A stretch of 64,000 nt of DNA from Eubacteriales bacterium (GTDB taxonomy: Bacteria; Bacillota; Clostridia; Oscillospirales; CAG-272). A model generated the notes under the pieces. That model had not been told where the DNA came from. It made no database searches and saw nothing but the letters and a program-made list of their open reading frames with translations. Shown here in pieces: positions 1 through 64,000 of the stretch. Within the stretch, counting starts at the first letter, position 1. Every line of letters begins with the position of its first letter. The stretch covers positions 18,918-82,917 of the forward strand of contig JAZSBH010000039.1 of assembly GCA_045602325.1 (NCBI GenBank), written 5' to 3'. Position numbers and translations under genes: made by a program.

Positions 1-119
1 TCTACCCGTTTTTCGTACTCGCAGTCAAAGGGCAGACAGTACATGATCTTCTCACCTGTCACCGAGGCAGCATCGTAAGCCGCTCTGTCGGCAGGGGACA
101 TATCAAAGAGCAGTTTCAT
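1..119 (-). CDS. hypothetical protein, first 39 codons only (gene runs off the left edge)
   Basis: ATG at 117-119 (minus) with AAGGAGG 10 nt upstream. That SD overlaps the TAA stop of the upstream gene (TAAGGAGG = complement of 130-137). Frame is open to the window edge. Translation: MKLLFDMSPADRAAYDAASVTGEKIMYCLPFDCEYEKRV. Confidence 0.5.
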   Translation of the reverse strand, partial: MKLLFDMSPADRAAYDAASVTGEKIMYCLPFDCEYEKRV

Positions 120-134
120 AGGGAAACGACCTCC

Positions 135-743
135 TTACAGGTATATTTCAACCTTCTTGTAGCTGTGCTTGTCCAGCTTTCCGGGATCATCGATGGTAAA
201 GCAGTTACCGTCAATGTCATACATGAACACGCGTCCATCCTCCAGGGTGCGGATATTGGAGGTAGGGTTGTTCATGATGAACTCCACCCGTCCTGCGCTG
301 GTGGTCACGTCCCAATAGCAGTAACCAAACTTCTCGCGGAATGAATGGATCTTTATGATGGAGGGGGTAAAGTAGCGGCGACCCAACTCGTCGTTGATCA
401 TATCCGCCACCTCGGTAGGAAATACGGCCAGGGTTTCGATCATGCCGATCTCGGCACCGCGGCCGTTCAGTTGAGTGTCGGGCTCGCGGATAGCGATGAA
501 ACTATCGGGGGAGGAAATGGGAAATGCCCGTACGGGAACGATGCGCTCAAAAAATTCCACCTTGCCGGAGGGCTGAGTGACCTCCAGCGAGATCAGATTT
601 CCCGCAGAACGGGTGAACCTCGCATTTTCGGGGGTCAGATCCAGGGATACCCGATGCTCAAAGAGCTCGGTAATGTCGCTATCATCAAGAGGCTTTTTTG
701 TTTCTGTTGCATTAGCCATAATATTTGTACCTGTTCCTTTCAT
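135..743 (-). CDS. DUF1854-like small soluble protein (ABC-exporter-associated)
   Basis: 202-aa ORF immediately downstream of the ABC exporter on the same strand. The family call is from memory of DUF1854 sequences and their ABC-linked context. Alternative start at 719 (MANATETKK). No strong SD at either start. Confidence 0.6.
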   Translation of the reverse strand: MKGTGTNIMANATETKKPLDDSDITELFEHRVSLDLTPENARFTRSAGNLISLEVTQPSGKVEFFERIVPVRAFPISSPDSFIAIREPDTQLNGRGAEIGMIETLAVFPTEVADMINDELGRRYFTPSIIKIHSFREKFGYCYWDVTTSAGRVEFIMNNPTSNIRTLEDGRVFMYDIDGNCFTIDDPGKLDKHSYKKVEIYL

Positions 744-879
744 GGGGGTGAAAGTGTGTGGTGAATTTAATACGTATGTAAGGCTTGGGACATGGACTCA
801 GAAGTTTCCCTCCTGTTCTTTCAGGAATTTTGCTCGTTTGGAGCGAAAAGGGAAACTTCTTGCTGAAGCGAATCGCGCT

Positions 880-3198
880 TCAGCGGCCTTCCATAACCTT
901 TTGCAGCTGCTCGTTTTGGAGCGTCCAGAGGCGGTAGTAGATGCCTTTCTTTTCCATGAGCTCCTCGGCGGTGCCCATTTCGGCCAACTCTCCGTTGTCG
1001 ATGGCCATGAGGTAGTTACAGTTCTTGAGGGTGGACAGACGGTGCGCAATGGAGATGGTGGTCTTGCCTTCGCTCACACGATCGATGGCCTCGGAGATCA
1101 GCCGCTCGGTCTCGGTATCCATGGCGGCGGTGGCCTCGTCCAAAATCAGCAGGGAAGGGTTGAGCAGAAGGGCGCGGGCAATGGACACACGCTGACGCTC
1201 ACCGCCCGACAGGGAACGGGAACCGATACCCACCATGGTGTCATAGCCCTCGGGCATGCGAAGAATAAAGTCGTGGGCGTTGGCGGCCTTGGCGGCGGCG
1301 ACCACTTCTTCGCGGGTAGCCTCGGGCTTGGCGTAGCGGATATTATCTAGGATGGTTCCACGGAAAATGTAGACCTCCTGAGATACGATGGCTACGTTGC
1401 GGCGCAGGGAGTTCATTTCAATATCCTTGATATCCACACCGTCAATGGTGATGGAGCCGCTGACCACGTCGTACATGCGAGTGATGAGATTGGCGATGGT
1501 GGACTTGCCCGAGCCCGTATGTCCTACCAGGCCTACATGGTCACCCTTCTGAATGGAGAAGGAAATGTCCTTCAGAATGGGACGGTTGGGATTGTAGTGG
1601 AAATTTACGTGCTCGAAGGTGATCTCGCCGTCAATGGTATCCAGACGGACAGGATTTTGAGCCTCAACTACCTCGGGGGTGGTGTCCAGCACCTCGAACA
1701 TACGGACAGCCGAGTTCATGGTGTCGGTTACCATATTGGTGAAGTTGGTAAAGAAGTTCAGCGGGCCAAAGATCATACCCGTATAGCCCATGTATACCGT
1801 CAGTTCACCGTAGGTCATGGTCTCGCCCATAACCTCAATGCCCGCAAATCCCCACATGGCGTGGCAGGTACCTGCCACCAGAATGGAGATGACCGGGAAG
1901 ATGAACATGGAAACCTTTTGGGTGCGGAGATTCGCCTTGTAAAGCTTGGAGGCGTACTCGTAGAAACGACTGGTCTCGTTGTCCTCCTTGGCGAAAGCCT
2001 TGACTACGCGGATACCCGACAGGGAATCGTTCATCATGGTATTCATGGAGGAGGAGCGTCTCCACTGGTGAGAATAGCACTTCCAGAGCTTGGGCAGGGC
2101 GAATTTCAAAATCAGCACCACGGGCAGAATGGGCGCATACAGGATCAGCGTCAGCTTCCAGTTGATGCAGAACAGAAGAACCGTCAGCACAATGTAGGAA
2201 AGCACGTGGCTGATGAGGTAGGGCACGCCGTCGATGAAGAAGCTGCGGATGCGTTCGGCGTCGTAGTTAACGCGGTTGATCAGCTTACCCGTTGGATTGG
2301 AATTGAAGTAGGATAGGGACAGTCTTTGCATGGCACGGAAGATGTCGTTCTTCATGTTTCTCGTCACGCGGGTGGACAGGTAAGCGTTGGTGCGGTTCTG
2401 GATGATGCCAATGCCCATAGAAAGCAGAGCCATACCCGTGAGCACGCCTACCCAGATATACACATACTTTGCCTCGTGCATGGAGCCTGTTTCACTGATG
2501 ACCTCGTCGTACAGAATGGTACCGCTGACGATGGGATTGAGCAGGGAAAGACCCGTGGTCGCCAGGAGACACAGGAGAACGATGAAAACCTGCTTCTTAA
2601 ACACCATGAAGTAGGACATAAGCCGTCCCATCACACCCTTGCGGTTGACACAGTGCTCGCAAACGCGATTGTGGGGATCGCGGTACATCCGTCCGCATTT
2701 GGGGCAGGTTCGGTTAAACTGTTCAAAGATGGCGTCGTCGTCCGCTACGGTGTCTCCCCGCTTCAGGCGATCCCAGAGATTCACAAAGGCTAACAAACGA
2801 AGCTTGACGGCATTAGTGCAGTAACCCAACACCACGGTGGTGCCTCCACAGTTGTAGGTGCGTGTAGCACGTTGGAATTCGTCGTCGGTCAGATCTCCCT
2901 TTTCGGGGGGCAGATCGTCGGGGGCGTGGCGATGCACCTGCAGACGGTTGGAGGTCGTGTAGTTGTCGATGTAAGGTTCGGTCAATTCGGACAGCGGGAA
3001 GGTCTCAAGATCCTCGCCGGCTATGCGGTAGATATAGCCGTCGGTGTGGGAGAAGACCAACCACACCTCTCCGTAGTCGCCCTTCATGTCCAGATCCAAT
3101 TTCAGGCACATGTCCGGTGCTTCGGGGTCAATGCCGTGGGATTTCAGAACGGCGGCTATCTTGTCGGACATTTTTTCAAGCGGTAAAATTTGAATCAC
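880..3198 (-). CDS. ABC transporter ATP-binding/permease protein (type I exporter half-transporter) with ~190-aa N-terminal zinc-ribbon extension
   Basis: 772 aa. Walker A GHTGSGKST, signature LSGGERQR, Walker B LLILDEAT. Hydrophobic TM block starts near residue 195. CPKC-x11-CEHC lies in the N-terminal extension. The GTG start at 3198 has a cramped SD (AAAGGA only 1 nt upstream), so the exact start is uncertain. Confidence 0.9.
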   Translation of the reverse strand: MIQILPLEKMSDKIAAVLKSHGIDPEAPDMCLKLDLDMKGDYGEVWLVFSHTDGYIYRIAGEDLETFPLSELTEPYIDNYTTSNRLQVHRHAPDDLPPEKGDLTDDEFQRATRTYNCGGTTVVLGYCTNAVKLRLLAFVNLWDRLKRGDTVADDDAIFEQFNRTCPKCGRMYRDPHNRVCEHCVNRKGVMGRLMSYFMVFKKQVFIVLLCLLATTGLSLLNPIVSGTILYDEVISETGSMHEAKYVYIWVGVLTGMALLSMGIGIIQNRTNAYLSTRVTRNMKNDIFRAMQRLSLSYFNSNPTGKLINRVNYDAERIRSFFIDGVPYLISHVLSYIVLTVLLFCINWKLTLILYAPILPVVLILKFALPKLWKCYSHQWRRSSSMNTMMNDSLSGIRVVKAFAKEDNETSRFYEYASKLYKANLRTQKVSMFIFPVISILVAGTCHAMWGFAGIEVMGETMTYGELTVYMGYTGMIFGPLNFFTNFTNMVTDTMNSAVRMFEVLDTTPEVVEAQNPVRLDTIDGEITFEHVNFHYNPNRPILKDISFSIQKGDHVGLVGHTGSGKSTIANLITRMYDVVSGSITIDGVDIKDIEMNSLRRNVAIVSQEVYIFRGTILDNIRYAKPEATREEVVAAAKAANAHDFILRMPEGYDTMVGIGSRSLSGGERQRVSIARALLLNPSLLILDEATAAMDTETERLISEAIDRVSEGKTTISIAHRLSTLKNCNYLMAIDNGELAEMGTAEELMEKKGIYYRLWTLQNEQLQKVMEGR

Positions 3199-3332
3199 AT
3201 CCTTTCTCGCGACGTGGCGCGTGCAGCGGTGTTTTTCGGGTAGGCAAGCGGTGGCAAAAAGCGTCTTACGTACACGGTCACAGCCCGTGCCGAAGGCTGT
3301 GAGACATGGTTGCGTCCGTGAATGTTATGTGA

Positions 3333-3360
3333 ATTATACCACATTTTTCCGGAAAAGCAA
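3333..3360 (-). promoter_or_regulatory. sigma-A type promoter for the ABC exporter operon
   Basis: Minus strand reads TTGCTT, 16 nt, TGgTATAAT (extended -10). It lies about 125 nt upstream of the 3198 start. Confidence 0.5.
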
Positions 3361-3567
3361 CCTTTTTTTGAAATTCCTTCAATTTCGGGTGATTTACTAA
3401 TCACTTACATAGCAAGACCTGAATTTTGTGAAAAATAACGAAAGGATTGGATTTCAAAGAGGAATCAAGCCGTAATTTCCGAAAATCGCAAATTTTTTTG
3501 TAAATATGAATTTCCATATAATAATGAAAGAAATGGGAAAGTCATTTTATATTTTTGAATTTTACTC

Positions 3568-3596
3568 TTGCAATTTTTTGAAAAATCGTGTATAAT
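3568..3596 (+). promoter_or_regulatory. sigma-A type promoter for xpt
   Basis: TTGCAA (3568-3573), 17 nt, TATAAT (3591-3596), with TG immediately upstream of the -10. Confidence 0.55.
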
Positions 3597-3663
3597 AATT
3601 CTATTAGACAAAAAACGGCAGGATATGAGCCGCCGACATTTACGGGAAAGGCAGGAAATCATC

Positions 3664-4239
3664 ATGAAACTGATGGAGGATCGCATTCGCAAGGACGGTA
3701 TCATCGAGGACGGAGACGTGCTTAAGGTCGGTACCTTTTTGAATCAACAGCTGGACACCCGCTTCATCCGTAAGCTCGGTGATGAGTTCTACCGCTTATA
3801 CAAGGACGACGGCGTTACCAAGATCCTGACCATCGAGGCATCCGGTATCGGACTGGCCTGCCTCTGTGCTCTTCCCTTTGACGTGCCCGTAGTCTTCGCC
3901 AAAAAAGCAAAATCCAGCAATATCGTAGGCCCTGCCTATACCTCGAAGGTACACTCCTTTACTCACGGAACCGATCACACCGCCGTGATTCCTTGCAATA
4001 TGCTTTCGTCCGAGGATCGCATCCTCCTTATCGACGATTTCTTGGCCCGCGGTCAGGCACTTCACGCCCTCATCGACCTCTGCGAGCAGGCGGGTGCTAC
4101 CATTGTGGGTGCCGGTGTGTTCGTGGAGAAGACCTATCAGGGCGGCGGTGATGAGATACGCGCCCGTGGTGTGCGGGTGGAATCTCTGGCCATGATTAAG
4201 TCCATGAGTGTGGAGGACGGAATCGAATTCTGCCGATAA
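3664..4239 (+). CDS. xpt: xanthine phosphoribosyltransferase
   Basis: 191 aa from the ATG at 3664, with a GGAAAGG/AGGAAA SD upstream. PRTase motif RILLIDDFLARGQA. Full-length resemblance to Firmicute Xpt (MKLMEDRIRKDG..., VESLAMIKSM...). Confidence 0.9.
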   Translation: MKLMEDRIRKDGIIEDGDVLKVGTFLNQQLDTRFIRKLGDEFYRLYKDDGVTKILTIEASGIGLACLCALPFDVPVVFAKKAKSSNIVGPAYTSKVHSFTHGTDHTAVIPCNMLSSEDRILLIDDFLARGQALHALIDLCEQAGATIVGAGVFVEKTYQGGGDEIRARGVRVESLAMIKSMSVEDGIEFCR

Positions 4240-4332
4240 GCGATAAGCGGGAAGGACAGAGTTTTTTGTCCGACTTCGTCAAAATGTATAATTATTTTGA
4301 CGGATAGGTGAACAAATTGTGACATATACCTC

Positions 4333-4362
4333 TTGTCAAATCGGGTCGTTTCGTGTTAAAAT
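4333..4362 (+). promoter_or_regulatory. sigma-A type promoter for the BMP/ABC operon
   Basis: TTGTCA (4333-4338), 18 nt, TGtTAAAAT extended -10 (4354-4362). Confidence 0.45.
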
Positions 4363-4455
4363 AACGTATAGTCTTTCTTTAATTCTATGGTGTGATGTCC
4401 TGCCGGACTGCACATATATTTCTTCACCAAAAATTAATAATGAAGGAGAAACGAA

Positions 4456-5670
4456 ATGAAGAAGTTCTTATCTCTCGCGTCCTTAACTCTCATCGCGGCC
4501 ATGTTGCTTTCCTGCATGGTTCTGTTCGGTTCTTGCTCGGATAACGGCAAGGCCGACTTCAAGTTGGGTGTCATCCTGCTGCACGACGAGGATTCCACCT
4601 ATGACAACAACTTCATCAACGGCGTAAAGGCTGCTCAGAAGGCTCTGGGTCTGACCGATGATCAGGTCATCATCAAGCGTAATATCCCCGAGTCCAATGA
4701 GTGCTACGAGGCTGCTCTCGACCTGGTCGATGAGGGCTGTGACATCATCTTTGCTGACAGCTTCGGTCACGAGACCCACATGCTGGAGGCTGCCAAAAAG
4801 TACCCCAACGTGGAGTTCTGCCACGCTACCGGTACCATGGCTCACACCGCTGGTCTGGATAACTTCCACAACGCTTTTGCTTCCATCTACGAGGGTCGTT
4901 ACCTCGCCGGTGTGGCTGCAGGTCTGAAGCTCAACCAGATGATCGAGGCCGGTGATATCACCGCCGATCAGGCCAAGATGGGCTATGTAGGTGCTTTCAC
5001 CTACGCCGAGGTTATTTCCGGCTACACCTCCTTCTACCTGGGCGCCAAGTCCGTATGCCCCAGCGTTACCATGGATGTTCAGTTCACCGGTAGCTGGTAC
5101 GACGAGACTGCCGAGAGAAACACCGCCAACGCTCTGATCAACGGCGGTTGCGTGCTCATCAGCCAGCACGCCGACTCCATGGGCGCTCCCTCCGCTTGCG
5201 AGGATAAGAACGTTCCCAACGTTTCCTACAACGGCTCCACTCTTGAGCACTGCCCCAAGACCTTTATCGTGTCTTCCCGCATTGACTGGTCTCCCTACTT
5301 CCAGTACATTTGCACCCAGGTCATGAACGGTGAGAAGATCGCCACCGACTGGACCGGCACCATCGCTACCGGTTCCGTGGTTCTGACCGACATCAATACC
5401 GCTGCTGCCGCTCCCGGCACCGCTGAGGAGATTGCTAAGGTTATGGAAGAGCTGAAGAACGGCACCCGCCATGTCTTCGATACCAAGAACTTCACCAAGG
5501 ACGGCGCTACTATCACCACCCATAAGGCTGATGTGGACACCGATGACGCATTTACTCCCGATACCGAGGTTATTGAGAACGGCGTGTTCTTCGAGTCCAA
5601 GCACCGCTCCGCTCCCTACTTCGATATCCAGATCGACGGTATCAACCTGCTGAACACCAATTTCGGTTAA
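4456..5670 (+). CDS. BMP-family (PnrA/Med/TmpC-like) ABC transporter substrate-binding lipoprotein, probable nucleoside binding
   Basis: 404 aa. Signal peptide with lipobox LFGSC. AAGGAG SD. Followed by a duplicated-ATPase gene and two permease genes, the typical BMP nucleoside importer layout. Confidence 0.85.
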   Translation: MKKFLSLASLTLIAAMLLSCMVLFGSCSDNGKADFKLGVILLHDEDSTYDNNFINGVKAAQKALGLTDDQVIIKRNIPESNECYEAALDLVDEGCDIIFADSFGHETHMLEAAKKYPNVEFCHATGTMAHTAGLDNFHNAFASIYEGRYLAGVAAGLKLNQMIEAGDITADQAKMGYVGAFTYAEVISGYTSFYLGAKSVCPSVTMDVQFTGSWYDETAERNTANALINGGCVLISQHADSMGAPSACEDKNVPNVSYNGSTLEHCPKTFIVSSRIDWSPYFQYICTQVMNGEKIATDWTGTIATGSVVLTDINTAAAAPGTAEEIAKVMEELKNGTRHVFDTKNFTKDGATITTHKADVDTDDAFTPDTEVIENGVFFESKHRSAPYFDIQIDGINLLNTNFG

Positions 5671-5744
5671 TACGCAAGACCAGGGCTGAATAAGCCACCG
5701 GCGGCGTGTGCCGAAGCATATGACACAAGCCGACCATCAGAAAT

Positions 5745-5793
5745 AGGCGGAGTTTTCGCAGCTATCTGCGCTCCGCCTCATTTCTGATTTTTT
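5745..5793 (+). terminator. intra-operon hairpin plus U-tract (partial terminator/attenuator after the binding-protein gene)
   Basis: AGGCGGAG (5745-5752) pairs with CTCCGCCT (5771-5778). An inner CGCAG/CTGCG stem is present. Followed by CATTTCTGATTTTTT. Confidence 0.55.
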
Positions 5794-5827
5794 GGATTAT
5801 TCCACTTTTACTACATGGAGGTGCCGC

Positions 5828-7381
5828 GTGAGCAAACCCGTTGCATTGGAGCTGAAAAACGTTTCCAAACGATTCGGAAGCGTGATTGCCAACAAGAATG
5901 TGGACTTGACCGTGTATCACGGCGAGATCCTGGCCATTCTCGGAGAGAATGGCTGCGGAAAGACTACCCTCATGAACATGATCTCGGGTATCTATTTCCC
6001 CGACGAGGGACAAGTGTTCGTGAACGGGGAAGAGGTTATCATTTCCTCTCCCAAAGATGCGTTTCGCTATAAGATCGGGATGATCCATCAGCACTTCAAG
6101 CTGGTGGACGTGTTCACCGCAACCGAAAATATCATCCTCGGTGTCAAGGACGAGGCAGGCTACTCCCGCGCCGAGGCCGAAGCCCGTGTTCGTGAGATCA
6201 CCGAACGCTATGGCTTCCATATGGATCCCCATAAGAAGATTTACGAAATGTCTGTGTCTGAAAAGCAGACGGTGGAGATCATCAAGGTGCTCTACCGCAA
6301 CGCCGACATCCTTATCCTGGATGAGCCCACCGCAGTGCTCACTCCCCAGGAGACCGAGGTGCTGTTTAACATCCTGCGCCGTATGCGGGACGATGGCAAG
6401 TCGGTGATCATCATTACCCATAAGCTCCACGAGGTGCTGGCTCTCACAGACCGCGTGGCTGTTCTCCGTCGCGGCGAGCATATTGCTACTGTTCATACCG
6501 CCGAGACCGATGAGACGGCGCTGACCGAAATGATGGTCGGCAAAAAAGTAAGTTTGAATATTGCACGGTCGGAGCCGCAAAATCCCTGCGACCGCCTGAC
6601 CGTTTCTCATATCAGTTGTACCGATCACGAAGGCATTAAGTTGTTGGATGACGTATCCTTCACCGCACGAAGCGGTGAGATCCTGGGCGTCGCAGGTATC
6701 GCGGGCTCGGGTCAGCGTGAGCTGTTGGAATCCATAGCAGGTCTTCAGCATCTGGACGACGGCGAGATCCTGTACGTCAGTCCCAAGAATGGGGAGACCG
6801 TCAATCTGCGGGATAAGAATCCTCTGCAGATCCGGGACCTCGGTGTTCGCCTTTCCTTCGTCCCCGAGGATCGTCTGGGCATGGGTCTGGTCGGAAACAT
6901 GGACATCATCGACAACATGATGCTCCGCAGCTATCGCCGCGGTCACTCCATGTTCGTGGATCGTAAGAAGCCCCGCGATCTGGCAGAGAAGATCGTGGAA
7001 AGCCTGGAGGTGGTTACCCCCGGTGTCACGACTCCCGTTCGCCGTCTATCGGGCGGAAATGTGCAGAAGGTACTGGTTGGCCGTGAGATCGCCGCCGCTC
7101 CGTCGGTGCTCATGGTGGCCTATCCCGTCCGTGGCTTGGACATCAACTCGTCATATGCCATCTACAATCTGCTCAACGCCCAGAAGGACGCAGGAACCGC
7201 TGTTATTTTTGTGGGCGAGGATTTGGACGTGCTTCTGGAGCTTTGCGACCGTATCATGGTCATTAATTCCGGCCGTATTACGGGCGTGGTGGACGGTCGT
7301 ACCGCTACCAAGGAAGAGCTTGGTCTGCTCATGACAGGCTCGGCTGAAAATCAGGATATGGAGGATGTGAAACATGGCTAA
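5828..7381 (+). CDS. ABC transporter ATP-binding protein with two fused ATPase domains (nucleoside/sugar importer type)
   Basis: Walker A GENGCGKTT and GIAGSGQRE, Walker B ILILDEPT, second signature LSGGNVQK. I prefer the GTG at 5828 (GGAGG 6 nt upstream) over the track ATG at 5792, which has no SD. Confidence 0.9.
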   Translation: MSKPVALELKNVSKRFGSVIANKNVDLTVYHGEILAILGENGCGKTTLMNMISGIYFPDEGQVFVNGEEVIISSPKDAFRYKIGMIHQHFKLVDVFTATENIILGVKDEAGYSRAEAEARVREITERYGFHMDPHKKIYEMSVSEKQTVEIIKVLYRNADILILDEPTAVLTPQETEVLFNILRRMRDDGKSVIIITHKLHEVLALTDRVAVLRRGEHIATVHTAETDETALTEMMVGKKVSLNIARSEPQNPCDRLTVSHISCTDHEGIKLLDDVSFTARSGEILGVAGIAGSGQRELLESIAGLQHLDDGEILYVSPKNGETVNLRDKNPLQIRDLGVRLSFVPEDRLGMGLVGNMDIIDNMMLRSYRRGHSMFVDRKKPRDLAEKIVESLEVVTPGVTTPVRRLSGGNVQKVLVGREIAAAPSVLMVAYPVRGLDINSSYAIYNLLNAQKDAGTAVIFVGEDLDVLLELCDRIMVINSGRITGVVDGRTATKEELGLLMTGSAENQDMEDVKHG

Positions 7382-8486
7382 AAACAACACTGCCAAGGAA
7401 ATCGGCCGTACCCGAGAGCCCTTGCTCCATATCTCCAAGCGAGCCACCATTCCCATGTGGAAAGCCTGGACGATTCGCGTCATCGCGATCCTTGCAGCCT
7501 TCTTGGTCTGCGGTATCATCACCTTTATTCTGGAAGGACGCAATCCCATCGATATGTACGTTGCCATGTTCAAGGGTTCCTTCGGCACCAGCCGTAAGAT
7601 CTGGAAGCTCATCAAGGACTTGGCCGTCCTGCTCTGTATTTCTCTTGCCGTTACCCCTGCTTTCCGTATGAAGTTCTGGAACATCGGCGCCGAGGGTCAG
7701 GTGCTGGTCGGATGTCTCGCCACCACCGCTTGTATGTTTTATCTGGGCGGTAAGATCCCCGATTGGGCTGTTATCATCTGTATGCTGGTCACCGCCCTCT
7801 TGGCAGGAGCCGTCTGGGGCTTGATCCCTGCCATCTTCAAGGCCAAGTGGAACACCAACGAGACCCTCTTTACCCTCATGATGAACTACGTGGCTACGTA
7901 CCTTGTTGCTTTTTTCCTGCTCACTTGGACACCCGACGGTTCCAGTACCCTGAAGCGTCAGGAATACGGTAACCTCCCCGTCCTCTTCGGAAACGAATAT
8001 CTGCTCATCATTCTGGTAGTGGCCGTACTGACCATCGCTATGTACGTCTACCTCAACTATACCAAGCACGGCTACGAGATCTCTGTGGTGGGTGAGAGTG
8101 AGAACACCGCCCGCTACGTAGGTATCAGCGTACCCAAGGTCATCATCCGCACCATGATCGTGTCGGGTGCTATCTGCGGCCTGGCCGGCTTCCTCATCGT
8201 AGGAGGCTTGGATAAGACCATTACCACCGAATCAGCCGGCGGCCAGGGCTTTACCGCCATTATGGTCTCCTGGCTGGCTAAATTCGATCCCTTGGTCATG
8301 GTGCTGACTTCCTTCCTACTCATCTTTCTGGATCAGGGTGCGGCGCAGGTGGCACAGGACTTCAACATCAGCGAAGCATTCCCCAGCATCATTACGGGTA
8401 TCATCCTGTTCTTCATCATCGGATGCGAGTTCTTCATCAATTACAAGGTCGTGTTCCGCGCGGCCAAGAAGGAGGGTAAGGCATGA
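7374..8486 (+). CDS. ABC transporter permease (BMP-type importer)
   Basis: 370 aa, polytopic and hydrophobic. Start overlaps the ATPase stop by 8 nt. Confidence 0.85.
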   Translation: MAKNNTAKEIGRTREPLLHISKRATIPMWKAWTIRVIAILAAFLVCGIITFILEGRNPIDMYVAMFKGSFGTSRKIWKLIKDLAVLLCISLAVTPAFRMKFWNIGAEGQVLVGCLATTACMFYLGGKIPDWAVIICMLVTALLAGAVWGLIPAIFKAKWNTNETLFTLMMNYVATYLVAFFLLTWTPDGSSTLKRQEYGNLPVLFGNEYLLIILVVAVLTIAMYVYLNYTKHGYEISVVGESENTARYVGISVPKVIIRTMIVSGAICGLAGFLIVGGLDKTITTESAGGQGFTAIMVSWLAKFDPLVMVLTSFLLIFLDQGAAQVAQDFNISEAFPSIITGIILFFIIGCEFFINYKVVFRAAKKEGKA

Positions 8487-9451
8487 ATTACGTCTTGGAT
8501 TTTCTTCTCAACGCCATTCCTCTGGGTATGACCTTCCTCTACGGCTCCACCGGTGAGATCATTACCGAGAAAGCCGGACACCTCAACCTAGGTATCCCCG
8601 GCATCATGTGTGTGGGCGCCGCCGGCGGCTGTGCCATGCTTCAGACCCTTGTAATGGCAGGGAATATTCCCGGTGCTTTGATGGTGGTACTGGGGATTCT
8701 GGCCGCTTTCGTGTCTGCTGGACTTATGGGCCTTCTGTACAGCATTCTCACCGTCACCTTTAAAGCTAACCAGAACGTGACGGGTCTGACCATGACCATC
8801 TTCGGTGTAGGCGTAATGAAATTCATCATGACGGGTCTGGAGGGTCACATGTACCTCAAGACGCTGGAATTCTTCCGTTATCCCTTTTCCGTGCTTCTGC
8901 CCGGTACCTCTTGGCAGTACTGCGGCGTGATGGTGTATCTGGCCATTATCATCGCCGTGATCGCCTCTTTGGTGCTCACCAAGACCAAGGTGGGTCTCCA
9001 CCTCCGTGCCGTGGGTGAGAACCCTGCCACCGCCGATGCCGTGGGTATCAACGTCACAGCCTACAAGTATGGTGCCACCATTATTGGTAGTGGTATCGCA
9101 GGTCTGGGCGGACTCTTCTACATCGTTAACTATGCAGGTTCCCCTGAGGCTTACAAGAGTATCGAGACCCTTGGATGGCTGTCCATCGCTCTGGTTATCT
9201 TTGCTCTTTGGAGACCTCATTTGAGCATCTTGGGCTCTGCCGTGTTCGGTGCCCTCTATCTGGCGGGCTCCTATATTCCCACCATCCTGGCCAGTCAGGG
9301 CGTGGGTCTGCCCATGAGCGTTACCCAACTTCTCAAGATGCTGCCCTACGTGGTCACCGTTATCGTGCTGACCGTTACCAGTATCCGCAACAAACGGGAA
9401 AATCAGCCTCCCGCGGGCTTGGGTGTCAACTACTACCGCGAGGAACGTTGA
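8483..9451 (+). CDS. ABC transporter permease (BMP-type importer)
   Basis: 322 aa, polytopic. ATGA start/stop overlap with the preceding permease gene. Confidence 0.85.
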   Translation: MNYVLDFLLNAIPLGMTFLYGSTGEIITEKAGHLNLGIPGIMCVGAAGGCAMLQTLVMAGNIPGALMVVLGILAAFVSAGLMGLLYSILTVTFKANQNVTGLTMTIFGVGVMKFIMTGLEGHMYLKTLEFFRYPFSVLLPGTSWQYCGVMVYLAIIIAVIASLVLTKTKVGLHLRAVGENPATADAVGINVTAYKYGATIIGSGIAGLGGLFYIVNYAGSPEAYKSIETLGWLSIALVIFALWRPHLSILGSAVFGALYLAGSYIPTILASQGVGLPMSVTQLLKMLPYVVTVIVLTVTSIRNKRENQPPAGLGVNYYREER

Positions 9452-9464
9452 CCTTCCTGTGCGC

Positions 9465-9507
9465 AAAAAAATACCGACGGAGTTTTCGATTCCGTCGGTA
9501 TTTTTTC
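9465..9507. terminator. bidirectional intrinsic terminator
   Basis: ATACCGACGGA (9471-9481) pairs with TCCGTCGGTAT (9491-9501). Flanked by an A-run upstream and a T-run downstream. Sits between the convergent permease and rimI genes. Confidence 0.85.
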
Positions 9508-10021
9508 ATTTGATCTTACAAACCATGACCAAAGCATCCTCAGTAGGCTTTTGGTAGAACCCCTTGCGGCGTCCCATTTCCACAAATCCCGCCTCCTTGT
9601 AGAGGTTAATGGCGGCGGTGTTGGACGCGCGAACCTCCAAAGATACCGAATCCAGCCTGGCGTCCTTGGCATGGCGGAGCAGGGAACGGACAATGGCGGA
9701 GCCAAGCCCTTGGCGACGATGGTCGGGATGTACCGCAATGTTGGTGATCTGTCCTTCATCCACCGTGATGAGCATACCTCCGTAAGCAGTTACCACGGGC
9801 TCGGTATTGGGAGCGGCAGGAGTGAGGCAGAGGTAGCCAACACCAATGCCCTCGTTTGTCAGAAGTTCCAGACTCTGGGCACTCCAGGGACTGGAGAAGC
9901 AGAGTTTTTCCAGCGTGGCGGCTCCCTCCAGATGTGCGGGAATCTTTTGCATTTTGACGGGATGGAGCTTGGGACGTTTGGGCTTTTGTCCCTCGGTAGG
10001 AGTATGGATCGTATCAGTCAT
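9506..10021 (-). CDS. rimI: ribosomal-protein-alanine N-acetyltransferase (GNAT)
   Basis: 171 aa from the ATG at 10021 (AGAAAGGAA SD). GNAT acetyl-CoA motif RRQGLGSAIVRSLL. RimI-like length and pattern. The track start at 10123 would overlap the upstream gene. Confidence 0.75.
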   Translation of the reverse strand: MTDTIHTPTEGQKPKRPKLHPVKMQKIPAHLEGAATLEKLCFSSPWSAQSLELLTNEGIGVGYLCLTPAAPNTEPVVTAYGGMLITVDEGQITNIAVHPDHRRQGLGSAIVRSLLRHAKDARLDSVSLEVRASNTAAINLYKEAGFVEMGRRKGFYQKPTEDALVMVCKIK

Positions 10022-10058
10022 GTCGGATTCCTTTCTGATTTCGGCGTTAGGCTGACAA

Positions 10059-10700
10059 TTATTCCAGTCCCAATGCGGTGTGGATGTCGTCGTCAACGGG
10101 GACAAATTGCTGGTCAAAGGCATTGTACAGGAAATACTTGCCGTAGGATTTGTCTTCGATTTTCAGATCGTCGGCGTATTCCACGTAGGTCAGCGTATAG
10201 TAGAATCCGGGATAGTTCACGGACTCAAACCGCACCTTGTAGCTTCGCAGGGGCGTTGTACCGGGATAGGGAATGGACTCTCCCTCGGTGTAGTCGTTGA
10301 CCAGCGAAGAAACGACTACCGCATCCTCTATGCGCTTGATCTCATGGGAATCGGTGCATACGCGGAGGATGGTGGGCATCATCTGCATCAAGGTGGGCAT
10401 ATCGATATCGGAGGCATAGACGATATTGAAATCCTCGGTCGCCAGCATTTCGGTGGGATCCATGCCGGGGATGGTATAGAGGGTGTAGGATTCGGTATCG
10501 GTGACGGTCAGTTTACCGTATTCTTTGATCAGGGAGATGGCTTCGTATACAGGGGAGGCGTGACAGTAGGAAATGTCGTTCTTTTTATCGTAAAGACCGT
10601 TATCTCCGGATTGCAGGGTAACCTTGCAGGCGGTCATGGACATGGCACAAAGCAGGGAAGTCAGCCCGACCAAAAGGGCTTTTTTGATTACAGATCTCAT
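10059..10700 (-). CDS. hypothetical lipoprotein
   Basis: 213 aa. Signal peptide with lipobox MTAC. AAAGGAA SD 7 nt upstream. I recognise no family. Confidence 0.7.
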   Translation of the reverse strand: MRSVIKKALLVGLTSLLCAMSMTACKVTLQSGDNGLYDKKNDISYCHASPVYEAISLIKEYGKLTVTDTESYTLYTIPGMDPTEMLATEDFNIVYASDIDMPTLMQMMPTILRVCTDSHEIKRIEDAVVVSSLVNDYTEGESIPYPGTTPLRSYKVRFESVNYPGFYYTLTYVEYADDLKIEDKSYGKYFLYNAFDQQFVPVDDDIHTALGLE

Positions 10701-10718
10701 GCTGGATTCCTTTCTGGA

Positions 10719-11210
10719 TCAGTATCCGAAAACACCGGAGAGGGAGTCGTCGTCGTCGATCCACTCCTGTACGTTAATGACACGGTATTCGGTGGGGGTA
10801 TCGCGGATGACCACCTTAGCGATGCCGGCGTTGAGGATCATGCGCTTGCACATCATGCAGTTGTTGGTGCCGGCTACGAGACTTCCATCCTTGGGGTCGG
10901 TGCAGACCATGTAGAGGGTACCGCCCAGCATCTGATCGCGGGAGGCGTTGATAATGGCGTTGGCCTCCGAGTGGATGGAACGGCACATCTCGTAGCGCTC
11001 ACCGCGGGGGATGTTCAGCTTGTCCCGCATGCAGTACGCAATATCAATGCAGTTCTTCCGTCCCCGGGGGGCACCGTTGTAGCCGGTGGACAGAATGACG
11101 TCGTTCTTGACAATGATAGCCCCGTACCGCTTACGCAGACAGGTGCAACGCTCCGCCACGGTTTGGGCAATATCCAGATAGTAGTTTTCTTTAGAAACAC
11201 GATCAGCCAT
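10719..11210 (-). CDS. comEB: deoxycytidylate (dCMP) deaminase, ComEB-like
   Basis: 163 aa from the ATG at 11210 (GGAGG 6 nt upstream). Zinc motifs HSEANAI and NCMMCKRM (CxxC). Confidence 0.85.
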   Translation of the reverse strand: MADRVSKENYYLDIAQTVAERCTCLRKRYGAIIVKNDVILSTGYNGAPRGRKNCIDIAYCMRDKLNIPRGERYEMCRSIHSEANAIINASRDQMLGGTLYMVCTDPKDGSLVAGTNNCMMCKRMILNAGIAKVVIRDTPTEYRVINVQEWIDDDDSLSGVFGY

Positions 11211-11317
11211 GTTGACCTCCAAGATATGTATTTCGAGGGTAACGATCATTCATTTTATCATTGTACCACATTTCCGTGAACAAATCAAGCATATTGCGAG
11301 AATTGTGTGAGAATTTT

Positions 11318-11352
11318 CAAGAAAAAGGGCATTTTCCGTGGAAAATACCCTT
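11318..11352 (-). terminator. intrinsic terminator after the MFS transporter gene
   Basis: The minus strand forms an ~11-bp stem (AAGGGTATTTT / AAAATGCCCTT, with one G-U pair), followed by TTTTTC. Confidence 0.7.
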
Positions 11353-11361
11353 TGCTTGGTA

Positions 11362-12726
11362 TTAAGCCCGCTCGGTATCGAGATCGGGCTCCAGTCTCTT
11401 ACGGCCGATCAGCACGTAAGCAATAATGATGAATTCCACCACGCCGCAGATCATGGTGAGGAGCGGTGTACCCGTGGTGTAGGTATACCCGAAGGCCGTA
11501 AATGAGAAATCCTTGGTCAACTCGGTAAACACAATGCCAAATAGCATGCCCGCCATAGACCCCAGATTGAAAATAATCTGGTAGAAGGACGTAAAGCAGT
11601 CCCGATTGGTCAGAGGCATATTGATATACTGGAAATTGGCGAAAGCCACGTTGTGTCCGGTTCCGGCAAAATGCTGGGGAAGGCGGACAGCAAGAACTAG
11701 GGGCACGTATAGGGGAATAGACATGACTGCGGTTCCGATGGTCAGTTCAAAGTTTCCGGGTTGTACGAAACCGTACAGGATCTGCAAAGGGGCTACGATC
11801 AGGAGGGAAATGCCGAACACCCTGAACCACGATGTTTTTTCGATCCGTCTCCGCCAGTAGTTCATGAACAGCATGAAGAAGGGCCCGTACAGGAAAATGA
11901 TAATGTTGTAGAAGGTCTGGGTCATGCCGATGGTGTCCAGCAGGTAATAGTTGAGCTGGGAGGAGTAGCAGTACAGGGAGAACTGCCACAGGAAAACCAC
12001 CAGCATGGTACGCATGAATTTCTTGTGCTTCAAAGGAATCGAAACGATATCCGCAAATTTTGGCGTGCGGATGACGGGGTATTCCACTTCATTGGGGAGG
12101 AGGAGGAAGATGACGTTGATCACACCCAGACCGAAGGCAAAGTAACGCAGGGCCAGAACGAACCAGTCGTCCAGATGATCGCATAGCCACCCTGCCGAGA
12201 GCATCAGCACGCCGGAAATGATGGCGTTGAGGAATTGGCTCACGGTCATGTGGTAGGCGCGCACCTCCTCGGGTTGAAAGCGAATGTGCCAGGCGGAATA
12301 TCCCGCTGTCGCAATGATATTGAACAAGGAGGAAAGGAAGGTGACGGCGATCATGCAGATGAGCAAGGTGCTGTAATCCTTGATGATAGCGGGGAGAACT
12401 GTCAGTCCCGCCACGTTCAGAACATAGTAAAGGAGCTTGCACACCGCCAACAGCCACCGCCGCTTGGGGAAGTGGTTCAGGAGTCCTGGTGTAAAGAACA
12501 CGAACATGGAGGCCAGGAAGGGAATGAAATTCAAAATGCCAACACCCGTAATGTCCACCCCATAGCTCTGCAGGAACTGTGTATAGAAGATACCCGAGGT
12601 TATGTAGACTAAAAAATATTCCACCAAGGTGTAGATCAGCACGCAGACCCGTCCCTTGGCATCGGGGTCGCGGAAGTTGTAAACTCGACGGAATTTTGAA
12701 AGTGTAGCGCTCACGGCAAAGACCAT
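11362..12726 (-). CDS. MFS-type transporter
   Basis: 454 aa with about 12 hydrophobic segments. No clear SD at the ATG. Substrate unknown. Confidence 0.75.
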   Translation of the reverse strand: MVFAVSATLSKFRRVYNFRDPDAKGRVCVLIYTLVEYFLVYITSGIFYTQFLQSYGVDITGVGILNFIPFLASMFVFFTPGLLNHFPKRRWLLAVCKLLYYVLNVAGLTVLPAIIKDYSTLLICMIAVTFLSSLFNIIATAGYSAWHIRFQPEEVRAYHMTVSQFLNAIISGVLMLSAGWLCDHLDDWFVLALRYFAFGLGVINVIFLLLPNEVEYPVIRTPKFADIVSIPLKHKKFMRTMLVVFLWQFSLYCYSSQLNYYLLDTIGMTQTFYNIIIFLYGPFFMLFMNYWRRRIEKTSWFRVFGISLLIVAPLQILYGFVQPGNFELTIGTAVMSIPLYVPLVLAVRLPQHFAGTGHNVAFANFQYINMPLTNRDCFTSFYQIIFNLGSMAGMLFGIVFTELTKDFSFTAFGYTYTTGTPLLTMICGVVEFIIIAYVLIGRKRLEPDLDTERA

Positions 12727-12760
12727 CCTATCTGTGGGAATGATGATTCCAAATCATCTA

Positions 12761-12789
12761 ATTATACTTGATTTTGGATGGATTTTCAA
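12761..12789 (-). promoter_or_regulatory. sigma-A type promoter for the MFS gene
   Basis: Minus strand reads TTGAAA, 17 nt, TATAAT. Confidence 0.45.
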
Positions 12790-12914
12790 TGGGCACATCC
12801 ACCAACTTTCACCATTGAATTTTGCCAATGTTGTACAAGGAAACAAAGGGATATTGCACAAACGGCAACATCCCTCGGTTCTTTTGTATTTGCACGAGTT
12901 CTTATACTATGTGT

Positions 12915-13766
12915 CTAAAAACGTCTTGCATATCCGCATCGGCGGCAAAGCACCTCGGTAGCGCATCGGCGTTGAAATCCCTCTCGCATGGCCTGTGCAC
13001 GGGGGGATAACAAAATATCCTCCACAGGTGCTTCAAAGATATTCCCCAAGGCGATGGCTCCCTCCCGATCCAGGCAACAGGGAACCACTCTGCCGTCGCA
13101 CAGAATGGCGAAATGATTCTTGAGGCCGTAGCAGAATACGCCGTTGCCTCGGTCAGTAGCTTCCATATCCGGCCACTCAAAACGGTCGCCGTACTCCAGA
13201 TGGAGCTTATCCCGCAGTCGTGCCCCACGAGCGGAGAATTTCCAAGGAGTTTCTTCGGTATCAGGAAAACGGGTGCGGAGATAGTCCAGCGTGCGCGTGT
13301 TATTGCCTCCAAGAGCCTGCCCGTGGCCGTCCAGGTTCCAGAGACGGAGCACCGTAAGCACACCGTTTTTCGAGGCGTAGTCGGCAAAATCCAAAAGTCC
13401 GTCAAGGTATTTTTCGAGGGCCTCACCGTCCTCTCCGTCCTCAAAGCTGTGGACAGAAATATTGACCTTGTACACCCCCGCCTCCACCAATTCCTTGCCA
13501 TGGGAGGGAAGCAAGGTTCCGTTGGTGGTGATGGCCGATTTGAAGCCCTTGTCCTTGGCTAAACGGATAAAATCGGGGAGCTGCGGATGGGTCAGAGGCT
13601 CCCCCATGACGTGGTAGTAGATATATTCGGTCACCCCACGGAGTCGGTCGGCGACGGTGTCAAACTCCGCAAGGCTCATGCGGCGGTGAGGCCGCACCGT
13701 CCCGGGACAGAATGAGCATGAGCGGTTGCAGATATTCGTGATTTCAACGTAAACGCGGGAATACAT
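12915..13766 (-). CDS. radical SAM/SPASM domain protein
   Basis: 283 aa from the ATG at 13766 (AGGAG SD). CNRSCSFC (Cx3Cx2C) at residues 11-18. C-terminal Cys cluster (CDGRVVPCC, CRRCG) typical of SPASM/twitch domains. Confidence 0.8.
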   Translation of the reverse strand: MYSRVYVEITNICNRSCSFCPGTVRPHRRMSLAEFDTVADRLRGVTEYIYYHVMGEPLTHPQLPDFIRLAKDKGFKSAITTNGTLLPSHGKELVEAGVYKVNISVHSFEDGEDGEALEKYLDGLLDFADYASKNGVLTVLRLWNLDGHGQALGGNNTRTLDYLRTRFPDTEETPWKFSARGARLRDKLHLEYGDRFEWPDMEATDRGNGVFCYGLKNHFAILCDGRVVPCCLDREGAIALGNIFEAPVEDILLSPRAQAMREGFQRRCATEVLCRRCGYARRF

Positions 13767-13856
13767 AGAGGCTCCTGCTTTCATAAGATATAGGTTATTA
13801 TAGCACATCCGCTCACGGTTGTCAACTCCATCCGGCCGTAAGTTTACGTACCCCTA

Positions 13857-13885
13857 TTGACAAAAATCCTGTCCTGTGCTACAAT
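13857..13885 (+). promoter_or_regulatory. sigma-A type promoter for the M28 peptidase gene
   Basis: TTGACA (13857-13862), 17 nt, TGcTACAAT extended -10 ending at 13885. Confidence 0.6.
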
Positions 13886-13909
13886 ATTGACAGAATATGA
13901 AAGGGGGAT

Positions 13910-14866
13910 ATGCCCGTGACCGAAACCACCAAGGCCATATTCGAGAAATACGAGATCCGTAAATCCCGTAAGCAAAAGACAGCGTTCATTGAATACGTGC
14001 AATCTACCGCTACCGATATGGGCTACGAGTCCCACACCGAGAAGGGCTACTTCGGTGCCCGCAACATTATCGTCGGTAATCCCGATAAAGCAAAAGTTAT
14101 TTATACTGCCCATTACGATACCTGCGCGGTCATGCCCTTTCCCAACTTCATCACCCCCAAAAGCATCGGTATTTATCTGCTCTACCAGATTCTTTTGACA
14201 GTTGTTCTTCTGGGTGTCCCCGCTCTGATGACAATGGGAATCAGAGCTTTGCTCGTTGATCTTTTATCTGTTTCCGAGGAACTGTTACCCGTCATTCTCT
14301 ACTACTGCTGGCTCATACTCATCATAGGCGAAATGTGGGTACTCATGGCCGGCCCTGCTAATAAGCACACCGCCAACGACAACACCTCGGGTGTCACCAC
14401 CCTTCTGGACATTATGAACACCCTCCCCGAAGATCTTCGCGGGGACGTCTCCTTCATCTTCTTTGACCTGGAGGAAATGGGACTCTTTGGCTCGGCAGGC
14501 TATGCCAATCAGCACAAGAGCATCATGAAGAATACCCTCTTGCTCAACTTCGACTGTGTCTCCGATGGTGACACCATTCTGTTTGCCGTTCGTAAGGGCG
14601 CAAAAGAGTATGCACCTGCCATCGAAGCCGCCTTCCCCACCTCAGAAACCCGCCGTGTCGAGGTGGTTTCCAAAGGTGTTTTCTACCCCTCCGATCAAGC
14701 CAATTTTGCCCGTGGCGTGGGTGTGGCCGCCCTAAAACAGTCCAAAGGAGGCATCCTTTACATGGATCGCATCCATACCAAGCGGGATACCGTCTATGAG
14801 GAAGGGAATATCGCCTACCTGACTGAGGGGGCTGTCCAATTAGTGCAGTCCTTGCATGAATCCTGA
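13910..14866 (+). CDS. M28-family metallopeptidase with membrane-spanning insert
   Basis: 318 aa. AHYDT, NDNTSGV and FFDLEEMGLFGS motifs. Hydrophobic block at residues ~90-150. Confidence 0.75.
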   Translation: MPVTETTKAIFEKYEIRKSRKQKTAFIEYVQSTATDMGYESHTEKGYFGARNIIVGNPDKAKVIYTAHYDTCAVMPFPNFITPKSIGIYLLYQILLTVVLLGVPALMTMGIRALLVDLLSVSEELLPVILYYCWLILIIGEMWVLMAGPANKHTANDNTSGVTTLLDIMNTLPEDLRGDVSFIFFDLEEMGLFGSAGYANQHKSIMKNTLLLNFDCVSDGDTILFAVRKGAKEYAPAIEAAFPTSETRRVEVVSKGVFYPSDQANFARGVGVAALKQSKGGILYMDRIHTKRDTVYEEGNIAYLTEGAVQLVQSLHES

Positions 14867-14868
14867 TC

Positions 14869-14913
14869 AAAAAAGCGTATGCTCCGTCTCCGGAACATAC
14901 GCATTTTGTTTTT
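14869..14913. terminator. bidirectional intrinsic terminator
   Basis: GCGTATGCTCC (14875-14885) pairs with GGAACATACGC (14892-14902), one mismatch. A-run upstream, TTTTGTTTTT downstream. Lies between convergent genes. Confidence 0.75.
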
Positions 14914-14925
14914 CGCGGTCAGCGA

Positions 14926-16155
14926 TTATCTTGCCGTAATCAGCACGCCCTCATTGGACTTTACTGCCACGGCATACAGCCCGTCGCCCAAGTCCACTAC
15001 GGGCTTATACCCGTTGCCACCCAGAGCGCGGATACAGCGATCGGGGGCTCGGAAGGTGATGTTGTACTCCTTGGGGGCGTTTTCATGGGGGTCATCTGCG
15101 GTACAGATCATCAAAGCAACCGATCCGTCAGACTTGCGGTTGACCATCTCACCGATGACCAGAGGCGCGCCGTTATCGGCTTTTACATCGAAGAAGATAC
15201 CCGTGGACAGGGACTCGATGGCATCCTGCTTCACAGCGGCCATGTCGGGGTGTCCCTTGAATCCCACAAAATGGGTGGACACGCGGCGGTACTTCATGTA
15301 CTCGTCGGCTATGGTGCGGATCTCGGCGTTGATCTTCTTCAGCTTGTCGTACTGCGGGGTCTTGTTGCCCTCGGCGTCCAGCACCTGATTGTGCCACCAT
15401 CCGGCGGTGTAGCAGGCCCAGATGATGTTCTCGGCACCGAAGGCCATGGAGGTGTAGGCCTGGAAGCGGAGGTTGTTCTCGCTCATCCACTCTTCGGGCT
15501 TGTTGGAATTGACCTGGAGCACGATCCACATGCTCCGCCCCGTGTTTCGACAGGCATCCGCGACAACCCGCAGATTTTCGTAGTGCTTGGTGACGTTGAT
15601 GGAGTAGAGGTAGAAGTCGTAGCAGAGGTAATCCACGGGGATATTCTCGCAGTATTTCTGAATATGCTCGTCGTAGGTGGCGGTACCCAGCTGGTTGACC
15701 GTTTCTTGGGCGTTGTTCTGGGAAACCGAAGCGTAATTGGGGTAGAGATTCAGGTAGGCGAACTGGCTCGGGAAGGCGCGGCCCACGTAGTCCATGACTC
15801 GACCGTAGTAGGGGAAGTCCAGCGCGGAGGGCTCGTCGCCCACGTCGATGCCCCAAATGGCGGGATGATCGGTGAAGGCGGCCGCGGCGGCCTCGTACTT
15901 CTCCAGAGGGTTGGTCTCGGCCAACTTGCCCGCGTTGTTTCCGTCACCGCCCCACCAGCCGGGGACAATGCCCGAGACGATGGCGCCCACGCCGTACTTG
16001 TGGAAGAGATCCAGAGCGGGGCGGTCGTTGTCCATGCAGACCACGAAATCAATGCCGCAGTCGGCCACTTCCTTGATATGAGCCTCGGTGCGGGCGTAGG
16101 GTCTCAGGTGGTAAACGCCGATATTCAGGCGGTTGCGGTCCATGCGTTTGTTCAT
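14926..16155 (-). CDS. putative glycoside-hydrolase-like TIM-barrel protein
   Basis: 409 aa. AAGGAG SD 8 nt upstream. No signal peptide. The function call rests on general resemblance to (beta/alpha)8 glycosidases and is weak. Confidence 0.45.
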   Translation of the reverse strand: MNKRMDRNRLNIGVYHLRPYARTEAHIKEVADCGIDFVVCMDNDRPALDLFHKYGVGAIVSGIVPGWWGGDGNNAGKLAETNPLEKYEAAAAAFTDHPAIWGIDVGDEPSALDFPYYGRVMDYVGRAFPSQFAYLNLYPNYASVSQNNAQETVNQLGTATYDEHIQKYCENIPVDYLCYDFYLYSINVTKHYENLRVVADACRNTGRSMWIVLQVNSNKPEEWMSENNLRFQAYTSMAFGAENIIWACYTAGWWHNQVLDAEGNKTPQYDKLKKINAEIRTIADEYMKYRRVSTHFVGFKGHPDMAAVKQDAIESLSTGIFFDVKADNGAPLVIGEMVNRKSDGSVALMICTADDPHENAPKEYNITFRAPDRCIRALGGNGYKPVVDLGDGLYAVAVKSNEGVLITAR

Positions 16156-16175
16156 GGTGATTCTCCTTTCGGTGT

Positions 16176-16625
16176 TTAGTCTGTACTGTAATCGAAGGTG
16201 ATCAAGCTGATTCCTTCTTTTTTCATCAAGACTTTGAATTGATCCTTCTTTTTTCTTTGTGCCTTAACAAAGCAGTGCATACGGTATTTGGTTGCTGGGG
16301 TCTTGACAGTCATATCAAAAGACCCGTTTCCGTCGTTCATTGTGATTTGGATGATGTCGGTCAGCGGGATCTCGACCGATGTTTTCTTATGTAGAATCAG
16401 TTTTCCATCCGTTACCTCGATGGCAATGCCGTCCTTTCGGATCGTGATGATAAACATGACCGTCATAACGGCGGCAAATCCGATGGCCATCACGATTCTG
16501 CCCCCCAAAAAACTATCCGGCCAATAGATCACCGACAGAATGAGCGCGACCGGGATGATAACGGTCATGACCAGGAACATCCAAGCGGAATGCTTGGTGT
16601 AATGGGCTTCGAATTGCTTTTGCAT
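16176..16625 (-). CDS. hypothetical membrane protein (two TM helices plus small C-terminal domain)
   Basis: 149 aa from the ATG at 16625 (GAGGAG SD). The upstream gene's stop lies 2 nt before this ATG. Confidence 0.6.
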   Translation of the reverse strand: MQKQFEAHYTKHSAWMFLVMTVIIPVALILSVIYWPDSFLGGRIVMAIGFAAVMTVMFIITIRKDGIAIEVTDGKLILHKKTSVEIPLTDIIQITMNDGNGSFDMTVKTPATKYRMHCFVKAQRKKKDQFKVLMKKEGISLITFDYSTD

Positions 16626-16627
16626 GA

Positions 16628-17923
16628 TCACTCCTCGGAAGTCGTCAGACGGTAGGAAACCTCCTGCTCCTGCCCGCACTTGACGGTGACGTGGAGATAC
16701 TTATCCCCTACGCGCAGATTGCCGATGGAGACGGTCTCCCCATCCAGCTCGCGGGGCATACAGGGGGTGACGGTCACCGTATCGGTCACCGCGTCGTAGC
16801 GGATGCCGAACAGCACCTCCGCAATGAGGTGGATGTACTCCGATGCCGACCAGCCGTAGCGAAGCACGCCGTGACCCTCTCCCGTGGAGGGGCTGATGAA
16901 CTCGGCGTAGTTGCCGTTGAAGGTGCGGACGGTCTGGAGGGCGATGTGGGAAGCCTCCTCGCGGAGCCCCGCCTCCAGCAGTCCCGTGGCGATGATGCGG
17001 TTGCGGAAGGTCCAGATGTTGCCGCTCCAGCTGGGGTAGCCTTGGTACACGCCCACCGTCTCTACGTAGCGATCGCAGGTCTTGGCCATGGTGGTGATGC
17101 CCCATTGACTGTCATAGCCGAAGAGGGAATCATCCTTCAAAAGCTTCAGAAGCCCCTCGCGGCGGTCAAGGGGGATGATCCCCCGCTTGAACACGTCGAA
17201 CATGGAGTTGTAGACCTGCTCGGTGAGCAGACGCTCCTCCTCCACCAGCCAGGCGTAGTAGCCTCCGTCGGCGGGGTCATAAAGCCAGCGGTTGATGGCA
17301 TCCCGCACCTCGGCAAAGAGGGAACGGTAGCGGTCAGCGGCGGCGGTGTCCCCCAGACGGGTGGCCATTTCCGCCAGTACGTCGGCACCCACGGCCACCT
17401 GCACGTTGAGGTCGGGCTGGGCCACCGTGAGCTGCTCATGGATATCCGAGGGGTCTGCCTCCTCGAAGATGCCGCAGACAAGACCTGTCTTGGGGTCTCG
17501 CTTGAGGGGGGACAGCCACCAATCCATGTACCTCGCCAGCATATGGTAGATGCGGCGGACGTAGTTCTCGTCGGTGGTCTCGCGGCAGATGTAGGCGGCC
17601 ACCTCAAAGATCACGGGGATGGCGCTCAGCTCGATATCGTAATCCAGAACACGGTCGAAGCCGTAGAGGGGAATGCGGCCGTTTTCCTTCTGCACGAAGG
17701 TGAAATTATCCAGGGCGATGCGGCAGTAGTCGGGATCCAGCCAGCGATAGCCCAGAAGGGTCAGAGCGGTGTCCCGCTCCCACCAGCAGTTGCCGTACTG
17801 CCCGCCCGGCCCCATGAAGGGGTAGGGGAAGCCCAGGGCGGGGGTGGACTTGCATTCCTCCAGGACGGCAAAGGCATCCGTGAATTGCTCTTGAGTGATG
17901 CCGGGAAAAGAGAGCTTCAGCAT
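16628..17923 (-). CDS. six-hairpin (alpha/alpha)6 glycosidase-like protein (GH63/GH37/MGH1-like)
   Basis: 431 aa. AAGGAG SD. Cytoplasmic. Family call is from overall sequence pattern recalled from trehalase/mannosylglycerate-hydrolase-like proteins. Confidence 0.55.
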   Translation of the reverse strand: MLKLSFPGITQEQFTDAFAVLEECKSTPALGFPYPFMGPGGQYGNCWWERDTALTLLGYRWLDPDYCRIALDNFTFVQKENGRIPLYGFDRVLDYDIELSAIPVIFEVAAYICRETTDENYVRRIYHMLARYMDWWLSPLKRDPKTGLVCGIFEEADPSDIHEQLTVAQPDLNVQVAVGADVLAEMATRLGDTAAADRYRSLFAEVRDAINRWLYDPADGGYYAWLVEEERLLTEQVYNSMFDVFKRGIIPLDRREGLLKLLKDDSLFGYDSQWGITTMAKTCDRYVETVGVYQGYPSWSGNIWTFRNRIIATGLLEAGLREEASHIALQTVRTFNGNYAEFISPSTGEGHGVLRYGWSASEYIHLIAEVLFGIRYDAVTDTVTVTPCMPRELDGETVSIGNLRVGDKYLHVTVKCGQEQEVSYRLTTSEE

Positions 17924-17986
17924 GATTGTGTCTCCTTATCATGAAATAAAGCGGCCTGCCAGATGACAAGCCGCCGGGGATGAAAA

Positions 17987-18736
17987 TTACTGATCAAACT
18001 TGTCCGACAGCTTGTACTGGATGCAGGGACAGCCGTTCTCAATGGGGTACACGATCTCGTTGGGCGCCGCCCACTTCACCGCGTTACAGATGATGCGTTG
18101 CACGTAGGTGTTGTAGAAGGAACGGCAGAACTCGTGGCCGGGCTGGAAGTAGAAGACCTTGCCCGCGCCGCGGTAGTAGCAGAGACCCGAACGGAAGATG
18201 AAGCCGTCCTCGTACCAGCCGCCGAAGACCAACTCGTCGGGCTGGGGCACGTAGAAGGGTTCGCAGTAGAGCTCCTCAAAGAGGGAGAAATGATCGGGAA
18301 TGCCGGCGGCGATGGGGTGGGCGGGGAGCAGATTCCAGATGATCTCGTTCTGGTCGCGACCCCAGGACAGGTTGCCGTTGGTGCCCACTACCTGCTTGAA
18401 TACCTTGGAGTGGTGACCCGAGTGCAAGACGATCAGGCCCATCTTGCCCATGTAAACACGTTGGCGGATTCGCTCCACCAAGCCGTCATCCACCTCATGG
18501 TGAGCCATGTGACCCCACCAGAGCAGGACGTCGGTCTCGTTCAGTACCTCATCGGGAAGTCCCTGATCGGGATCGTCCAGAGCGGCGAGACGAACGTTCA
18601 GGGTGGCATCGTCGGCTTCCAGGAAGGACATGATCAGGCCGTGGATACCGTTGGGATAGATAGCCTTGCAGGCTTCCTCCATCCGCTCGTGGCGGAACTC
18701 GTTCCAAACAACAACGTTGAGTTTCTTTTCGGACAT
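17987..18736 (-). CDS. ThuA-domain protein (trehalose-utilisation-like, class I glutamine amidotransferase fold)
   Basis: 249 aa from the ATG at 18736 (AAGGAG SD). Pattern VVVWNEFRHE..., WWGHMAHHEV, IVLHSGHHSK and FYFQPGHE is typical of ThuA. Confidence 0.75.
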   Translation of the reverse strand: MSEKKLNVVVWNEFRHERMEEACKAIYPNGIHGLIMSFLEADDATLNVRLAALDDPDQGLPDEVLNETDVLLWWGHMAHHEVDDGLVERIRQRVYMGKMGLIVLHSGHHSKVFKQVVGTNGNLSWGRDQNEIIWNLLPAHPIAAGIPDHFSLFEELYCEPFYVPQPDELVFGGWYEDGFIFRSGLCYYRGAGKVFYFQPGHEFCRSFYNTYVQRIICNAVKWAAPNEIVYPIENGCPCIQYKLSDKFDQ

Positions 18737-18790
18737 GGTAATATCTCCTTTATGTAAATTCAAAAAATGGGAACAGGTAAGAACGTGGGA

Positions 18791-19579
18791 TCAGACCTCA
18801 AAGGTAAACCCGTCGTAAGCGGGCGTCACACCCTTGGGCTTCAAAAACTCCACCAGACTCTCGTGGTCGGTGTGAAGTGTCCTTGCCAGATGGGACACGT
18901 AGTATTTTACATCGGGGGCAAAGAGGTTATATTTGCGGAACATGGTCAGCATAATATCCAGCATTTCAGGGGTGTTGTGCTCAAAGATGCGCCAGTCGTA
19001 GGTGGCTGTTTCGCCACAGGTCAACTCCAGCACCATGGCGTTGACTGGTTTTTCGCGGATGATGTTCCAGGAGGTCGTGGGGATCCAGGAGGAGTCACAG
19101 CCGTAGTAGAGGATGCGGCCTTCCTGCTCCACCAAATAGAGGCGTGGGGTCTCGTCGGGAAACTCGGTGGCGTGGTTGGCGCGCAGAGGGGTGACCTTGT
19201 AGCCGCCGATGAGATAGTCGCGGTTGATATAGGTTTCTACAAACTTGATATTCTCGGCCATCTTTTCCCCCACCAGCAGGGTCAGCTTGTTCATGCACAT
19301 CTTGTCCGCCCAAAGCGTACAGCCATAGCGGGAGCAGAGATCCACCACGACCCAGGGGTCGAAATGATCGCCGTGGGAATGGGTGACAATAATGTTTTTT
19401 AGGTTGTTAAACATTTTCGGCGTACCGTTCTTTTCGGCGAAATGGAAAATGTGAGCGTTGGGATCCACCAGCAGATCGTCGTTTATGAGGATGCTGGAAT
19501 TGCGGCGGAAAAACTCTCCGTCGCGGTATGCGCGGATGTCCCAGTCGGCCGCGCCGGTGCCGAGAAAGGTTACTTTCAT
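18791..19579 (-). CDS. MBL-fold metallo-hydrolase
   Basis: 262 aa from the ATG at 19579 (GGGAGGAG SD). HSHGDH motif. Confidence 0.8.
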   Translation of the reverse strand: MKVTFLGTGAADWDIRAYRDGEFFRRNSSILINDDLLVDPNAHIFHFAEKNGTPKMFNNLKNIIVTHSHGDHFDPWVVVDLCSRYGCTLWADKMCMNKLTLLVGEKMAENIKFVETYINRDYLIGGYKVTPLRANHATEFPDETPRLYLVEQEGRILYYGCDSSWIPTTSWNIIREKPVNAMVLELTCGETATYDWRIFEHNTPEMLDIMLTMFRKYNLFAPDVKYYVSHLARTLHTDHESLVEFLKPKGVTPAYDGFTFEV

Positions 19580-19612
19580 GGAAGACTCCTCCCTGTGTTT
19601 TCGGTTATCTAT

Positions 19613-19641
19613 ATCATACACAATTTTCAAGCAAATTGCAA
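19613..19641 (-). promoter_or_regulatory. sigma-A type promoter for the MBL/ThuA/glycosidase operon
   Basis: Minus strand reads TTGCAA, 17 nt, TATGAT, preceded by TGTG. Confidence 0.5.
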
Positions 19642-19661
19642 GGGGTTTGGGGAAATTTGTG

Positions 19662-19697
19662 CAAAAAATATCCCCCTCCGCGAGAAACGGAGGGGGA
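19662..19697 (-). terminator. intrinsic terminator after the anti-sigma gene
   Basis: 10-bp GC-rich stem TCCCCCTCCG/CGGAGGGGGA (19671-19697), followed on the minus strand by TATTTTTTG. Confidence 0.85.
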
Positions 19698-19702
19698 CAG
19701 TA

Positions 19703-20491
19703 TCACGGAATATCTGTGGTAGGCAGGGCGGTTCCGGTTTCTAGTTCAGGAAGCATCGGTGTATTGTCCTCGGTGAAGAGCAGAAACTCAAAAAATTCGG
19801 TCACCGTGCTGAAATCCTCGGGCTCATCTAAGAGCCGGGGATTGAAAAAACGCACCGACAGGCAGTATCCGTCATAGTTGATATACCATATCTTCGACTG
19901 ATCCCCATGAGCATGGAATGCCTTTCCTCCACGGTCGGTCAGTCCGAATTGATCCAGCACACCCGCGTAGGAGCCTTTACTTTTGGACAGAGTAACGATG
20001 ATGCCCACGTCGTACAGCGAGGGAGGAACACTCGGCAAGTCGGACCCCGTGTCCGCAGGCATGAAATAGTAGAAGTAATTGTACTCATTTTCTGTCGCGC
20101 GAATAAAGGTGAATTCAGCGGTCTTGCACACAGGCACTACCAGAAAATCCATCCCCTGCTCGGCGTGTGTTGCTTGCCAATGTGCTACGAATTCTTCCAG
20201 ATCATCGGTATTACAAAGGGGAACCTTTTCCGAGGAAACACCCGGGTCTTCCCGGTGCAGGATAGCGAACATTCCTACAGCCAATCCGCAGAGCAGCAGT
20301 ACTGCCGCCGCCGCGATCAGTGCACGCCGTAGGATAAGTCCCTTCTTTGGTGGCTTGACTTGCTTGGGGGTAAGCTCCATCAAATAGTCGGTGGGAATGG
20401 GCGTCATAGGCTCCGCCGCTTCGGCAATCAAAGCCTCGTCCAACTCTCCAATAGCTTGGAATAATACGGTTTCGTTCATGGGTGTACTCAT
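19703..20491 (-). CDS. putative anti-sigma factor (single-pass membrane protein with ~180-aa extracytoplasmic domain)
   Basis: 262 aa. ATGA overlap with the sigma-factor stop. One TM helix (ALIAAAAVLLLCGLAVGMFAIL). The role is inferred from position only. Confidence 0.55.
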   Translation of the reverse strand: MSTPMNETVLFQAIGELDEALIAEAAEPMTPIPTDYLMELTPKQVKPPKKGLILRRALIAAAAVLLLCGLAVGMFAILHREDPGVSSEKVPLCNTDDLEEFVAHWQATHAEQGMDFLVVPVCKTAEFTFIRATENEYNYFYYFMPADTGSDLPSVPPSLYDVGIIVTLSKSKGSYAGVLDQFGLTDRGGKAFHAHGDQSKIWYINYDGYCLSVRFFNPRLLDEPEDFSTVTEFFEFLLFTEDNTPMLPELETGTALPTTDIP

Positions 20492-21045
20492 AATCCGATT
20501 CCCTCCTTTTCCAGGCATACCCGCAGCTTTTCCCGCAATCGGTACAGCCGTGCCGTGATGGCTGACTCGGAAAGTCCCGTCTCTTTGGCCAGTTGCGCGA
20601 TGGGGACAGCGTAGAAATACCGCCGCAGAAATAGCCGCCGAGCCTCGGACTCTTGGGCTTTGAGAAACCGTCCCAACACCTCTCGGATGTGCGTGCTGTC
20701 ATCCATCTTTGCGAAATCGCATGTGTCGGGCAGACATTCGCTCAGCTCCTGCGTCAGCTCCACTGTGATCCCCGTTCTCTTTTGCGCGTGCCGTTTTTCA
20801 CAGACCGACAGCGCGTTGTGACGAATGATCTTGGCAAGAAAAGCGAACAAGTGGACAGGCCTTGCCGGGGGAATGGACTGCCATGCCTCCAGATAGGTGT
20901 CGTTGACACATTCCTCTGCATCCTGCTCGTTTTCGGTTATGGAGCGGGCAATGACCGAGAGACGGGAACCGTATTTGCTCGCCGTCTCCCGCAGGGCTGT
21001 CTCGTCGCGTTGAAAGAAGAGCTCGATGATGCGTGTATCTTCCAC
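20488..21045 (-). CDS. ECF-type RNA polymerase sigma-70 family factor
   Basis: 185 aa. GTG start with a GAGGAG SD. Region 2 (DAEECVNDTYLEAW) and region 4 HTH (IAQLAKETGLSESAITARLYRLREKL). Confidence 0.85.
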   Translation of the reverse strand: MEDTRIIELFFQRDETALRETASKYGSRLSVIARSITENEQDAEECVNDTYLEAWQSIPPARPVHLFAFLAKIIRHNALSVCEKRHAQKRTGITVELTQELSECLPDTCDFAKMDDSTHIREVLGRFLKAQESEARRLFLRRYFYAVPIAQLAKETGLSESAITARLYRLREKLRVCLEKEGIGL

Positions 21046-21153
21046 GGGAATATCTCCTCTCGGTGAATATTTGGACGTATTTGAAAAGTACCTTCACCAT
21101 ATAAGGCGGATTATTTTCGTGAATCTTGCGAATGAGAGAAACTTTTTTACGGA

Positions 21154-21936
21154 CTATTTTTGATTCGCTGTATCTTCTCCGTAGAATTGTTCATAAAAGC
21201 TTTTATCCACCATTCCCGTTACGGGAGACGCCCGAAGCATGCCCTTTTGATGACGCATGATGGGTGCATAACTGTTCTCGGTGACGATGATATGCTCCAA
21301 AAACAACATGCCAATGGTTTCCATTGCGTTTTCTACCATGCGGGTAACCTCAATATCTGCGCTTGAAGGGATGGCAAGTCCCATGGGGTGATTGTGTGCG
21401 AGCACAGCACAGGAGGCATGCTTGCGCAGACAAAGCTCGGCCACCTTGCGAACGGTGACCTTGGAACAGTTGACGGCTCCGTCATCCAAATGACAGCAGT
21501 CGATGAGTCGCATGCTGTTGTCAAAAAGCAGGAGATACACCCGCTCAAAGGTGATACCCGTGTACTTGGCGTGCAGGAATTCGCCGATTTTGGCCAATGT
21601 ATCCATGGATTCGCCGGGTTCACACTTATTCAGGGCATAACGGCGAAAAGCAGAGGGCAGCATGGTCAGAAACTGTGCTGCACCGGGACCGATTCCGTCC
21701 ACCTCGCACAGTTCCTCGGGGAGCGCATCAAAAGCTCCAGCGACCGATCCGAAGCGCTCGATGAGATGGTGTGCCGTGGCATTCACGTCCACACGTGGAA
21801 TGGCATAGGTCAAAAGGAGCTCCAATATTTCGTGATCCGCAAAATCATCCAGGCCGGAGCGAGAAAATCGTTCGCGAAGTCGCTCTCTGTGGCCGGCGTG
21901 AATATTCTTATTGCTTGGGTTTGCTTGCTCAGACAT
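21154..21936 (-). CDS. radC: RadC-family JAB/MPN domain protein
   Basis: 260 aa from the ATG at 21936 (GGAGG SD). N-terminal HhH region. JAMM-like motif AHNHPMG...SSADIEVT. Confidence 0.8.
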   Translation of the reverse strand: MSEQANPSNKNIHAGHRERLRERFSRSGLDDFADHEILELLLTYAIPRVDVNATAHHLIERFGSVAGAFDALPEELCEVDGIGPGAAQFLTMLPSAFRRYALNKCEPGESMDTLAKIGEFLHAKYTGITFERVYLLLFDNSMRLIDCCHLDDGAVNCSKVTVRKVAELCLRKHASCAVLAHNHPMGLAIPSSADIEVTRMVENAMETIGMLFLEHIIVTENSYAPIMRHQKGMLRASPVTGMVDKSFYEQFYGEDTANQK

Positions 21937-21995
21937 AATAACCTCCAAAAAAGAAATGCGGACGCTATAACACGCCCGCATTCCCATGTATTTGA

Positions 21996-23393
21996 TTAGA
22001 ATGCGATGACCTTTTCAATATAAGCCTTCAGTTCGGAGATGGGCAGTCTCACCTGCTCCATGGTGTCACGGTCGCGAACAGTCACGCAACCGTCGGTCTC
22101 GGACTCAAAGTCGTAAGTGATACAGAGGGGAGTACCGATCTCGTCCTGACGGCGGTAACGCTTACCGATAGAACCGGTCTCGTCGAACTCCATGTTGAAG
22201 TACTTGGCCAGCTCGTCGTAAACCTGGCCTGCCTTCTCGGAGAGCTTCTTGGAGAGGGGAAGCACGGCGGCCTTGACGGGAGCCAGAGCGGGATGTAGGT
22301 GGAGCACCACGCGGACATCGTTCTTGGCGGGATCCACGATCTCCTCGTCGTAAGCGTCGCAGAGGAAGGCCAGAGCTACGCGGTCAGCACCCAGAGAGGG
22401 CTCGATGACATAGGGGATGTACTTTTCGTTGGTCTCGGGATCAAAGAACTCCATGGACTCGCCCGATACGGTCTGGTGCTGGGTCAGGTCGTAGTCGGTA
22501 CGGTCAGCGATACCCCAGAGCTCGCCCCAGCCGAAGGGGAACAGGAACTCGATATCGGTGGTACCCTTGGAGTAGAAGCAAAGCTCCTCGGGGCTGTGGT
22601 CGCGCAGACGGAGGTTCTCCTTACGCATACCCAGGTTGTACAGCCACTCCTCGCAGAAGCCTCTCCAGTACTGGAACCACTCCAGGTCGGTGCCGGGCTT
22701 GCAGAAGAACTCCAGCTCCATCTGCTCGAACTCACGGGTACGGAACACGAAGTTACCGGGGGTGATCTCGTTACGGAAGGACTTACCGATCTGACCCACG
22801 CCGAAGGGCATCTTGCGGCGGGTGGAGCGGGCGACGTTCTTGAACTGGACGAAGATACCCTGCGCGGTCTCGGGACGCAGATACACGGTGTTGGAGGAAT
22901 CCTCGGTAACACCGATGAAGGTCTTGAACATCAGGTTGAACTTACGGATGGAGGTGAAGTCACCGCTGCCGCAGGAGGGGCAAACAATGTGCTTTTCCTT
23001 GATGTAGTTCATCATCTCGTCGTCGGTCCAGCCGGCGGGATTGTCCTCCAGACCGTTGACAAAGGCGTAGTCCTCGATGAGCTTGTCGGCTCTGTGGCGA
23101 GTACGGCAGACCTTGCAATCCATGAGGGGGTCAGAGAAGCCGCCCAGGTGGCCCGAGGCGACCCAAGTCTGGGGATTCATGATGATAGCAGAGTCCAGAC
23201 CCACGTTGTAGCGACACTCCTGGACGAACTTCTTCCACCAAGCGCGCTTGACGTTATTCTTGAACTCAACGCCCAGGGGGCCGTAGTCCCAGGAGTTGGC
23301 GAGACCGCCGTAGATTTCGGAGCCGGGGAAGATGAAGCCGCGGTTCTTACAGAGTGCGACGATCTTGTCCATTGTCTTTGCAGAATTATCCAT
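21996..23393 (-). CDS. glyQS: glycine--tRNA ligase (homodimeric class II)
   Basis: 465 aa from the ATG at 23393. [26 protein letters not shown] and full-length GlyRS pattern. Confidence 0.95.
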
Positions 23394-23443
23394 GATTCTA
23401 TATACCTCTCTTACAGTATTCAATGAAATAAAAATCAATTGTT

Positions 23444-23472
23444 ATTGTACCACATGGGTGGAAATTTGTCAA
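23444..23472 (-). promoter_or_regulatory. sigma-A type promoter for glyQS
   Basis: Minus strand reads TTGACA, 17 nt, TGgTACAAT. This leaves only a ~45-nt leader. Confidence 0.6.
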
Positions 23473-23487
23473 GGGAAAAACTGGAAA

Positions 23488-24687
23488 TTATTCCTCGTTT
23501 GCAGGGAGATTCGACAGGGGATACTGAATCACCGTATCTCTTGACAGAGGCTCACCCAGCAGGGGCAGTCCGTCCTCATCAAAGCTGATGGGCTGGACGT
23601 ACATATACCGCCCGCCCTCGCCTGCGTCGGGGGTGTGCATACCGTGGTAGGAGATCCAGGTTACGCCGTCGGGGGTGTTGAAGAAGGCGCAGTGCCCCAC
23701 GCCGTAAACCTCGTTGGCGGCGGAGAAAATGGCCTCGTTGTGTTTCTTCCAGTTGGACTTGTTCATCACGCTGTCCACGGAGAAGTCATCCCCCGTGAAT
23801 TCCAGAAGCCCCAGGCAGTAGTATTCCGACCAACAACCGCTGGCGGAGTAGATGAGGGAGAGTTTGCCGTCATGGCAGAGGAACACGGGGCCCTCGTTGA
23901 CCCGCTCGTCCTTGCCTTCGGTCTTGCCCTGACGCTCCCAGGGATACTTGGGGTAGGACACCTCGATGCGCTTGTCAGATACCGTCCAAGGGTTCTCCAT
24001 GACCGCCAAGGTGATGACCTGCCCCTTGCTCGTGAACTCGGAGAAAGCGGTATAGAGGGTGCCGCTTGCCTCGTCATAGAACACGGTCTGATCAATGGCC
24101 AGAACATTGGGGTCTGTGTATCCCTTGAAGACGTATTCCCCGAAGGGGTCGTTTGTGACCGACTCCAGACAAAACATACGGATGGAGAAGAAATCCCAGC
24201 CGCTCGTGGAGCCGCTGGCGTAAATGTACCAATGGTCGGTGGCGGGATTGTAGTGAAGCTCGGGCGCCCAGATATTGCCCTGCACCGTGTCGTTCAGATT
24301 CATGACAATGATCTTCTCGTCGGTCAGCACGGTCTTGAGATCCTTGCTGCGGTAGAGGGCGATGCCCAGCGCCTCGGTAAAGGTGGCGTAGTAGTAGCCG
24401 TCGTGGTACACCACCACAGGATCGGGGGCAGCACCTGTGGACAGAGGGTTTTGGAAGGATTCCATGACAAAGGTCTCACTTTCTGTTTCGGGCTGTGTTG
24501 GAGTCTCTGTGGGGGGCTCGGTCGTCTCCTGTGCGTGGGCTTCAGTTGTGGGAGAAGTGACCGTGCTACTTTCTGTGGGTCTCTCGGTCCCACCTCCGTT
24601 TCCTGCGAGCGTACAGGAAGCGAGCAGGAGGGTCATAAGCGCCACCCCAAGAGCGGCGGTCTGTTTCAGATGCAGTTGTTTCATCAT
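23488..24687 (-). CDS. glycoside hydrolase family 43 lipoprotein (arabinofuranosidase/xylosidase-type five-bladed propeller)
   Basis: 399 aa. Lipobox LLASC, then a Thr/Glu/Pro-rich linker. DPVVVYHDGYYY, NIWAPELHY and EGPVFLCHDGK motifs. Confidence 0.8.
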   Translation of the reverse strand: MMKQLHLKQTAALGVALMTLLLASCTLAGNGGGTERPTESSTVTSPTTEAHAQETTEPPTETPTQPETESETFVMESFQNPLSTGAAPDPVVVYHDGYYYATFTEALGIALYRSKDLKTVLTDEKIIVMNLNDTVQGNIWAPELHYNPATDHWYIYASGSTSGWDFFSIRMFCLESVTNDPFGEYVFKGYTDPNVLAIDQTVFYDEASGTLYTAFSEFTSKGQVITLAVMENPWTVSDKRIEVSYPKYPWERQGKTEGKDERVNEGPVFLCHDGKLSLIYSASGCWSEYYCLGLLEFTGDDFSVDSVMNKSNWKKHNEAIFSAANEVYGVGHCAFFNTPDGVTWISYHGMHTPDAGEGGRYMYVQPISFDEDGLPLLGEPLSRDTVIQYPLSNLPANEE

Positions 24688-24698
24688 GCCGCCACCCG

Positions 24699-25232
24699 TT
24701 ACGGATTCACGAACTTATCGTTGTACTGCTCAATGCACATTTGGATGATCTCCTCGGCCTCCTTGCGGTCAAAGAGCTCCTTAACGGCGGTCTGCTTGTT
24801 CTCCAGCTGCTTGTAGACCGTGAAGAAGTGCATGATTTCGTCGAAAATGTGGGAGGGCAGCTCGTCGATGGACTTGATGCCGTGATAGGTGGGGTCCGAG
24901 AAGGGAACCGCGATGATCTTATCGTCCAGCTTGCCGCCGTCGTACATCCGCATACATCCGATGGGGTAGACCTGCACCAGGGTCATGGGGTAGATGGGCT
25001 CGGCGCAGAGCACCAGCACGTCCAGGGGATCGCCATCGTCAGCATAGGTACGGGGAATAAAACCGTAGTTAGCGGGGTAGTGGGTGGCGGTGTAGAGCAC
25101 GCGATCCAGACGGCGCATACCGTTCTTCTTGTCCAGCTCGTACTTGCAGGACGAGCCCTTGGGGATCTCGATGACGGCGGTAAAGTCTGTGGGGGCGATC
25201 TCGGCGGGGTCAATGTCGTGCCAAACGTTCAT
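24699..25232 (-). CDS. ppa: inorganic diphosphatase (family I)
   Basis: 177 aa. AAGGAGG SD. YELDKKNG and DGDPLDVLVL motifs. Confidence 0.95.
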   Translation of the reverse strand: MNVWHDIDPAEIAPTDFTAVIEIPKGSSCKYELDKKNGMRRLDRVLYTATHYPANYGFIPRTYADDGDPLDVLVLCAEPIYPMTLVQVYPIGCMRMYDGGKLDDKIIAVPFSDPTYHGIKSIDELPSHIFDEIMHFFTVYKQLENKQTAVKELFDRKEAEEIIQMCIEQYNDKFVNP

Positions 25233-25275
25233 GGGGGGCCTCCTTATGTAAATGATGTGGTTTTGTGGTGAATGC

Positions 25276-25755
25276 TTACGGATGCTCGCGGGTATCGGCG
25301 TAATCGTAAAGAATTTCTTGTGCCCAGTAAGAAGCCGATCTTTCTTCTCCGACGGGAGTTAATTTAATATCGTTCAGCCATAGAAAATAGTGTGTCAGCT
25401 CGTGGGCGATGCATTTGAGGTTTACCGTTAAAATACTGTCTTTTCCCCACTCCTCCAAACGCTTCTCATAATCTCCCGTGGCGATTCGCACGTAAGGCTC
25501 CATCAGTCGGTCGAAGGGACAAAAACACGTTCCGTAGGCAAGATCACCGTCCATACACTGAACCTGTTCGCAAGCCTTGACGTACACGACGACGCGCATG
25601 GGAAATTCATATTCCGAGCGGAGCCAATCGCAGAACTCCATGCAGGCGCGCCGAACCTCCGGGTCGACCCCCTTCTCATACCGTACCCGCAAGCCGGTTC
25701 GGTGAGGGTGTTGGTCGTAGAAGGCGCGCCATTTTTTTGATCGCCAGATGTTCAT
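25276..25755 (-). CDS. hypothetical protein with HExxH motif
   Basis: 159 aa. The obg stop lies 2 nt upstream of the ATG. Contains HELTHY. I recognise no family. Confidence 0.6.
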   Translation of the reverse strand: MNIWRSKKWRAFYDQHPHRTGLRVRYEKGVDPEVRRACMEFCDWLRSEYEFPMRVVVYVKACEQVQCMDGDLAYGTCFCPFDRLMEPYVRIATGDYEKRLEEWGKDSILTVNLKCIAHELTHYFLWLNDIKLTPVGEERSASYWAQEILYDYADTREHP

Positions 25756-25757
25756 GG

Positions 25758-27056
25758 TTACTTCACATAATCAAACTCAAACTCATAGATCGAAACCGTG
25801 TCTCCGTCCTTACAGCCCTTTTCTTCCAGCATCTCAAACACCCCGCTATTCTGCAGGACGCGCTGGAAGTAGTTGAGGGACTCGTAATCGTCGAAGTTGA
25901 TGCGCCCCATGAGGTTGTAGATCCAGTCGCCCTCCACGAAGAAGGTACGGTTCTCCTGGCGGATGACGGTGTCCTTGACACCCGCTCCGGCAATGTCGGA
26001 CAGAAGTGCCTCACCCTCGGCCACCTCGCTCTCGTAGACCGTGATGGGGGGGAGCAGCTTCAGCCGCTCGGAGACGCGGAAGATCATGTCCTGAATGCCC
26101 TCACCCGTGGCGGCGGAGACGTAGATCATCTCCCACTCGTTCTCGTCCACGAAGTCCTCGAAGGCCTGTACGTCCACGACCTCCTCATCCAGCGCGTCGT
26201 ACTTGTTGGCGATGATGATCTGGGGGCGGGTCGCCAGCTCGGGGCTGTACTTTTCCAGCTCGGAGTTGATGTTCTTCACATCCTCGATGGGATCTCTGCC
26301 TTCAAAGCAGGAGATGTCCACCACGTGGAGCAGCAGTCGGCAGCGGTCGATGTGGCGCAGGAAATCGTGCCCCAGACCCGCGCCCTCGGCGGCGCCGTCG
26401 ATGAGTCCGGGAATGTCGGCGGCCACGAAGCCGTCGCCCCCCGCCACCTGGACTACGCCCAGATTGGGAGACAGGGTGGTGAAGTGGTAGTCAGCGATCT
26501 TGGGGCGTGCCGCGCTGATGCGAGCCAGCAGGGAGGACTTACCCACGCTGGGATAGCCGATCAGACCCACGTCTGCGATCATTTTCAGCTCCATGAGGAC
26601 TTCGCGCTCTTCGCCGCGGGTGCCGTTCTTGGCGAACTGGGGAGCCTGACGGGTGGCGGTGGCGAAGTGGCGGTTGCCCCAGCCGCCTCGGCCGCCACGG
26701 CAGCAGATGTAGTCCGCGCCGCCGTTCTCGGACATATCGTGGATGACCTTGCCCGTGGCGGCATCCTTTATGACAGTCCCTTCGGGAACAGGAAGGATCA
26801 GATCCTCGGCGTTGGCGCCGTGGAACTTCTCGGGCATACCGTTGCCGCCGTTCTGAGCGGTAAAGTGGTGCTTGTAGCGGTAGGCCAGCAGGGTATTGGT
26901 GCCCTTGTCCACGCGGAAGACGATGTTACCGCCGTTACCGCCGTCGCCGCCGCTGGGGCCGCCGTGGGAGACGTACTTCTCGCGATGGAAGGCGATGGCA
27001 CCGTTGCCGCCGTTGCCGGCCTTGAGGTAGACTTTTACGTGGTCGAAGAATTGCAT
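25758..27056 (-). CDS. obg: GTPase Obg/CgtA
   Basis: 432 aa. Gly-rich Obg fold (GGNGGNG, GGPSGGDGGNGG). G1 GYPSVGKSS. C-terminal OCT-like domain. AAGGAG SD. Confidence 0.95.
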   Translation of the reverse strand: MQFFDHVKVYLKAGNGGNGAIAFHREKYVSHGGPSGGDGGNGGNIVFRVDKGTNTLLAYRYKHHFTAQNGGNGMPEKFHGANAEDLILPVPEGTVIKDAATGKVIHDMSENGGADYICCRGGRGGWGNRHFATATRQAPQFAKNGTRGEEREVLMELKMIADVGLIGYPSVGKSSLLARISAARPKIADYHFTTLSPNLGVVQVAGGDGFVAADIPGLIDGAAEGAGLGHDFLRHIDRCRLLLHVVDISCFEGRDPIEDVKNINSELEKYSPELATRPQIIIANKYDALDEEVVDVQAFEDFVDENEWEMIYVSAATGEGIQDMIFRVSERLKLLPPITVYESEVAEGEALLSDIAGAGVKDTVIRQENRTFFVEGDWIYNLMGRINFDDYESLNYFQRVLQNSGVFEMLEEKGCKDGDTVSIYEFEFDYVK

Positions 27057-27172
27057 ATGGTTGGTCTCCTTTCGTGGGAGGATGTTATGGAGGAATAATG
27101 GTTAAGCAGGGAAAATGACTTGCAAACCGAATGAACTGTCTATGCGCGGTATGATCCAAAGGTAAAAAAATA

Positions 27173-27243
27173 CCATCTCCGCGCTTGCCTTCCCCTTGGG
27201 GAAGGTGGCACGCCCATAGGGCGTGACGGATGAGGGTCACCCT
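27173..27243. repeat. left copy of a ~70-bp three-hairpin module (inverted relative to 27685-27755)
   Basis: CCTTCCCC-tt-GGGGAAGG, CACGCCC-ata-GGGCGTG, AGGGT-c-ACCCT. About 90 percent identical by eye to the reverse complement of 27685-27755. Confidence 0.85.
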
Positions 27244-27270
27244 TGGGGTGCTACTCTGTTTGGAGAAGTA

Positions 27271-27639
27271 TTATTCCAAATCCGCTGCGGTCAACCCCAA
27301 ACGTCTCAAAATATCCTCGCATACGGCTTGAAAGTTTCGGTTAATGTCTTGATTTGAATATCGCAAGACGGTGATCCCCAATGCCCAAAGTTCTCTATCT
27401 CTTTCATCATCAGCTGCACGGTTCTCGGGAAATTTGTGTTGTCGTCCGTCGATTTCTATAGCCAGACTGTGGCTGTGAATATAGAAATCAATGATGTAGT
27501 TTCCAATGTTCTTTTGACGGTTTACGGTGAGGGGCAGGCGTTGCAGGAAAAGATACCAAAGCTTTCTTTCAGCGTTGGTCATGTTGTTTCGCAGATCCTT
27601 GGCGAAGGAAACAAGTTTTTTGTTATGGTAGAGTGGCAT
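27271..27639 (-). CDS. DUF559-like (Vsr/restriction-endonuclease-fold) small protein
   Basis: 122 aa from the ATG at 27639 (MPLYHNKKLVSFAKDLR...). NAERKLW, IDFY and IEIDG-type pattern recalled from DUF559. The track start at 27741 would translate through the repeat module. Confidence 0.7.
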   Translation of the reverse strand: MPLYHNKKLVSFAKDLRNNMTNAERKLWYLFLQRLPLTVNRQKNIGNYIIDFYIHSHSLAIEIDGRQHKFPENRAADDERDRELWALGITVLRYSNQDINRNFQAVCEDILRRLGLTAADLE

Positions 27640-27684
27640 GATGTTATATTGTTGGGTGGATGACGGAAAAGAGTGAAATCGGGA

Positions 27685-27755
27685 AGGGTGACCCTCATCC
27701 GTCACGGCTATGCCGTGCCACCTTCCCCCAGGGGAAGGCAAGCGCGGGGATGGAA
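27685..27755. repeat. right copy of the ~70-bp three-hairpin module
   Basis: AGGGT-g-ACCCT, CACGGC-tat-GCCGTG, CCTTCCCC-ca-GGGGAAGG. Lies 45 nt upstream of the DUF559-like start. Confidence 0.85.
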
Positions 27756-27791
27756 TTTATGTGGAGAAGCTATACACCGCGTGGGATGAGA

Positions 27792-29183
27792 TCACTCCCC
27801 CAATCCATCATCATCCTCGTCTTCCTTCTTATCCTTCTTCCCCCTGATATTGATCTCGGGATCGTCACCCCTCTGCTTAATGATCATCTTGATGGGCGTT
27901 CCCTTGAATCCATAGGTCTCCCGCAGACAGTTCTCAATATACCGTTGGTAAGAGAAGTGGAACAGCTCGGCCATATTGCAGAACAGCACGAAGGTGGGGG
28001 GCGCGGTCTGGGTTTGGGTCATATAGTAGATCTTGAGCCGGCGGCCCTTGTCTGTGGGAGGCTGGACACGCATCATGGCCTCGCCCAGCACGTCGTTGAG
28101 CGCGCCCGTGGTGACACGGAGGTGAGACTGCTCGTAGACCGAGAGGATGAGGTCGTAGAGTCCGTCGATGCGCTGGCCGGTCTTGGCCGAAACAAAGGTG
28201 ATGGGGGCGTAGGGCATATAGGCCAGAGAATCACGAATGCGGTCGGTGAATTCCTTGACGGTGCTGTTGTCCTTTTCAATGGAATCCCACTTGTTGACCA
28301 CGATGATGGTGGCCTTACCCGCTTCGTGGGCGATACCAGCGATCTTCTCGTCCTGCTCGGTGATGCCCACCGACGCGTCGATCATGAGGAGGCAGACGTC
28401 GGCTCTCTCCACCGCCATATGGGCGCGGAGTACCGAGTATTTCTCGATCTGATCCCCAATCTTGGACTGACGGCGGATGCCCGCGGTGTCGATGAAGGTA
28501 AAGGTTCCGCGCTCATTGACCAGACGGGTGTCCACCGCATCACGGGTGGTGCCGGCGATGTCGGATACGATCATGCGGTTCTCGCCCAGGAAGCGGTTGA
28601 TGATGGAGGATTTGCCCGCATTGGGCTTACCGATGACGGCGATCTTGATGCCGCTCTCTTCCTCTTCGCCCTCTTCCCAGTCGGCAAGAGCCTCACAGCA
28701 GGCGTCCAGCAGGTCGCCGGTACCCGAGCCGTGGATGGAGGACACCGCTACAGGGTCGCAGTCAAAGCCCAGTTCGTAGAACTCGTAGTATTCAAAGGGA
28801 AGATCGCCTACGCGGTCGCACTTGTTGATGCAGGGAATGATGGGCTTGCCGCTCTTCTGGAGCATGACTCCGATGTCGCGGTCGGCGGCGGTCAGACCCG
28901 TGCGGACGTCGCACATGAAAACAATGACGTCAGCGTCGTCGATGGCCACCTGGGCCTGCACCTTCATCTGGGACAGGATGATGTCGTCGGTCTTGGGCTC
29001 GATACCGCCGGTGTCGATGAGGATCAGCTGACGGCCATTCCATTCGGTCTCGCCGTAGATGCGGTCGCGGGTGACACCGGGGGTATCCTCCACGATGGAG
29101 CGACGCTCGCCGATAAGCTTATTGAACAGGGTGGATTTGCCCACGTTGGGGCGGCCGACAATAGCGATAATGGGTTTGGACAT
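27792..29183 (-). CDS. der: ribosome-biogenesis GTPase Der (EngA)
   Basis: 463 aa. Tandem G domains (GRPNVGKST, GKPNAGKSS). KH-like C-terminus plus a charged tail. AAGGAG SD. Confidence 0.95.
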   Translation of the reverse strand: MSKPIIAIVGRPNVGKSTLFNKLIGERRSIVEDTPGVTRDRIYGETEWNGRQLILIDTGGIEPKTDDIILSQMKVQAQVAIDDADVIVFMCDVRTGLTAADRDIGVMLQKSGKPIIPCINKCDRVGDLPFEYYEFYELGFDCDPVAVSSIHGSGTGDLLDACCEALADWEEGEEEESGIKIAVIGKPNAGKSSIINRFLGENRMIVSDIAGTTRDAVDTRLVNERGTFTFIDTAGIRRQSKIGDQIEKYSVLRAHMAVERADVCLLMIDASVGITEQDEKIAGIAHEAGKATIIVVNKWDSIEKDNSTVKEFTDRIRDSLAYMPYAPITFVSAKTGQRIDGLYDLILSVYEQSHLRVTTGALNDVLGEAMMRVQPPTDKGRRLKIYYMTQTQTAPPTFVLFCNMAELFHFSYQRYIENCLRETYGFKGTPIKMIIKQRGDDPEINIRGKKDKKEDEDDDGLGE

Positions 29184-29243
29184 GGTTATATAGTCTCCTT
29201 TCGGTCAGGGAAGGGTATTTTTTGATTTTGGTACTTGCGTGGT

Positions 29244-29531
29244 TCAATTCGCGAACGTTTCTCCAATCTCAAAGCTTTCAACGATCAGAGCACCATTGGA
29301 ATCTACACGGAACCAAATGTGGAGTACTTCACTGTTTCCGCAATCCCATTCGAAAATGGTAAAGCCTGAACCGACTTCGGTCCCTTTTTCTCCCAGTAGG
29401 GTAACCACTTCTTCATATGTCATGCCGACTTGAATTTCATCGCTTTTTTCTTTGATCCGATTGCCGCAAGCGGACAGCGCGAAAAGAAGCAGAACAGATA
29501 AGCACAGAAAGAAACATAATTTGGCTTTCAC
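29244..29531 (-). CDS. small hypothetical lipoprotein
   Basis: 95 aa. GTG start with GGAGG 6 nt upstream. Lipobox LSAC. Confidence 0.6.
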   Translation of the reverse strand: MKAKLCFFLCLSVLLLFALSACGNRIKEKSDEIQVGMTYEEVVTLLGEKGTEVGSGFTIFEWDCGNSEVLHIWFRVDSNGALIVESFEIGETFAN

Positions 29532-29573
29532 GAGGGACCTCCTTCAGTTAAAAAAATGTGGATGGGGTAGAGA

Positions 29574-30887
29574 TTATTCAATTCCCAGCATTTCCTTGAT
29601 AAACTCCGCGCCGTTATTCTTTCCCGCGCGGATGGGAACACCCAGCTTTTCGGACAGCTCGGCAAGGGTCATATCGTCGAGGAACATAGCCTCGTCCGCC
29701 CGCAGGGTATTTTCGGGAATGATGAGCTGTTCACCCAATTCCTTGTGGTCGAGCTGTTCGTACATATCCTTGCCCGTCAGCAGACCTGCCACGGTGACGG
29801 ATTCGCCGAAAAAGTGATTGATGATCTCGTATACGTGAATAGTCAGCCCTTCCACCTGTGCCTCCAGTCGTGCGGCCATGGCCTTGACAGTGGGGTAAGC
29901 GGCCACACCGGTGCAAACAGATACGGTGCGGGGAGCCTGGTAGTCGGAGAGATACTCGTCGAGGAAATTCATCTCGTCGTTGAACTCGGTCAGCAGGGAG
30001 GTGATCATTCCCACGCCGTTCTCAATCTGGGCGTAGCCCTCGTAGTAGTCCTCAGAAGGGAGGGGAAGTCCTGCCTTGAGGTATAGCTCGTCGGCGCAGA
30101 AGAACTTGCGGGTGCCGCATTCAGCCAGACACTTGTCCGCGAAAGCCTCTACCTGCCGTACCACGGCGGCGGCCTCCTCGGGGGTATATGTGGTCAAAGG
30201 ATACAGCTTGTCCCGATACTTGGTCAGACCCGCAGGCACGATGGATACGCTCTCCATGGCGTCGCCCAGGGCATAGAGATCCCGCATGGAACGATCCAGC
30301 TCGTCTCCGTCGTTGATGCCGCGGCAGAGGACGATCTGCCCGCACAGGGTAATGCCCGCCTCGGCCAGTCGGGGCAGATAATCCAGTACCAGCCCTGCCC
30401 GCTTGTTGTGCATCATCTTGACCCGCAGCTCGGGGTTGGTGGTGTGTACAGAGACGTTGACGGGGGAGATGTGCATCTCAATGATGCGGTCAATGTCGTG
30501 GTCCCGGAGATTGGTCATGGTGATGAAGTTGCCGTGGAGGAAGGACAGGCGGCTGTCGTCGTCCTTGAAGTATAGGGTCTCCCGCATCCCCTTGGGTAAT
30601 TGATCGATGAAGCAGAAAATGCACTTGTTCTCACAGGAGTGCTTCTTGTCCATGAGGGGGGTCTCGAAATCCAGCCCGATGTCGTCGTATTCCCGCTTGC
30701 GGATGGTGACCTCAAAGGGCTCGCCGTCACGGGTAAGCGATAGCTTTACCTCGGTGGCGGTGAGGAAGAAGCGGTAGTCCAGCACGTCGGTGACCTCCCG
30801 GCCGTTGATGGATATGAGGGTGTCTCCCGCGAGTATACCGTGTCTTTCGGCGCGGCTGTGCGGGGTAACGGCGGTGATTCTGACCAT
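29574..30887 (-). CDS. DUF512-type protein (PDZ plus radical-SAM-like domain), typical der-upstream gene
   Basis: 437 aa from the ATG at 30887 (AAGGAG SD). PDZ-like N-terminus (GILAGDTLISINGREV). CENKCIFC (Cx3Cx2C). Confidence 0.8.
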   Translation of the reverse strand: MVRITAVTPHSRAERHGILAGDTLISINGREVTDVLDYRFFLTATEVKLSLTRDGEPFEVTIRKREYDDIGLDFETPLMDKKHSCENKCIFCFIDQLPKGMRETLYFKDDDSRLSFLHGNFITMTNLRDHDIDRIIEMHISPVNVSVHTTNPELRVKMMHNKRAGLVLDYLPRLAEAGITLCGQIVLCRGINDGDELDRSMRDLYALGDAMESVSIVPAGLTKYRDKLYPLTTYTPEEAAAVVRQVEAFADKCLAECGTRKFFCADELYLKAGLPLPSEDYYEGYAQIENGVGMITSLLTEFNDEMNFLDEYLSDYQAPRTVSVCTGVAAYPTVKAMAARLEAQVEGLTIHVYEIINHFFGESVTVAGLLTGKDMYEQLDHKELGEQLIIPENTLRADEAMFLDDMTLAELSEKLGVPIRAGKNNGAEFIKEMLGIE

Positions 30888-30950
30888 GTGGCAGGGCTCC
30901 TTTCCTCGAATTGCCTTGACGGCATAGTGATACATAATAATCCAATTTAT

Positions 30951-30979
30951 ATTATACCACAAAAAAGGAAGATTGTCAA
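30951..30979 (-). promoter_or_regulatory. sigma-A type promoter for the DUF512-lipoprotein-der operon
   Basis: Minus strand reads TTGACA, 17 nt, TATAAT, with TGTGG immediately upstream of the -10. Confidence 0.65.
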
Positions 30980-31097
30980 ATGGAAAAACGGGGATTATTT
31001 ATATTTTGTAGAGAAGAAACTGGGTGTTTTGCACAAAAAAGAAACTGAAATTTCTATGTACTCAACTGATTGTGTAGTCCACTAAACAAAAAAGGTA

Positions 31098-31125
31098 TTG
31101 ACATGGGGGGGTGATGTGATATAAT
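31098..31125 (+). promoter_or_regulatory. sigma-A type promoter
   Basis: TTGACA (31098-31103), 16 nt, TGaTATAAT ending at 31125. Confidence 0.6.
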
Positions 31126-31159
31126 ATGTATAACAATCTTTTTGAGGAGGTGTTTCTGT

Positions 31160-31708
31160 ATGGCAAAAGAAAAGAATCTGTGGCTTGCGTGCTTAAAGCA
31201 CATCATAATTGCGTCCTTGGCGACTTTTGGGGTCTATATGGCCTCGGCTTACCTGGTCGCCGCTATATTTGAGGGCGAGGACAAGCGAACACTTCGTGAC
31301 CTTGTGGCTTATGCCTTTATGATGGTCTTTTATGCCGTCTTTTTCTACCGCTTCCGTGAGTACAACCGCATCAGCACCTATATGGAGCATACGGAACGGT
31401 TCGACCTGAAGGGGGAACTGATGGCGTTTCTGCGCGCCGATGGAAAGATCGTACTGGCCATTTATGGCATCGCCGCTATCGCCACGGAGATATCCTTCTT
31501 TATATTCCCCAGCCCAACTCCCAACCCCGTTGCTACGGTGTGTTTGTTCGCTTTGGGGCCATTTAGCGCCTTGATCCCCGTTCCCGTCCTCCGCTCGGCT
31601 CTGTGCTTCGTCTATGCCGCGGCTGTGGCCTGTGTCCTGGCCATGCTCCGAAGCCGCAAGATCCATCAGAATGACCTGGCGGCCAATGCGCGACGGAGAG
31701 AGCATTGA
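31160..31708 (+). CDS. hypothetical polytopic membrane protein
   Basis: 182 aa from the ATG at 31160 (GAGGAGG SD at 31144-31150). About five hydrophobic segments. Confidence 0.65.
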   Translation: MAKEKNLWLACLKHIIIASLATFGVYMASAYLVAAIFEGEDKRTLRDLVAYAFMMVFYAVFFYRFREYNRISTYMEHTERFDLKGELMAFLRADGKIVLAIYGIAAIATEISFFIFPSPTPNPVATVCLFALGPFSALIPVPVLRSALCFVYAAAVACVLAMLRSRKIHQNDLAANARRREH

Positions 31709-31780
31709 CCTGTCCGGAAATAATCGCATAATCAACCAAAAGCGACTGCTCCTTGTGGGACAGCCGCTTTTTCTATGGGA

Positions 31781-34639
31781 TCAATTATCTTTCTTTTTGC
31801 GCTTTGCGGTCAGCACCGCGCTGCCCGCCAGGGCGAGGGGCAGAATCAAGGAGGGAAGCATCGATCCGCACCCCTTGGAATCCTCACTGTCGGTTTCGGT
31901 TTCGGTGTCGGTCGTAACGTTAGGTGCCTTGGTAGTCGGCTCGATTACGGAACCCGTTTCTACGTTGGTGGGAATCTCGGTTTCACCCTCGGCGGGAGGT
32001 ACGCTGCCGGGCATGACGGTGTTGAACACGTAGTTCAGTCTGCCCAGAGGCGCCACGTCGCCCTCGGTGTAGAACTGCTCCATGGTGGTGATCTTGGACT
32101 CGCTATCCACCCACTTGAAGTAGAAGTTCATGTAGTCGCAATGGCTGACTCCCAGCATTTCCAGCGGCACCGCGATCATGAGCTGATTTCCCTTGGCGCG
32201 GTAGCTCACCTCGCCGACGATCTCAAAGGAGTAAGCACCGTCCTTGCCGTTGTACTTAGCCACCGTGGTGGTGAATTCGTCCTTTGCCTGATAGTTGACA
32301 ATGAAGTCGTAGCCGTACCAGCCTGTTGCAGCATTCTGATCGGCATCGATAAGGAGCTGCATCCAGGAGGAATTGGGATCGAACATGGAAACGTCGTGAC
32401 GGGTCTGTGCATAGAAATAGATATTCTTGGTATCATGGGTGATCTTGGAAGCCAGAATGTCGTTGCGTCCCGTGGTATCGGTGTAGCGCTGGTTGCCGTA
32501 GCCGTCAAAATCACGATCCAGACAATCGTTTTTCGGGTCGGTATAGGTCAGGGTCACGCTGTCCCACTGGGTGAAATCACCCGTAACGTTGATGGGATTG
32601 CGGGCATCCTGCAGAATGATGGGAGCCATACCCTTGAGCTTCTGGATGTTGTAGGCGAGCTGGATGTAGTAGTTATCGAAGTAACCGCCCTTCATCATCT
32701 CAATATCGCGGGAGAACTCCACCGAGGCCAGATCCACGAAGTGCGCGTACTCGTTGGAGGTGGACTGAAGCTGTGCGATCCATTCGTTCCAGCCCGTGAC
32801 CAGCACGAAGGGAACGTCAGCCTTGTGGGCTACGTCCCATTGAGCCTGGAAGTTGAGGCCCTGCTTATACAGTTCGGGATCAGCGGCGATGGCATTATAG
32901 TATTCCTCGGTGAGCTTGTCGGTGAGCTTGTCGGTGAGCTTGGCAGAACCGTAGGAGCGCCCCAGGTTGGTACGGTCCATCTTATCGTAGATGGAATCGC
33001 TGAAGCGCCATGTGCCGCGGTGCTGAGCAACCGAGACATTGATGGCAGATTGTTTACCTTTATCGTCGCGGTAGATGTATTGGGGCCGCTTCCCGTCCAT
33101 CCAGGGCCAGGCATTGATGTGATTTTCTGGCTCGGTGGGCCATTGATTGATCTTCATGGTGAAGAAATTATCGATGTTCGCGTCTGCGGGACCCACGATG
33201 ACCGGCTTACCGTCAATGCAGAACCAGGTGTCGGAGTAGTGGCCGGGCTTGTAGATCTCGTTATAGAGGTTACGGATCATGTTCGAGGCGTTGGTATTGG
33301 TGTAGAACACCACACCGGGGGCATCGTAGCCCTGCTGATTCAACTCGTGGAGGATCTTCATGATCTTGAGCGCGGTATCCGAATGGGTGTGGTTATTGGT
33401 GGTGTCAAAGAACAGGAAATCAATGCCGATGTTGGAGAGAAGCTCCATGTGCTTGCGGAGCACCCACTCGTCATTGATATAATAGTAGCCGTACAAAGGC
33501 TCGCCGAACCAATGGAACTCTCCTACCTGACCGTATTTACCCGTGGAGAGCTTACCCTTGTCGGCATCGGGGGTGGAGTCCAGAATATCCTGGAGATTGT
33601 AGATCTCGTCCGTGGGTGCGTGCTTGCCGTGCCAGAGGAAGTAGAAGAGCCCCACGTTCCGCTCGCCGTTGTCCCCGATGACACCCACCTGGGTTGCATC
33701 GTACAGGGAGCGTCCCAGATCGTCGGTGCCTGCAAAGCCGCCGAAGCAGTTGATAGCATGGTTGGGGACCGTGTAAGACCGGGTCTCGCCGTTTACCTCA
33801 TAGGAGATCGTTACGGTCTTGCCGTCGTCGGACTCGGTGAAGGTCAGAGAGCCTGCGCGGGTGTCCTCGGGGGTCGTATCCATATCCTTGTATGCGGGAT
33901 CGGTCCACTCAACGGTGGCGCCGGTCTCCTCCTCCTCGTCGGTACTGCCGCCGGCGTTCTCCTTCTCCCAGGCCAGGAGCTTTTGGTACTCGTCGTAGTT
34001 GAAGCCCTCGGCGCCGTCCTCGGTGTCGAAAAAGGCGATACAGCGGATGTCGATGGCGTCCCCGGGCTGGATCTTGGGGTTCAGGGGATCGAAGCGAAAG
34101 GCGGTGAAGGCCACTGCATCGTCCACGTCCTTCCAGGCCTCGCAGACCACGGTGATCTTGGCGAACTCCTTGGTGGGCTTCCAGCGCCAGATCTGGACGC
34201 CGCCCTTCTGGCCCATCTGCACCCCGTCGGAGCGGTTGCAGTACAGCTCGCCATCCTTGTCCATGTCGGTGCGGTAGATGATGGCCACCGACTTGCACTC
34301 CGAGGGCTTCATGTCGGGGACGTAGAGATTGCACATGGGATCGTCGGCGGTGGCGGTGAAGGTCGTATGGGAGCCCTCTGTGACGACGGCTGTGGTGTTG
34401 CCGATTCCCTCAAAGCTGAAGTAGGCGGTCAGATCCATGTAGTGGATCGGGATCGTGGAATTGATCTCCGGCTTCTTCGCAGAGAGGAGATCGAAGGAAT
34501 AGGCATCGTTGTTCATGATATTTTCGGAATAGTCCTTTTCGGTATTGTTTGAGGCAGAGCATCCCATCAAAGCCGCCGCGCCTCCAAGAAGGGAGGCGCA
34601 GAGGATGGATGCCACAGCCCGTTTGACGCTGTGTTTCAT
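31781..34639 (-). CDS. large surface protein, paralog A: lipoprotein signal, N-terminal domain, glycoside-hydrolase-like core, C-terminal TM anchor
   Basis: 952 aa. Lipobox LMGC. Core conserved with paralog B (VGLFYFLW, EPLYGYYY, IDFLFFDTTN, TGWNEW, TGRNDI). Acidic Thr-rich linker, then GCGS + 20 hydrophobic residues + KRKKKDN. The CDS itself is firm; the enzymatic call is weak. Confidence 0.6.
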   Translation of the reverse strand: MKHSVKRAVASILCASLLGGAAALMGCSASNNTEKDYSENIMNNDAYSFDLLSAKKPEINSTIPIHYMDLTAYFSFEGIGNTTAVVTEGSHTTFTATADDPMCNLYVPDMKPSECKSVAIIYRTDMDKDGELYCNRSDGVQMGQKGGVQIWRWKPTKEFAKITVVCEAWKDVDDAVAFTAFRFDPLNPKIQPGDAIDIRCIAFFDTEDGAEGFNYDEYQKLLAWEKENAGGSTDEEEETGATVEWTDPAYKDMDTTPEDTRAGSLTFTESDDGKTVTISYEVNGETRSYTVPNHAINCFGGFAGTDDLGRSLYDATQVGVIGDNGERNVGLFYFLWHGKHAPTDEIYNLQDILDSTPDADKGKLSTGKYGQVGEFHWFGEPLYGYYYINDEWVLRKHMELLSNIGIDFLFFDTTNNHTHSDTALKIMKILHELNQQGYDAPGVVFYTNTNASNMIRNLYNEIYKPGHYSDTWFCIDGKPVIVGPADANIDNFFTMKINQWPTEPENHINAWPWMDGKRPQYIYRDDKGKQSAINVSVAQHRGTWRFSDSIYDKMDRTNLGRSYGSAKLTDKLTDKLTEEYYNAIAADPELYKQGLNFQAQWDVAHKADVPFVLVTGWNEWIAQLQSTSNEYAHFVDLASVEFSRDIEMMKGGYFDNYYIQLAYNIQKLKGMAPIILQDARNPINVTGDFTQWDSVTLTYTDPKNDCLDRDFDGYGNQRYTDTTGRNDILASKITHDTKNIYFYAQTRHDVSMFDPNSSWMQLLIDADQNAATGWYGYDFIVNYQAKDEFTTTVAKYNGKDGAYSFEIVGEVSYRAKGNQLMIAVPLEMLGVSHCDYMNFYFKWVDSESKITTMEQFYTEGDVAPLGRLNYVFNTVMPGSVPPAEGETEIPTNVETGSVIEPTTKAPNVTTDTETETDSEDSKGCGSMLPSLILPLALAGSAVLTAKRKKKDN
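32907..32942. repeat. perfect 12-bp x3 in-frame tandem repeat inside paralog A
   Basis: TCGGTGAGCTTG repeated three times. Encodes KLTD-KLTD-KLTE on the minus strand. Confidence 0.9.
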
Positions 34640-34663
34640 GGTAGAGTCCTTTCGTCGCTCGGA

Positions 34664-37582
34664 TTACTGTTCCTTACGCTTGATGAACACGACGGAGGAG
34701 AGGAGTGCCATCAGCGCGATGAAGCCCGCGGAAATAACGGTGGATTTGCATCCGCCGGAGGCAGGCTCGGTCTCGGAGACGCCGGGGGTCTCGACGGCGG
34801 GGGCGTCCGTGGGTGTCTCGGTGTCGGGAGTCTGGGTCTCGGGCTCGGTCACGGGTTGAGTCTCGGGAGCCGTAGTCTCATCCTCGGGGTAGGAGATGTT
34901 GGATACACCGGGGATGTAGTTTTGGAAGACGTAATTCATTCTTCCCAAAGGTGCCACGTCGCCGTCGCAGTAGAAGTCCTCCATCTCGTCGTAGGTGGTT
35001 TCGCTGTCGGCCCACTTGAACTGGAAGCAGAGCTCTTTGTAGCCCTCGATGCCCAACAGCTCCTGGGGAACCTCGATCATCATCTTGTTCTCCTTGACGC
35101 GGTAGGCGACCTCACCCACGGTGGTAAAGCCGTACTGACCGTCGGTGCCGTTGTATTTAGCTACGGTGGTGACGGTACCGCTCTTGACCTCGTAGTTTAC
35201 GACATAGTCGTAGCCGTACCAGCCTGTACTGCCGTTGCTGTCGGCGTCGATGTACAGCTTCATCCAGGAGGAATCGTTGTCATACAAAGGAATTTTGTCG
35301 GCGGTCTCAACGTAGAAGTAAATGTTCTTGGAATCAGCGGTCACCTTGGTAGCAACGATGTCGTTACGGCCGGAGGTGTTGGTATAGGGGGTTCTGCCGA
35401 AGCCAATGGCGTCGCGGTCAGCGGTATCGCCCTTGGCGTCGTAGTAGGTGAAAGCGACGGCATCCCATTGGTCAAACTCACCCGTGACGTTGATGGGATT
35501 GCGGGCATCCTGTACCACAATGGGGGCTGCCCCCTTGACGCGCTGGACGTTGTAAGCAAGCTGGATGTAGTAGTTATCGAAGTAACCGCCCCGCATCATC
35601 TCGGAGTCGCGGGAGAACTCCATGGAGGAGGTGTCCACGAAGAAGATACTGCCGTCATTGGTGGGCTGACGCTGGGCGACCCACTCGTTCCAGCCGGTGA
35701 CCAGGATGTACATAGCACCCGAGTCAATGGCGCGGTCGAACTGTGCCTGGAAGTTGAGACCCTGGTTGGTGAGGGTTGGATCGGCCTTCCACTCGTCGTA
35801 GCGCTGCTGGAGAATCTTTTCGTTGGAGCGCTTCTCTGCCCAGAAAGAGCGGCCGCGGTTGGAGGGATCGTTGTACAGGGAGGAGCTGGAGAAGCGGACG
35901 GAACCGCTGTGCTGGGCGATGGAGACGCTGATGGCGGCGCCGTCAAAGTCGTAAGCCGAGCGGAACAGGCGGGACGGCCACTGGAAGTCCATCCAAGGCC
36001 AGCCGTTGACCTTGGACTGCTCGGTGGGCCACTGGTTCTGCTTCATGGTGAAGAAATCGTTGATGTTGGCCTCGTTGGGACCGATGATGACCGGCTTACC
36101 GTTGATCTTGAACCAGGTGTCCTCGTACAGACCCTTGCTGTAGATGTCGTTGTAGACCTGGCGGATAACGTTCTCGGCGGAGGAGTTGGTGTAGAAGACC
36201 ACCTGAGGTGCGTCAAAGCCCTGCTCGTTGAGCTCGTGGAGGCACTCCATGAGCTTCTTGGCGTTGTGGAGGTAGGGGTAGCCGTTGGTGGTATCGAAAT
36301 ACAGGAAGTCGATGTTGGCCTGGGTCAGAAGCTCGGCGTGCTTGCGATGTACCCACTGGTCGTTGGCGTAGTAGTAGCCGTAGAGGGGCTCGGCAAACCA
36401 GTGCATGGCGCCCACGGGGCCGTACTTGCCGCATTTGGTGTTGCCTGCAGCCTCAACACCCACCTCATCGATGATCTTCTGCAAGTCGAAGATACCGCTG
36501 TCGCCGTGCTCACCCTGCCACAGGAAGTAGAACAGACCGACGTACTTCTCACCGGTGGAGCCGTAGGCGCCTACGTCGGTAGAGGTGTACATGGTGCGGT
36601 CGAGGTCGTCGGTGGCGGCGTAACCGCCCATGGTGTAGTTGTAGTTGTTGGGCACGGTGTAAGAGACGGTCTCGCCGTTTACGTGATAGGAAATGGTGAC
36701 ACTCTTACCGTCCTCGGAGACCTCGTACTTGAGGGAACCGCCGTCGGTGTCCTCGGGGGTGGTCTCCTTTTCCGTGTATGTCGGTGTCTCCCAAGCGTAG
36801 TTTTTCTTGGCCTCCTCTTCTTGGCGCTTCAGTTCCTCTTCATAAGCCAGCTTGGCGATATACTGCTCCATATCGAAACCGTTGTAGAGCTCCTCGGTCT
36901 CAAAGAAGGCGATGAAGCGGATGTCGATGGAAGCGCCTGCGGGGATGGGGTACTTGACCCAGCCGGTAGAATCCTTGTAGGGCTCGCCGTTCTCGTTGAG
37001 CACGTAGCCGGCCTCCAGGGGATCGAAGCGGAAGAAGGTAGATTTCGTGCCGTTGTAGGCACCGCTGTCGATGATGGGCTGGGTGTCGAAGCCGTGGGCG
37101 TGCCACTCGCCGTCTGCAACCACAGCGGTCTCCAGCATAGCTGTGTCGTCCTTGGGGTCATTGCCGGTGGAGCCCATGTAGCACTGAATGGTGGTGTTCT
37201 CGGCATTGGAGGAGCGGTAGGCGATGACCACGTACTTGACAGGCATATCCAAGGTGGACATGGGGCGGAAGTAGGGGTCGGCGGCAGAGGGGGTAATGGT
37301 GACGTAACCGTCCTTCAGCTCGACCGAGCCCAGTCTGTCATTGGCACCCGTAGCCTTAGACAGCTCCTCGGCGGTGAGGATGTGGGAGGGCTCGGTGGTA
37401 TTAAAGGTAGGTGCCTCGTCTGCCAGGAGATCGAAGGTGTGCCGATCGCCCGTGCTGGCTGCTGCCTCGGAGGAGAGGACTGTAGCGAGCATCGTAGCGG
37501 TCAGTGTGGCGACAGAGCCGAGCATGAGCACGGCCAGAAGAACCGACATGATCGTCAGAAGAGTTTTCTTTTTTGCGTTCAT
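34664..37582 (-). CDS. large surface protein, paralog B: signal/anchor peptide, same core as paralog A, C-terminal TM anchor
   Basis: 972 aa. Roughly 55-60 percent identical to paralog A across the core by eye, with identical DNA runs of over 20 nt (for example GCTGGATGTAGTAGTTATCGAAGTAACCGCC and ACGTTGATGGGATTGCGGGCATCCTG in both). Pro/Thr/Glu linker, then GGCKS + hydrophobic stretch + KRKEQ. Confidence 0.6.
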   Translation of the reverse strand: MNAKKKTLLTIMSVLLAVLMLGSVATLTATMLATVLSSEAAASTGDRHTFDLLADEAPTFNTTEPSHILTAEELSKATGANDRLGSVELKDGYVTITPSAADPYFRPMSTLDMPVKYVVIAYRSSNAENTTIQCYMGSTGNDPKDDTAMLETAVVADGEWHAHGFDTQPIIDSGAYNGTKSTFFRFDPLEAGYVLNENGEPYKDSTGWVKYPIPAGASIDIRFIAFFETEELYNGFDMEQYIAKLAYEEELKRQEEEAKKNYAWETPTYTEKETTPEDTDGGSLKYEVSEDGKSVTISYHVNGETVSYTVPNNYNYTMGGYAATDDLDRTMYTSTDVGAYGSTGEKYVGLFYFLWQGEHGDSGIFDLQKIIDEVGVEAAGNTKCGKYGPVGAMHWFAEPLYGYYYANDQWVHRKHAELLTQANIDFLYFDTTNGYPYLHNAKKLMECLHELNEQGFDAPQVVFYTNSSAENVIRQVYNDIYSKGLYEDTWFKINGKPVIIGPNEANINDFFTMKQNQWPTEQSKVNGWPWMDFQWPSRLFRSAYDFDGAAISVSIAQHSGSVRFSSSSLYNDPSNRGRSFWAEKRSNEKILQQRYDEWKADPTLTNQGLNFQAQFDRAIDSGAMYILVTGWNEWVAQRQPTNDGSIFFVDTSSMEFSRDSEMMRGGYFDNYYIQLAYNVQRVKGAAPIVVQDARNPINVTGEFDQWDAVAFTYYDAKGDTADRDAIGFGRTPYTNTSGRNDIVATKVTADSKNIYFYVETADKIPLYDNDSSWMKLYIDADSNGSTGWYGYDYVVNYEVKSGTVTTVAKYNGTDGQYGFTTVGEVAYRVKENKMMIEVPQELLGIEGYKELCFQFKWADSETTYDEMEDFYCDGDVAPLGRMNYVFQNYIPGVSNISYPEDETTAPETQPVTEPETQTPDTETPTDAPAVETPGVSETEPASGGCKSTVISAGFIALMALLSSVVFIKRKEQ

Positions 37583-37629
37583 AGTCTGTATCCTTTCTTA
37601 TACACCGCATAAGGGTGGGAATCATACAT

Positions 37630-37658
37630 ATTATATCAAATGAATACGATTTTTGCAA
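37630..37658 (-). promoter_or_regulatory. sigma-A type promoter for the paralog B/A pair
   Basis: Minus strand reads TTGCAA, 17 nt, TGaTATAAT. Confidence 0.6.
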
Positions 37659-37707
37659 TAGGTTTTGAATTTTTTGGCATAATGACGAAAAACTCAAGGG
37701 CTTTTTG

Positions 37708-37746
37708 ACCCGAAAAGAGAAAGAGCGGCTTCCGATCGGATGCCGC
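37708..37746 (-). terminator. intrinsic terminator after the 37779-38300 gene
   Basis: Hairpin GCGGCATCC/GGAAGCCGC (37725-37746, one mismatch), followed on the minus strand by TCTTTCTCTTTTC. Confidence 0.6.
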
Positions 37747-37778
37747 CCTGTCTGTTTTCAACAAAGCCGTTGCTTTAT

Positions 37779-38300
37779 TTACCGTTCCAAAACCTCGCTT
37801 CCGTTCCAGCGATATACTTCAAAAACCCCCGTGTATTTTCCGCTTACCTTTTCCAGGAAGGTTGCGGGCTTTTTGAGCTTATTCATCATGTCACGCAGAG
37901 CCTCCTCGTGATCAGGCATCTGATACAGCCATTCCATGGGATAGGTGCTGACCTTGCGGTGATTCTCGTAGGCATCCCGATTCTTGTACCGCACGATGGC
38001 GACGATGTTATTTTCGATGACCTCGTCTATGGCAGAGAGAGCCTCCTCGGGATCCAATTTGGTCGCCACCTCAGCTTGCCCGAACCGCAGGGAGCAGGAG
38101 GACACGTACCCCTTATAAGTATCGACCTGCAAGGACACCGAAAAACGCCCTTCTTCAGGGTGGGGGAGGATCAATTCCATCACCTCCTCGCCCTTGTCGG
38201 TTACGTCGGTAACGGTACGGGGGCGGCTGTCGCGGGGGAAACGAGGTAGGTAGGTGCGTGTCAACAGGGAAGCGTATTCTTCGACGGTGTATGGAGGCAT
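37779..38300 (-). CDS. hypothetical protein
   Basis: 173 aa. AAGGAG SD 10 nt upstream. Soluble. I recognise no motifs. Confidence 0.6.
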   Translation of the reverse strand: MPPYTVEEYASLLTRTYLPRFPRDSRPRTVTDVTDKGEEVMELILPHPEEGRFSVSLQVDTYKGYVSSCSLRFGQAEVATKLDPEEALSAIDEVIENNIVAIVRYKNRDAYENHRKVSTYPMEWLYQMPDHEEALRDMMNKLKKPATFLEKVSGKYTGVFEVYRWNGSEVLER

Positions 38301-38370
38301 GGGACACGGGCTCCTTTGGAATGTTTTTACCGCGGAAGCCGTGTTTCGGGCAAAAATTTTCCCCGACCCC

Positions 38371-38399
38371 TTGCAATCCGCGTGAATCTATGGTATCAT
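38371..38399 (+). promoter_or_regulatory. sigma-A type promoter
   Basis: TTGCAA (38371-38376), 17 nt, TGgTATCAT ending at 38399. Confidence 0.55.
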
Positions 38400-38460
38400 A
38401 TAGTATAAATGATTTCTTCCCAAAAAGCAAGAGAAAAATGTAAAAATTTCGGAGGTTCCC

Positions 38461-39159
38461 ATGGAACAGATCTATACCATACCCGTAAACGAAGCATTTG
38501 AAGCCTCCCGCGACGATGCGGCCTGCGGATGCCCCATGTGCGCCATCTACCGCAAGCTGGAGGAAAACGAGCTGGATCTTATCCTCGGTGCGTCCATGAT
38601 GGAGCCCGACGTTCGTATCAAAACCAACGAGCAGGGCTTCTGCCGCCTGCATTACGACCTTATGTTCGTCCGCAAGAATCGCCTGGGGATGGCACTCACC
38701 CTGGAGAGCCATCTAAAGGAGCTGCAATCCGAGATCAAGGAAGGAACCTTCGGCACCCCCGGAAGCAAGCCTCTCAAGCGGATCACAGAACTGGAAGGGA
38801 ACTGCTACGTCTGCAAGCGCGCTCAATTCCACTTTGAACACATGGCCGAGACCGTGGTCTTTCTGTGGGATTCCGACGAGGACTTCGGCCCCAAACTCCG
38901 TGCCCAGCCCTACTTCTGCCTGCCTCACTACAAAAAACTCCTGGAGTACGGTCAGAAGCGTTTGGGCAAAAAGAAGCTCGCTCAATTCACCGCCGAGGTC
39001 GGCAAAGTGGTGAACGACTATATGACCACCCTCACCGACGACATCAGTTGGTTCTGCAAGAAGTTCGATTACCGCTATGACCAAGAGCCTTGGTATAACT
39101 CCAAGGATTCGGTGGAGCGTGCCATCAAGTTCCTGCGATCGGACATCCACAACAAGTAA
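38461..39159 (+). CDS. Cys-rich hypothetical protein (probable zinc-binding)
   Basis: 232 aa. GGAGG SD. CGCPMC and CYVC pairs, plus FCRLHY / FCLPHY repeats. It may correspond to a Clostridial DUF family, but I cannot name it reliably. Confidence 0.65.
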   Translation: MEQIYTIPVNEAFEASRDDAACGCPMCAIYRKLEENELDLILGASMMEPDVRIKTNEQGFCRLHYDLMFVRKNRLGMALTLESHLKELQSEIKEGTFGTPGSKPLKRITELEGNCYVCKRAQFHFEHMAETVVFLWDSDEDFGPKLRAQPYFCLPHYKKLLEYGQKRLGKKKLAQFTAEVGKVVNDYMTTLTDDISWFCKKFDYRYDQEPWYNSKDSVERAIKFLRSDIHNK

Positions 39160-39181
39160 AAAGAAAAGGGAAGCGAGCAGT

Positions 39182-40045
39182 ATGAATTACCTTCTCCTTT
39201 TCCTCACCGCTCTCTTTATCACCTTCCAGAAGATCATCCAGGAGCGATACAACGCCAAATGCAAATCGGGGGTATTCTTCTTCAGCGGTATGATCTCCTT
39301 CTTCGCCATGTGCTTTTTCATGGCGGTCAATCGCACTTGGGAGTGGAATGCTCACCTGATCCTCCCTGCCGTAGCCTTCGGTCTGTCCTACGCCGCCGCC
39401 ACGGTCTTCGTTGTGTTGGCCATCAAGTGCGGATCGTTGGCCAAAACCACCCTCATCACCTCCTACTCCCTCCTGGTTCCTGCTTTTGCAGGACTCATCG
39501 TCCTCCGCGAGCCCATCGGCATCCCTATGGTGGCAGGTATGATCCTGCTGACCGTGTCCCTGTGGCTGACCAATCACCAAAAGAGCACCGGCGCGGAAAA
39601 AGAAAAAGTCACCCTTAAATGGGTGATCTACTTGGTTCTCGGCTTCACGGGAAACGGTATGTGCTCCACGGTGCAGAAGCTGGCACCTCACTTTGTGGAC
39701 GGTGCCGTGCTTAACCAGAATATGTATATGATCGCAGCCTTGGGACTGTCTTCGGTGGTGCTCATCTCTGCCTCGTTCATAACGAAAGAAACCGATCTGA
39801 AGTCCACCTTGCTCCACGGTGCGCCCCTCTCCCTGTTCTGCGGGCTCTTTAACGGCGCGGTCAATTATCTTGCCATCTACCTCAACCAATTCATCCCCGC
39901 GTCGGTGATGTTCCCCGTCCTTTCGGCGGGGGAGATCATTCTGATTTTTCCATATTCGCTTTTGGTATGCCACGAGCGGTTCACAAAAAAACAGTGGGCA
40001 GGCTTTGCCATCGGTATTGTATCGGTGGTACTGCTCAATTTATAA
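39182..40045 (+). CDS. DMT-superfamily (EamA-like) transporter
   Basis: 287 aa from the ATG at 39182. About 10 hydrophobic helices in two halves. Confidence 0.6.
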   Translation: MNYLLLFLTALFITFQKIIQERYNAKCKSGVFFFSGMISFFAMCFFMAVNRTWEWNAHLILPAVAFGLSYAAATVFVVLAIKCGSLAKTTLITSYSLLVPAFAGLIVLREPIGIPMVAGMILLTVSLWLTNHQKSTGAEKEKVTLKWVIYLVLGFTGNGMCSTVQKLAPHFVDGAVLNQNMYMIAALGLSSVVLISASFITKETDLKSTLLHGAPLSLFCGLFNGAVNYLAIYLNQFIPASVMFPVLSAGEIILIFPYSLLVCHERFTKKQWAGFAIGIVSVVLLNL

Positions 40046-40056
40046 AGGAGATTCCC

Positions 40057-40611
40057 ATGATCGACCTACTCGACCTTCACAAATACTTCATTCTTAAGCA
40101 CCTCCGCCCCGGTGATGTGGCGGTGGATTTCACCATGGGTAACGGCCACGACACCGAGTTTCTGTCCAAGACCGTTGGCCCGGAGGGCTTCGTCTACGCC
40201 TTCGACATTCAGGAGCAGGCGCTGGCCTCCACCCAGGAGCATCTGGTGAACGTGGGCTGTCCCGACAACTATCAGCTCATCCTGGACTCCCATTCCAACC
40301 TCAAAAAGTACGTGGACGTCCCCTTTAAGGCGGGGATGTTCAATCTCGGCTGGCTCCCCGGCGGGGATAAATCCATCACCACCCTGCGGGAGACAACCCT
40401 CCCTGCCATCCGCGATGCCATCAGCCTCATGGATAGGGATGCCATCCTGAATATCGCCGTCTACCCGGGCCATAAGGAGGGCGATGCCGAAGGGCAGATG
40501 ATCCTCGACTATCTGGCAGGCATCAGCCGTCACCGTGTCTGTGCCACCCTCGTCAAAATTGTCAATTCTCCTTCGTCTCCCTTCTTCATCGTCGTGGAAA
40601 CCAAACCCTAA
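40057..40611 (+). CDS. mnmM: tRNA (mnm5s2U34)-methyltransferase MnmM (YtqB-like class I SAM methyltransferase)
   Basis: 184 aa from the ATG at 40057 (AAGGAG SD). DFTMGNGHDTEFL, YAFDIQEQA, FNLGWLPGGDKSITT and PFFIVVE closely follow B. subtilis YtqB as I recall it. Confidence 0.75.
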   Translation: MIDLLDLHKYFILKHLRPGDVAVDFTMGNGHDTEFLSKTVGPEGFVYAFDIQEQALASTQEHLVNVGCPDNYQLILDSHSNLKKYVDVPFKAGMFNLGWLPGGDKSITTLRETTLPAIRDAISLMDRDAILNIAVYPGHKEGDAEGQMILDYLAGISRHRVCATLVKIVNSPSSPFFIVVETKP

Positions 40612-40628
40612 ACCACAAAGGAGTCGCC

Positions 40629-41351
40629 ATGTTCCGCAGAACCCTGAAAACCTTAACCGTTACCCTGGCCGTAACCGCTCTCCTGTCCTCCTGCGGAGGC
40701 GGTTTGCCCGAATATGATTACAACATTGATATGAAAGACTATGAATCCGCTATCACGGTCACCGATAAAGCTTATCTCATCCTGACCAATAAGCAGAATC
40801 CCTTGGAGAGTGATTACAAGCCCGACTCTCTTGCCGATCTTCCCGCCGCATTAACTCTGTACGGAAAAGAAATCCAACTGGAATCAACGGCCGCCATCGC
40901 CGCCGAAGCCCTTGTCTGCGAGCTTCGCGCCTGCGGCTACAAGGATATCGCCATTACCAGCGGCTATCGTTCCTATGAGTATCAGCAGATCTTGTTCAAT
41001 ACCTATTTAGGCAACGAGATGGCTGCCCATCCGAACTGGACGCAAGCGCAGTGCGAGGCCGAGGTGCTGACCTACTCTGCCCGTCCCGGTGAGAGCGAGC
41101 ACCAGACGGGACTTTGCATCGATCTCATCAGCACACAGAACGTGGTTTTGGACGAAACCTTTGCTCAAAACCCCGCTTACGCCTGGCTGACTGAAAATGC
41201 CCATTACTTCGGATTTATCCTCCGTTATCCCAAGGGGAAGGAAGACACTACCGGTTATTCCTACGAGCCCTGGCACTACCGTTTCGTGGGCGTAAAAGCC
41301 GCCACTGAGATCTACGAGAAGGGAATCACTCTGGAGGAATATCTGGCCTGA
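40629..41351 (+). CDS. M15B (VanY-like) D-alanyl-D-alanine carboxypeptidase lipoprotein
   Basis: 240 aa. Lipobox LSSC. SGYRSYEYQ, SEHQTGLCIDL and EPWHYRFVG motifs. Confidence 0.85.
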   Translation: MFRRTLKTLTVTLAVTALLSSCGGGLPEYDYNIDMKDYESAITVTDKAYLILTNKQNPLESDYKPDSLADLPAALTLYGKEIQLESTAAIAAEALVCELRACGYKDIAITSGYRSYEYQQILFNTYLGNEMAAHPNWTQAQCEAEVLTYSARPGESEHQTGLCIDLISTQNVVLDETFAQNPAYAWLTENAHYFGFILRYPKGKEDTTGYSYEPWHYRFVGVKAATEIYEKGITLEEYLA

Positions 41352-41354
41352 TCT

Positions 41355-41585
41355 TTATCCCTGCGGCGTACGTCCCGTAGCTTCCTCCCGCTCTCTGCGC
41401 ATCTCCTGCCATACGTCCCGCTCCATGGCGGCGGGCAGGTTGGAAAACAGACGGGACGCGGGAATATCGCCCGCTAAAGCGATGTCCGCAAGCTGCGAGG
41501 TGATCGCGTATCCTTTGGCTTTGCCGAGGGGATCGGGATAGACCTCCGAGGGGTTCAGTTCCGATGGAATGAGTGGTTTAGGCAT
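41355..41585 (-). CDS. small hypothetical protein
   Basis: 76 aa. AAGGAG SD 8 nt upstream of the ATG. Coding-like G/C third positions. Its stop lies 3 nt from the stop of the convergent VanY-like gene. Confidence 0.5.
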   Translation of the reverse strand: MPKPLIPSELNPSEVYPDPLGKAKGYAITSQLADIALAGDIPASRLFSNLPAAMERDVWQEMRREREEATGRTPQG

Positions 41586-41828
41586 ATCGACTACTCCTTT
41601 CTCGGGTACGGCTACCCGTACTCTGTGGCATTAGTTTGGGAAGCAACGACGTGTTTTTTGTGTGGTAAAGTATGCCAGCCGCTGTTTTCGAAGAAAAAAG
41701 CAATCCTTCAAGTTTTTTCAAGCCACACTTCCGCAAAAATCAAGAAATCTTCACATTCGTGGCGTATAATGGATGAAAACAAAACGGAATCCTCGTATTC
41801 CGTGAGCGATATGAAGGAGGCATCTTTC

Positions 41829-43394
41829 ATGAATGAGTACGACCCTATGAAAGACAACGCTTCAAGTGATGACCGAAATACTACCCGGGAACGTACGGAT
41901 ACGCATAGTAAATCCGATCGCGGCTATGTCTACGGCTCCGCCGATTCCCGCGATGGACAAGGCTACACGAATCCGGATGGAAGCCACGGCTTTATTTACA
42001 ATCCAACCTCGTCCCCCGAGGACAAGAATCGCAGCTACCGCGGTGCCGTCATAGCCCTGTCTGCCGTGCTGGCAACCCTGATACTGGGCACCTGCTGCTT
42101 TTTCGGTGCCTATATGGCCGCCCGTTCTCTGAATCAGACCGGGGAGGAGAACTCTTCCGTTGAGACCAATTCCGATAAGCACGGGGTAGGCATATCCGGA
42201 GGCCTCGTTATCAGCGAAGATACCCATGCTGACGGAGAGGACACCGCAGAGCTTACTTTCCCCGGGGTCAACGAGAACGGCAAAACGGAAAACGAAAGCA
42301 CCAACGGAGAACTCTCCCACATGGGGAGCAGCTCCATCCCTCCCGTTGCTTCCATCGAAAAACTCCCGGCTGAACGTACCGATCTTGACGGAGACGGGAG
42401 TCCGGAGATTGAGACGGATGCGAACGGTGAGGTGCTCACCTCAGCCGGGAAGGATACCGTATCCGTGGCTACGGTGGTCAGCCGAGTCGCCGCTTCGGTG
42501 GTGGAGATCACCACCGAGACCATCGTCCGGTCGGGACGTATCGGCCAGTATATCACCAGCGGAGCCGGAAGCGGTGTCATCATCTCGGACGAAGGCTTTA
42601 TCGTCACCAATCATCACGTGATCGACGGCGCGAACACCATTACGGTGCGCCTGAATGACGGCAGAGAATTTGCGGCTACACTCATCGGCTCCGACGAGCA
42701 GACCGATATCGCCGTGCTGTGGATCGACGCCGTCGGCCACGATTTGACTGTTGCTACCCTCGGCGCCAGCTTTGATCTGGTCGTGGGCGAGGATATTCTG
42801 GCTATCGGGAATCCTCTGGGCTCCTTGGGCGGCACCGTCACCGAGGGAATGATCTCGGCTACTGCCCGTGAGATCAGCGTCAGCGGCGTGAATATGACCC
42901 TTTTGCAGGTTTCCGCACCCATTAATCCCGGTAATTCCGGCGGCGGACTCTTTAACCTGGCAGGCGATCTTGTCGGCATCGTCAACGCCAAATTGTCCTC
43001 CGAGGAGATCGAGGGCTTGGGATTCGCGATCCCTATCGATACCGCTTATACCGTTATCCTGGAACTCATTGACCACGGGTACGTACGCAACCGTCCCGCC
43101 GTTGATTTCACCGTGGTGGACGTGACATCGATTCAGACAGCTATGCGCTATTTCAATTCCTTTTACACCGGCGTTTACGTGTACGTTGAGGATCACGACG
43201 TGGTTCAATACGGTGATCTGATCCTGTCGGCAGACGGCGTTGAGATCAGCACCAGTGAGGATTTGAACAGCATCATCAAGAGTAAACGCGTTGGTGATCC
43301 TGTGGAACTGCTTGTATACAGGAATCGTGATAAGATCACACTCACCGTTACGGTCGCCGAATATATCCCCGAGGCGCTCAAGCCCGCCTCCTGA
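41829..43394 (+). CDS. htrA: S1C (HtrA/DegP-like) membrane-anchored serine protease with C-terminal PDZ-like domain
   Basis: 521 aa from the ATG at 41829 (GAAGGAGG SD 8 nt upstream). One TM helix. Catalytic His in TNHHVI, Asp in DIAVL, Ser in GNSGGGLFN. Confidence 0.85.
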   Translation: MNEYDPMKDNASSDDRNTTRERTDTHSKSDRGYVYGSADSRDGQGYTNPDGSHGFIYNPTSSPEDKNRSYRGAVIALSAVLATLILGTCCFFGAYMAARSLNQTGEENSSVETNSDKHGVGISGGLVISEDTHADGEDTAELTFPGVNENGKTENESTNGELSHMGSSSIPPVASIEKLPAERTDLDGDGSPEIETDANGEVLTSAGKDTVSVATVVSRVAASVVEITTETIVRSGRIGQYITSGAGSGVIISDEGFIVTNHHVIDGANTITVRLNDGREFAATLIGSDEQTDIAVLWIDAVGHDLTVATLGASFDLVVGEDILAIGNPLGSLGGTVTEGMISATAREISVSGVNMTLLQVSAPINPGNSGGGLFNLAGDLVGIVNAKLSSEEIEGLGFAIPIDTAYTVILELIDHGYVRNRPAVDFTVVDVTSIQTAMRYFNSFYTGVYVYVEDHDVVQYGDLILSADGVEISTSEDLNSIIKSKRVGDPVELLVYRNRDKITLTVTVAEYIPEALKPAS

Positions 43395-43455
43395 TGGTTT
43401 GCTTTTTGACATTATACAGAAAGGATGCTTCCGTTTGCCGAAGCTGTAGATTGCT

Positions 43456-44151
43456 ATGTATCACATTCTGATCGTTGACGACGAAAGCCGCATCCGTGCC
43501 ATTATCCGTAAGTACGCTGAATTTGAAGGTCATACGGTTACCGAGGCCGGTGACGGCATGGAGGCCGTCGTCCTGTGCCGCAAGGAAAGCTTTGATCTCA
43601 TTATCATGGATATCATGATGCCCGAGCTGGACGGCTTCTCCGCCTGCCGTGAGATCCGTAAGATCACCCAGACCCCCATCATCATGCTCTCTGCCCGTGG
43701 TGAGGAGTACGATAAGATCAACGGCTTTGAACTGGGGATCGACGACTACGTGGTCAAGCCCTTTTCTCCCAAGGAGCTCATGCTCCGGGTGGATGCGGTC
43801 ATGAAGCGGGTCAACCGTCCTGCCCATACCATCGGAAACACCACGCCCAACCAGGTGATCGAGATGGACAACGGCGGTCTTCGTGCCGACGTGACTGCCC
43901 GTATCGTCTACGTGGACGGAGAGCGGGTGGAGATGTCCCCCAAGGAGTACGATCTGTTCTTCTATATGCTCTCCAACCGCAACATCGCCCTTTCCCGCGA
44001 AAAGCTTATCAGCGAGGTCTGGGGCTATGATTTCTTTGGGGACGCCCGCACCCTGGATACGCATATCAAGCTGCTTCGCAAAAGCCTTGGCCCCTATGCC
44101 AAATACATCGTCACCCTCCGCGGTGTCGGCTATCGCTTTGAAGGGAAATAA
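43456..44151 (+). CDS. OmpR-family response regulator
   Basis: 231 aa. Receiver domain (ILIVDDE, IIMDIMMPELDG). Winged-helix C-terminus (LRGVGYRF). Confidence 0.9.
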   Translation: MYHILIVDDESRIRAIIRKYAEFEGHTVTEAGDGMEAVVLCRKESFDLIIMDIMMPELDGFSACREIRKITQTPIIMLSARGEEYDKINGFELGIDDYVVKPFSPKELMLRVDAVMKRVNRPAHTIGNTTPNQVIEMDNGGLRADVTARIVYVDGERVEMSPKEYDLFFYMLSNRNIALSREKLISEVWGYDFFGDARTLDTHIKLLRKSLGPYAKYIVTLRGVGYRFEGK

Positions 44152-45776
44152 TGCGTATGACGCATAGATCGAAACGAAAACCTACCGATACGACCGATCA
44201 CTCCCCCCGCCGCCAACCGAGCGCCGGGGGGCGTATCAGCATTTCCTGGAAACTCTTTGCGTACCTGGCGTTGTTTACTTTTTTTATCCTCATCGTGGTC
44301 TGGATCATGCAGATCGGCCTTTTGAATTACTTTTACAGCCAAAGTAAATACAAAGAATTGGATATCACCGATAAGCTTGTCACCGAGGCGGTACTGGCCA
44401 ATCCCTCCAGACTGGAGGAGGTTGTGGAGGAGTGTGCCACCGATTACCTGTTGTGTATCCGTGTGTTCCGCGTGGACGGCCCCACGGCTCGCCAGATCGT
44501 CAGTGCAGAGGTATCCGGGGACTGTTTGATCCACCGCATATCCGATCGGTATCTGACGTATCTGTACAACGAGGCGGTCCATAACGGCGGTGTCTACACC
44601 AAGCGCGTGTCCCCGGACGCGTTATTTACCACCAATCCCGAAGCCATGGCCGGTTGGTCCGAATCCCAAAGACCGCAGGATAATAAAGAGAATTTCCGTG
44701 ATCGCCTTTGGAATTCACCCCTGGAGCAGAACGTGAATATGCTCCATGTTCGGGTCATTACGGATGCTGGCGGGGATGCCTATATCCTTATGCTCAACTC
44801 CGAGCTGGAGCCACTCAACGCCACGGTGGAGACCCTCAAGACGCAATTCTGGATGATCGCATTCATTTTACTGTGGGGGGCCTTGTTCCTAGCGATCTTG
44901 ATCTCCCGGAATATTTCCGCGCCCATTCAAAAAATGAATCGAGCGGCGAAACGTCTGGCCAAAGGGCATTACGATGCTGATTTCCACGTAAACGGGTATC
45001 GCGAGGTCAGCGAGCTTTCCGAATCTTTGACCAACGCATCGGCGCAGTTGGCGCAGAACGATCGGCTTCAAAAGGAGCTCATTGCCAATATCTCCCACGA
45101 TCTCCGTACCCCCCTGACTATGATCGTCGGCTACAGCGAGGTCATGCGGGACCTGCCCGGTGAAAATACGCCCGAAAACGTGCAGGTCATTATCGACGAG
45201 ACCGAACGACTGTCTCAACTGGTCAACGACCTGCTCGATCTGTCGAAATTGCAGGCGGGCACACGTGTTCTCAACATGGAGACCATTAACCTCACCGAGC
45301 TCATTGAGTCTACCATGCTCCGCTACGAAAAACTGACGCAAAAGGACGGCTACCGCATCGAATATCAAGCCGATGCCTCGATTGACGTCTGTGCAGACCG
45401 TACCATGCTGCTGCAGGTCATCTACAATCTCATCAACAACGCCATCAACTATACGGGTGAGGATAAACTGGTGCGCGTGACCCAGACCCTGACGGGGGAC
45501 GGTGAGCGTGTCCGTGTATCGGTCATTGACAGCGGTGCGGGAATCCCCCCCGAGCAGATCCCCCTCATATGGGATCGCTATTACAAGATCGACAAGGTCC
45601 ACCGCCGTGCCATGATCGGCACGGGACTGGGTTTGTCCATTGTCAAGCAGGTTCTGGAAGCCCACCACACCACCTACGGCGTGGAGAGCAAGGAAGGGTG
45701 TGGTTCTACCTTCTGGTTTGAGATGCGGGTGGAAAAACGCCCCGATGTGGCGTTGGAGGCCGAAAATCTGTCCTGA
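44151..45776 (+). CDS. sensor histidine kinase
   Basis: 541 aa. TAATG overlap with the regulator gene. Two TM segments. H-box SHDLRTPLT, N-box NNAINYT, G-boxes DSGAGI and GTGLGLSIV. Confidence 0.9.
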   Translation: MRMTHRSKRKPTDTTDHSPRRQPSAGGRISISWKLFAYLALFTFFILIVVWIMQIGLLNYFYSQSKYKELDITDKLVTEAVLANPSRLEEVVEECATDYLLCIRVFRVDGPTARQIVSAEVSGDCLIHRISDRYLTYLYNEAVHNGGVYTKRVSPDALFTTNPEAMAGWSESQRPQDNKENFRDRLWNSPLEQNVNMLHVRVITDAGGDAYILMLNSELEPLNATVETLKTQFWMIAFILLWGALFLAILISRNISAPIQKMNRAAKRLAKGHYDADFHVNGYREVSELSESLTNASAQLAQNDRLQKELIANISHDLRTPLTMIVGYSEVMRDLPGENTPENVQVIIDETERLSQLVNDLLDLSKLQAGTRVLNMETINLTELIESTMLRYEKLTQKDGYRIEYQADASIDVCADRTMLLQVIYNLINNAINYTGEDKLVRVTQTLTGDGERVRVSVIDSGAGIPPEQIPLIWDRYYKIDKVHRRAMIGTGLGLSIVKQVLEAHHTTYGVESKEGCGSTFWFEMRVEKRPDVALEAENLS

Positions 45777-45780
45777 CCTA

Positions 45781-45809
45781 TTGCATTTCCCGGAAAAATG
45801 GTGTATAAT
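45781..45809 (+). promoter_or_regulatory. sigma-A type promoter
   Basis: TTGCAT (45781-45786), 17 nt, TATAAT (45804-45809), preceded by TGGTG. Confidence 0.55.
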
Positions 45810-45837
45810 AAGAAAAATTGACGAAAGGAAGGCCGGT

Positions 45838-46740
45838 ATGCCCGACTTGAATCTTGAACTCAACGCTGTCCTCGTGCATAGCCTCCTGTGTCCCGTGTGC
45901 GGTGCTCCGCTTCTCGTGTCCGATGACGGGAAAAGCCTTGTGTGCACAGCCAAGGTCAGCGACCGCAATCCCAAGGGCCGCGCCCACCTCTTTGACGGCG
46001 GAGCGAGCGGTTACGTCCCCCTGTCTCCCCGCCACAGTGGCGGCGGTGATTCCAAGGATGCCGTCCGTGCCCGCACCTCCTTCCTGAACCACGGTTATTA
46101 CGCACCGGCCGCCGATGCGTTGACCGCCTTGGTTAGGGAATATACACCTGCGGAGAGGGCCGTCCTGGACGCAGGCTGCGGGGAAGGGTACTACTCCAAT
46201 CGGATCGCCCAAGCGGGGTATCCGACCTTGGGCGTGGATCTCTCCAAATTCGCCGCAGATGCCGCAGCTAAGGCCGCCCGTGCCTACCGCCTTTCGTCCG
46301 GGCATAGCTCCAAGACTCTTTACGCGGTTGGAAGCGTGTTTGAGTTGCCCGTAAAGGATGGTACCTTTGATACGGTAACCAATGTTTTTGCCCCCTGTGC
46401 ACCTGCCGAGTATGCCCGCGTTCTGAAATCGGGAGGACATCTTATCGTGGCCGGCGCGGGAGAGCGGCATTTGATCGGACTGAAGCAACTGGTTTATGAT
46501 GACCCTTATCTCAACGATCCCCGCCGTGATCTTCCCGGCGAGGGAGACGGGCTTGTCTTGGTGGATACCCGCCAGATCACCTTCCGCATTACCGTAGAGA
46601 ATCCATCGCATATCGCCGCTCTTTTTTCCATGACGCCCTACTACTGGCGGACAAGTCAGAACGGCCACGACCGCATCAAAGCCGCCGAGCGGCTTGAGAC
46701 CGAGGTCTCCTTTGATTTCCATATTTACGAAAAGCATTGA
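45838..46740 (+). CDS. RlmA-like SAM-dependent methyltransferase with N-terminal zinc ribbon
   Basis: 300 aa from the ATG at 45838. CPVCGAPL...LVC zinc ribbon. SAM motif LDAGCGEGYY. Layout resembles 23S rRNA G745/G748 methyltransferases. Confidence 0.65.
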   Translation: MPDLNLELNAVLVHSLLCPVCGAPLLVSDDGKSLVCTAKVSDRNPKGRAHLFDGGASGYVPLSPRHSGGGDSKDAVRARTSFLNHGYYAPAADALTALVREYTPAERAVLDAGCGEGYYSNRIAQAGYPTLGVDLSKFAADAAAKAARAYRLSSGHSSKTLYAVGSVFELPVKDGTFDTVTNVFAPCAPAEYARVLKSGGHLIVAGAGERHLIGLKQLVYDDPYLNDPRRDLPGEGDGLVLVDTRQITFRITVENPSHIAALFSMTPYYWRTSQNGHDRIKAAERLETEVSFDFHIYEKH

Positions 46741-46775
46741 AACAGAAAGATATTTCAAAATTGAAAGGATGAGCC

Positions 46776-47525
46776 ATGAGCACCACAGAGACCGTATTCA
46801 ACAAGAAGATTTCCCTTTGCATTCCCATGTACAACGAGAACAGCATCATCGCTGATACCGCCAAGACCCTGCATGAGTATATGTCCCAGACCTTTGCCGA
46901 CTATGAGATCATTTTCTCCAACGACGGCTCCAAAGACGGTTGTGATAAGACCGTGGAGGAGTTGAACCTGCCTAACGTCCGTGTGGTGGGCTATCCCGAC
47001 AACAAGGGCAAGGGCTGTGCCGTTCGTACCGCACTTCTGGCCGCCGACGGGGATATCATCATGTTCACCGATGCTGACCTGGCCTATGGTACCGACGTCA
47101 TCAAGCAGGTCTACGATACCTTTGCGGACAACCCCGACGCCGATATGGTCATCGGCTCCCGTAACCTCCATAAGGACGGCTATGAGGGTTATACCTTTAT
47201 CCGTAAGCTCATGTCCAAGGTCTATATCAAGATCCTCTGCTTCGTGGGCGGTTTCAAGCTCTCCGACTCCCAGTGCGGCTGCAAGGCGTTCACCAAGCAG
47301 ACCGTCCTGGAGATCTTCCCCCATTGCGAAGTCAACGGCTTTGCCTTCGATTTTGAAGCCATCCTCTGGGCTACCAAGCTGGGCAAGAAGATCGTGGAGA
47401 CCCCCGTCAAGATCATCAACCACCGCGAGTCCAAGGTCAATATCGTCAAGGATACCTTCAAGATGCTGAAGGATCTGCGGAAGATGAAGAAGCGCATCAA
47501 GAAGATCGAGATCGAAATCAAGTGA
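46776..47525 (+). CDS. family 2 glycosyltransferase (polyprenyl-phosphate glycosyltransferase-like)
   Basis: 249 aa. GAAAGGA SD. IPMYNE, NDGSKDG and TDADL (DxD) motifs. Confidence 0.8.
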   Translation: MSTTETVFNKKISLCIPMYNENSIIADTAKTLHEYMSQTFADYEIIFSNDGSKDGCDKTVEELNLPNVRVVGYPDNKGKGCAVRTALLAADGDIIMFTDADLAYGTDVIKQVYDTFADNPDADMVIGSRNLHKDGYEGYTFIRKLMSKVYIKILCFVGGFKLSDSQCGCKAFTKQTVLEIFPHCEVNGFAFDFEAILWATKLGKKIVETPVKIINHRESKVNIVKDTFKMLKDLRKMKKRIKKIEIEIK

Positions 47526-47530
47526 ATCAC

Positions 47531-47560
47531 TGTCCCCGTGTAAAAGCGGGGACATTTTTT
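47531..47560 (+). terminator. intrinsic terminator
   Basis: TGTCCCCG (47531-47538) pairs with CGGGGACA (47547-47554), followed by TTTTTT. Confidence 0.85.
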
Positions 47561-47591
47561 GCCCATTTTCGCAAAAAATCCGCAAAACATC

Positions 47592-47620
47592 TATACAAAT
47601 TCTCTTTTTTATGATATAAT
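47592..47620 (+). promoter_or_regulatory. sigma-A type promoter for rlmB
   Basis: TATACA, 17 nt, TGaTATAAT ending at 47620. Confidence 0.45.
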
Positions 47621-47659
47621 ATACTCTGTATAGAAATATCTTTTTGAAAGGAAATGTGT

Positions 47660-48664
47660 ATGGCATACAATAACGGCGAAAACCGCAATAAAAAGCCCTA
47701 TAAGCCCGAAGGAGGCAAGGGAACCAAGAAATACCCCGCCGACAGAAACTTCACACCTACGGGAGACCGACCTCACAAGGAAGGAAAGCCCTATAGCAAC
47801 AAAAAGGCCTACGAAAAGAAGCCCTACGGAGACAGTCCCCGCAACGATTATAAGTCATACGATAAGAAGCAGTACGACCGCTTTGACGACCGTGTGGACG
47901 ATGAGGACGGAAACACCTCTGACCCGGAAGCGGAAGGTCTTGTGATAGGCCGCAACGCCGTCCGTGAGCTACTCCGCTCCGACCGTACCGTGGACAAGCT
48001 CCTGGTGCGCCGCGGAGACCGTGAGGGCTCCATCGTGGTGCTGGTGGCCGAAGCGGTGGAAAAGGGTATTCCCGTGGTGGAAGTGGATAAGAGCAAGCTG
48101 GATAATCTGGCTGGCTTCGTGCCCCACCAAGGGGTGATCGCCATGGTCGCCCAAAAGGAATATTGTACCGTGGAGGACATCCTCGCCATTGCCGCCGAGC
48201 GGGGAGAAAAGCCCTTTATTGTTATTGCCGATGGCATTACCGACCCTTATAATCTGGGGGCGCTTATCCGTTGTGCCGAGGGGTGCGGTGCCCACGGGCT
48301 CATCATCCCCCGCCGTCGCGCCGTGGGACTCACCGCTTTGGTGGCTAAGTCCTCTGCGGGGGCCATGGAGCATCTGGCTGTAGCCAAGGTCGCCAATATT
48401 CATACTACCATTCTTGAGCTTCAAAAGGCCGGCGTGTGGGTCTACGCGGCTGAGGCAGGCGGTGCCGCTCATTACAATACCAACTTTGAAGGCCCCTGTG
48501 CGTTGGTCATGGGCAGTGAGGGAGACGGCGTTTCCCGCGTAGTCAAGGATGCCTGTGATGGCATCGTGTCCATTCCCATGTACGGCCACGTAAACTCCTT
48601 TAACGTGTCCACCGCGGCCTCGGTCATTTTGGCCGAGATCGCCCGTCAGCATCATAAAAAATAA
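47660..48664 (+). CDS. rlmB: TrmH/SpoU-family 23S rRNA Gm2251 2'-O-methyltransferase with basic N-terminal extension
   Basis: About 334 aa. ATG at 47660 lies 7 nt after GAAAGGA; the track ATG at 47654 is also possible. SpoU motifs GSEGDGVS and IPMYGHVNSFNVSTAASVILAE. Lys/Pro/Tyr-rich first ~95 residues. Confidence 0.85.
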   Translation: MAYNNGENRNKKPYKPEGGKGTKKYPADRNFTPTGDRPHKEGKPYSNKKAYEKKPYGDSPRNDYKSYDKKQYDRFDDRVDDEDGNTSDPEAEGLVIGRNAVRELLRSDRTVDKLLVRRGDREGSIVVLVAEAVEKGIPVVEVDKSKLDNLAGFVPHQGVIAMVAQKEYCTVEDILAIAAERGEKPFIVIADGITDPYNLGALIRCAEGCGAHGLIIPRRRAVGLTALVAKSSAGAMEHLAVAKVANIHTTILELQKAGVWVYAAEAGGAAHYNTNFEGPCALVMGSEGDGVSRVVKDACDGIVSIPMYGHVNSFNVSTAASVILAEIARQHHKK

Positions 48665-48704
48665 AAAAGCGAATCCCCATTCCAAACCGAAGGGAGGGAC
48701 TGAC

Positions 48705-51700
48705 TTGTCCGATCCGAAGAAGAATGCGAAAAAGAATCCCGAGAATACGTCCGTGGATTGGGCTGAAAAACTGAAAGCCTCCATGAATGACGGGTACACA
48801 GAATCGAAAACCGATACGTCTTCCGTCGACGACGATGATCTGGCCGCGTTGCTCCGTGCGCAGTTGAGCATGAATACGACCGAGACCTCCTTGTTGGAAA
48901 CGTTGGATACGTCTGAATTTGAAGAAGAAGAGGCGGAGGACGAGAACGAGGAAGAAAAAGTATTTCTGGATCCCGAATGCCCCGTTTTTGACGACTCCGA
49001 CGATCTCGTCGAGGGAGACCCTGACGAGATCATTGAGGACGAGCCCGACGAGAATATGGAGGACGATCTCGATGAGATCATCGAGGATGATCTTGACGAG
49101 ATCATTGAGGACGAGCTCGACGAGAATATGGAGGACGATCTTGATGAGATCATTGAGGATGATCTTGACGAGATCATTGAGGACGAGCCCGACGAGAATA
49201 TGGAGGACGATCTTGATGAGATCATCGAGGACGAACCCGACGAGAACATGGTGGACGATCTTGACGAGATCATCGAGGACAAACAAGATGAAAATAGTAT
49301 GGAGTATGAGGAAGATGTCTTCATTAAGGCAGAATCGTCCCCTTCGATCAAGAGATATTATCGCCGACCCTCGAATACCTATTATACAGACGACCGCTTG
49401 AACGGGCTGTCTCCCGATGAGATTCTCGGGGGGGCTCGGTTGCAGGCGCTGGATAAGGAAAATACAAGATTACTCAAGGAGGAAGATCCGTACTATACGT
49501 CGGGGGATTCTGGAATTGATATGGCTCATATCACTCCGGAGGACGAGAGCGGATTGGCCGTCGATGAAATCTTAGGCGAAGAAAACCGAGAGCCCATTCA
49601 CCGAACGGCAGAAAAGCACACCGTCAACCGTTCTCGTTCATTTGTACAGATTCGTGATCCGTTACAGTTGAATCTGGATGATATTTCTCCCACGGCAGGA
49701 CATAATTTTACGATCAAACCCAAAGATACCACCATATCTTCAACAACTGCATCCCGCCATACGGCGGAACACGCGGATTACACCGAATCCATGTCTTATG
49801 CGGGTGGCGAAAAAGAAATGCTCCGTGATACCGATTTGTGTATGCGGCTTGGTTACGAGGAATCTCTCCGTCATGCTGACGAGCAAAAACGCGTTGAGCA
49901 GATCAGGGCAAATACATATGAGAATCAAAAGACAAGATCATCGAATGAACGCCCCGTAGTGAAATTCGGACGTGAATACCGAGGGCGAACAGATACCGAC
50001 CGTATTGAGCTTCTGTATACCCGTGCCCGTCGGTATAATCTGATTCGCTTGTGTCTTGCGTGTACAGGAGCTCTGGGAGCTCTCCTGTATGATACCTTAC
50101 CGGTAATGGCTACCTCCGACAACGTCATATCCTTCACAAACTCGCTTCTGTATGCTCCGCTCGGTCTTCTTTGGATGCTCTTGGTTTGTTTGCCCTTCGT
50201 CACCCGTCTGGGGAGGGGGATCAAGAGTCTGTTGAGCTTTGAACCTACACGATTCGCTGTCGCGGCTATGGGTATTCTTATTACGACGGTTCACGATGTG
50301 ATCGCATGCTTCGTGAGGGATCCTGCCGGACTACCCCTATTTGGCGGTGTTGCGCTGGTCATGCTATCCGTTGCTACACTGTCCGAATATTGGGTGACAG
50401 AGGGAGAGCATCTTGCCTTTGCGGTGGTGTCTTCCGGAAAAACCGCCCATGTTATGACGAATGAGCCTACTCCTGCCACGACCGCTTTGCACCATTTCCA
50501 CGAGGCCGGCAAAGATCTCGGCAGAGCGAATGCTTCGTCCAAACGGTCAATTTTTACCATTGTTCACACAGGACAGATCGCAGACTACTTTGCTCGTACG
50601 GAGCAATATAATTCCTATATGGGACGGCTCAATTACCTACTTCCTGTTGCGCTGCTTATCTCCATTGTCAGTGCAGGGTTGGCGGTGATGCTGAAAGGAG
50701 ATCCCTTGACGGACGGTGTACGGACATTTACGGCCACGTATTTGTCGTGTATACCCGCCGCTTATCTCATCGCCATGACGCTTCCTTTGTATGAAGTCAA
50801 TCGCTCTCTCTGCAAAAAAGGTGCGGCTGTTATCGGAACCGCCGCCCCCGATGAGTATGTAGGCAAATACCCGGCGCATTTGATTTTCCCCGATGGAGAC
50901 GCCTTGAAAACTTTGTATCGAAAGGATATCACCCTGCGAGGGGATCATGATTCGGCTGAATGGCAACGTATAGCGGACGTGATCTTCTGCCTTTTGGATA
51001 CACCCCTTGGGGTAGAGTCTGCACTCCGTGATCGAAGCGCAGAAGGATACCGCATCGATATTGCCGAGACTGCAGATCAATACCTTCGCCTCTACTTGTT
51101 TGACACCGAAAACCATCGCACAATAGAAGTTATGATGGGCTCTCATGATGCTCTGACGCGCCGAGGTGTACGCCTTCCGAAGATCAATATGGAACAGCGG
51201 TATAAAAAGAGCGAGGGAAGCCGTGTGATGTATCTGGCATTTAACCGCAGTTTTCATTTGGCATACGCCGCAGAATACCGTGTGGGACGCACCTTCGCTC
51301 GTACGGCTACTACTCTTTTCGAGATGGGACACGGCGTGTCGCTCGCTTCCTATGATCCGCTGTTGGATTCCGATATGGAGGGGATCAACCGCCTGCGTAA
51401 GCGGCATCAGTTGGACGTACTCCGACCTACAGATTACGAGCCTGTCCGTAAAACCCGTTCCAGCGGAGTGATCGCGACGGGACGCTGCCTGGATATTATT
51501 CGTCCTTTAACAGCCTGCCATGGTATGAAGCGAGCATATCGGAATGCCTACTTATTCAGCTGGCTGTTCCTTGCTGTAAGTGCAGGTTTATCCATGCTGG
51601 CGGCTTGCTTGGGTGGACAAGGTCTGTTGTGCTCGGTCATTGTGTCTGCTTGGCAGATGATCGTTGCCCTTGCCATGATCTCTGTCAGCCTTATGTCGGT

Positions 51701-51782
51701 AAGAAAAACCATGGACAGTGAAACAAAGCCGCAATTTGACCTTAAGTTTGAGGAACCTACCGAAAACGCCCCCCAAAAATGA
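48705..51782 (+). CDS. large membrane protein: acidic tandem-repeat N-terminus plus degenerate P-type-ATPase-like membrane scaffold
   Basis: 1025 aa. TTG start with GGGAGGG 6 nt upstream. Residues ~105-195 are D/E-rich repeats. Hydrophobic helices run from residue ~445 onward in a P1B-ATPase-like order, but no DKTGT, TGES or GDGxND was seen. Confidence 0.7.
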   Translation: MSDPKKNAKKNPENTSVDWAEKLKASMNDGYTESKTDTSSVDDDDLAALLRAQLSMNTTETSLLETLDTSEFEEEEAEDENEEEKVFLDPECPVFDDSDDLVEGDPDEIIEDEPDENMEDDLDEIIEDDLDEIIEDELDENMEDDLDEIIEDDLDEIIEDEPDENMEDDLDEIIEDEPDENMVDDLDEIIEDKQDENSMEYEEDVFIKAESSPSIKRYYRRPSNTYYTDDRLNGLSPDEILGGARLQALDKENTRLLKEEDPYYTSGDSGIDMAHITPEDESGLAVDEILGEENREPIHRTAEKHTVNRSRSFVQIRDPLQLNLDDISPTAGHNFTIKPKDTTISSTTASRHTAEHADYTESMSYAGGEKEMLRDTDLCMRLGYEESLRHADEQKRVEQIRANTYENQKTRSSNERPVVKFGREYRGRTDTDRIELLYTRARRYNLIRLCLACTGALGALLYDTLPVMATSDNVISFTNSLLYAPLGLLWMLLVCLPFVTRLGRGIKSLLSFEPTRFAVAAMGILITTVHDVIACFVRDPAGLPLFGGVALVMLSVATLSEYWVTEGEHLAFAVVSSGKTAHVMTNEPTPATTALHHFHEAGKDLGRANASSKRSIFTIVHTGQIADYFARTEQYNSYMGRLNYLLPVALLISIVSAGLAVMLKGDPLTDGVRTFTATYLSCIPAAYLIAMTLPLYEVNRSLCKKGAAVIGTAAPDEYVGKYPAHLIFPDGDALKTLYRKDITLRGDHDSAEWQRIADVIFCLLDTPLGVESALRDRSAEGYRIDIAETADQYLRLYLFDTENHRTIEVMMGSHDALTRRGVRLPKINMEQRYKKSEGSRVMYLAFNRSFHLAYAAEYRVGRTFARTATTLFEMGHGVSLASYDPLLDSDMEGINRLRKRHQLDVLRPTDYEPVRKTRSSGVIATGRCLDIIRPLTACHGMKRAYRNAYLFSWLFLAVSAGLSMLAACLGGQGLLCSVIVSAWQMIVALAMISVSLMSVRKTMDSETKPQFDLKFEEPTENAPQK
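49023..49286. repeat. in-frame tandem repeat, eleven 24-bp units organised as 48+24 bp super-units
   Basis: Unit starts at 49023, 49071, 49095, 49143, 49167, 49215 and 49263. The 72-bp blocks 49023-49094 and 49095-49166 differ at 3 positions. Encodes DEIIEDEPDENMEDDL / DEIIEDDL. Confidence 0.95.
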
Positions 51783-53680
51783 AATACACAACGATAAGCG
51801 ATAAGGAAAAAACAACCATCATGAACCAAAATCAAAAACGTATGCTCCTGACCTCCGTATCCCGTCCCGGCCGTTACGCGGGCGGTGAGTACGGTCAGAT
51901 CATCAAGGACAAAACCACCGTCAAGGCGCGCTTTGCCTTCGCATTCCCCGATTCCTACGAGATCGGTATGTCCAACCTGGGCGTCCGCATCCTCTACCAT
52001 TGCCTCAACCTTCACGACGACATCTGGTGCGAGCGTACCTACGCCCCCTGGACGGATATGCAGGAAAAGATGGTGGCAGGGAACGTCCCACTTACCTGCC
52101 TGGAGAGCGGCGATCCCATCTCCGAATTTGACTTTTTGGGCTTCACCCTCCAGTATGAGATGTGCTACACCACTGTGCTGAATATGCTGGAGCTGTCCCA
52201 TATCCCCCTTCGTGCGTCTGACCGTGGCGAGAACTGCCCCCTGGTCATCGGTGGTGGCCCCTGCGCCTACAATCCCGAGCCCATCGCGGATTTCTTTGAC
52301 CTCTTCAACATCGGTGAGGGCGAGGAAATGCTTCCCGAAATTGTTCGTCTCTACATCAAGATGAAGGACGAGGGCACCTATACCCGCGCCGCCTTCCTCC
52401 ACGAGGCCGCCCGCACCATTCAGGGCGTTTACGTGCCTTCTCTCTACAAGGTCACCTACAACCCCGATGGCACCGTGGAGGCCTACACCCCTATCTACGA
52501 CGATATCCCCAAGACCGTGACCAAGCGCATCGTGAAGGATCTGGATAAGACTCCTTTCCCTGATAAGGTGGTCATGCCCTACATCGAGACGGTGCAGGAT
52601 CGCATCACGGTAGAGGTGGGACGTGGCTGTATCCGCGGTTGCCGCTTCTGCCAGGCGGGCATGGTCTACCGCCCCGTCCGCGAAAAGTCCCCCGAGGTGG
52701 TGGACTGCCAGTGCCGCGCCATCTTCGAGTCCTCGGGTTACGAGGAAATGTCCCTGTCCTCCCTGTCCATCAGCGATTACACCAAGGTCAATGAGCTGAC
52801 CGACAGCCTCCTGTCCTGGTCGAATCCCAACATGGTCAGCCTCTCCCTGCCCTCCCTCCGTGCCGATTCCTTCACCCGCGAGCTCATGGACAAGGTGGCC
52901 TCCATCCGCAATTCCACCATCACCTTCGCCCCTGAGGCAGGCTCCCAGCGGCTCCGCGACGTCATCAATAAGAATCTGTATGAGGAAGACCTTATGCGCG
53001 CGGTGAACGTGGCCTTTGACGTGGGTAAGAATCAGGTCAAGCTCTACTTCATGCAGGGCCATCCCACCGAGACCGACGAGGATCTGGCCGAAATCCCCGA
53101 GCTGGCCCACCGCGTGGTGTCTGCCTACTATCAGAATCCCAACCGCCGCAAGGGTCAGCACGCCCAGGTCACCATCAGCGTCTCCCCCTTCATCCCCAAG
53201 ACCTTTACCCCTTTCCAGTGGGAGCCCCAGGACACCCTCGAGGAGATGGAGCGCAAGCAGGCCTTCGTGGGCTCCTGCGTCCACGACCGCCGTGTGAAAT
53301 ACAACTACCATAACGCCAAGACCTGTCATCTGGAGGCAGTTTTTGCCCGCGGTGACCGCCGCCTCGCTCCCGCCCTGGAGGAAGCCTGCCGTCGCGGCTA
53401 TAAGTTCGAGGCATGGTCGGAGTTTTTCAACTACGAGGGATGGATGGAGATCTTTGCCGAAACCGGCATTGACCCTGCCTTCTACGCCAACCGCCGCTAC
53501 GGTCTGGACGAAGTCCTCCCCTGGGACGTCATCGACTGCGGCGTGACCAAGAAATTCCTGCAAAGAGAGAACGCCCGCGCCCACGAGGGGAATACTACCC
53601 CCAACTGCCGCGAAAACTGCTCGGGCTGCGGAGCCAATAAGATGGGAGGTGAGCGCGCATGCTGTCCCAAGACAAAATGA
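51779..53680 (+). CDS. B12-binding-domain radical SAM protein, TIGR03960-like
   Basis: 633 aa. CIRGCRFC (Cx3Cx2C). N-terminal VSRPGRYAGGEYG pattern. The ATG at 51779 overlaps the upstream TGA (ATGA). An alternative ATG at 51821 would give a more typical N-terminus. Confidence 0.85.
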   Translation: MKYTTISDKEKTTIMNQNQKRMLLTSVSRPGRYAGGEYGQIIKDKTTVKARFAFAFPDSYEIGMSNLGVRILYHCLNLHDDIWCERTYAPWTDMQEKMVAGNVPLTCLESGDPISEFDFLGFTLQYEMCYTTVLNMLELSHIPLRASDRGENCPLVIGGGPCAYNPEPIADFFDLFNIGEGEEMLPEIVRLYIKMKDEGTYTRAAFLHEAARTIQGVYVPSLYKVTYNPDGTVEAYTPIYDDIPKTVTKRIVKDLDKTPFPDKVVMPYIETVQDRITVEVGRGCIRGCRFCQAGMVYRPVREKSPEVVDCQCRAIFESSGYEEMSLSSLSISDYTKVNELTDSLLSWSNPNMVSLSLPSLRADSFTRELMDKVASIRNSTITFAPEAGSQRLRDVINKNLYEEDLMRAVNVAFDVGKNQVKLYFMQGHPTETDEDLAEIPELAHRVVSAYYQNPNRRKGQHAQVTISVSPFIPKTFTPFQWEPQDTLEEMERKQAFVGSCVHDRRVKYNYHNAKTCHLEAVFARGDRRLAPALEEACRRGYKFEAWSEFFNYEGWMEIFAETGIDPAFYANRRYGLDEVLPWDVIDCGVTKKFLQRENARAHEGNTTPNCRENCSGCGANKMGGERACCPKTK

Positions 53681-54417
53681 ACCGTATATCCAAATTTGAC
53701 CGCGAAAAGCTGGATACCCCCATCACGGTTCGCGTGATCTTCCAAAAGACGGGTAACCTCCAGTATTTTTCCCATCTTGATCTCCAGCGCACCTGGCAGA
53801 GAGTCCTGGTCCGCGCCTCCATCCCCATGTGGTACACCCAGGGCTTCAACCCCCACAGTAAGATCACCTTCGGCGTGCCTCTGCCCGTAGGTTCCGAGGG
53901 CATGGAGGAAATGGTAGACCTCCGCATCGATCGTGAGATCACCCCCGCCGAGATCAAGGCCCAGCTCAACGCCGAGCTCACCGCCGAGATGCAGGTCTCG
54001 GAGGTCTATATCCCCACCACCGCCTTCTCGGATATCGCCTGGGGTACCTACCAGATGACCCTGAAGACCCCCGGTGACCCCATCGAAAACGCTCGTGCCA
54101 TCAATGCCATCTTCGCCCCCGACGCCGAGCCCATCATCATGACCAAGCGAAGCAAATCGGGCGATAAGGATGTCAACATCCTCCCCATGATCCACGCGGT
54201 CAAGGCTGTGGCCGACGTCAACGGATTCATTCAAATCCGCGCCACCCTCCGTGCGGGGAATAGTGAGAATCTGAATCCCGAGTACCTCATTAAGGCTATG
54301 CGGGATCGCCTCGGCATTCTCCCTGAGGGCGGCGAGTATGATGAGGTGTGGTATCGGATTCTGCGTATCGGCTTCCATGACGAAAAGGGAGTGGAAGTAG
54401 GGAAGTGGTTCCGGTAA
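53659..54417 (+). CDS. radical SAM-associated protein, TIGR03936/DUF2344-like
   Basis: 252 aa. GGAGG 9 nt upstream of the ATG at 53659. Alternative ATG at 53677 forms ATGA with the upstream stop. YFSHLDLQRTWQR and GFNPHSKITFG pattern. Confidence 0.8.
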   Translation: MLSQDKMNRISKFDREKLDTPITVRVIFQKTGNLQYFSHLDLQRTWQRVLVRASIPMWYTQGFNPHSKITFGVPLPVGSEGMEEMVDLRIDREITPAEIKAQLNAELTAEMQVSEVYIPTTAFSDIAWGTYQMTLKTPGDPIENARAINAIFAPDAEPIIMTKRSKSGDKDVNILPMIHAVKAVADVNGFIQIRATLRAGNSENLNPEYLIKAMRDRLGILPEGGEYDEVWYRILRIGFHDEKGVEVGKWFR

Positions 54418-54509
54418 GTTCGGGATTTTTGAAAAGATTCGTGATCCTGTAAGATTTTCCATATTTTGGGTGTCTTATATGGATGAAGGCACTTTGAAAG
54501 GAGAATATT

Positions 54510-54908
54510 ATGAAAAAGCATATCCCTCAAATTGTTCTCCTGCTCCTCTGTATCCTGCGCCCCTTCTCCCGCGTCTTCAATATGCTGGCCTATTTGGCCG
54601 CCTACGTGGACGAGTCCGCCGGCTTCCTCATTGATCTGGCCGGCTTGATATGGGGCATCGTGGGTATCGTCGTTGCCTCAGGCTTGATCTTTCGTCTCAT
54701 GCGAAAGATCAGCGCATGGATGACCTTCGCTGTCACGGGTCTTGATATCCTCGCTTGCCTCTACTTCGTGGTTGTGAACGGAGGACTCATGATGCTCTTT
54801 ATCCTGATCTCCCTGTTCTTCTCGGTCGCCATGCTTTTGTTGGGTATCATTACATTGCGTACGTTGGACGGGAAGTTCCTTTCTGATCGCATTAAGTGTT
54901 TTTCCTGA
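54510..54908 (+). CDS. hypothetical membrane protein
   Basis: 132 aa. AAAGGAG SD. Four hydrophobic segments. Confidence 0.6.
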   Translation: MKKHIPQIVLLLLCILRPFSRVFNMLAYLAAYVDESAGFLIDLAGLIWGIVGIVVASGLIFRLMRKISAWMTFAVTGLDILACLYFVVVNGGLMMLFILISLFFSVAMLLLGIITLRTLDGKFLSDRIKCFS

Positions 54909-54927
54909 TATTTTAACTTTTAACAAT

Positions 54928-54959
54928 CTAAAAGGGCGATTCCCCACGGGAACCGCCCT
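54928..54959 (-). terminator. intrinsic terminator after the beta-helix lipoprotein gene
   Basis: AGGGCG-a-TTCCC / GGGAA-c-CGCCCT hairpin (54933-54959), followed on the minus strand by TTTTAG. Confidence 0.6.
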
Positions 54960-54974
54960 AAATGAAACTCTATT

Positions 54975-56981
54975 TCAATATGCCTCGATCTCACCCATGG
55001 ACTCATACCCCGTATAAGTCGCGGGATCGATCACACCATCCGTGACCGTCGCAGTGGTAGAGCCTCCTCCTACAATGGAATAGGTTTCCCCCGCTGCAAG
55101 CTCGGACGAGCTGAACACGATGGAGGCGATGGATTTGGGTAGCTCGAAGGCCGCCAACACCTTGCCTTCTGCATCTACAATGCCGATTGTTTCCCCTGCG
55201 GGAAGCCCGTTTCGCCAGTAAGCTGCCAGCACCGCCTGCCCTGCATTTTGGGCTGACTCGGCCATGCCGCTGCTGCCCACCGCCAGGAAGGTACCGCCCG
55301 AGATGGTCATGCCATAACTTCCGTCACCAAAGTCGATAGGGCCATTGCCGTTATCGGTGGGGCCATAGACGATGACCGTACCACCTGTCATGACGATATT
55401 GCCATTGGAGTCGATACCGTCACCCGCCGCGTCAAAGACCGTATAGCCGCCTGCGAAGGTGAGCACGGGTATATCCTCGGAGGACGAAGAGTTACTACTG
55501 CTGTTGGAGCTGCCACCCCACCGGCCTCCGCCCATACCGCCGGGTCTGCCGCTGGGGCCTCCCATCATGCCGCTGCCCATGCCATTGGTTGCGTTGGCGC
55601 CGTCATCGGAAGCCGTGATGCGGTTGGTGCCGCCCAGAATGTTGATGTGCAGGGCTTCCAGGCCCTCAAAGCTCTGGGCTACCGTGAGCACACCGCCGCT
55701 AACGGTTAGTTCTTTCTCTGCGTGGATGCCGTCGTCCGCCGCGCGGATGTGGATTGAGCCGTTTGTGATCTGCACGTCGCCGTCGCTGTGAATACCGTCA
55801 TCCTGCGCGACGATGGTGAGCTTGCCGCCGCTGACCGTGAGCGTCCTTGCGGCCTTGAGTCCCTTGGCGCTGATGGAGGCCTTGTCAGCAGGGCTTTCAT
55901 CCATCATTCCGCCGGAACCACCCGGTCTGCCGCCCGAGCCACCGCCCGGGCCGCCCATGCCGCCGAATCCACCACCGGAGGAGCTTGTGGGGTTGCCGCT
56001 CGATTCCTCCAAAACCACTCCGTCGGTATCGGTGGTGGTGAGCACCATGTTTCCGCCGCTGACTGTCAGATCCGTTGCGGCAGACAGACCGTCCCCCTTG
56101 GCGGTTACGAACAGGGAACCACCCTCAACGGTGAGATATCCCTTGCCCTCGGTCTCGGTGTTGGCGGTCTTAACGCCGTCTCCGCCGGCGTTGATGCTCA
56201 CGGTGCCACCGCTCATCTCCAGAGAATCGTTGGCGCGTATACCCACACCGACTGACGTGATGACCAGCGTACCACCCTTGATCTTCAAATCGTCCTTGGT
56301 ATTGATACCCTTGTCGGCGTTGCCCGTGACGTGGAGTGCACCGGTTCCTTCAAAATCAATGTCATCGCAGGAGTAAATGCAGGCGTTGGGGTAAACCTCG
56401 CCCTCTGCCTGTTCCTCGTCGGGAACCACGTAGTCGGTACCGTCCGACAGGATGTTCACAGATCCCTCGGTCGTGCGGAGCACCGTCTTTTTGGTGGCTG
56501 ACTTGATATACACAGCCGGTCCCGTGGCACAAGACACCGACACGCCGTTGAGTAGCAGGGTAATTTTGCTTTCATCCGCCGTGTCCACCACGATCTGACC
56601 GCCATTCAGCGTGCCGCTGATGAGGTATGTCCCCGCATTGGTTACCGTAACCACGGAACCGTCCGCGATGGCACCGTTGCCGTTCACGATGATGGTTTCC
56701 CCCAGGGTGATCACAGTTTCGGTTGTGGAAACGTAGGTGCCCACGGTAGGGGTGTCTGCCGAAACAACTTCGGGGGCGGTTTCGGGTTCTGCGGTCACAG
56801 CCGCATTTCCCGTGGTTGGTTCTGCGACGGCACCGTTGACGATCACGGTGGAGGGAGCGGTATTCTGATTTTCTGCAGATGATCCGCCTTTGCCGGCATT
56901 GCTGTTTTTGCATGCGGTCAACGGTGATGTCAATACAAGAATGAGTGCAAGAAAAGCGGTAGCTCGGCGTATGTTTCGCAT
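54975..56981 (-). CDS. carbohydrate-binding beta-helix lipoprotein (Cthe_2159-like family)
   Basis: 668 aa from the ATG at 56981 (AAAGGAAA SD). Lipobox LTAC. Repeated GG(T/S)(L/V)x(I/V) beta-helix rungs (GGTLVITS, GGTVSINA, GGSLFVTA, GGNMVLTT, GGKLTIVA, GGVLTVAQ). Two Gly/Ser-rich low-complexity linkers. Confidence 0.65.
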   Translation of the reverse strand: MRNIRRATAFLALILVLTSPLTACKNSNAGKGGSSAENQNTAPSTVIVNGAVAEPTTGNAAVTAEPETAPEVVSADTPTVGTYVSTTETVITLGETIIVNGNGAIADGSVVTVTNAGTYLISGTLNGGQIVVDTADESKITLLLNGVSVSCATGPAVYIKSATKKTVLRTTEGSVNILSDGTDYVVPDEEQAEGEVYPNACIYSCDDIDFEGTGALHVTGNADKGINTKDDLKIKGGTLVITSVGVGIRANDSLEMSGGTVSINAGGDGVKTANTETEGKGYLTVEGGSLFVTAKGDGLSAATDLTVSGGNMVLTTTDTDGVVLEESSGNPTSSSGGGFGGMGGPGGGSGGRPGGSGGMMDESPADKASISAKGLKAARTLTVSGGKLTIVAQDDGIHSDGDVQITNGSIHIRAADDGIHAEKELTVSGGVLTVAQSFEGLEALHINILGGTNRITASDDGANATNGMGSGMMGGPSGRPGGMGGGRWGGSSNSSSNSSSSEDIPVLTFAGGYTVFDAAGDGIDSNGNIVMTGGTVIVYGPTDNGNGPIDFGDGSYGMTISGGTFLAVGSSGMAESAQNAGQAVLAAYWRNGLPAGETIGIVDAEGKVLAAFELPKSIASIVFSSSELAAGETYSIVGGGSTTATVTDGVIDPATYTGYESMGEIEAY

Positions 56982-57130
56982 AAAAGTATTTCCTTTGCTC
57001 AAATCTGTTCTACCTATAGTATACCGCTTAACTGTGTTAACAAAAAGAAAGCGATTTTGAAAATATTTGAAAATTTTGTGAAGTTTGCAAGAACGTAGAT
57101 CCAAACGGTTTTGCTTTGAAAGGATTCTAT

Positions 57131-58393
57131 ATGAAACTGACCCTCGTAGCCACCTGTATGTTCGGTCTGGAAAAGCTCCTTGGTGAGGAGATCGACGCCC
57201 TGGGTCTCAAACGCCTGGATACCATGGACGGGCGCGTCACCTTTGAGGGCGAGGAGGCCGATATCCCCCGCGTCAATATCGCCCTGCGCTGTGCCGAGCG
57301 CGTATTTATCCGGCTTGGCCTGTTTCCGGCTCGCAGTTTTACCGAACTGTTTGACGGAACCAAAGCACTCCCCTGGGAGGAGTGGATCGGACGTGCCGAT
57401 GCTTTCCCGGTTAAGGGACACGCCATCAAAAGTACCCTGACCTCCATCCCCGACTGCCAGAGCATCATCAAAAAGGCGGTTGTTGAGCGGTTGCATGACA
57501 AGTATGGCATCTCCTGGTTCGAGGAAACGGGGGTCAAATACCAGATCGAATTCTTCATTTTCAAGGATATGGCCCACCTCATGATCGATACCTCGGGGGT
57601 TGCCCTCCATAAGCGGGGCTACCGTCCCGAGGCAGGCGCCGCACCTTTGCGCGAGACCCTGGCCGCCGCCCTGGCGCTTACTGCCCGTCCACGCGAGGAT
57701 ATCCTTTTCTGGGACCCCTTCTGCGGCTCGGGTACCATTGCTATTGAAGCGGCTATGATCGTCAGCGGACGTGCCCCCGGATGGGGACGCTCCTTTGCAG
57801 GAGAGGCTTTTGCCAATATCCCGAAGACTCTGTGGGACACCGCCCGCGAGGAAGCGCAGGCAAAAATCCGCACCGACTGCAAATTTGAGGTTTATGCCTC
57901 GGATATAGATGAGGATATTCTCGACATCACATACGAAAACGCTCTACGTGCAGGGGTAGAAGAGTACCTCAACATCTTCCAAGCTGATGCCCGTAAAATT
58001 AAAAAGGAAGACAGAAAGGGAACCGTTGTCTGCAATCCACCCTACGGCGAGCGCATGGGCGAGCGGGAGGAGATCGAGCGGCTCTACCAACAGCTCGGAG
58101 GCTCCTTCAAAGCCCTCTATCCATGGCAGATCTACATTCTGACCTCTTGCGACCGCTTCGACCGTCTGTACGGTCAGCGTGCCGATAAGGTGAAAAAACT
58201 CTATAACGGTATGCTCCCGTGCTACCTGTACGAGTATTTCAAGCCTGCGGAAGCCCGCGCGGAAGGAGGGCGTACCGCCAAAGAGATCTTTGACCGTAAG
58301 GCAGACCGCCACCCGGATTTCCGCGACGGAGGCCGCAGACACAACGGAGGCTCCGGGAAACCGTCGTATCCGCCGAAAAAGAAGCCGTTTTAA
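57131..58393 (+). CDS. THUMP-domain class I SAM-dependent RNA methyltransferase (RlmL/YpsC-like)
   Basis: 420 aa from the ATG at 57131 (GAAAGGA SD). N-terminal THUMP-like region. DPFCGSGT SAM motif. Catalytic NPPYGER. Basic C-terminal tail. Confidence 0.8.
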   Translation: MKLTLVATCMFGLEKLLGEEIDALGLKRLDTMDGRVTFEGEEADIPRVNIALRCAERVFIRLGLFPARSFTELFDGTKALPWEEWIGRADAFPVKGHAIKSTLTSIPDCQSIIKKAVVERLHDKYGISWFEETGVKYQIEFFIFKDMAHLMIDTSGVALHKRGYRPEAGAAPLRETLAAALALTARPREDILFWDPFCGSGTIAIEAAMIVSGRAPGWGRSFAGEAFANIPKTLWDTAREEAQAKIRTDCKFEVYASDIDEDILDITYENALRAGVEEYLNIFQADARKIKKEDRKGTVVCNPPYGERMGEREEIERLYQQLGGSFKALYPWQIYILTSCDRFDRLYGQRADKVKKLYNGMLPCYLYEYFKPAEARAEGGRTAKEIFDRKADRHPDFRDGGRRHNGGSGKPSYPPKKKPF

Positions 58394-58436
58394 TTGTATC
58401 CGACCCGATACGGACAAATTGCACATCATGTAAAAG

Positions 58437-58457
58437 CTATACCACAAAATCACCAAT
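58437..58457. repeat. left arm of a perfect 21-bp inverted repeat
   Basis: CTATACCACAAAATCACCAAT is the exact reverse complement of 58560-58580. Confidence 0.95.
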
Positions 58458-58552
58458 CGTCTTGTTTGGGACATTTGCCCCCGCATTTCGGGGGAAATAA
58501 GAAGAAATTGTAAATAATGACACCTTTCTTGCCCAAAATCACAAAAAGACTG

Positions 58553-58581
58553 TTGACAAATTGGTGATTTTGTGGTATAGT
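58553..58581 (+). promoter_or_regulatory. sigma-A type promoter for rsmE
   Basis: TTGACA (58553-58558), 17 nt, TGgTATAGT ending at 58581. The spacer and most of the -10 lie inside the right repeat arm. Confidence 0.6.
58560..58580. repeat. right arm of the perfect 21-bp inverted repeat
   Basis: ATTGGTGATTTTGTGGTATAG, 102 nt from the left arm. Confidence 0.95.
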
Positions 58582-58727
58582 ATTTTCATAAAGTTGACCA
58601 AATCGTTTGTGAATTGTCACTATGGCTGAAAAACGATGGTCAAATTGACCGAAACTTCCCGATCTTGCACGCCCCGCGCCTGTCAAGTCGGGTTTTCTGT
58701 CCATAAAAAAGGGGAAGGAGTGGTAGC

Positions 58728-59489
58728 ATGCCGCGTTTCTTTATTGATCCGTCTGCTGTCAGCGGCGACAGGATTATTTTGACGGGAGAAAACGCCCACC
58801 ACGCCGCCTACTCCCTGCGGTTAGCGCCGGGAGACAGGATCAAGGTCTGCGACCAGCAGACCGCCTATCTCTGCGAGATGGTCTCCTTTGACAGTGAGAC
58901 CGCCACGGCCCGAGTCCTTTCATCTGGTCCGATTGATACGGAGCCTCCTTTCGTAGCCCGCCTTTACCAGGCGCTCCCCAAGGGAGATAAGCTGGATACG
59001 ATCATCCAGAAGGCTGTGGAGTGCGGTGTGACCGAGGTGATCCCCTTTGAGAGCAGTCGTTGTATCGTACGTGCCAAGCCTGAAGCCGAAGTCCGCAAGA
59101 CTGAGCGCAGATGCCGCATCGCCGAGGAAGCCGCCAAACAGTGCGGACGCGGGATCATACCCACAGTGAGGCCCACCGTTTCCTATGCCGACGCGTTGCA
59201 GGCTGCGGCTGACGCGGATCTGGTTTTGTTCTGCTATGAGGGAAGTGAGGTAACGCCTCTCCCTGCTGTGATTGAGCAAGCGCACTCCAAGCTGGATGCT
59301 GCCGAGCAAAGCGGCCGCAAACCCCAGATCGCCATTTTCGTCGGCAGTGAAGGGGGCTTTTCCCCCGATGAAGTCGATGCTGCCCGTTCCCGTGATTTCG
59401 TGCTGACGGGATTGGGTAAGCGAATTCTTCGCACCGAGACCGCTTCAGGGTTTGTCTTGAGTTGTCTTATTTATGCCCTTGAACTTTGA
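58728..59489 (+). CDS. rsmE: 16S rRNA (uracil1498-N3)-methyltransferase
   Basis: 253 aa. GGGGAAGGAG SD. MPRFFI N-terminus, PUA-like domain. KGDKLDTIIQKAVECGV and ILRTETA motifs. Confidence 0.9.
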   Translation: MPRFFIDPSAVSGDRIILTGENAHHAAYSLRLAPGDRIKVCDQQTAYLCEMVSFDSETATARVLSSGPIDTEPPFVARLYQALPKGDKLDTIIQKAVECGVTEVIPFESSRCIVRAKPEAEVRKTERRCRIAEEAAKQCGRGIIPTVRPTVSYADALQAAADADLVLFCYEGSEVTPLPAVIEQAHSKLDAAEQSGRKPQIAIFVGSEGGFSPDEVDAARSRDFVLTGLGKRILRTETASGFVLSCLIYALEL

Positions 59490-59581
59490 TTCCCATAGCC
59501 CATCTCCCTTCGTACCCGATTCCGCGCGGCGGATGATTATACATTTTTAATTTGTGAAATAACAAAGAGAGGTAAAAGTCT

Positions 59582-60667
59582 ATGTCTAACAGACTGTTCC
59601 AGAGCGTGATCCATCAAATGAAGGACGCGGTTGATCGCACCATCGGTGTCATCGATGAGACCGGCGTCATCATCGCCTGCTCCGAGCTCGTCAAGATCGG
59701 CGAGGTGCGTCAGAGCATCCGTGACGAATTGGCGTACACCACCGATATTGTGGTGTCGGGTGGTTACACCTACCGTCCTCTGTCCGGCGGTGCCAAGCGT
59801 GAGTACGTCGTGTTTGTGGAGGGCGAGGATGCCGAGGCCGATAAGACCTCCCGTCTTCTGTGCGTTGCCCTTGGCAACATCAAGAACCTGTACGACGAAA
59901 AGTATGACAAGGGTTCCTTTATCAAGAACATCATTCTTGATAACATTCTGCCCTCCGATATTTACATCAAGTCCAAGGAGCTTCATTTCAACGCCGAGGA
60001 ATCCCGCGTGGTGTTCCTGGTGAAGTTCTCGGGTAAGACCGATATGATGCCCTTTGAGATGCTCCAGAATATGTTCCCCGACAAGGCACGCGATTACGTC
60101 ATCAGCGTGGGTGAGCATGATATCGTTCTGGTTAAGGAAGTCAAGGCCGGTGCAGAGAACCGCGATATGGAAAAGGTTGCCACCAATATTGTGGACACTA
60201 TGTCCTCTGAGTTCTATACCAAGGTCTCGGTCGGTGTGTCCACCATCGTGGATAACATCAAGGATCTGGCCAGAGCCTATAAGGAAGCCCAGATCGCCCT
60301 GGACGTCGGCAAGGTCTTTGAGAATGAAAAGAGCGTTGTCAGCTATGAGAACCTCGGCATTGGCCGTCTGATCTACCAGCTTCCCACCACCCTCTGCGAG
60401 ATGTTCCTCCAGGAGGTCTTCAAGAAGGGTAGCCTGGAGTCCCTCGACCGCGAGACTCTCATGACCATCCAGTGCTTCTTTGAGAACAACCTCAACGTTT
60501 CCGAGACCTCTCGTAAGCTCTTCGTCCACCGCAACACCCTGGTGTACCGCCTGGAAAAGATCCGCAAGCTGACTGGTCTGGATCTCCGCGAGTTTGAGCA
60601 CGCCATTACCTTCAAGGTGGCGCTGATGGTCAAGAAGTACCTCAGCTCCAAGCCCGGTAAGTTCTGA
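59582..60667 (+). CDS. PucR/CdaR-family transcriptional regulator
   Basis: 361 aa. AGAGAGG SD. C-terminal PucR HTH (NVSETSRKLFVHRNTLVYRLEKIRKLTG). Confidence 0.8.
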   Translation: MSNRLFQSVIHQMKDAVDRTIGVIDETGVIIACSELVKIGEVRQSIRDELAYTTDIVVSGGYTYRPLSGGAKREYVVFVEGEDAEADKTSRLLCVALGNIKNLYDEKYDKGSFIKNIILDNILPSDIYIKSKELHFNAEESRVVFLVKFSGKTDMMPFEMLQNMFPDKARDYVISVGEHDIVLVKEVKAGAENRDMEKVATNIVDTMSSEFYTKVSVGVSTIVDNIKDLARAYKEAQIALDVGKVFENEKSVVSYENLGIGRLIYQLPTTLCEMFLQEVFKKGSLESLDRETLMTIQCFFENNLNVSETSRKLFVHRNTLVYRLEKIRKLTGLDLREFEHAITFKVALMVKKYLSSKPGKF

Positions 60668-60786
60668 TTCCGTACCCGGCACTCGACGGCACAGGCACCG
60701 TCTGTGTATAATTCATGGGCGGTTGGACATACAATATGGACATACCTGTCAACAAACGATGTGCAAATGAGGACTATAAACCAAGA

Positions 60787-62478
60787 ATGAAACAAGTTAC
60801 CTATCAAATTAAGGGCATGGTCATTGAGACCATGCTCCCCGCCATTACGGCATCCTGTGAAAGTCTGACCGGCGTCCGCAACGTTCGCGTACACGTGATC
60901 GACACGGACTCTGCCCGGTTGATTCTGACCCTTAGTGATGAAAACCGGGATGCGCTGGAGCAGGATCTTTCCCGCATCATGACGGCCAAGGGACTGGAGC
61001 TTTGTCTCCCTGCCCTCGCAGTGGATGATGTGCCCAAGGAGACGCCCCACCCCGGCGTATCTGGCATGGATACCCCCGGTACGGAAAACACTCCCCAACA
61101 GAATGCCGCTCATTACGTGACGGCACCGCCCCCGAAGGAAGGGAAAAAGATCAGCCTGACTGCCGCTGTTTCCACGGTCATTACCGCTGTGATTTTGGCT
61201 GTCCTGCTGACCTTCTCGCTGACCACCGCCTATATGAAGAACGACATTCCCAACGTCGTGCAGCCCGGACAGGGGAGCGAAGAGGAGGATGCGTTCGCAG
61301 AACTGGACGTGATCGACAGACTCTTCCGTTCCGCCACCATGATGGAGGAATTGGATGAGGACGCCATCATCGCCTCTGTGCTCAAGGGCTACGTGGCCGC
61401 CACGGGCGATCTGTACGCCGAGTACTTTACCGCCGAGGAATTCAAGGAGCAAACCAGTACCCAAAACGGCGAGATGTGCGGTATTGGTGTCAGCGTTGTT
61501 AACGCAACCATTACGATCAGCGGGATCCCGTATCAAGTGATCACGGTGGCCAACGTCTATCCCGATTCCCCTGCAGAAGCGGCAGGCGTTCTGCCCGGCG
61601 ATCACATCATGTTCGTCGGAAAGGGCGACGATAAGACTCTGGTTCAGGATATCGGCTATACCGAAGCCCTCAACCGTATGAAGGGCGAGGAGGGAAGCGA
61701 GTGTGCTTTCTCGGTCTACCGCCGGCCCCAGGGCTCGGATGATACCGTGCAGTATGAGGAAGTGGAGATCACGGCCATTCGGCAAAAGCTGACCACCCGC
61801 TCGGTCATCGGCCGTGTTCATGCCGAGGATTCCACCGTGGGTGTCATCAAAATGATCAGCTTTGACAATACAACGCTGGATCAGTTTACAGAAGCCGTTG
61901 AGGCCTTGAAAGCGGAGGGCTGTCAGTATTTCGTGTTCGATCTGCGAAATAATCCCGGCGGACTTCTGACCTCGGTAGAGGACGTGTTGATCCTCTTTTT
62001 GCAGGAGGGTGACACGGTGATCTCCACCAAGGATTCCTCCGGACGTGAGTCTGTGACCAAGATCGGTGTCAACGCCGAGGGCGTGGTCACCTGCGGATCG
62101 GGCAGTCTGAAAAAAGAGGATATCGGCAAATACAGAGATCTGAATTTTTCTGTGCTGGTCAATGAATATTCCGCGTCCGCTGCCGAACTTTTCACCGCGA
62201 ATATCCGTGACTATGAGCTCGGCAAGATCGTCGGAGTAAAGACCTACGGAAAAGGTTCCATGCAGACCACCTTCTCCCTCTCCCGTTACGGCTATGACGG
62301 CGCTCTGAAGCTGACCACTGCCCACTATTTCCCGCCCTGCGGGGAAGGCTACGACGGGATCGGCATCACTCCCCACGTGGTGGTAGAGCTTTCTGAGGAA
62401 GCCCTCAAGTACAACATCAACCTGCTTCCCGACGGCCTGGACAACCAGCTTGCGGAAGCCATCAAGACTATGAAATAA
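60787..62478 (+). CDS. S41 C-terminal processing peptidase with N-terminal HMA-like domain and one TM helix
   Basis: Catalytic region FDLRNNPGGLL, NEYSASAAE and TYGKGSMQ, with a PDZ segment. Start is uncertain: ATG at 60787 (distant GAGGA SD), 60736 or 60715. Confidence 0.85.
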   Translation: MKQVTYQIKGMVIETMLPAITASCESLTGVRNVRVHVIDTDSARLILTLSDENRDALEQDLSRIMTAKGLELCLPALAVDDVPKETPHPGVSGMDTPGTENTPQQNAAHYVTAPPPKEGKKISLTAAVSTVITAVILAVLLTFSLTTAYMKNDIPNVVQPGQGSEEEDAFAELDVIDRLFRSATMMEELDEDAIIASVLKGYVAATGDLYAEYFTAEEFKEQTSTQNGEMCGIGVSVVNATITISGIPYQVITVANVYPDSPAEAAGVLPGDHIMFVGKGDDKTLVQDIGYTEALNRMKGEEGSECAFSVYRRPQGSDDTVQYEEVEITAIRQKLTTRSVIGRVHAEDSTVGVIKMISFDNTTLDQFTEAVEALKAEGCQYFVFDLRNNPGGLLTSVEDVLILFLQEGDTVISTKDSSGRESVTKIGVNAEGVVTCGSGSLKKEDIGKYRDLNFSVLVNEYSASAAELFTANIRDYELGKIVGVKTYGKGSMQTTFSLSRYGYDGALKLTTAHYFPPCGEGYDGIGITPHVVVELSEEALKYNINLLPDGLDNQLAEAIKTMK

Positions 62479-62598
62479 CCCCCATGGGGATCCCATCGGA
62501 GCGGGCTCAACCCCGCTCCGTAGGGTTGCACGCCCACAAGGGTGGTTTTCGGGAGCATCCCGAATCGAATATTTTTTGCACATAAGGAGACCAGAACA

Positions 62599-63087
62599 AT
62601 GGCAGAGAACATGAAGCAGAAGTATACAAAGCAGGGTTATCAGGATCTTGTTGACGAACTGAAATATCTGAAACTGACCCGACGCGAAGAGATCAAGGAG
62701 CAGATCGCCGTTGCCCGCGGCTTCGGTGACCTTTCCGAGAACGCCGAGTACGACGAGGCCAGAAACGAGCAGGCTAAGGTAGAAGCCCGCATTCAGGAGC
62801 TGGAGGCCCTCATTGAGAATGCCGAGATCATCGACGAGAGCACCATGGACGTACGCTCCATCAGCTTGGGCTCGGTGGTCAAGCTCTACGACGAGGACTA
62901 CGACGAGGAGATCACCTACAGCATCGTAGGCTCCAACCAGGCAGATCCTCTGGAGCAGAAGATCTCCGACCAGTCCCCCATCGGCCGTGCCCTCATGGGT
63001 AAGAAGGCCGGTGACCGCGTCACCGTTACCGCTCCTGCAGGTGAGCTTCACTTCGAGGTGAAGGAAGTTACCCGCGCAGGTCATTAA
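62599..63087 (+). CDS. greA: transcription elongation factor GreA
   Basis: 162 aa from the ATG at 62599 (AAGGAG SD 9 nt upstream). GDLSENAEYDEA coiled-coil tip. C-terminal SPIGRALMGKKAGD. Confidence 0.95.
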   Translation: MAENMKQKYTKQGYQDLVDELKYLKLTRREEIKEQIAVARGFGDLSENAEYDEARNEQAKVEARIQELEALIENAEIIDESTMDVRSISLGSVVKLYDEDYDEEITYSIVGSNQADPLEQKISDQSPIGRALMGKKAGDRVTVTAPAGELHFEVKEVTRAGH

Positions 63088-63220
63088 TCAAACATCTCAC
63101 CACGAGGGGGAAGGAACATGGACGTCCTTGCAATCGGCTGCTGTCAGCGAGCCGCGGCGGCCACGGTGGCCTTCCCCTTGCGCTTTTTATGCGACTGAAC
63201 TTGCCGTGAAAGGAAATACT

Positions 63221-64000
63221 ATGTCCCGGTATCAAAACAACGATCATGAAGATCAAACTCTGAATCAAGAAAACGATAAGCTGGAAGCCGGCGATATTAC
63301 CGCCGCCAGTCCGGCCCTCCGTTGGCTGGACAATTTCTGGTATCACTATAAATGGACGGTCATCGTGGTGGCCTTTTTCGTGTCGGTGGCCATCGTGTGC
63401 ATCGTACAGTTTGCAAGCCGCCCCAGCTACGACACTTCCATGGTCTTTGGCTCTCCCTACCGTATGAACAACGAGGAACGGGCGGATTTTGAAGATCTGA
63501 TTGCCCGCATCTGCCCCGAGGACTTCAACGGAGACGGTGAAAAGCTGGTCAATCTGGTTGTCTACCAGGTCTACTCCGAGCAAGAGTACGAATCCGAAGC
63601 CGAGGCCTACGCCGCTGTGACCAACGAGGATGGCGAAACCGATGCGTTTCAGATCAACCGCCAGTATAATACGGATGAATATAAGAATTTCTCCCAGTAT
63701 ACCATGACGGGGGAGACCTCTGTGTACATCTTGAGTCCCTATATGTACGCGTCCTTGATGGAATCAAACCGCCTCAAGCCCCTCTCCGAGGTCTATACAG
63801 ATGGAAATCTCCCCGAGGGAGCTATGGCCGACGGCTATGGCATCGCTCTCAAGGATACTGATTTCTACAAGTATAATCCCGCCGCTCAGGTCATTCCCGA
63901 CAACGCCATCATTTGTCTTCACCGCCCCACCTTGGCCGGGAGAAGCAAGGATGCTGATTTGTATGCCGAGGACGTGGCGTTCTTCAAGGCCATCGTGGAT
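63221..64000 (+). CDS. hypothetical single-pass membrane protein, N-terminal 260 codons (runs off the right edge)
   Basis: ATG at 63221, 5 nt after GAAAGGAAA. No stop to the window end. One TM helix (WTVIVVAFFVSVAIVCIV). Absent from the ORF track because the frame is open-ended. Confidence 0.65.
   Translation, partial: MSRYQNNDHEDQTLNQENDKLEAGDITAASPALRWLDNFWYHYKWTVIVVAFFVSVAIVCIVQFASRPSYDTSMVFGSPYRMNNEERADFEDLIARICPEDFNGDGEKLVNLVVYQVYSEQEYESEAEAYAAVTNEDGETDAFQINRQYNTDEYKNFSQYTMTGETSVYILSPYMYASLMESNRLKPLSEVYTDGNLPEGAMADGYGIALKDTDFYKYNPAAQVIPDNAIICLHRPTLAGRSKDADLYAEDVAFFKAIVD

Follow-up and report, generated by a model that had tools for sequence, protein, structure and literature searches.

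The analyzed window, the whole stretch of 64,000 nt of DNA from a Eubacteriales bacterium, contains a gene for a large membrane protein, designated X, which is located between a gene for an RlmB-type methyltransferase and a radical SAM (rSAM) gene pair. The genes and the features of X are compiled in Table 1. The upstream RlmB carries a low-complexity N-terminal extension of about 95 amino acids. The downstream TIGR03960/TIGR03936 pair is common in bacteria, and we know of no function for it. The order SpoU(RlmB)-X-rSAM(+DUF2344) was found in every homologous locus for which the DNA reaches far enough, which bears out the linkage noted in a first-pass annotation of this DNA. It was kept even when X had only about 24% identity and every other flanking gene was different. 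The rSAM and DUF2344 genes are adjacent here; the distant loci L026-L028 have them as one fused gene. The first-pass annotation had also pointed to an overlap between the stop codon of X and the ATG of the TIGR03960 gene. The ATGA overlap is indeed present in the window, but it is specific for this genome, and homologous gene pairs are separated by about 15-80 nt. A Rfam search of the whole window yielded nothing at the gathering threshold, and thus the operon cannot be accounted for by a riboswitch or an RNA gene.

Table 1. Positions of the genes at the locus and of the features of protein X in the window.
Feature	Position	Strand	Basis and remarks
RlmB-type SpoU 23S rRNA 2'-O-methyltransferase gene, 40-nt gap upstream of X	47654..48664	+	TIGR00186, 209.7 bits (cutoff 160)
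Shine-Dalgarno motif AAGGGAGGGA	48690..48699	+	5 nt before the TTG start; read from the sequence
ORF of the P1B-ATPase-like protein X, complete	48705..51782	+	1025 aa plus stop, TTG start
Conserved short N-terminal helix VDWAEKLKASM (residues 17-28)	48753..48788	+	AF2 (helix 19-28), alignment
Second conserved short helix DDLAALLRAQL (residues 43-56)	48831..48872	+	Alignment A3, AF2
Repeat DNA (tandem, period 24/48/72) for the acidic DEIIEDEPDENMEDDL array	49022..49280	+	TRF
Juxtamembrane helices with LRLGYE (residues 359-407)	49779..49925	+	Conserved, G383 invariant; AF2
MA, MB, M1, M2 (residues 428-575) with the MB-M1 platform RGIKSLLSFEPTRF	49986..50429	+	AF2, hhalign, hmmsearch
Remnant of the A (actuator) domain	50430..50612	+	About 60-75 residues versus about 115 in CopA-type pumps; no TGES
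M3, M4 (residues 637-704)	50613..50816	+	S-C-I-P684-A-A-Y..T-L-P694 in M4 is the counterpart of CPCALGLATP
P/N-like cytoplasmic domain (residues 705-927)	50817..51485	+	Profile alignments
M5, M6 (residues 928-1004)	51486..51716	+	AF2; no P1B metal-ligand signature such as YN/MxxSS
B12-binding-like radical SAM gene, TIGR03960	51779..53680	+	901.9 bits (cutoff 462)
TIGR03936/DUF2344 radical SAM-associated gene; the rSAM gene ends within it	53659..54417	+	163.5 bits (cutoff 72)

The X ORF is real. Its Shine-Dalgarno motif is strong, the N-terminus (MxxxK...VDWAEKLKASM) is common to X and its homologues, and the ORF was unbroken in 27 of 27 fetched homologous loci, with lengths of about 700-1100 aa. 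Clusters of homologues number in the hundreds (326 representatives at E<=1e-10), and the family is apparently frequent among uncultured Clostridia of the gut. Scans of X with Pfam, NCBIfam and PADLOC gave no match even at E 0.1 or 0.01, and neither E1-E2_ATPase nor Hydrolase of Pfam was matched even at E 0.1. As neither Pfam nor NCBIfam has a model for the family, it is invisible to annotation at present. A tblastn search of plasmid and phage collections yielded no match, and thus there is no sign that X originated from a mobile element.

Hydropathy and the AF2 model agree on four transmembrane helices, a loop of about 75 aa, two helices, a loop of about 250 aa and two final helices. P1B pumps have the same layout (MA, MB and M1-M6), in which the A insertion follows M2 and the P/N insertion follows M4. 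The model of residues 430-1025 had a pLDDT of 90.5 and a pTM of 0.87, with an input of 38 sequences. In a Foldseek search of the PDB, the best match of the X core was CopA (4bbj, E 1.2e-11, TM 0.51), followed by ATP7B, ZntA and CadA, and then by KdpB and other P-type ATPases with E values of 1e-8 to 1e-5. The hhalign comparison of the 170-member X family with E. coli CopA and ZntA gave a probability of 97.6% in the global mode (E 1.5e-11) and of 93.5% in the local mode, and the family profile matched a canonical CopA-like HMA+E1-E2+Hydrolase ATPase with E 8.8e-8 among 5.8e9 proteins. A sequence search of PDB chains, either with the single X protein or with the A1 profile, retrieved low-complexity noise and no P-type ATPase, so that recognition of the link required fold comparison, HH alignment or a profile of a distant subfamily. 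Taken together, three independent tests tie residues 430-1004 (approximate limits) to P1B-type ATPases, well beyond chance. The helix order that had been read from the sequence from about residue 445 onwards is borne out, and the similarity to P-type ATPases is significant, with P1B pumps at the top.

The P1B pumps CopA (PDB 3RFU/4BBJ/7R0G), ATP7B, ZntA and CadA share with X the eight-helix topology and the order in which the cytoplasmic insertions follow each other, and in both a P/N-like module separates M4 from M5. Alignable segments include the KSLL platform, the M4 prolines, the strand preceding DKTGT, the xPLA and G(N) elements of the N domain, and TGD. However, the identity is only 10-15%, the P domain of X is about 25-45 residues shorter, and X has no HMA domain but a disordered acidic arm of about 430 aa. 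KdpB (P1A), MgtA, SPCA, Pma1 and SERCA also share the P-type fold, but they are farther from X than the P1B pumps. KdpB-type and other P-type ATPases differ from X by the absence of MA/MB or by extra C-terminal helices, and, unlike X, they have kept all catalytic motifs.

P-type ATPases are defined by a phospho-aspartate cycle, and the first reading of the ORF by eye had found no DKTGT, TGES or GDGxND. In P-type ATPases, TGES is the loop of the A domain for dephosphorylation, and GDGxND serves as hinge and Mg-binding motif. A regular-expression search of the X protein agreed with the first reading, as none of DKTG[TS], [TS]GE[SAN], GDGxN[DA], TGD or CP[CHS]-type motifs was detected. DKTG[TS] and GDGxND strings were also absent from all 321 homologues, at any position. 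A looser search for DKTG gave a single stray match, which is off the motif position, in the N-terminal arm of a homologue (P0073). The description of X as stripped of all catalytic motifs holds for DKTGT, TGES and GDGxND; it is slightly overstated, because a TGD-like S/T-Y-D-P motif and a conserved acidic pocket remain.

The proposed motif correspondences were tested by profile alignment to CopA. The placement of RGIKSLLSFEPTRFAVAAMG at the MDxLVxLG segment was reproduced by its alignment with aWKSLL..nMDxLVALG; the platform RGIKSLLSFEPTRF aligns with aWKSLL..nMD of CopA, and G505 is retained in 169 of 170 members. Likewise, SCIPAAYLIAMTLP aligns with CPCALGLATP, as had been suggested, and Pro684 is the counterpart of the CPC proline. 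The two M4 prolines are conserved (P684 in 98%, P694 in 94%), whereas the metal-binding cysteines are not; C682, one position off CPC, is found in 49%. The transmembrane metal ligands YN and MxxSS are absent from M5/M6. The LIFPDGDAL segment (LIF-P729-D730-G-D732-AL) aligns with VVFDKTGTL, again as placed before, so that the position of the phospho-Asp is occupied by Pro729; across the family this position is R, P, S, D or A. VSLASYDP, in contrast, had been taken for GDGxND, but the profile alignment assigns it to the mlTGDN motif. TGD thus aligns with S882-Y-D884-P885, in which Gly is replaced by Tyr, and (S/T)-Y-D-P is kept in about 95% of 170 aligned members. Downstream follow R907-P908...E912 and T925-G-R-C-L-D930. 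In this second half of the P domain the residue-level equivalence is ambiguous: hhalign of the C-terminal half alone had near-zero confidence, and therefore two low-confidence counterparts of GDGxND are given, DVLRPTDYEP (LRPxxxE) and IATGRCLD (ATGRxLD). In the N domain, the HP of SEHPL is replaced by [G/T/C]-P-L (TPL in X) with loss of the His, GxG is absent, and only the glycine of GN (G812) is kept, which is invariant. In the alignment of the M2-M3 loop with the A domain of CopA, most positions are gaps.

These data bear on the possibility that X still works as a P-type pump and that its motifs have merely diverged very far. The overall P-type architecture found with AF2 and Foldseek, an Asp adjoining the motif-I position and the retained S/T-Y-D would be compatible with a pump. 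However, DKTGT, TGES and GDGxND are missing family-wide, only a stub of about 60-75 aa is left of the A domain, on which dephosphorylation depends, and the N domain has none of its ATP-binding residues, which makes pumping by X very improbable.

X diverges much faster than its neighbors, with identities of 24-58% compared to 70-97% for the adjacent rSAM protein. This divergence would fit a P1B ATPase gene that is in decay or already a pseudogene, or a similarity that arose by chance, and the first annotation had considered that homologues might retain DKTGT and that the present copy might be a decaying variant. Instead, the motif loss is conserved throughout the homologues. In a pair of close homologues (L018/L019), the dN/dS ratio was 0.17 over the whole gene, with values of 0.11 in the core and 0.27 in the arm; X is under purifying selection and therefore not decaying. 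Intact ORFs in the 27 loci, the 326 representatives, the invariant residues and a pLDDT of 90 reached from 38 sequences only also argue against decay or chance. The decay hypothesis was rejected on the basis of dN/dS and conservation, and together with chance resemblance it has a negligible probability.

The N-terminal arm of about 430 residues is located where real pumps have their metal-binding domains. Its description as a long acidic arm with a repeat array was confirmed: Asp and Glu make up 55% of residues 60-200, the repeat array was detected by TRF, and AF2 predicts most of residues 1-357 to be disordered (pLDDT<50). Unrelated forms of acidic-hydrophobic tandem repeats recur among the homologues, e.g., (EEPIV)n in P0178. 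In the first short helix D18, E21 and L23 are invariant (alignment A3), and distant members have [DE]LLKKLQAS at the same position. An electrostatic pairing between the acidic arm and the N-terminal extension of RlmB was considered and set aside as evidence, as the extension is weakly basic (net charge +2 to +14) and no obvious charge relation was visible by eye in 20 loci.

The P domain of P-type ATPases has a HAD Rossmannoid fold, and charged residues around the former active site of X are conserved in the 170 members: D730 in 91%, D/E732 in 85%, S/T882 in 95%, D884 in 96%, P885 in 99%, K/R907 in 91%, E/D912 in 91% and D930 in 75%. In addition, some distant members read F-D-D-[TS]-[DE], with an Asp at the phospho-Asp position. 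Because of these residues and members, residual phosphate or metal chemistry is possible. X might thus be a membrane phosphatase or a switch controlled by phosphorylation or ligand binding that has kept HAD-type chemistry or phosphate/Mg binding, rather than an inert scaffold. D730-x-[D/E]732 resembles the DxD of motif I of HAD phosphatases (DxDx[TV]), S/T882 resembles motif II, and K/R907 and either E/D912 or D930 would be candidates for motifs III (K/R) and IV (DD/GDxxxD), all being 75-95% conserved. A manual count also showed that the TGD-P908 and P908-G926 distances are those of TGD...VLP and VLP...GDG in CopA. However, D730 falls one residue past the phospho-Asp position in the HMM alignment as well as in the HH alignment. 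Its place is taken by A, E, S or G in 16 of 170 members, and such variation would be unusual in a catalytic nucleophile. Moreover, a confident GDGxND or DD-type motif IV could not be assigned, the cap (N) domain has no nucleotide-binding signature, and X has no Pfam HAD/Hydrolase match. A retained HAD-type activity is rather unlikely.

The membrane path of the P1B core could also have been kept as a passive channel or carrier, or for a hand-off of a metal or cofactor, e.g., to the adjacent radical SAM enzyme. The membrane core is preserved, including both M4 prolines and the MB-M1 platform; two acidic residues (D463 as D/E in 90%, E561 as E/D in 99%) and Gln984 (79%) are conserved, and X is linked to a metallo-cofactor enzyme with an Fe-S cluster and a B12-like domain. 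Yet conserved Cys, His or Met ligands are missing from the membrane region, as are YN and MxxSS, M5-M6 are the least conserved part of the core (0.35), and neither an HMA nor another metal-binding domain was found. A passive pathway thus appears improbable.

We conclude, with a probability of roughly 60%, that X is a conserved non-pumping scaffold or regulator that is derived from a P1B-type ATPase and has lost the parts for ATP-driven pumping. This is close to the central reading of the first-pass annotation, a P1B scaffold without catalytic signatures that is conserved and linked to TIGR03960/TIGR03936, which is supported by the fold, the 321 homologues and the dN/dS values. X descends from a heavy-metal P-type ATPase, of which it has kept the eight membrane helices and, in reduced form, the cytoplasmic P/N module. 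The elements needed for the Post-Albers cycle have been lost, i.e., the DKTGT loop, TGES together with the full A domain, GDGxND, the His and GxG of the N domain, and CPC/YN/MxxSS, and we infer that X has no ATPase activity. A disordered acidic arm with a few conserved short helices takes the place of the metal-binding domains. Most likely, X would be anchored in the membrane as a scaffold or regulator and would not pump, and its arm and the charged pocket of the former active site may bind partners or a ligand.

A degenerate P-type module is found in the P4GC flippase-guanylate cyclase chimeras of Cryptosporidium and Plasmodium (P4GC-beta), in which some lineages have changed or lost the DKTGT Asp and the Glu of the A domain, and the module is still essential (PMC13466520). 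It is a precedent for a degenerate P-type module, and its being essential suggests a non-pumping regulatory role for it. However, the P4GC module is eukaryotic, derived from P4 flippases, fused to a cyclase and has full A, N and P domains, whereas X is a free-standing bacterial protein of P1B origin, its A domain is truncated, and its motifs are lost throughout the family. The literature searched for DUF2344, TIGR03960 and P-type ATPase pseudoenzymes contained nothing relevant except the P4GC paper. In this literature, degeneration is described only as lineage-specific and in eukaryotic flippase-cyclase fusions, and no large, selected, free-standing family that keeps the P-type fold without its chemistry was found. 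Neither this literature nor the searched databases contain a description of X, in line with the initial remark that it could not be matched to a described system.

The likeliest partners of X would be RlmB and the products of the TIGR03960/TIGR03936 pair, which are always encoded beside it. Two points count against this proposal: membership in an operon with housekeeping genes can last without functional coupling, and the ATGA overlap is not conserved in homologues. As a tentative extension, X may be the founding member of bacterial P-type ATPase pseudoenzymes, in which the P1B core serves as a membrane receptor or platform and the P/N pocket and the arm recruit or gate TIGR03960/TIGR03936 and possibly RlmB. 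If this is true, X would be the first known free-standing non-pumping derivative of a P-type ATPase, and it would provide the first functional handle on the TIGR03960/TIGR03936 radical SAM family.

The strict linkage to TIGR03960/TIGR03936 is a concrete entry point to that radical SAM system. The X family is a natural experiment on the indispensable parts of the P-type fold, namely the M4 prolines, the MB-M1 platform and the TGD-like turn, and it would show that a primary pump can be converted into a scaffold, a sensor or a passive pathway.

The open reading frame of the P1B-ATPase-like membrane protein had been placed exactly by the first-pass annotation. A AAGGGAGGGA Shine-Dalgarno sequence lies 5 nt upstream of the TTG codon, and the start is sound because the homologues share the same N-terminus. 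Hydropathy analysis revealed four transmembrane helices (residues ~449-562), a loop of ~75 residues, two further helices (~640-697), a loop of ~250 residues and two last helices (~947-1000). P1B-ATPases have the order MA, MB, M1, M2, A domain, M3, M4, P/N domain, M5, M6, and the layout of the protein is this arrangement.

Coordinates of the P1B-like gene, its arm features and the flanking hairpins
Feature	Position	Strand	Description
P1B-like ORF	48705..51782	+	1025 aa, TTG start
Tandem DNA repeat	49022-49280		codes for acidic residues of the arm; period 24/48/72
Short arm helix (AlphaFold2)	residues 19-28		VDWAEKLKAS
Short arm helix (AlphaFold2)	residues 43-56		DDLAALLRAQL
Short arm helix (AlphaFold2)	residues 243-259
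Terminator-like hairpin	47531-47554		5' of rlmB, with promoter-like sites in between
Strong hairpin	~54933-54959		3' of the DUF2344 gene and of the small ORF after it

The protein did not match any entry of Pfam, NCBIfam or PADLOC, and sequence searches of the PDB with the protein and with the family profile found no P-type ATPase. An AlphaFold2 model of the core (residues 430-1025), built from 38 sequences, had a pLDDT of 90.5 and a pTM of 0.87. The top Foldseek matches of this model in the PDB were exclusively P-type ATPases, and P1B pumps were leading: Legionella CopA (4bbj, E 1.2e-11, TM 0.51) was followed by ATP7B, 3rfu, 7r0g, ZntA and CadA, and then by KdpB, MgtA, SPCA, Pma1 and others. 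Comparison of a 170-member core alignment with E. coli CopA and ZntA by hhalign yielded 97.6% probability (E 1.5e-11) in global mode and 93.5% when run locally. A profile built from remote members of the family retrieved a canonical HMA+E1-E2+Hydrolase ATPase (P0217) from 5.8e9 proteins with an E-value of 8.8e-8, and the HMM alignment of the family with P0217 covers MA-M2 and M3-M4-P/N. As these three independent grounds agree, homology to P1B ATPases is established, in line with the P1B-type helix order noted in the first-pass annotation.

The family comprises 67 clusters at 90% identity. An exhaustive search of 50%-identity cluster representatives returned 663 matches at E<=1e-3, of which 326 reached E<=1e-10 and 76 reached E<=1e-30, and nearly all of the 150 listed matches covered the full core. 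The homologues, all named 'hypothetical protein' in the source records, stem from metagenome-assembled genomes of uncultured Clostridia, Oscillospiraceae, Ruminococcaceae or Eubacteriales, mostly from animal guts; no relatives were found in plasmid and phage collections.

The catalytic signatures of P-type ATPases did not accompany the fold. A regular-expression scan of the protein found no DKTG[TS], [TS]GE[SAN], GDGxN[DA], TGD or CPC-type motif, in agreement with the first-pass annotation on DKTGT, TGES and GDGxND, and the strings DKTG[TS] and GDGxND occurred in none of 321 homologues. A looser search for DKTG matched only once, in the N-terminal arm of a family member (P0073) and away from the motif position. 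Three of the segments originally proposed as motif counterparts were placed correctly: RGIKSLLSFEPTRFAVAAMG aligns with CopA 'aWKSLL..nMDxLVALG', and G505 is retained in 169 of 170 members; SCIPAAYLIAMTLP aligns with 'CPCALGLATP', where the M4 prolines P684 and P694 are conserved in 98% and 94%, and the Cys counterpart, offset by one position, in 49%; and LIFPDGDAL aligns with 'VVFDKTGTL'. In both alignments residue 729 occupies the phospho-Asp position, which is Pro in this protein and R, P, S, D or A across the family, and Asp730 (91% conserved) matches the Lys of DKTGT. The fourth placement had to be revised: VSLASYDP, originally assigned to GDGxND, is the counterpart of 'mlTGDN' (S/T882 95%, D884 96%, P885 99%). 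Candidates for the GDGxND counterpart are DVLRPTDYEP, chosen by hhalign with near-zero confidence, and IATGRCLD, which by manual count fits the CopA TGD-VLP-GDG spacings better; under either, GDGxND itself is lost. The P domain is shorter than that of CopA, and the M2-M3 loop has been reduced to a ~60-75-residue stub without TGES. In the N domain the 'SEHPL' His and 'GxG' are gone, and of 'GN' only the Gly is kept (G812, 170/170). M5 and M6 contain no YN/MxxSS-type ligands. The protein could still be a divergent yet active pump, which we consider very improbable: unlike functional P-type ATPases, it lacks DKTGT, TGES and GDGxND as well as the signature of the N domain and the ligands in the membrane helices. 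Because most of the features that define a functional P-type ATPase are absent, it should be filed, on sequence criteria, as a P1B-derived non-canonical family and not as a P-type ATPase.

The description 'stripped of all catalytic motifs' holds for the signatures, but not for the pocket, which is still constrained. Conserved charged residues surround the old active site, namely D730, D/E732 (85%), S/T882, D884, K/R907 (91%) and E/D912 (91%). Within the N-like domain, conservation is highest in G812-S-x-x-x-L-x-R-x-G-[IV]-R823-x-P825; in real pumps the equivalent region lines the nucleotide site. The former active-site pocket may therefore bind something. D730-x-[D/E]732 resembles the HAD 'DxD' motif, and it is conceivable, though unlikely, that the site has been remodelled into a HAD-like one for phosphate or metal and that the protein acts as a phosphatase or phospho-switch. 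An Asp at the true phospho-Asp position occurs in 23 of 170 members, mostly in distant subfamilies reading F-D-D-[TS]-[DE], a pattern that resembles a transitional stage from DKT to the sequence seen today.

At the same loci, identity was 24-58% for the P1B-like protein versus 70-97% for the adjacent TIGR03960 radical SAM (rSAM) gene and 69-90% for RlmB, and thus its evolution is much faster than that of its neighbours. Nevertheless, it is under purifying selection: for the homologous loci L018 and L019, dN/dS was 0.17 overall (core 0.11, arm 0.27), compared with 0.04 for the rSAM gene. These values, together with the 321 homologues devoid of DKTG[TS], led to rejection of the decaying pseudogene raised as an alternative in the first-pass annotation, and decay or chance resemblance is left with a negligible probability. 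For one genome pair (L008/L011), the dS of the P1B-like gene (0.77) was about threefold that of the adjacent rSAM gene (0.25), which could reflect recombination or replacement, or differing mutational or codon constraints.

The acidic repeat array reported near the N-terminus was recovered as 55% Asp+Glu in residues 60-200 and as a tandem repeat at the DNA level. In the full-length AlphaFold2 model, residues 1-357 are largely disordered apart from short helices, whereas better-defined helices (359-407) ahead of MA bear an invariant 'LGYE' motif. Members with ~22-25% core identity have '[DE]LLKKLQAS' as their version of the N-terminal helix motif. Family arms have a median length of 413 aa and a median Asp+Glu content of 24%, and their acidic-hydrophobic tandem repeats are unrelated between members; for example, the (EEPIV/EEPII)n repeat of P0178 (residues ~150-215) has no sequence relation to the DEIIEDEPDENMEDDL repeats of the window. 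This suggests that such arrays arise repeatedly, and selection appears to act on a property of the arm, not on a particular sequence. At locus L026 the protein appears as two adjoining genes, a 341-aa ORF (5949-6974, no Pfam match) in the expected place of the disordered arm and a 704-aa core (7001-9115); this could be a real split, a frameshift or an assembly error.

The gene is preceded by an RlmB-type SpoU 23S rRNA methyltransferase gene and followed by TIGR03960 (902 bits) and TIGR03936 (DUF2344; 163 bits) genes, both far above the NCBIfam cut-offs. The reported overlap of its TGA stop with the next ATG exists here (ATGA), but is particular to this genome, and gaps of ~15-80 nt were found at other loci. 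The proposed linkage proved general: the order SpoU(RlmB)-P1B-like-rSAM(-DUF2344) is retained at every locus of sufficient extent, even in the distant subfamily L026-L028, in which all other flanking genes differ. There, rSAM and DUF2344 are fused in one ORF of ~870-880 aa (L026 9190-11799, L027 10051-12690, L028 9390-12017), which still directly follows the P1B-like gene. The gene order gives good support to a conserved transcription unit, and the two hairpins are consistent with a single rlmB-P1B-like-rSAM-DUF2344 unit; for a functional link the order is suggestive, though not conclusive. One such link, in which the protein would serve the rSAM enzyme as a passive channel or hand cofactor on to it, is improbable.

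Several further features of the region were observed. A 132-aa hydrophobic ORF (54510-54908, + strand; no Pfam match) between the DUF2344 gene and the strong hairpin is a candidate for the final gene of the unit. RlmB carries an N-terminal low-complexity extension of ~95 aa (47654-47938), rich in Lys, Pro and Tyr with KKPY/EKKPYGD-like repeats; its 'GTKKYPADRNFTP' motif is conserved among close relatives, and it is shorter (~30-70 aa) at distant loci. A short way downstream, more genes for RNA modification, RlmL-like (THUMP+UPF0020) and RsmE-like (Methyltrans_RNA), followed by a PucR-type regulator (57116-60667), occur in the same order in the close relatives L001-L005, and the neighbourhood is rich in predicted rRNA methyltransferases. 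Two ORFs of ~970-990 aa overlap almost fully on opposite strands (34631-37612, +; 34664-37582, -), and neither matches Pfam at E<=1e-3.

Taken together, the protein has a P1B-derived fold without the universal catalytic signatures, is conserved and selected, carries a disordered acidic arm and is operon-locked with RlmB and TIGR03960/TIGR03936. For its function we infer, as the best explanation overall (probability about 0.6), a non-pumping membrane-anchored scaffold or regulator. It would not run the Post-Albers pump cycle, its arm motifs and residual pocket would bind partners or a ligand, and the operon partners would be the likeliest clients. We are confident of the structural and non-pump part, while the specific claim that it tethers or regulates the operon enzymes is tentative. 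The literature on DUF2344 and TIGR03960 yielded nothing functional, and a recent P-type ATPase review (PMC10654040) has no relevant mention of inactive, degenerate, non-catalytic or pseudo forms. The nearest precedent found is a flippase module that has degenerated in eukaryotic P4-ATPase-guanylate cyclase chimeras and in some lineages has lost the Asp of DKTGT and the Glu of LDGET (PMC13466520); unlike the present protein, these chimeras are eukaryotic, P4-derived and cyclase-fused, and keep all domains. The protein represents a solid, unexpected evolutionary state within a textbook enzyme family, and may offer a way to approach an orphan radical SAM system.
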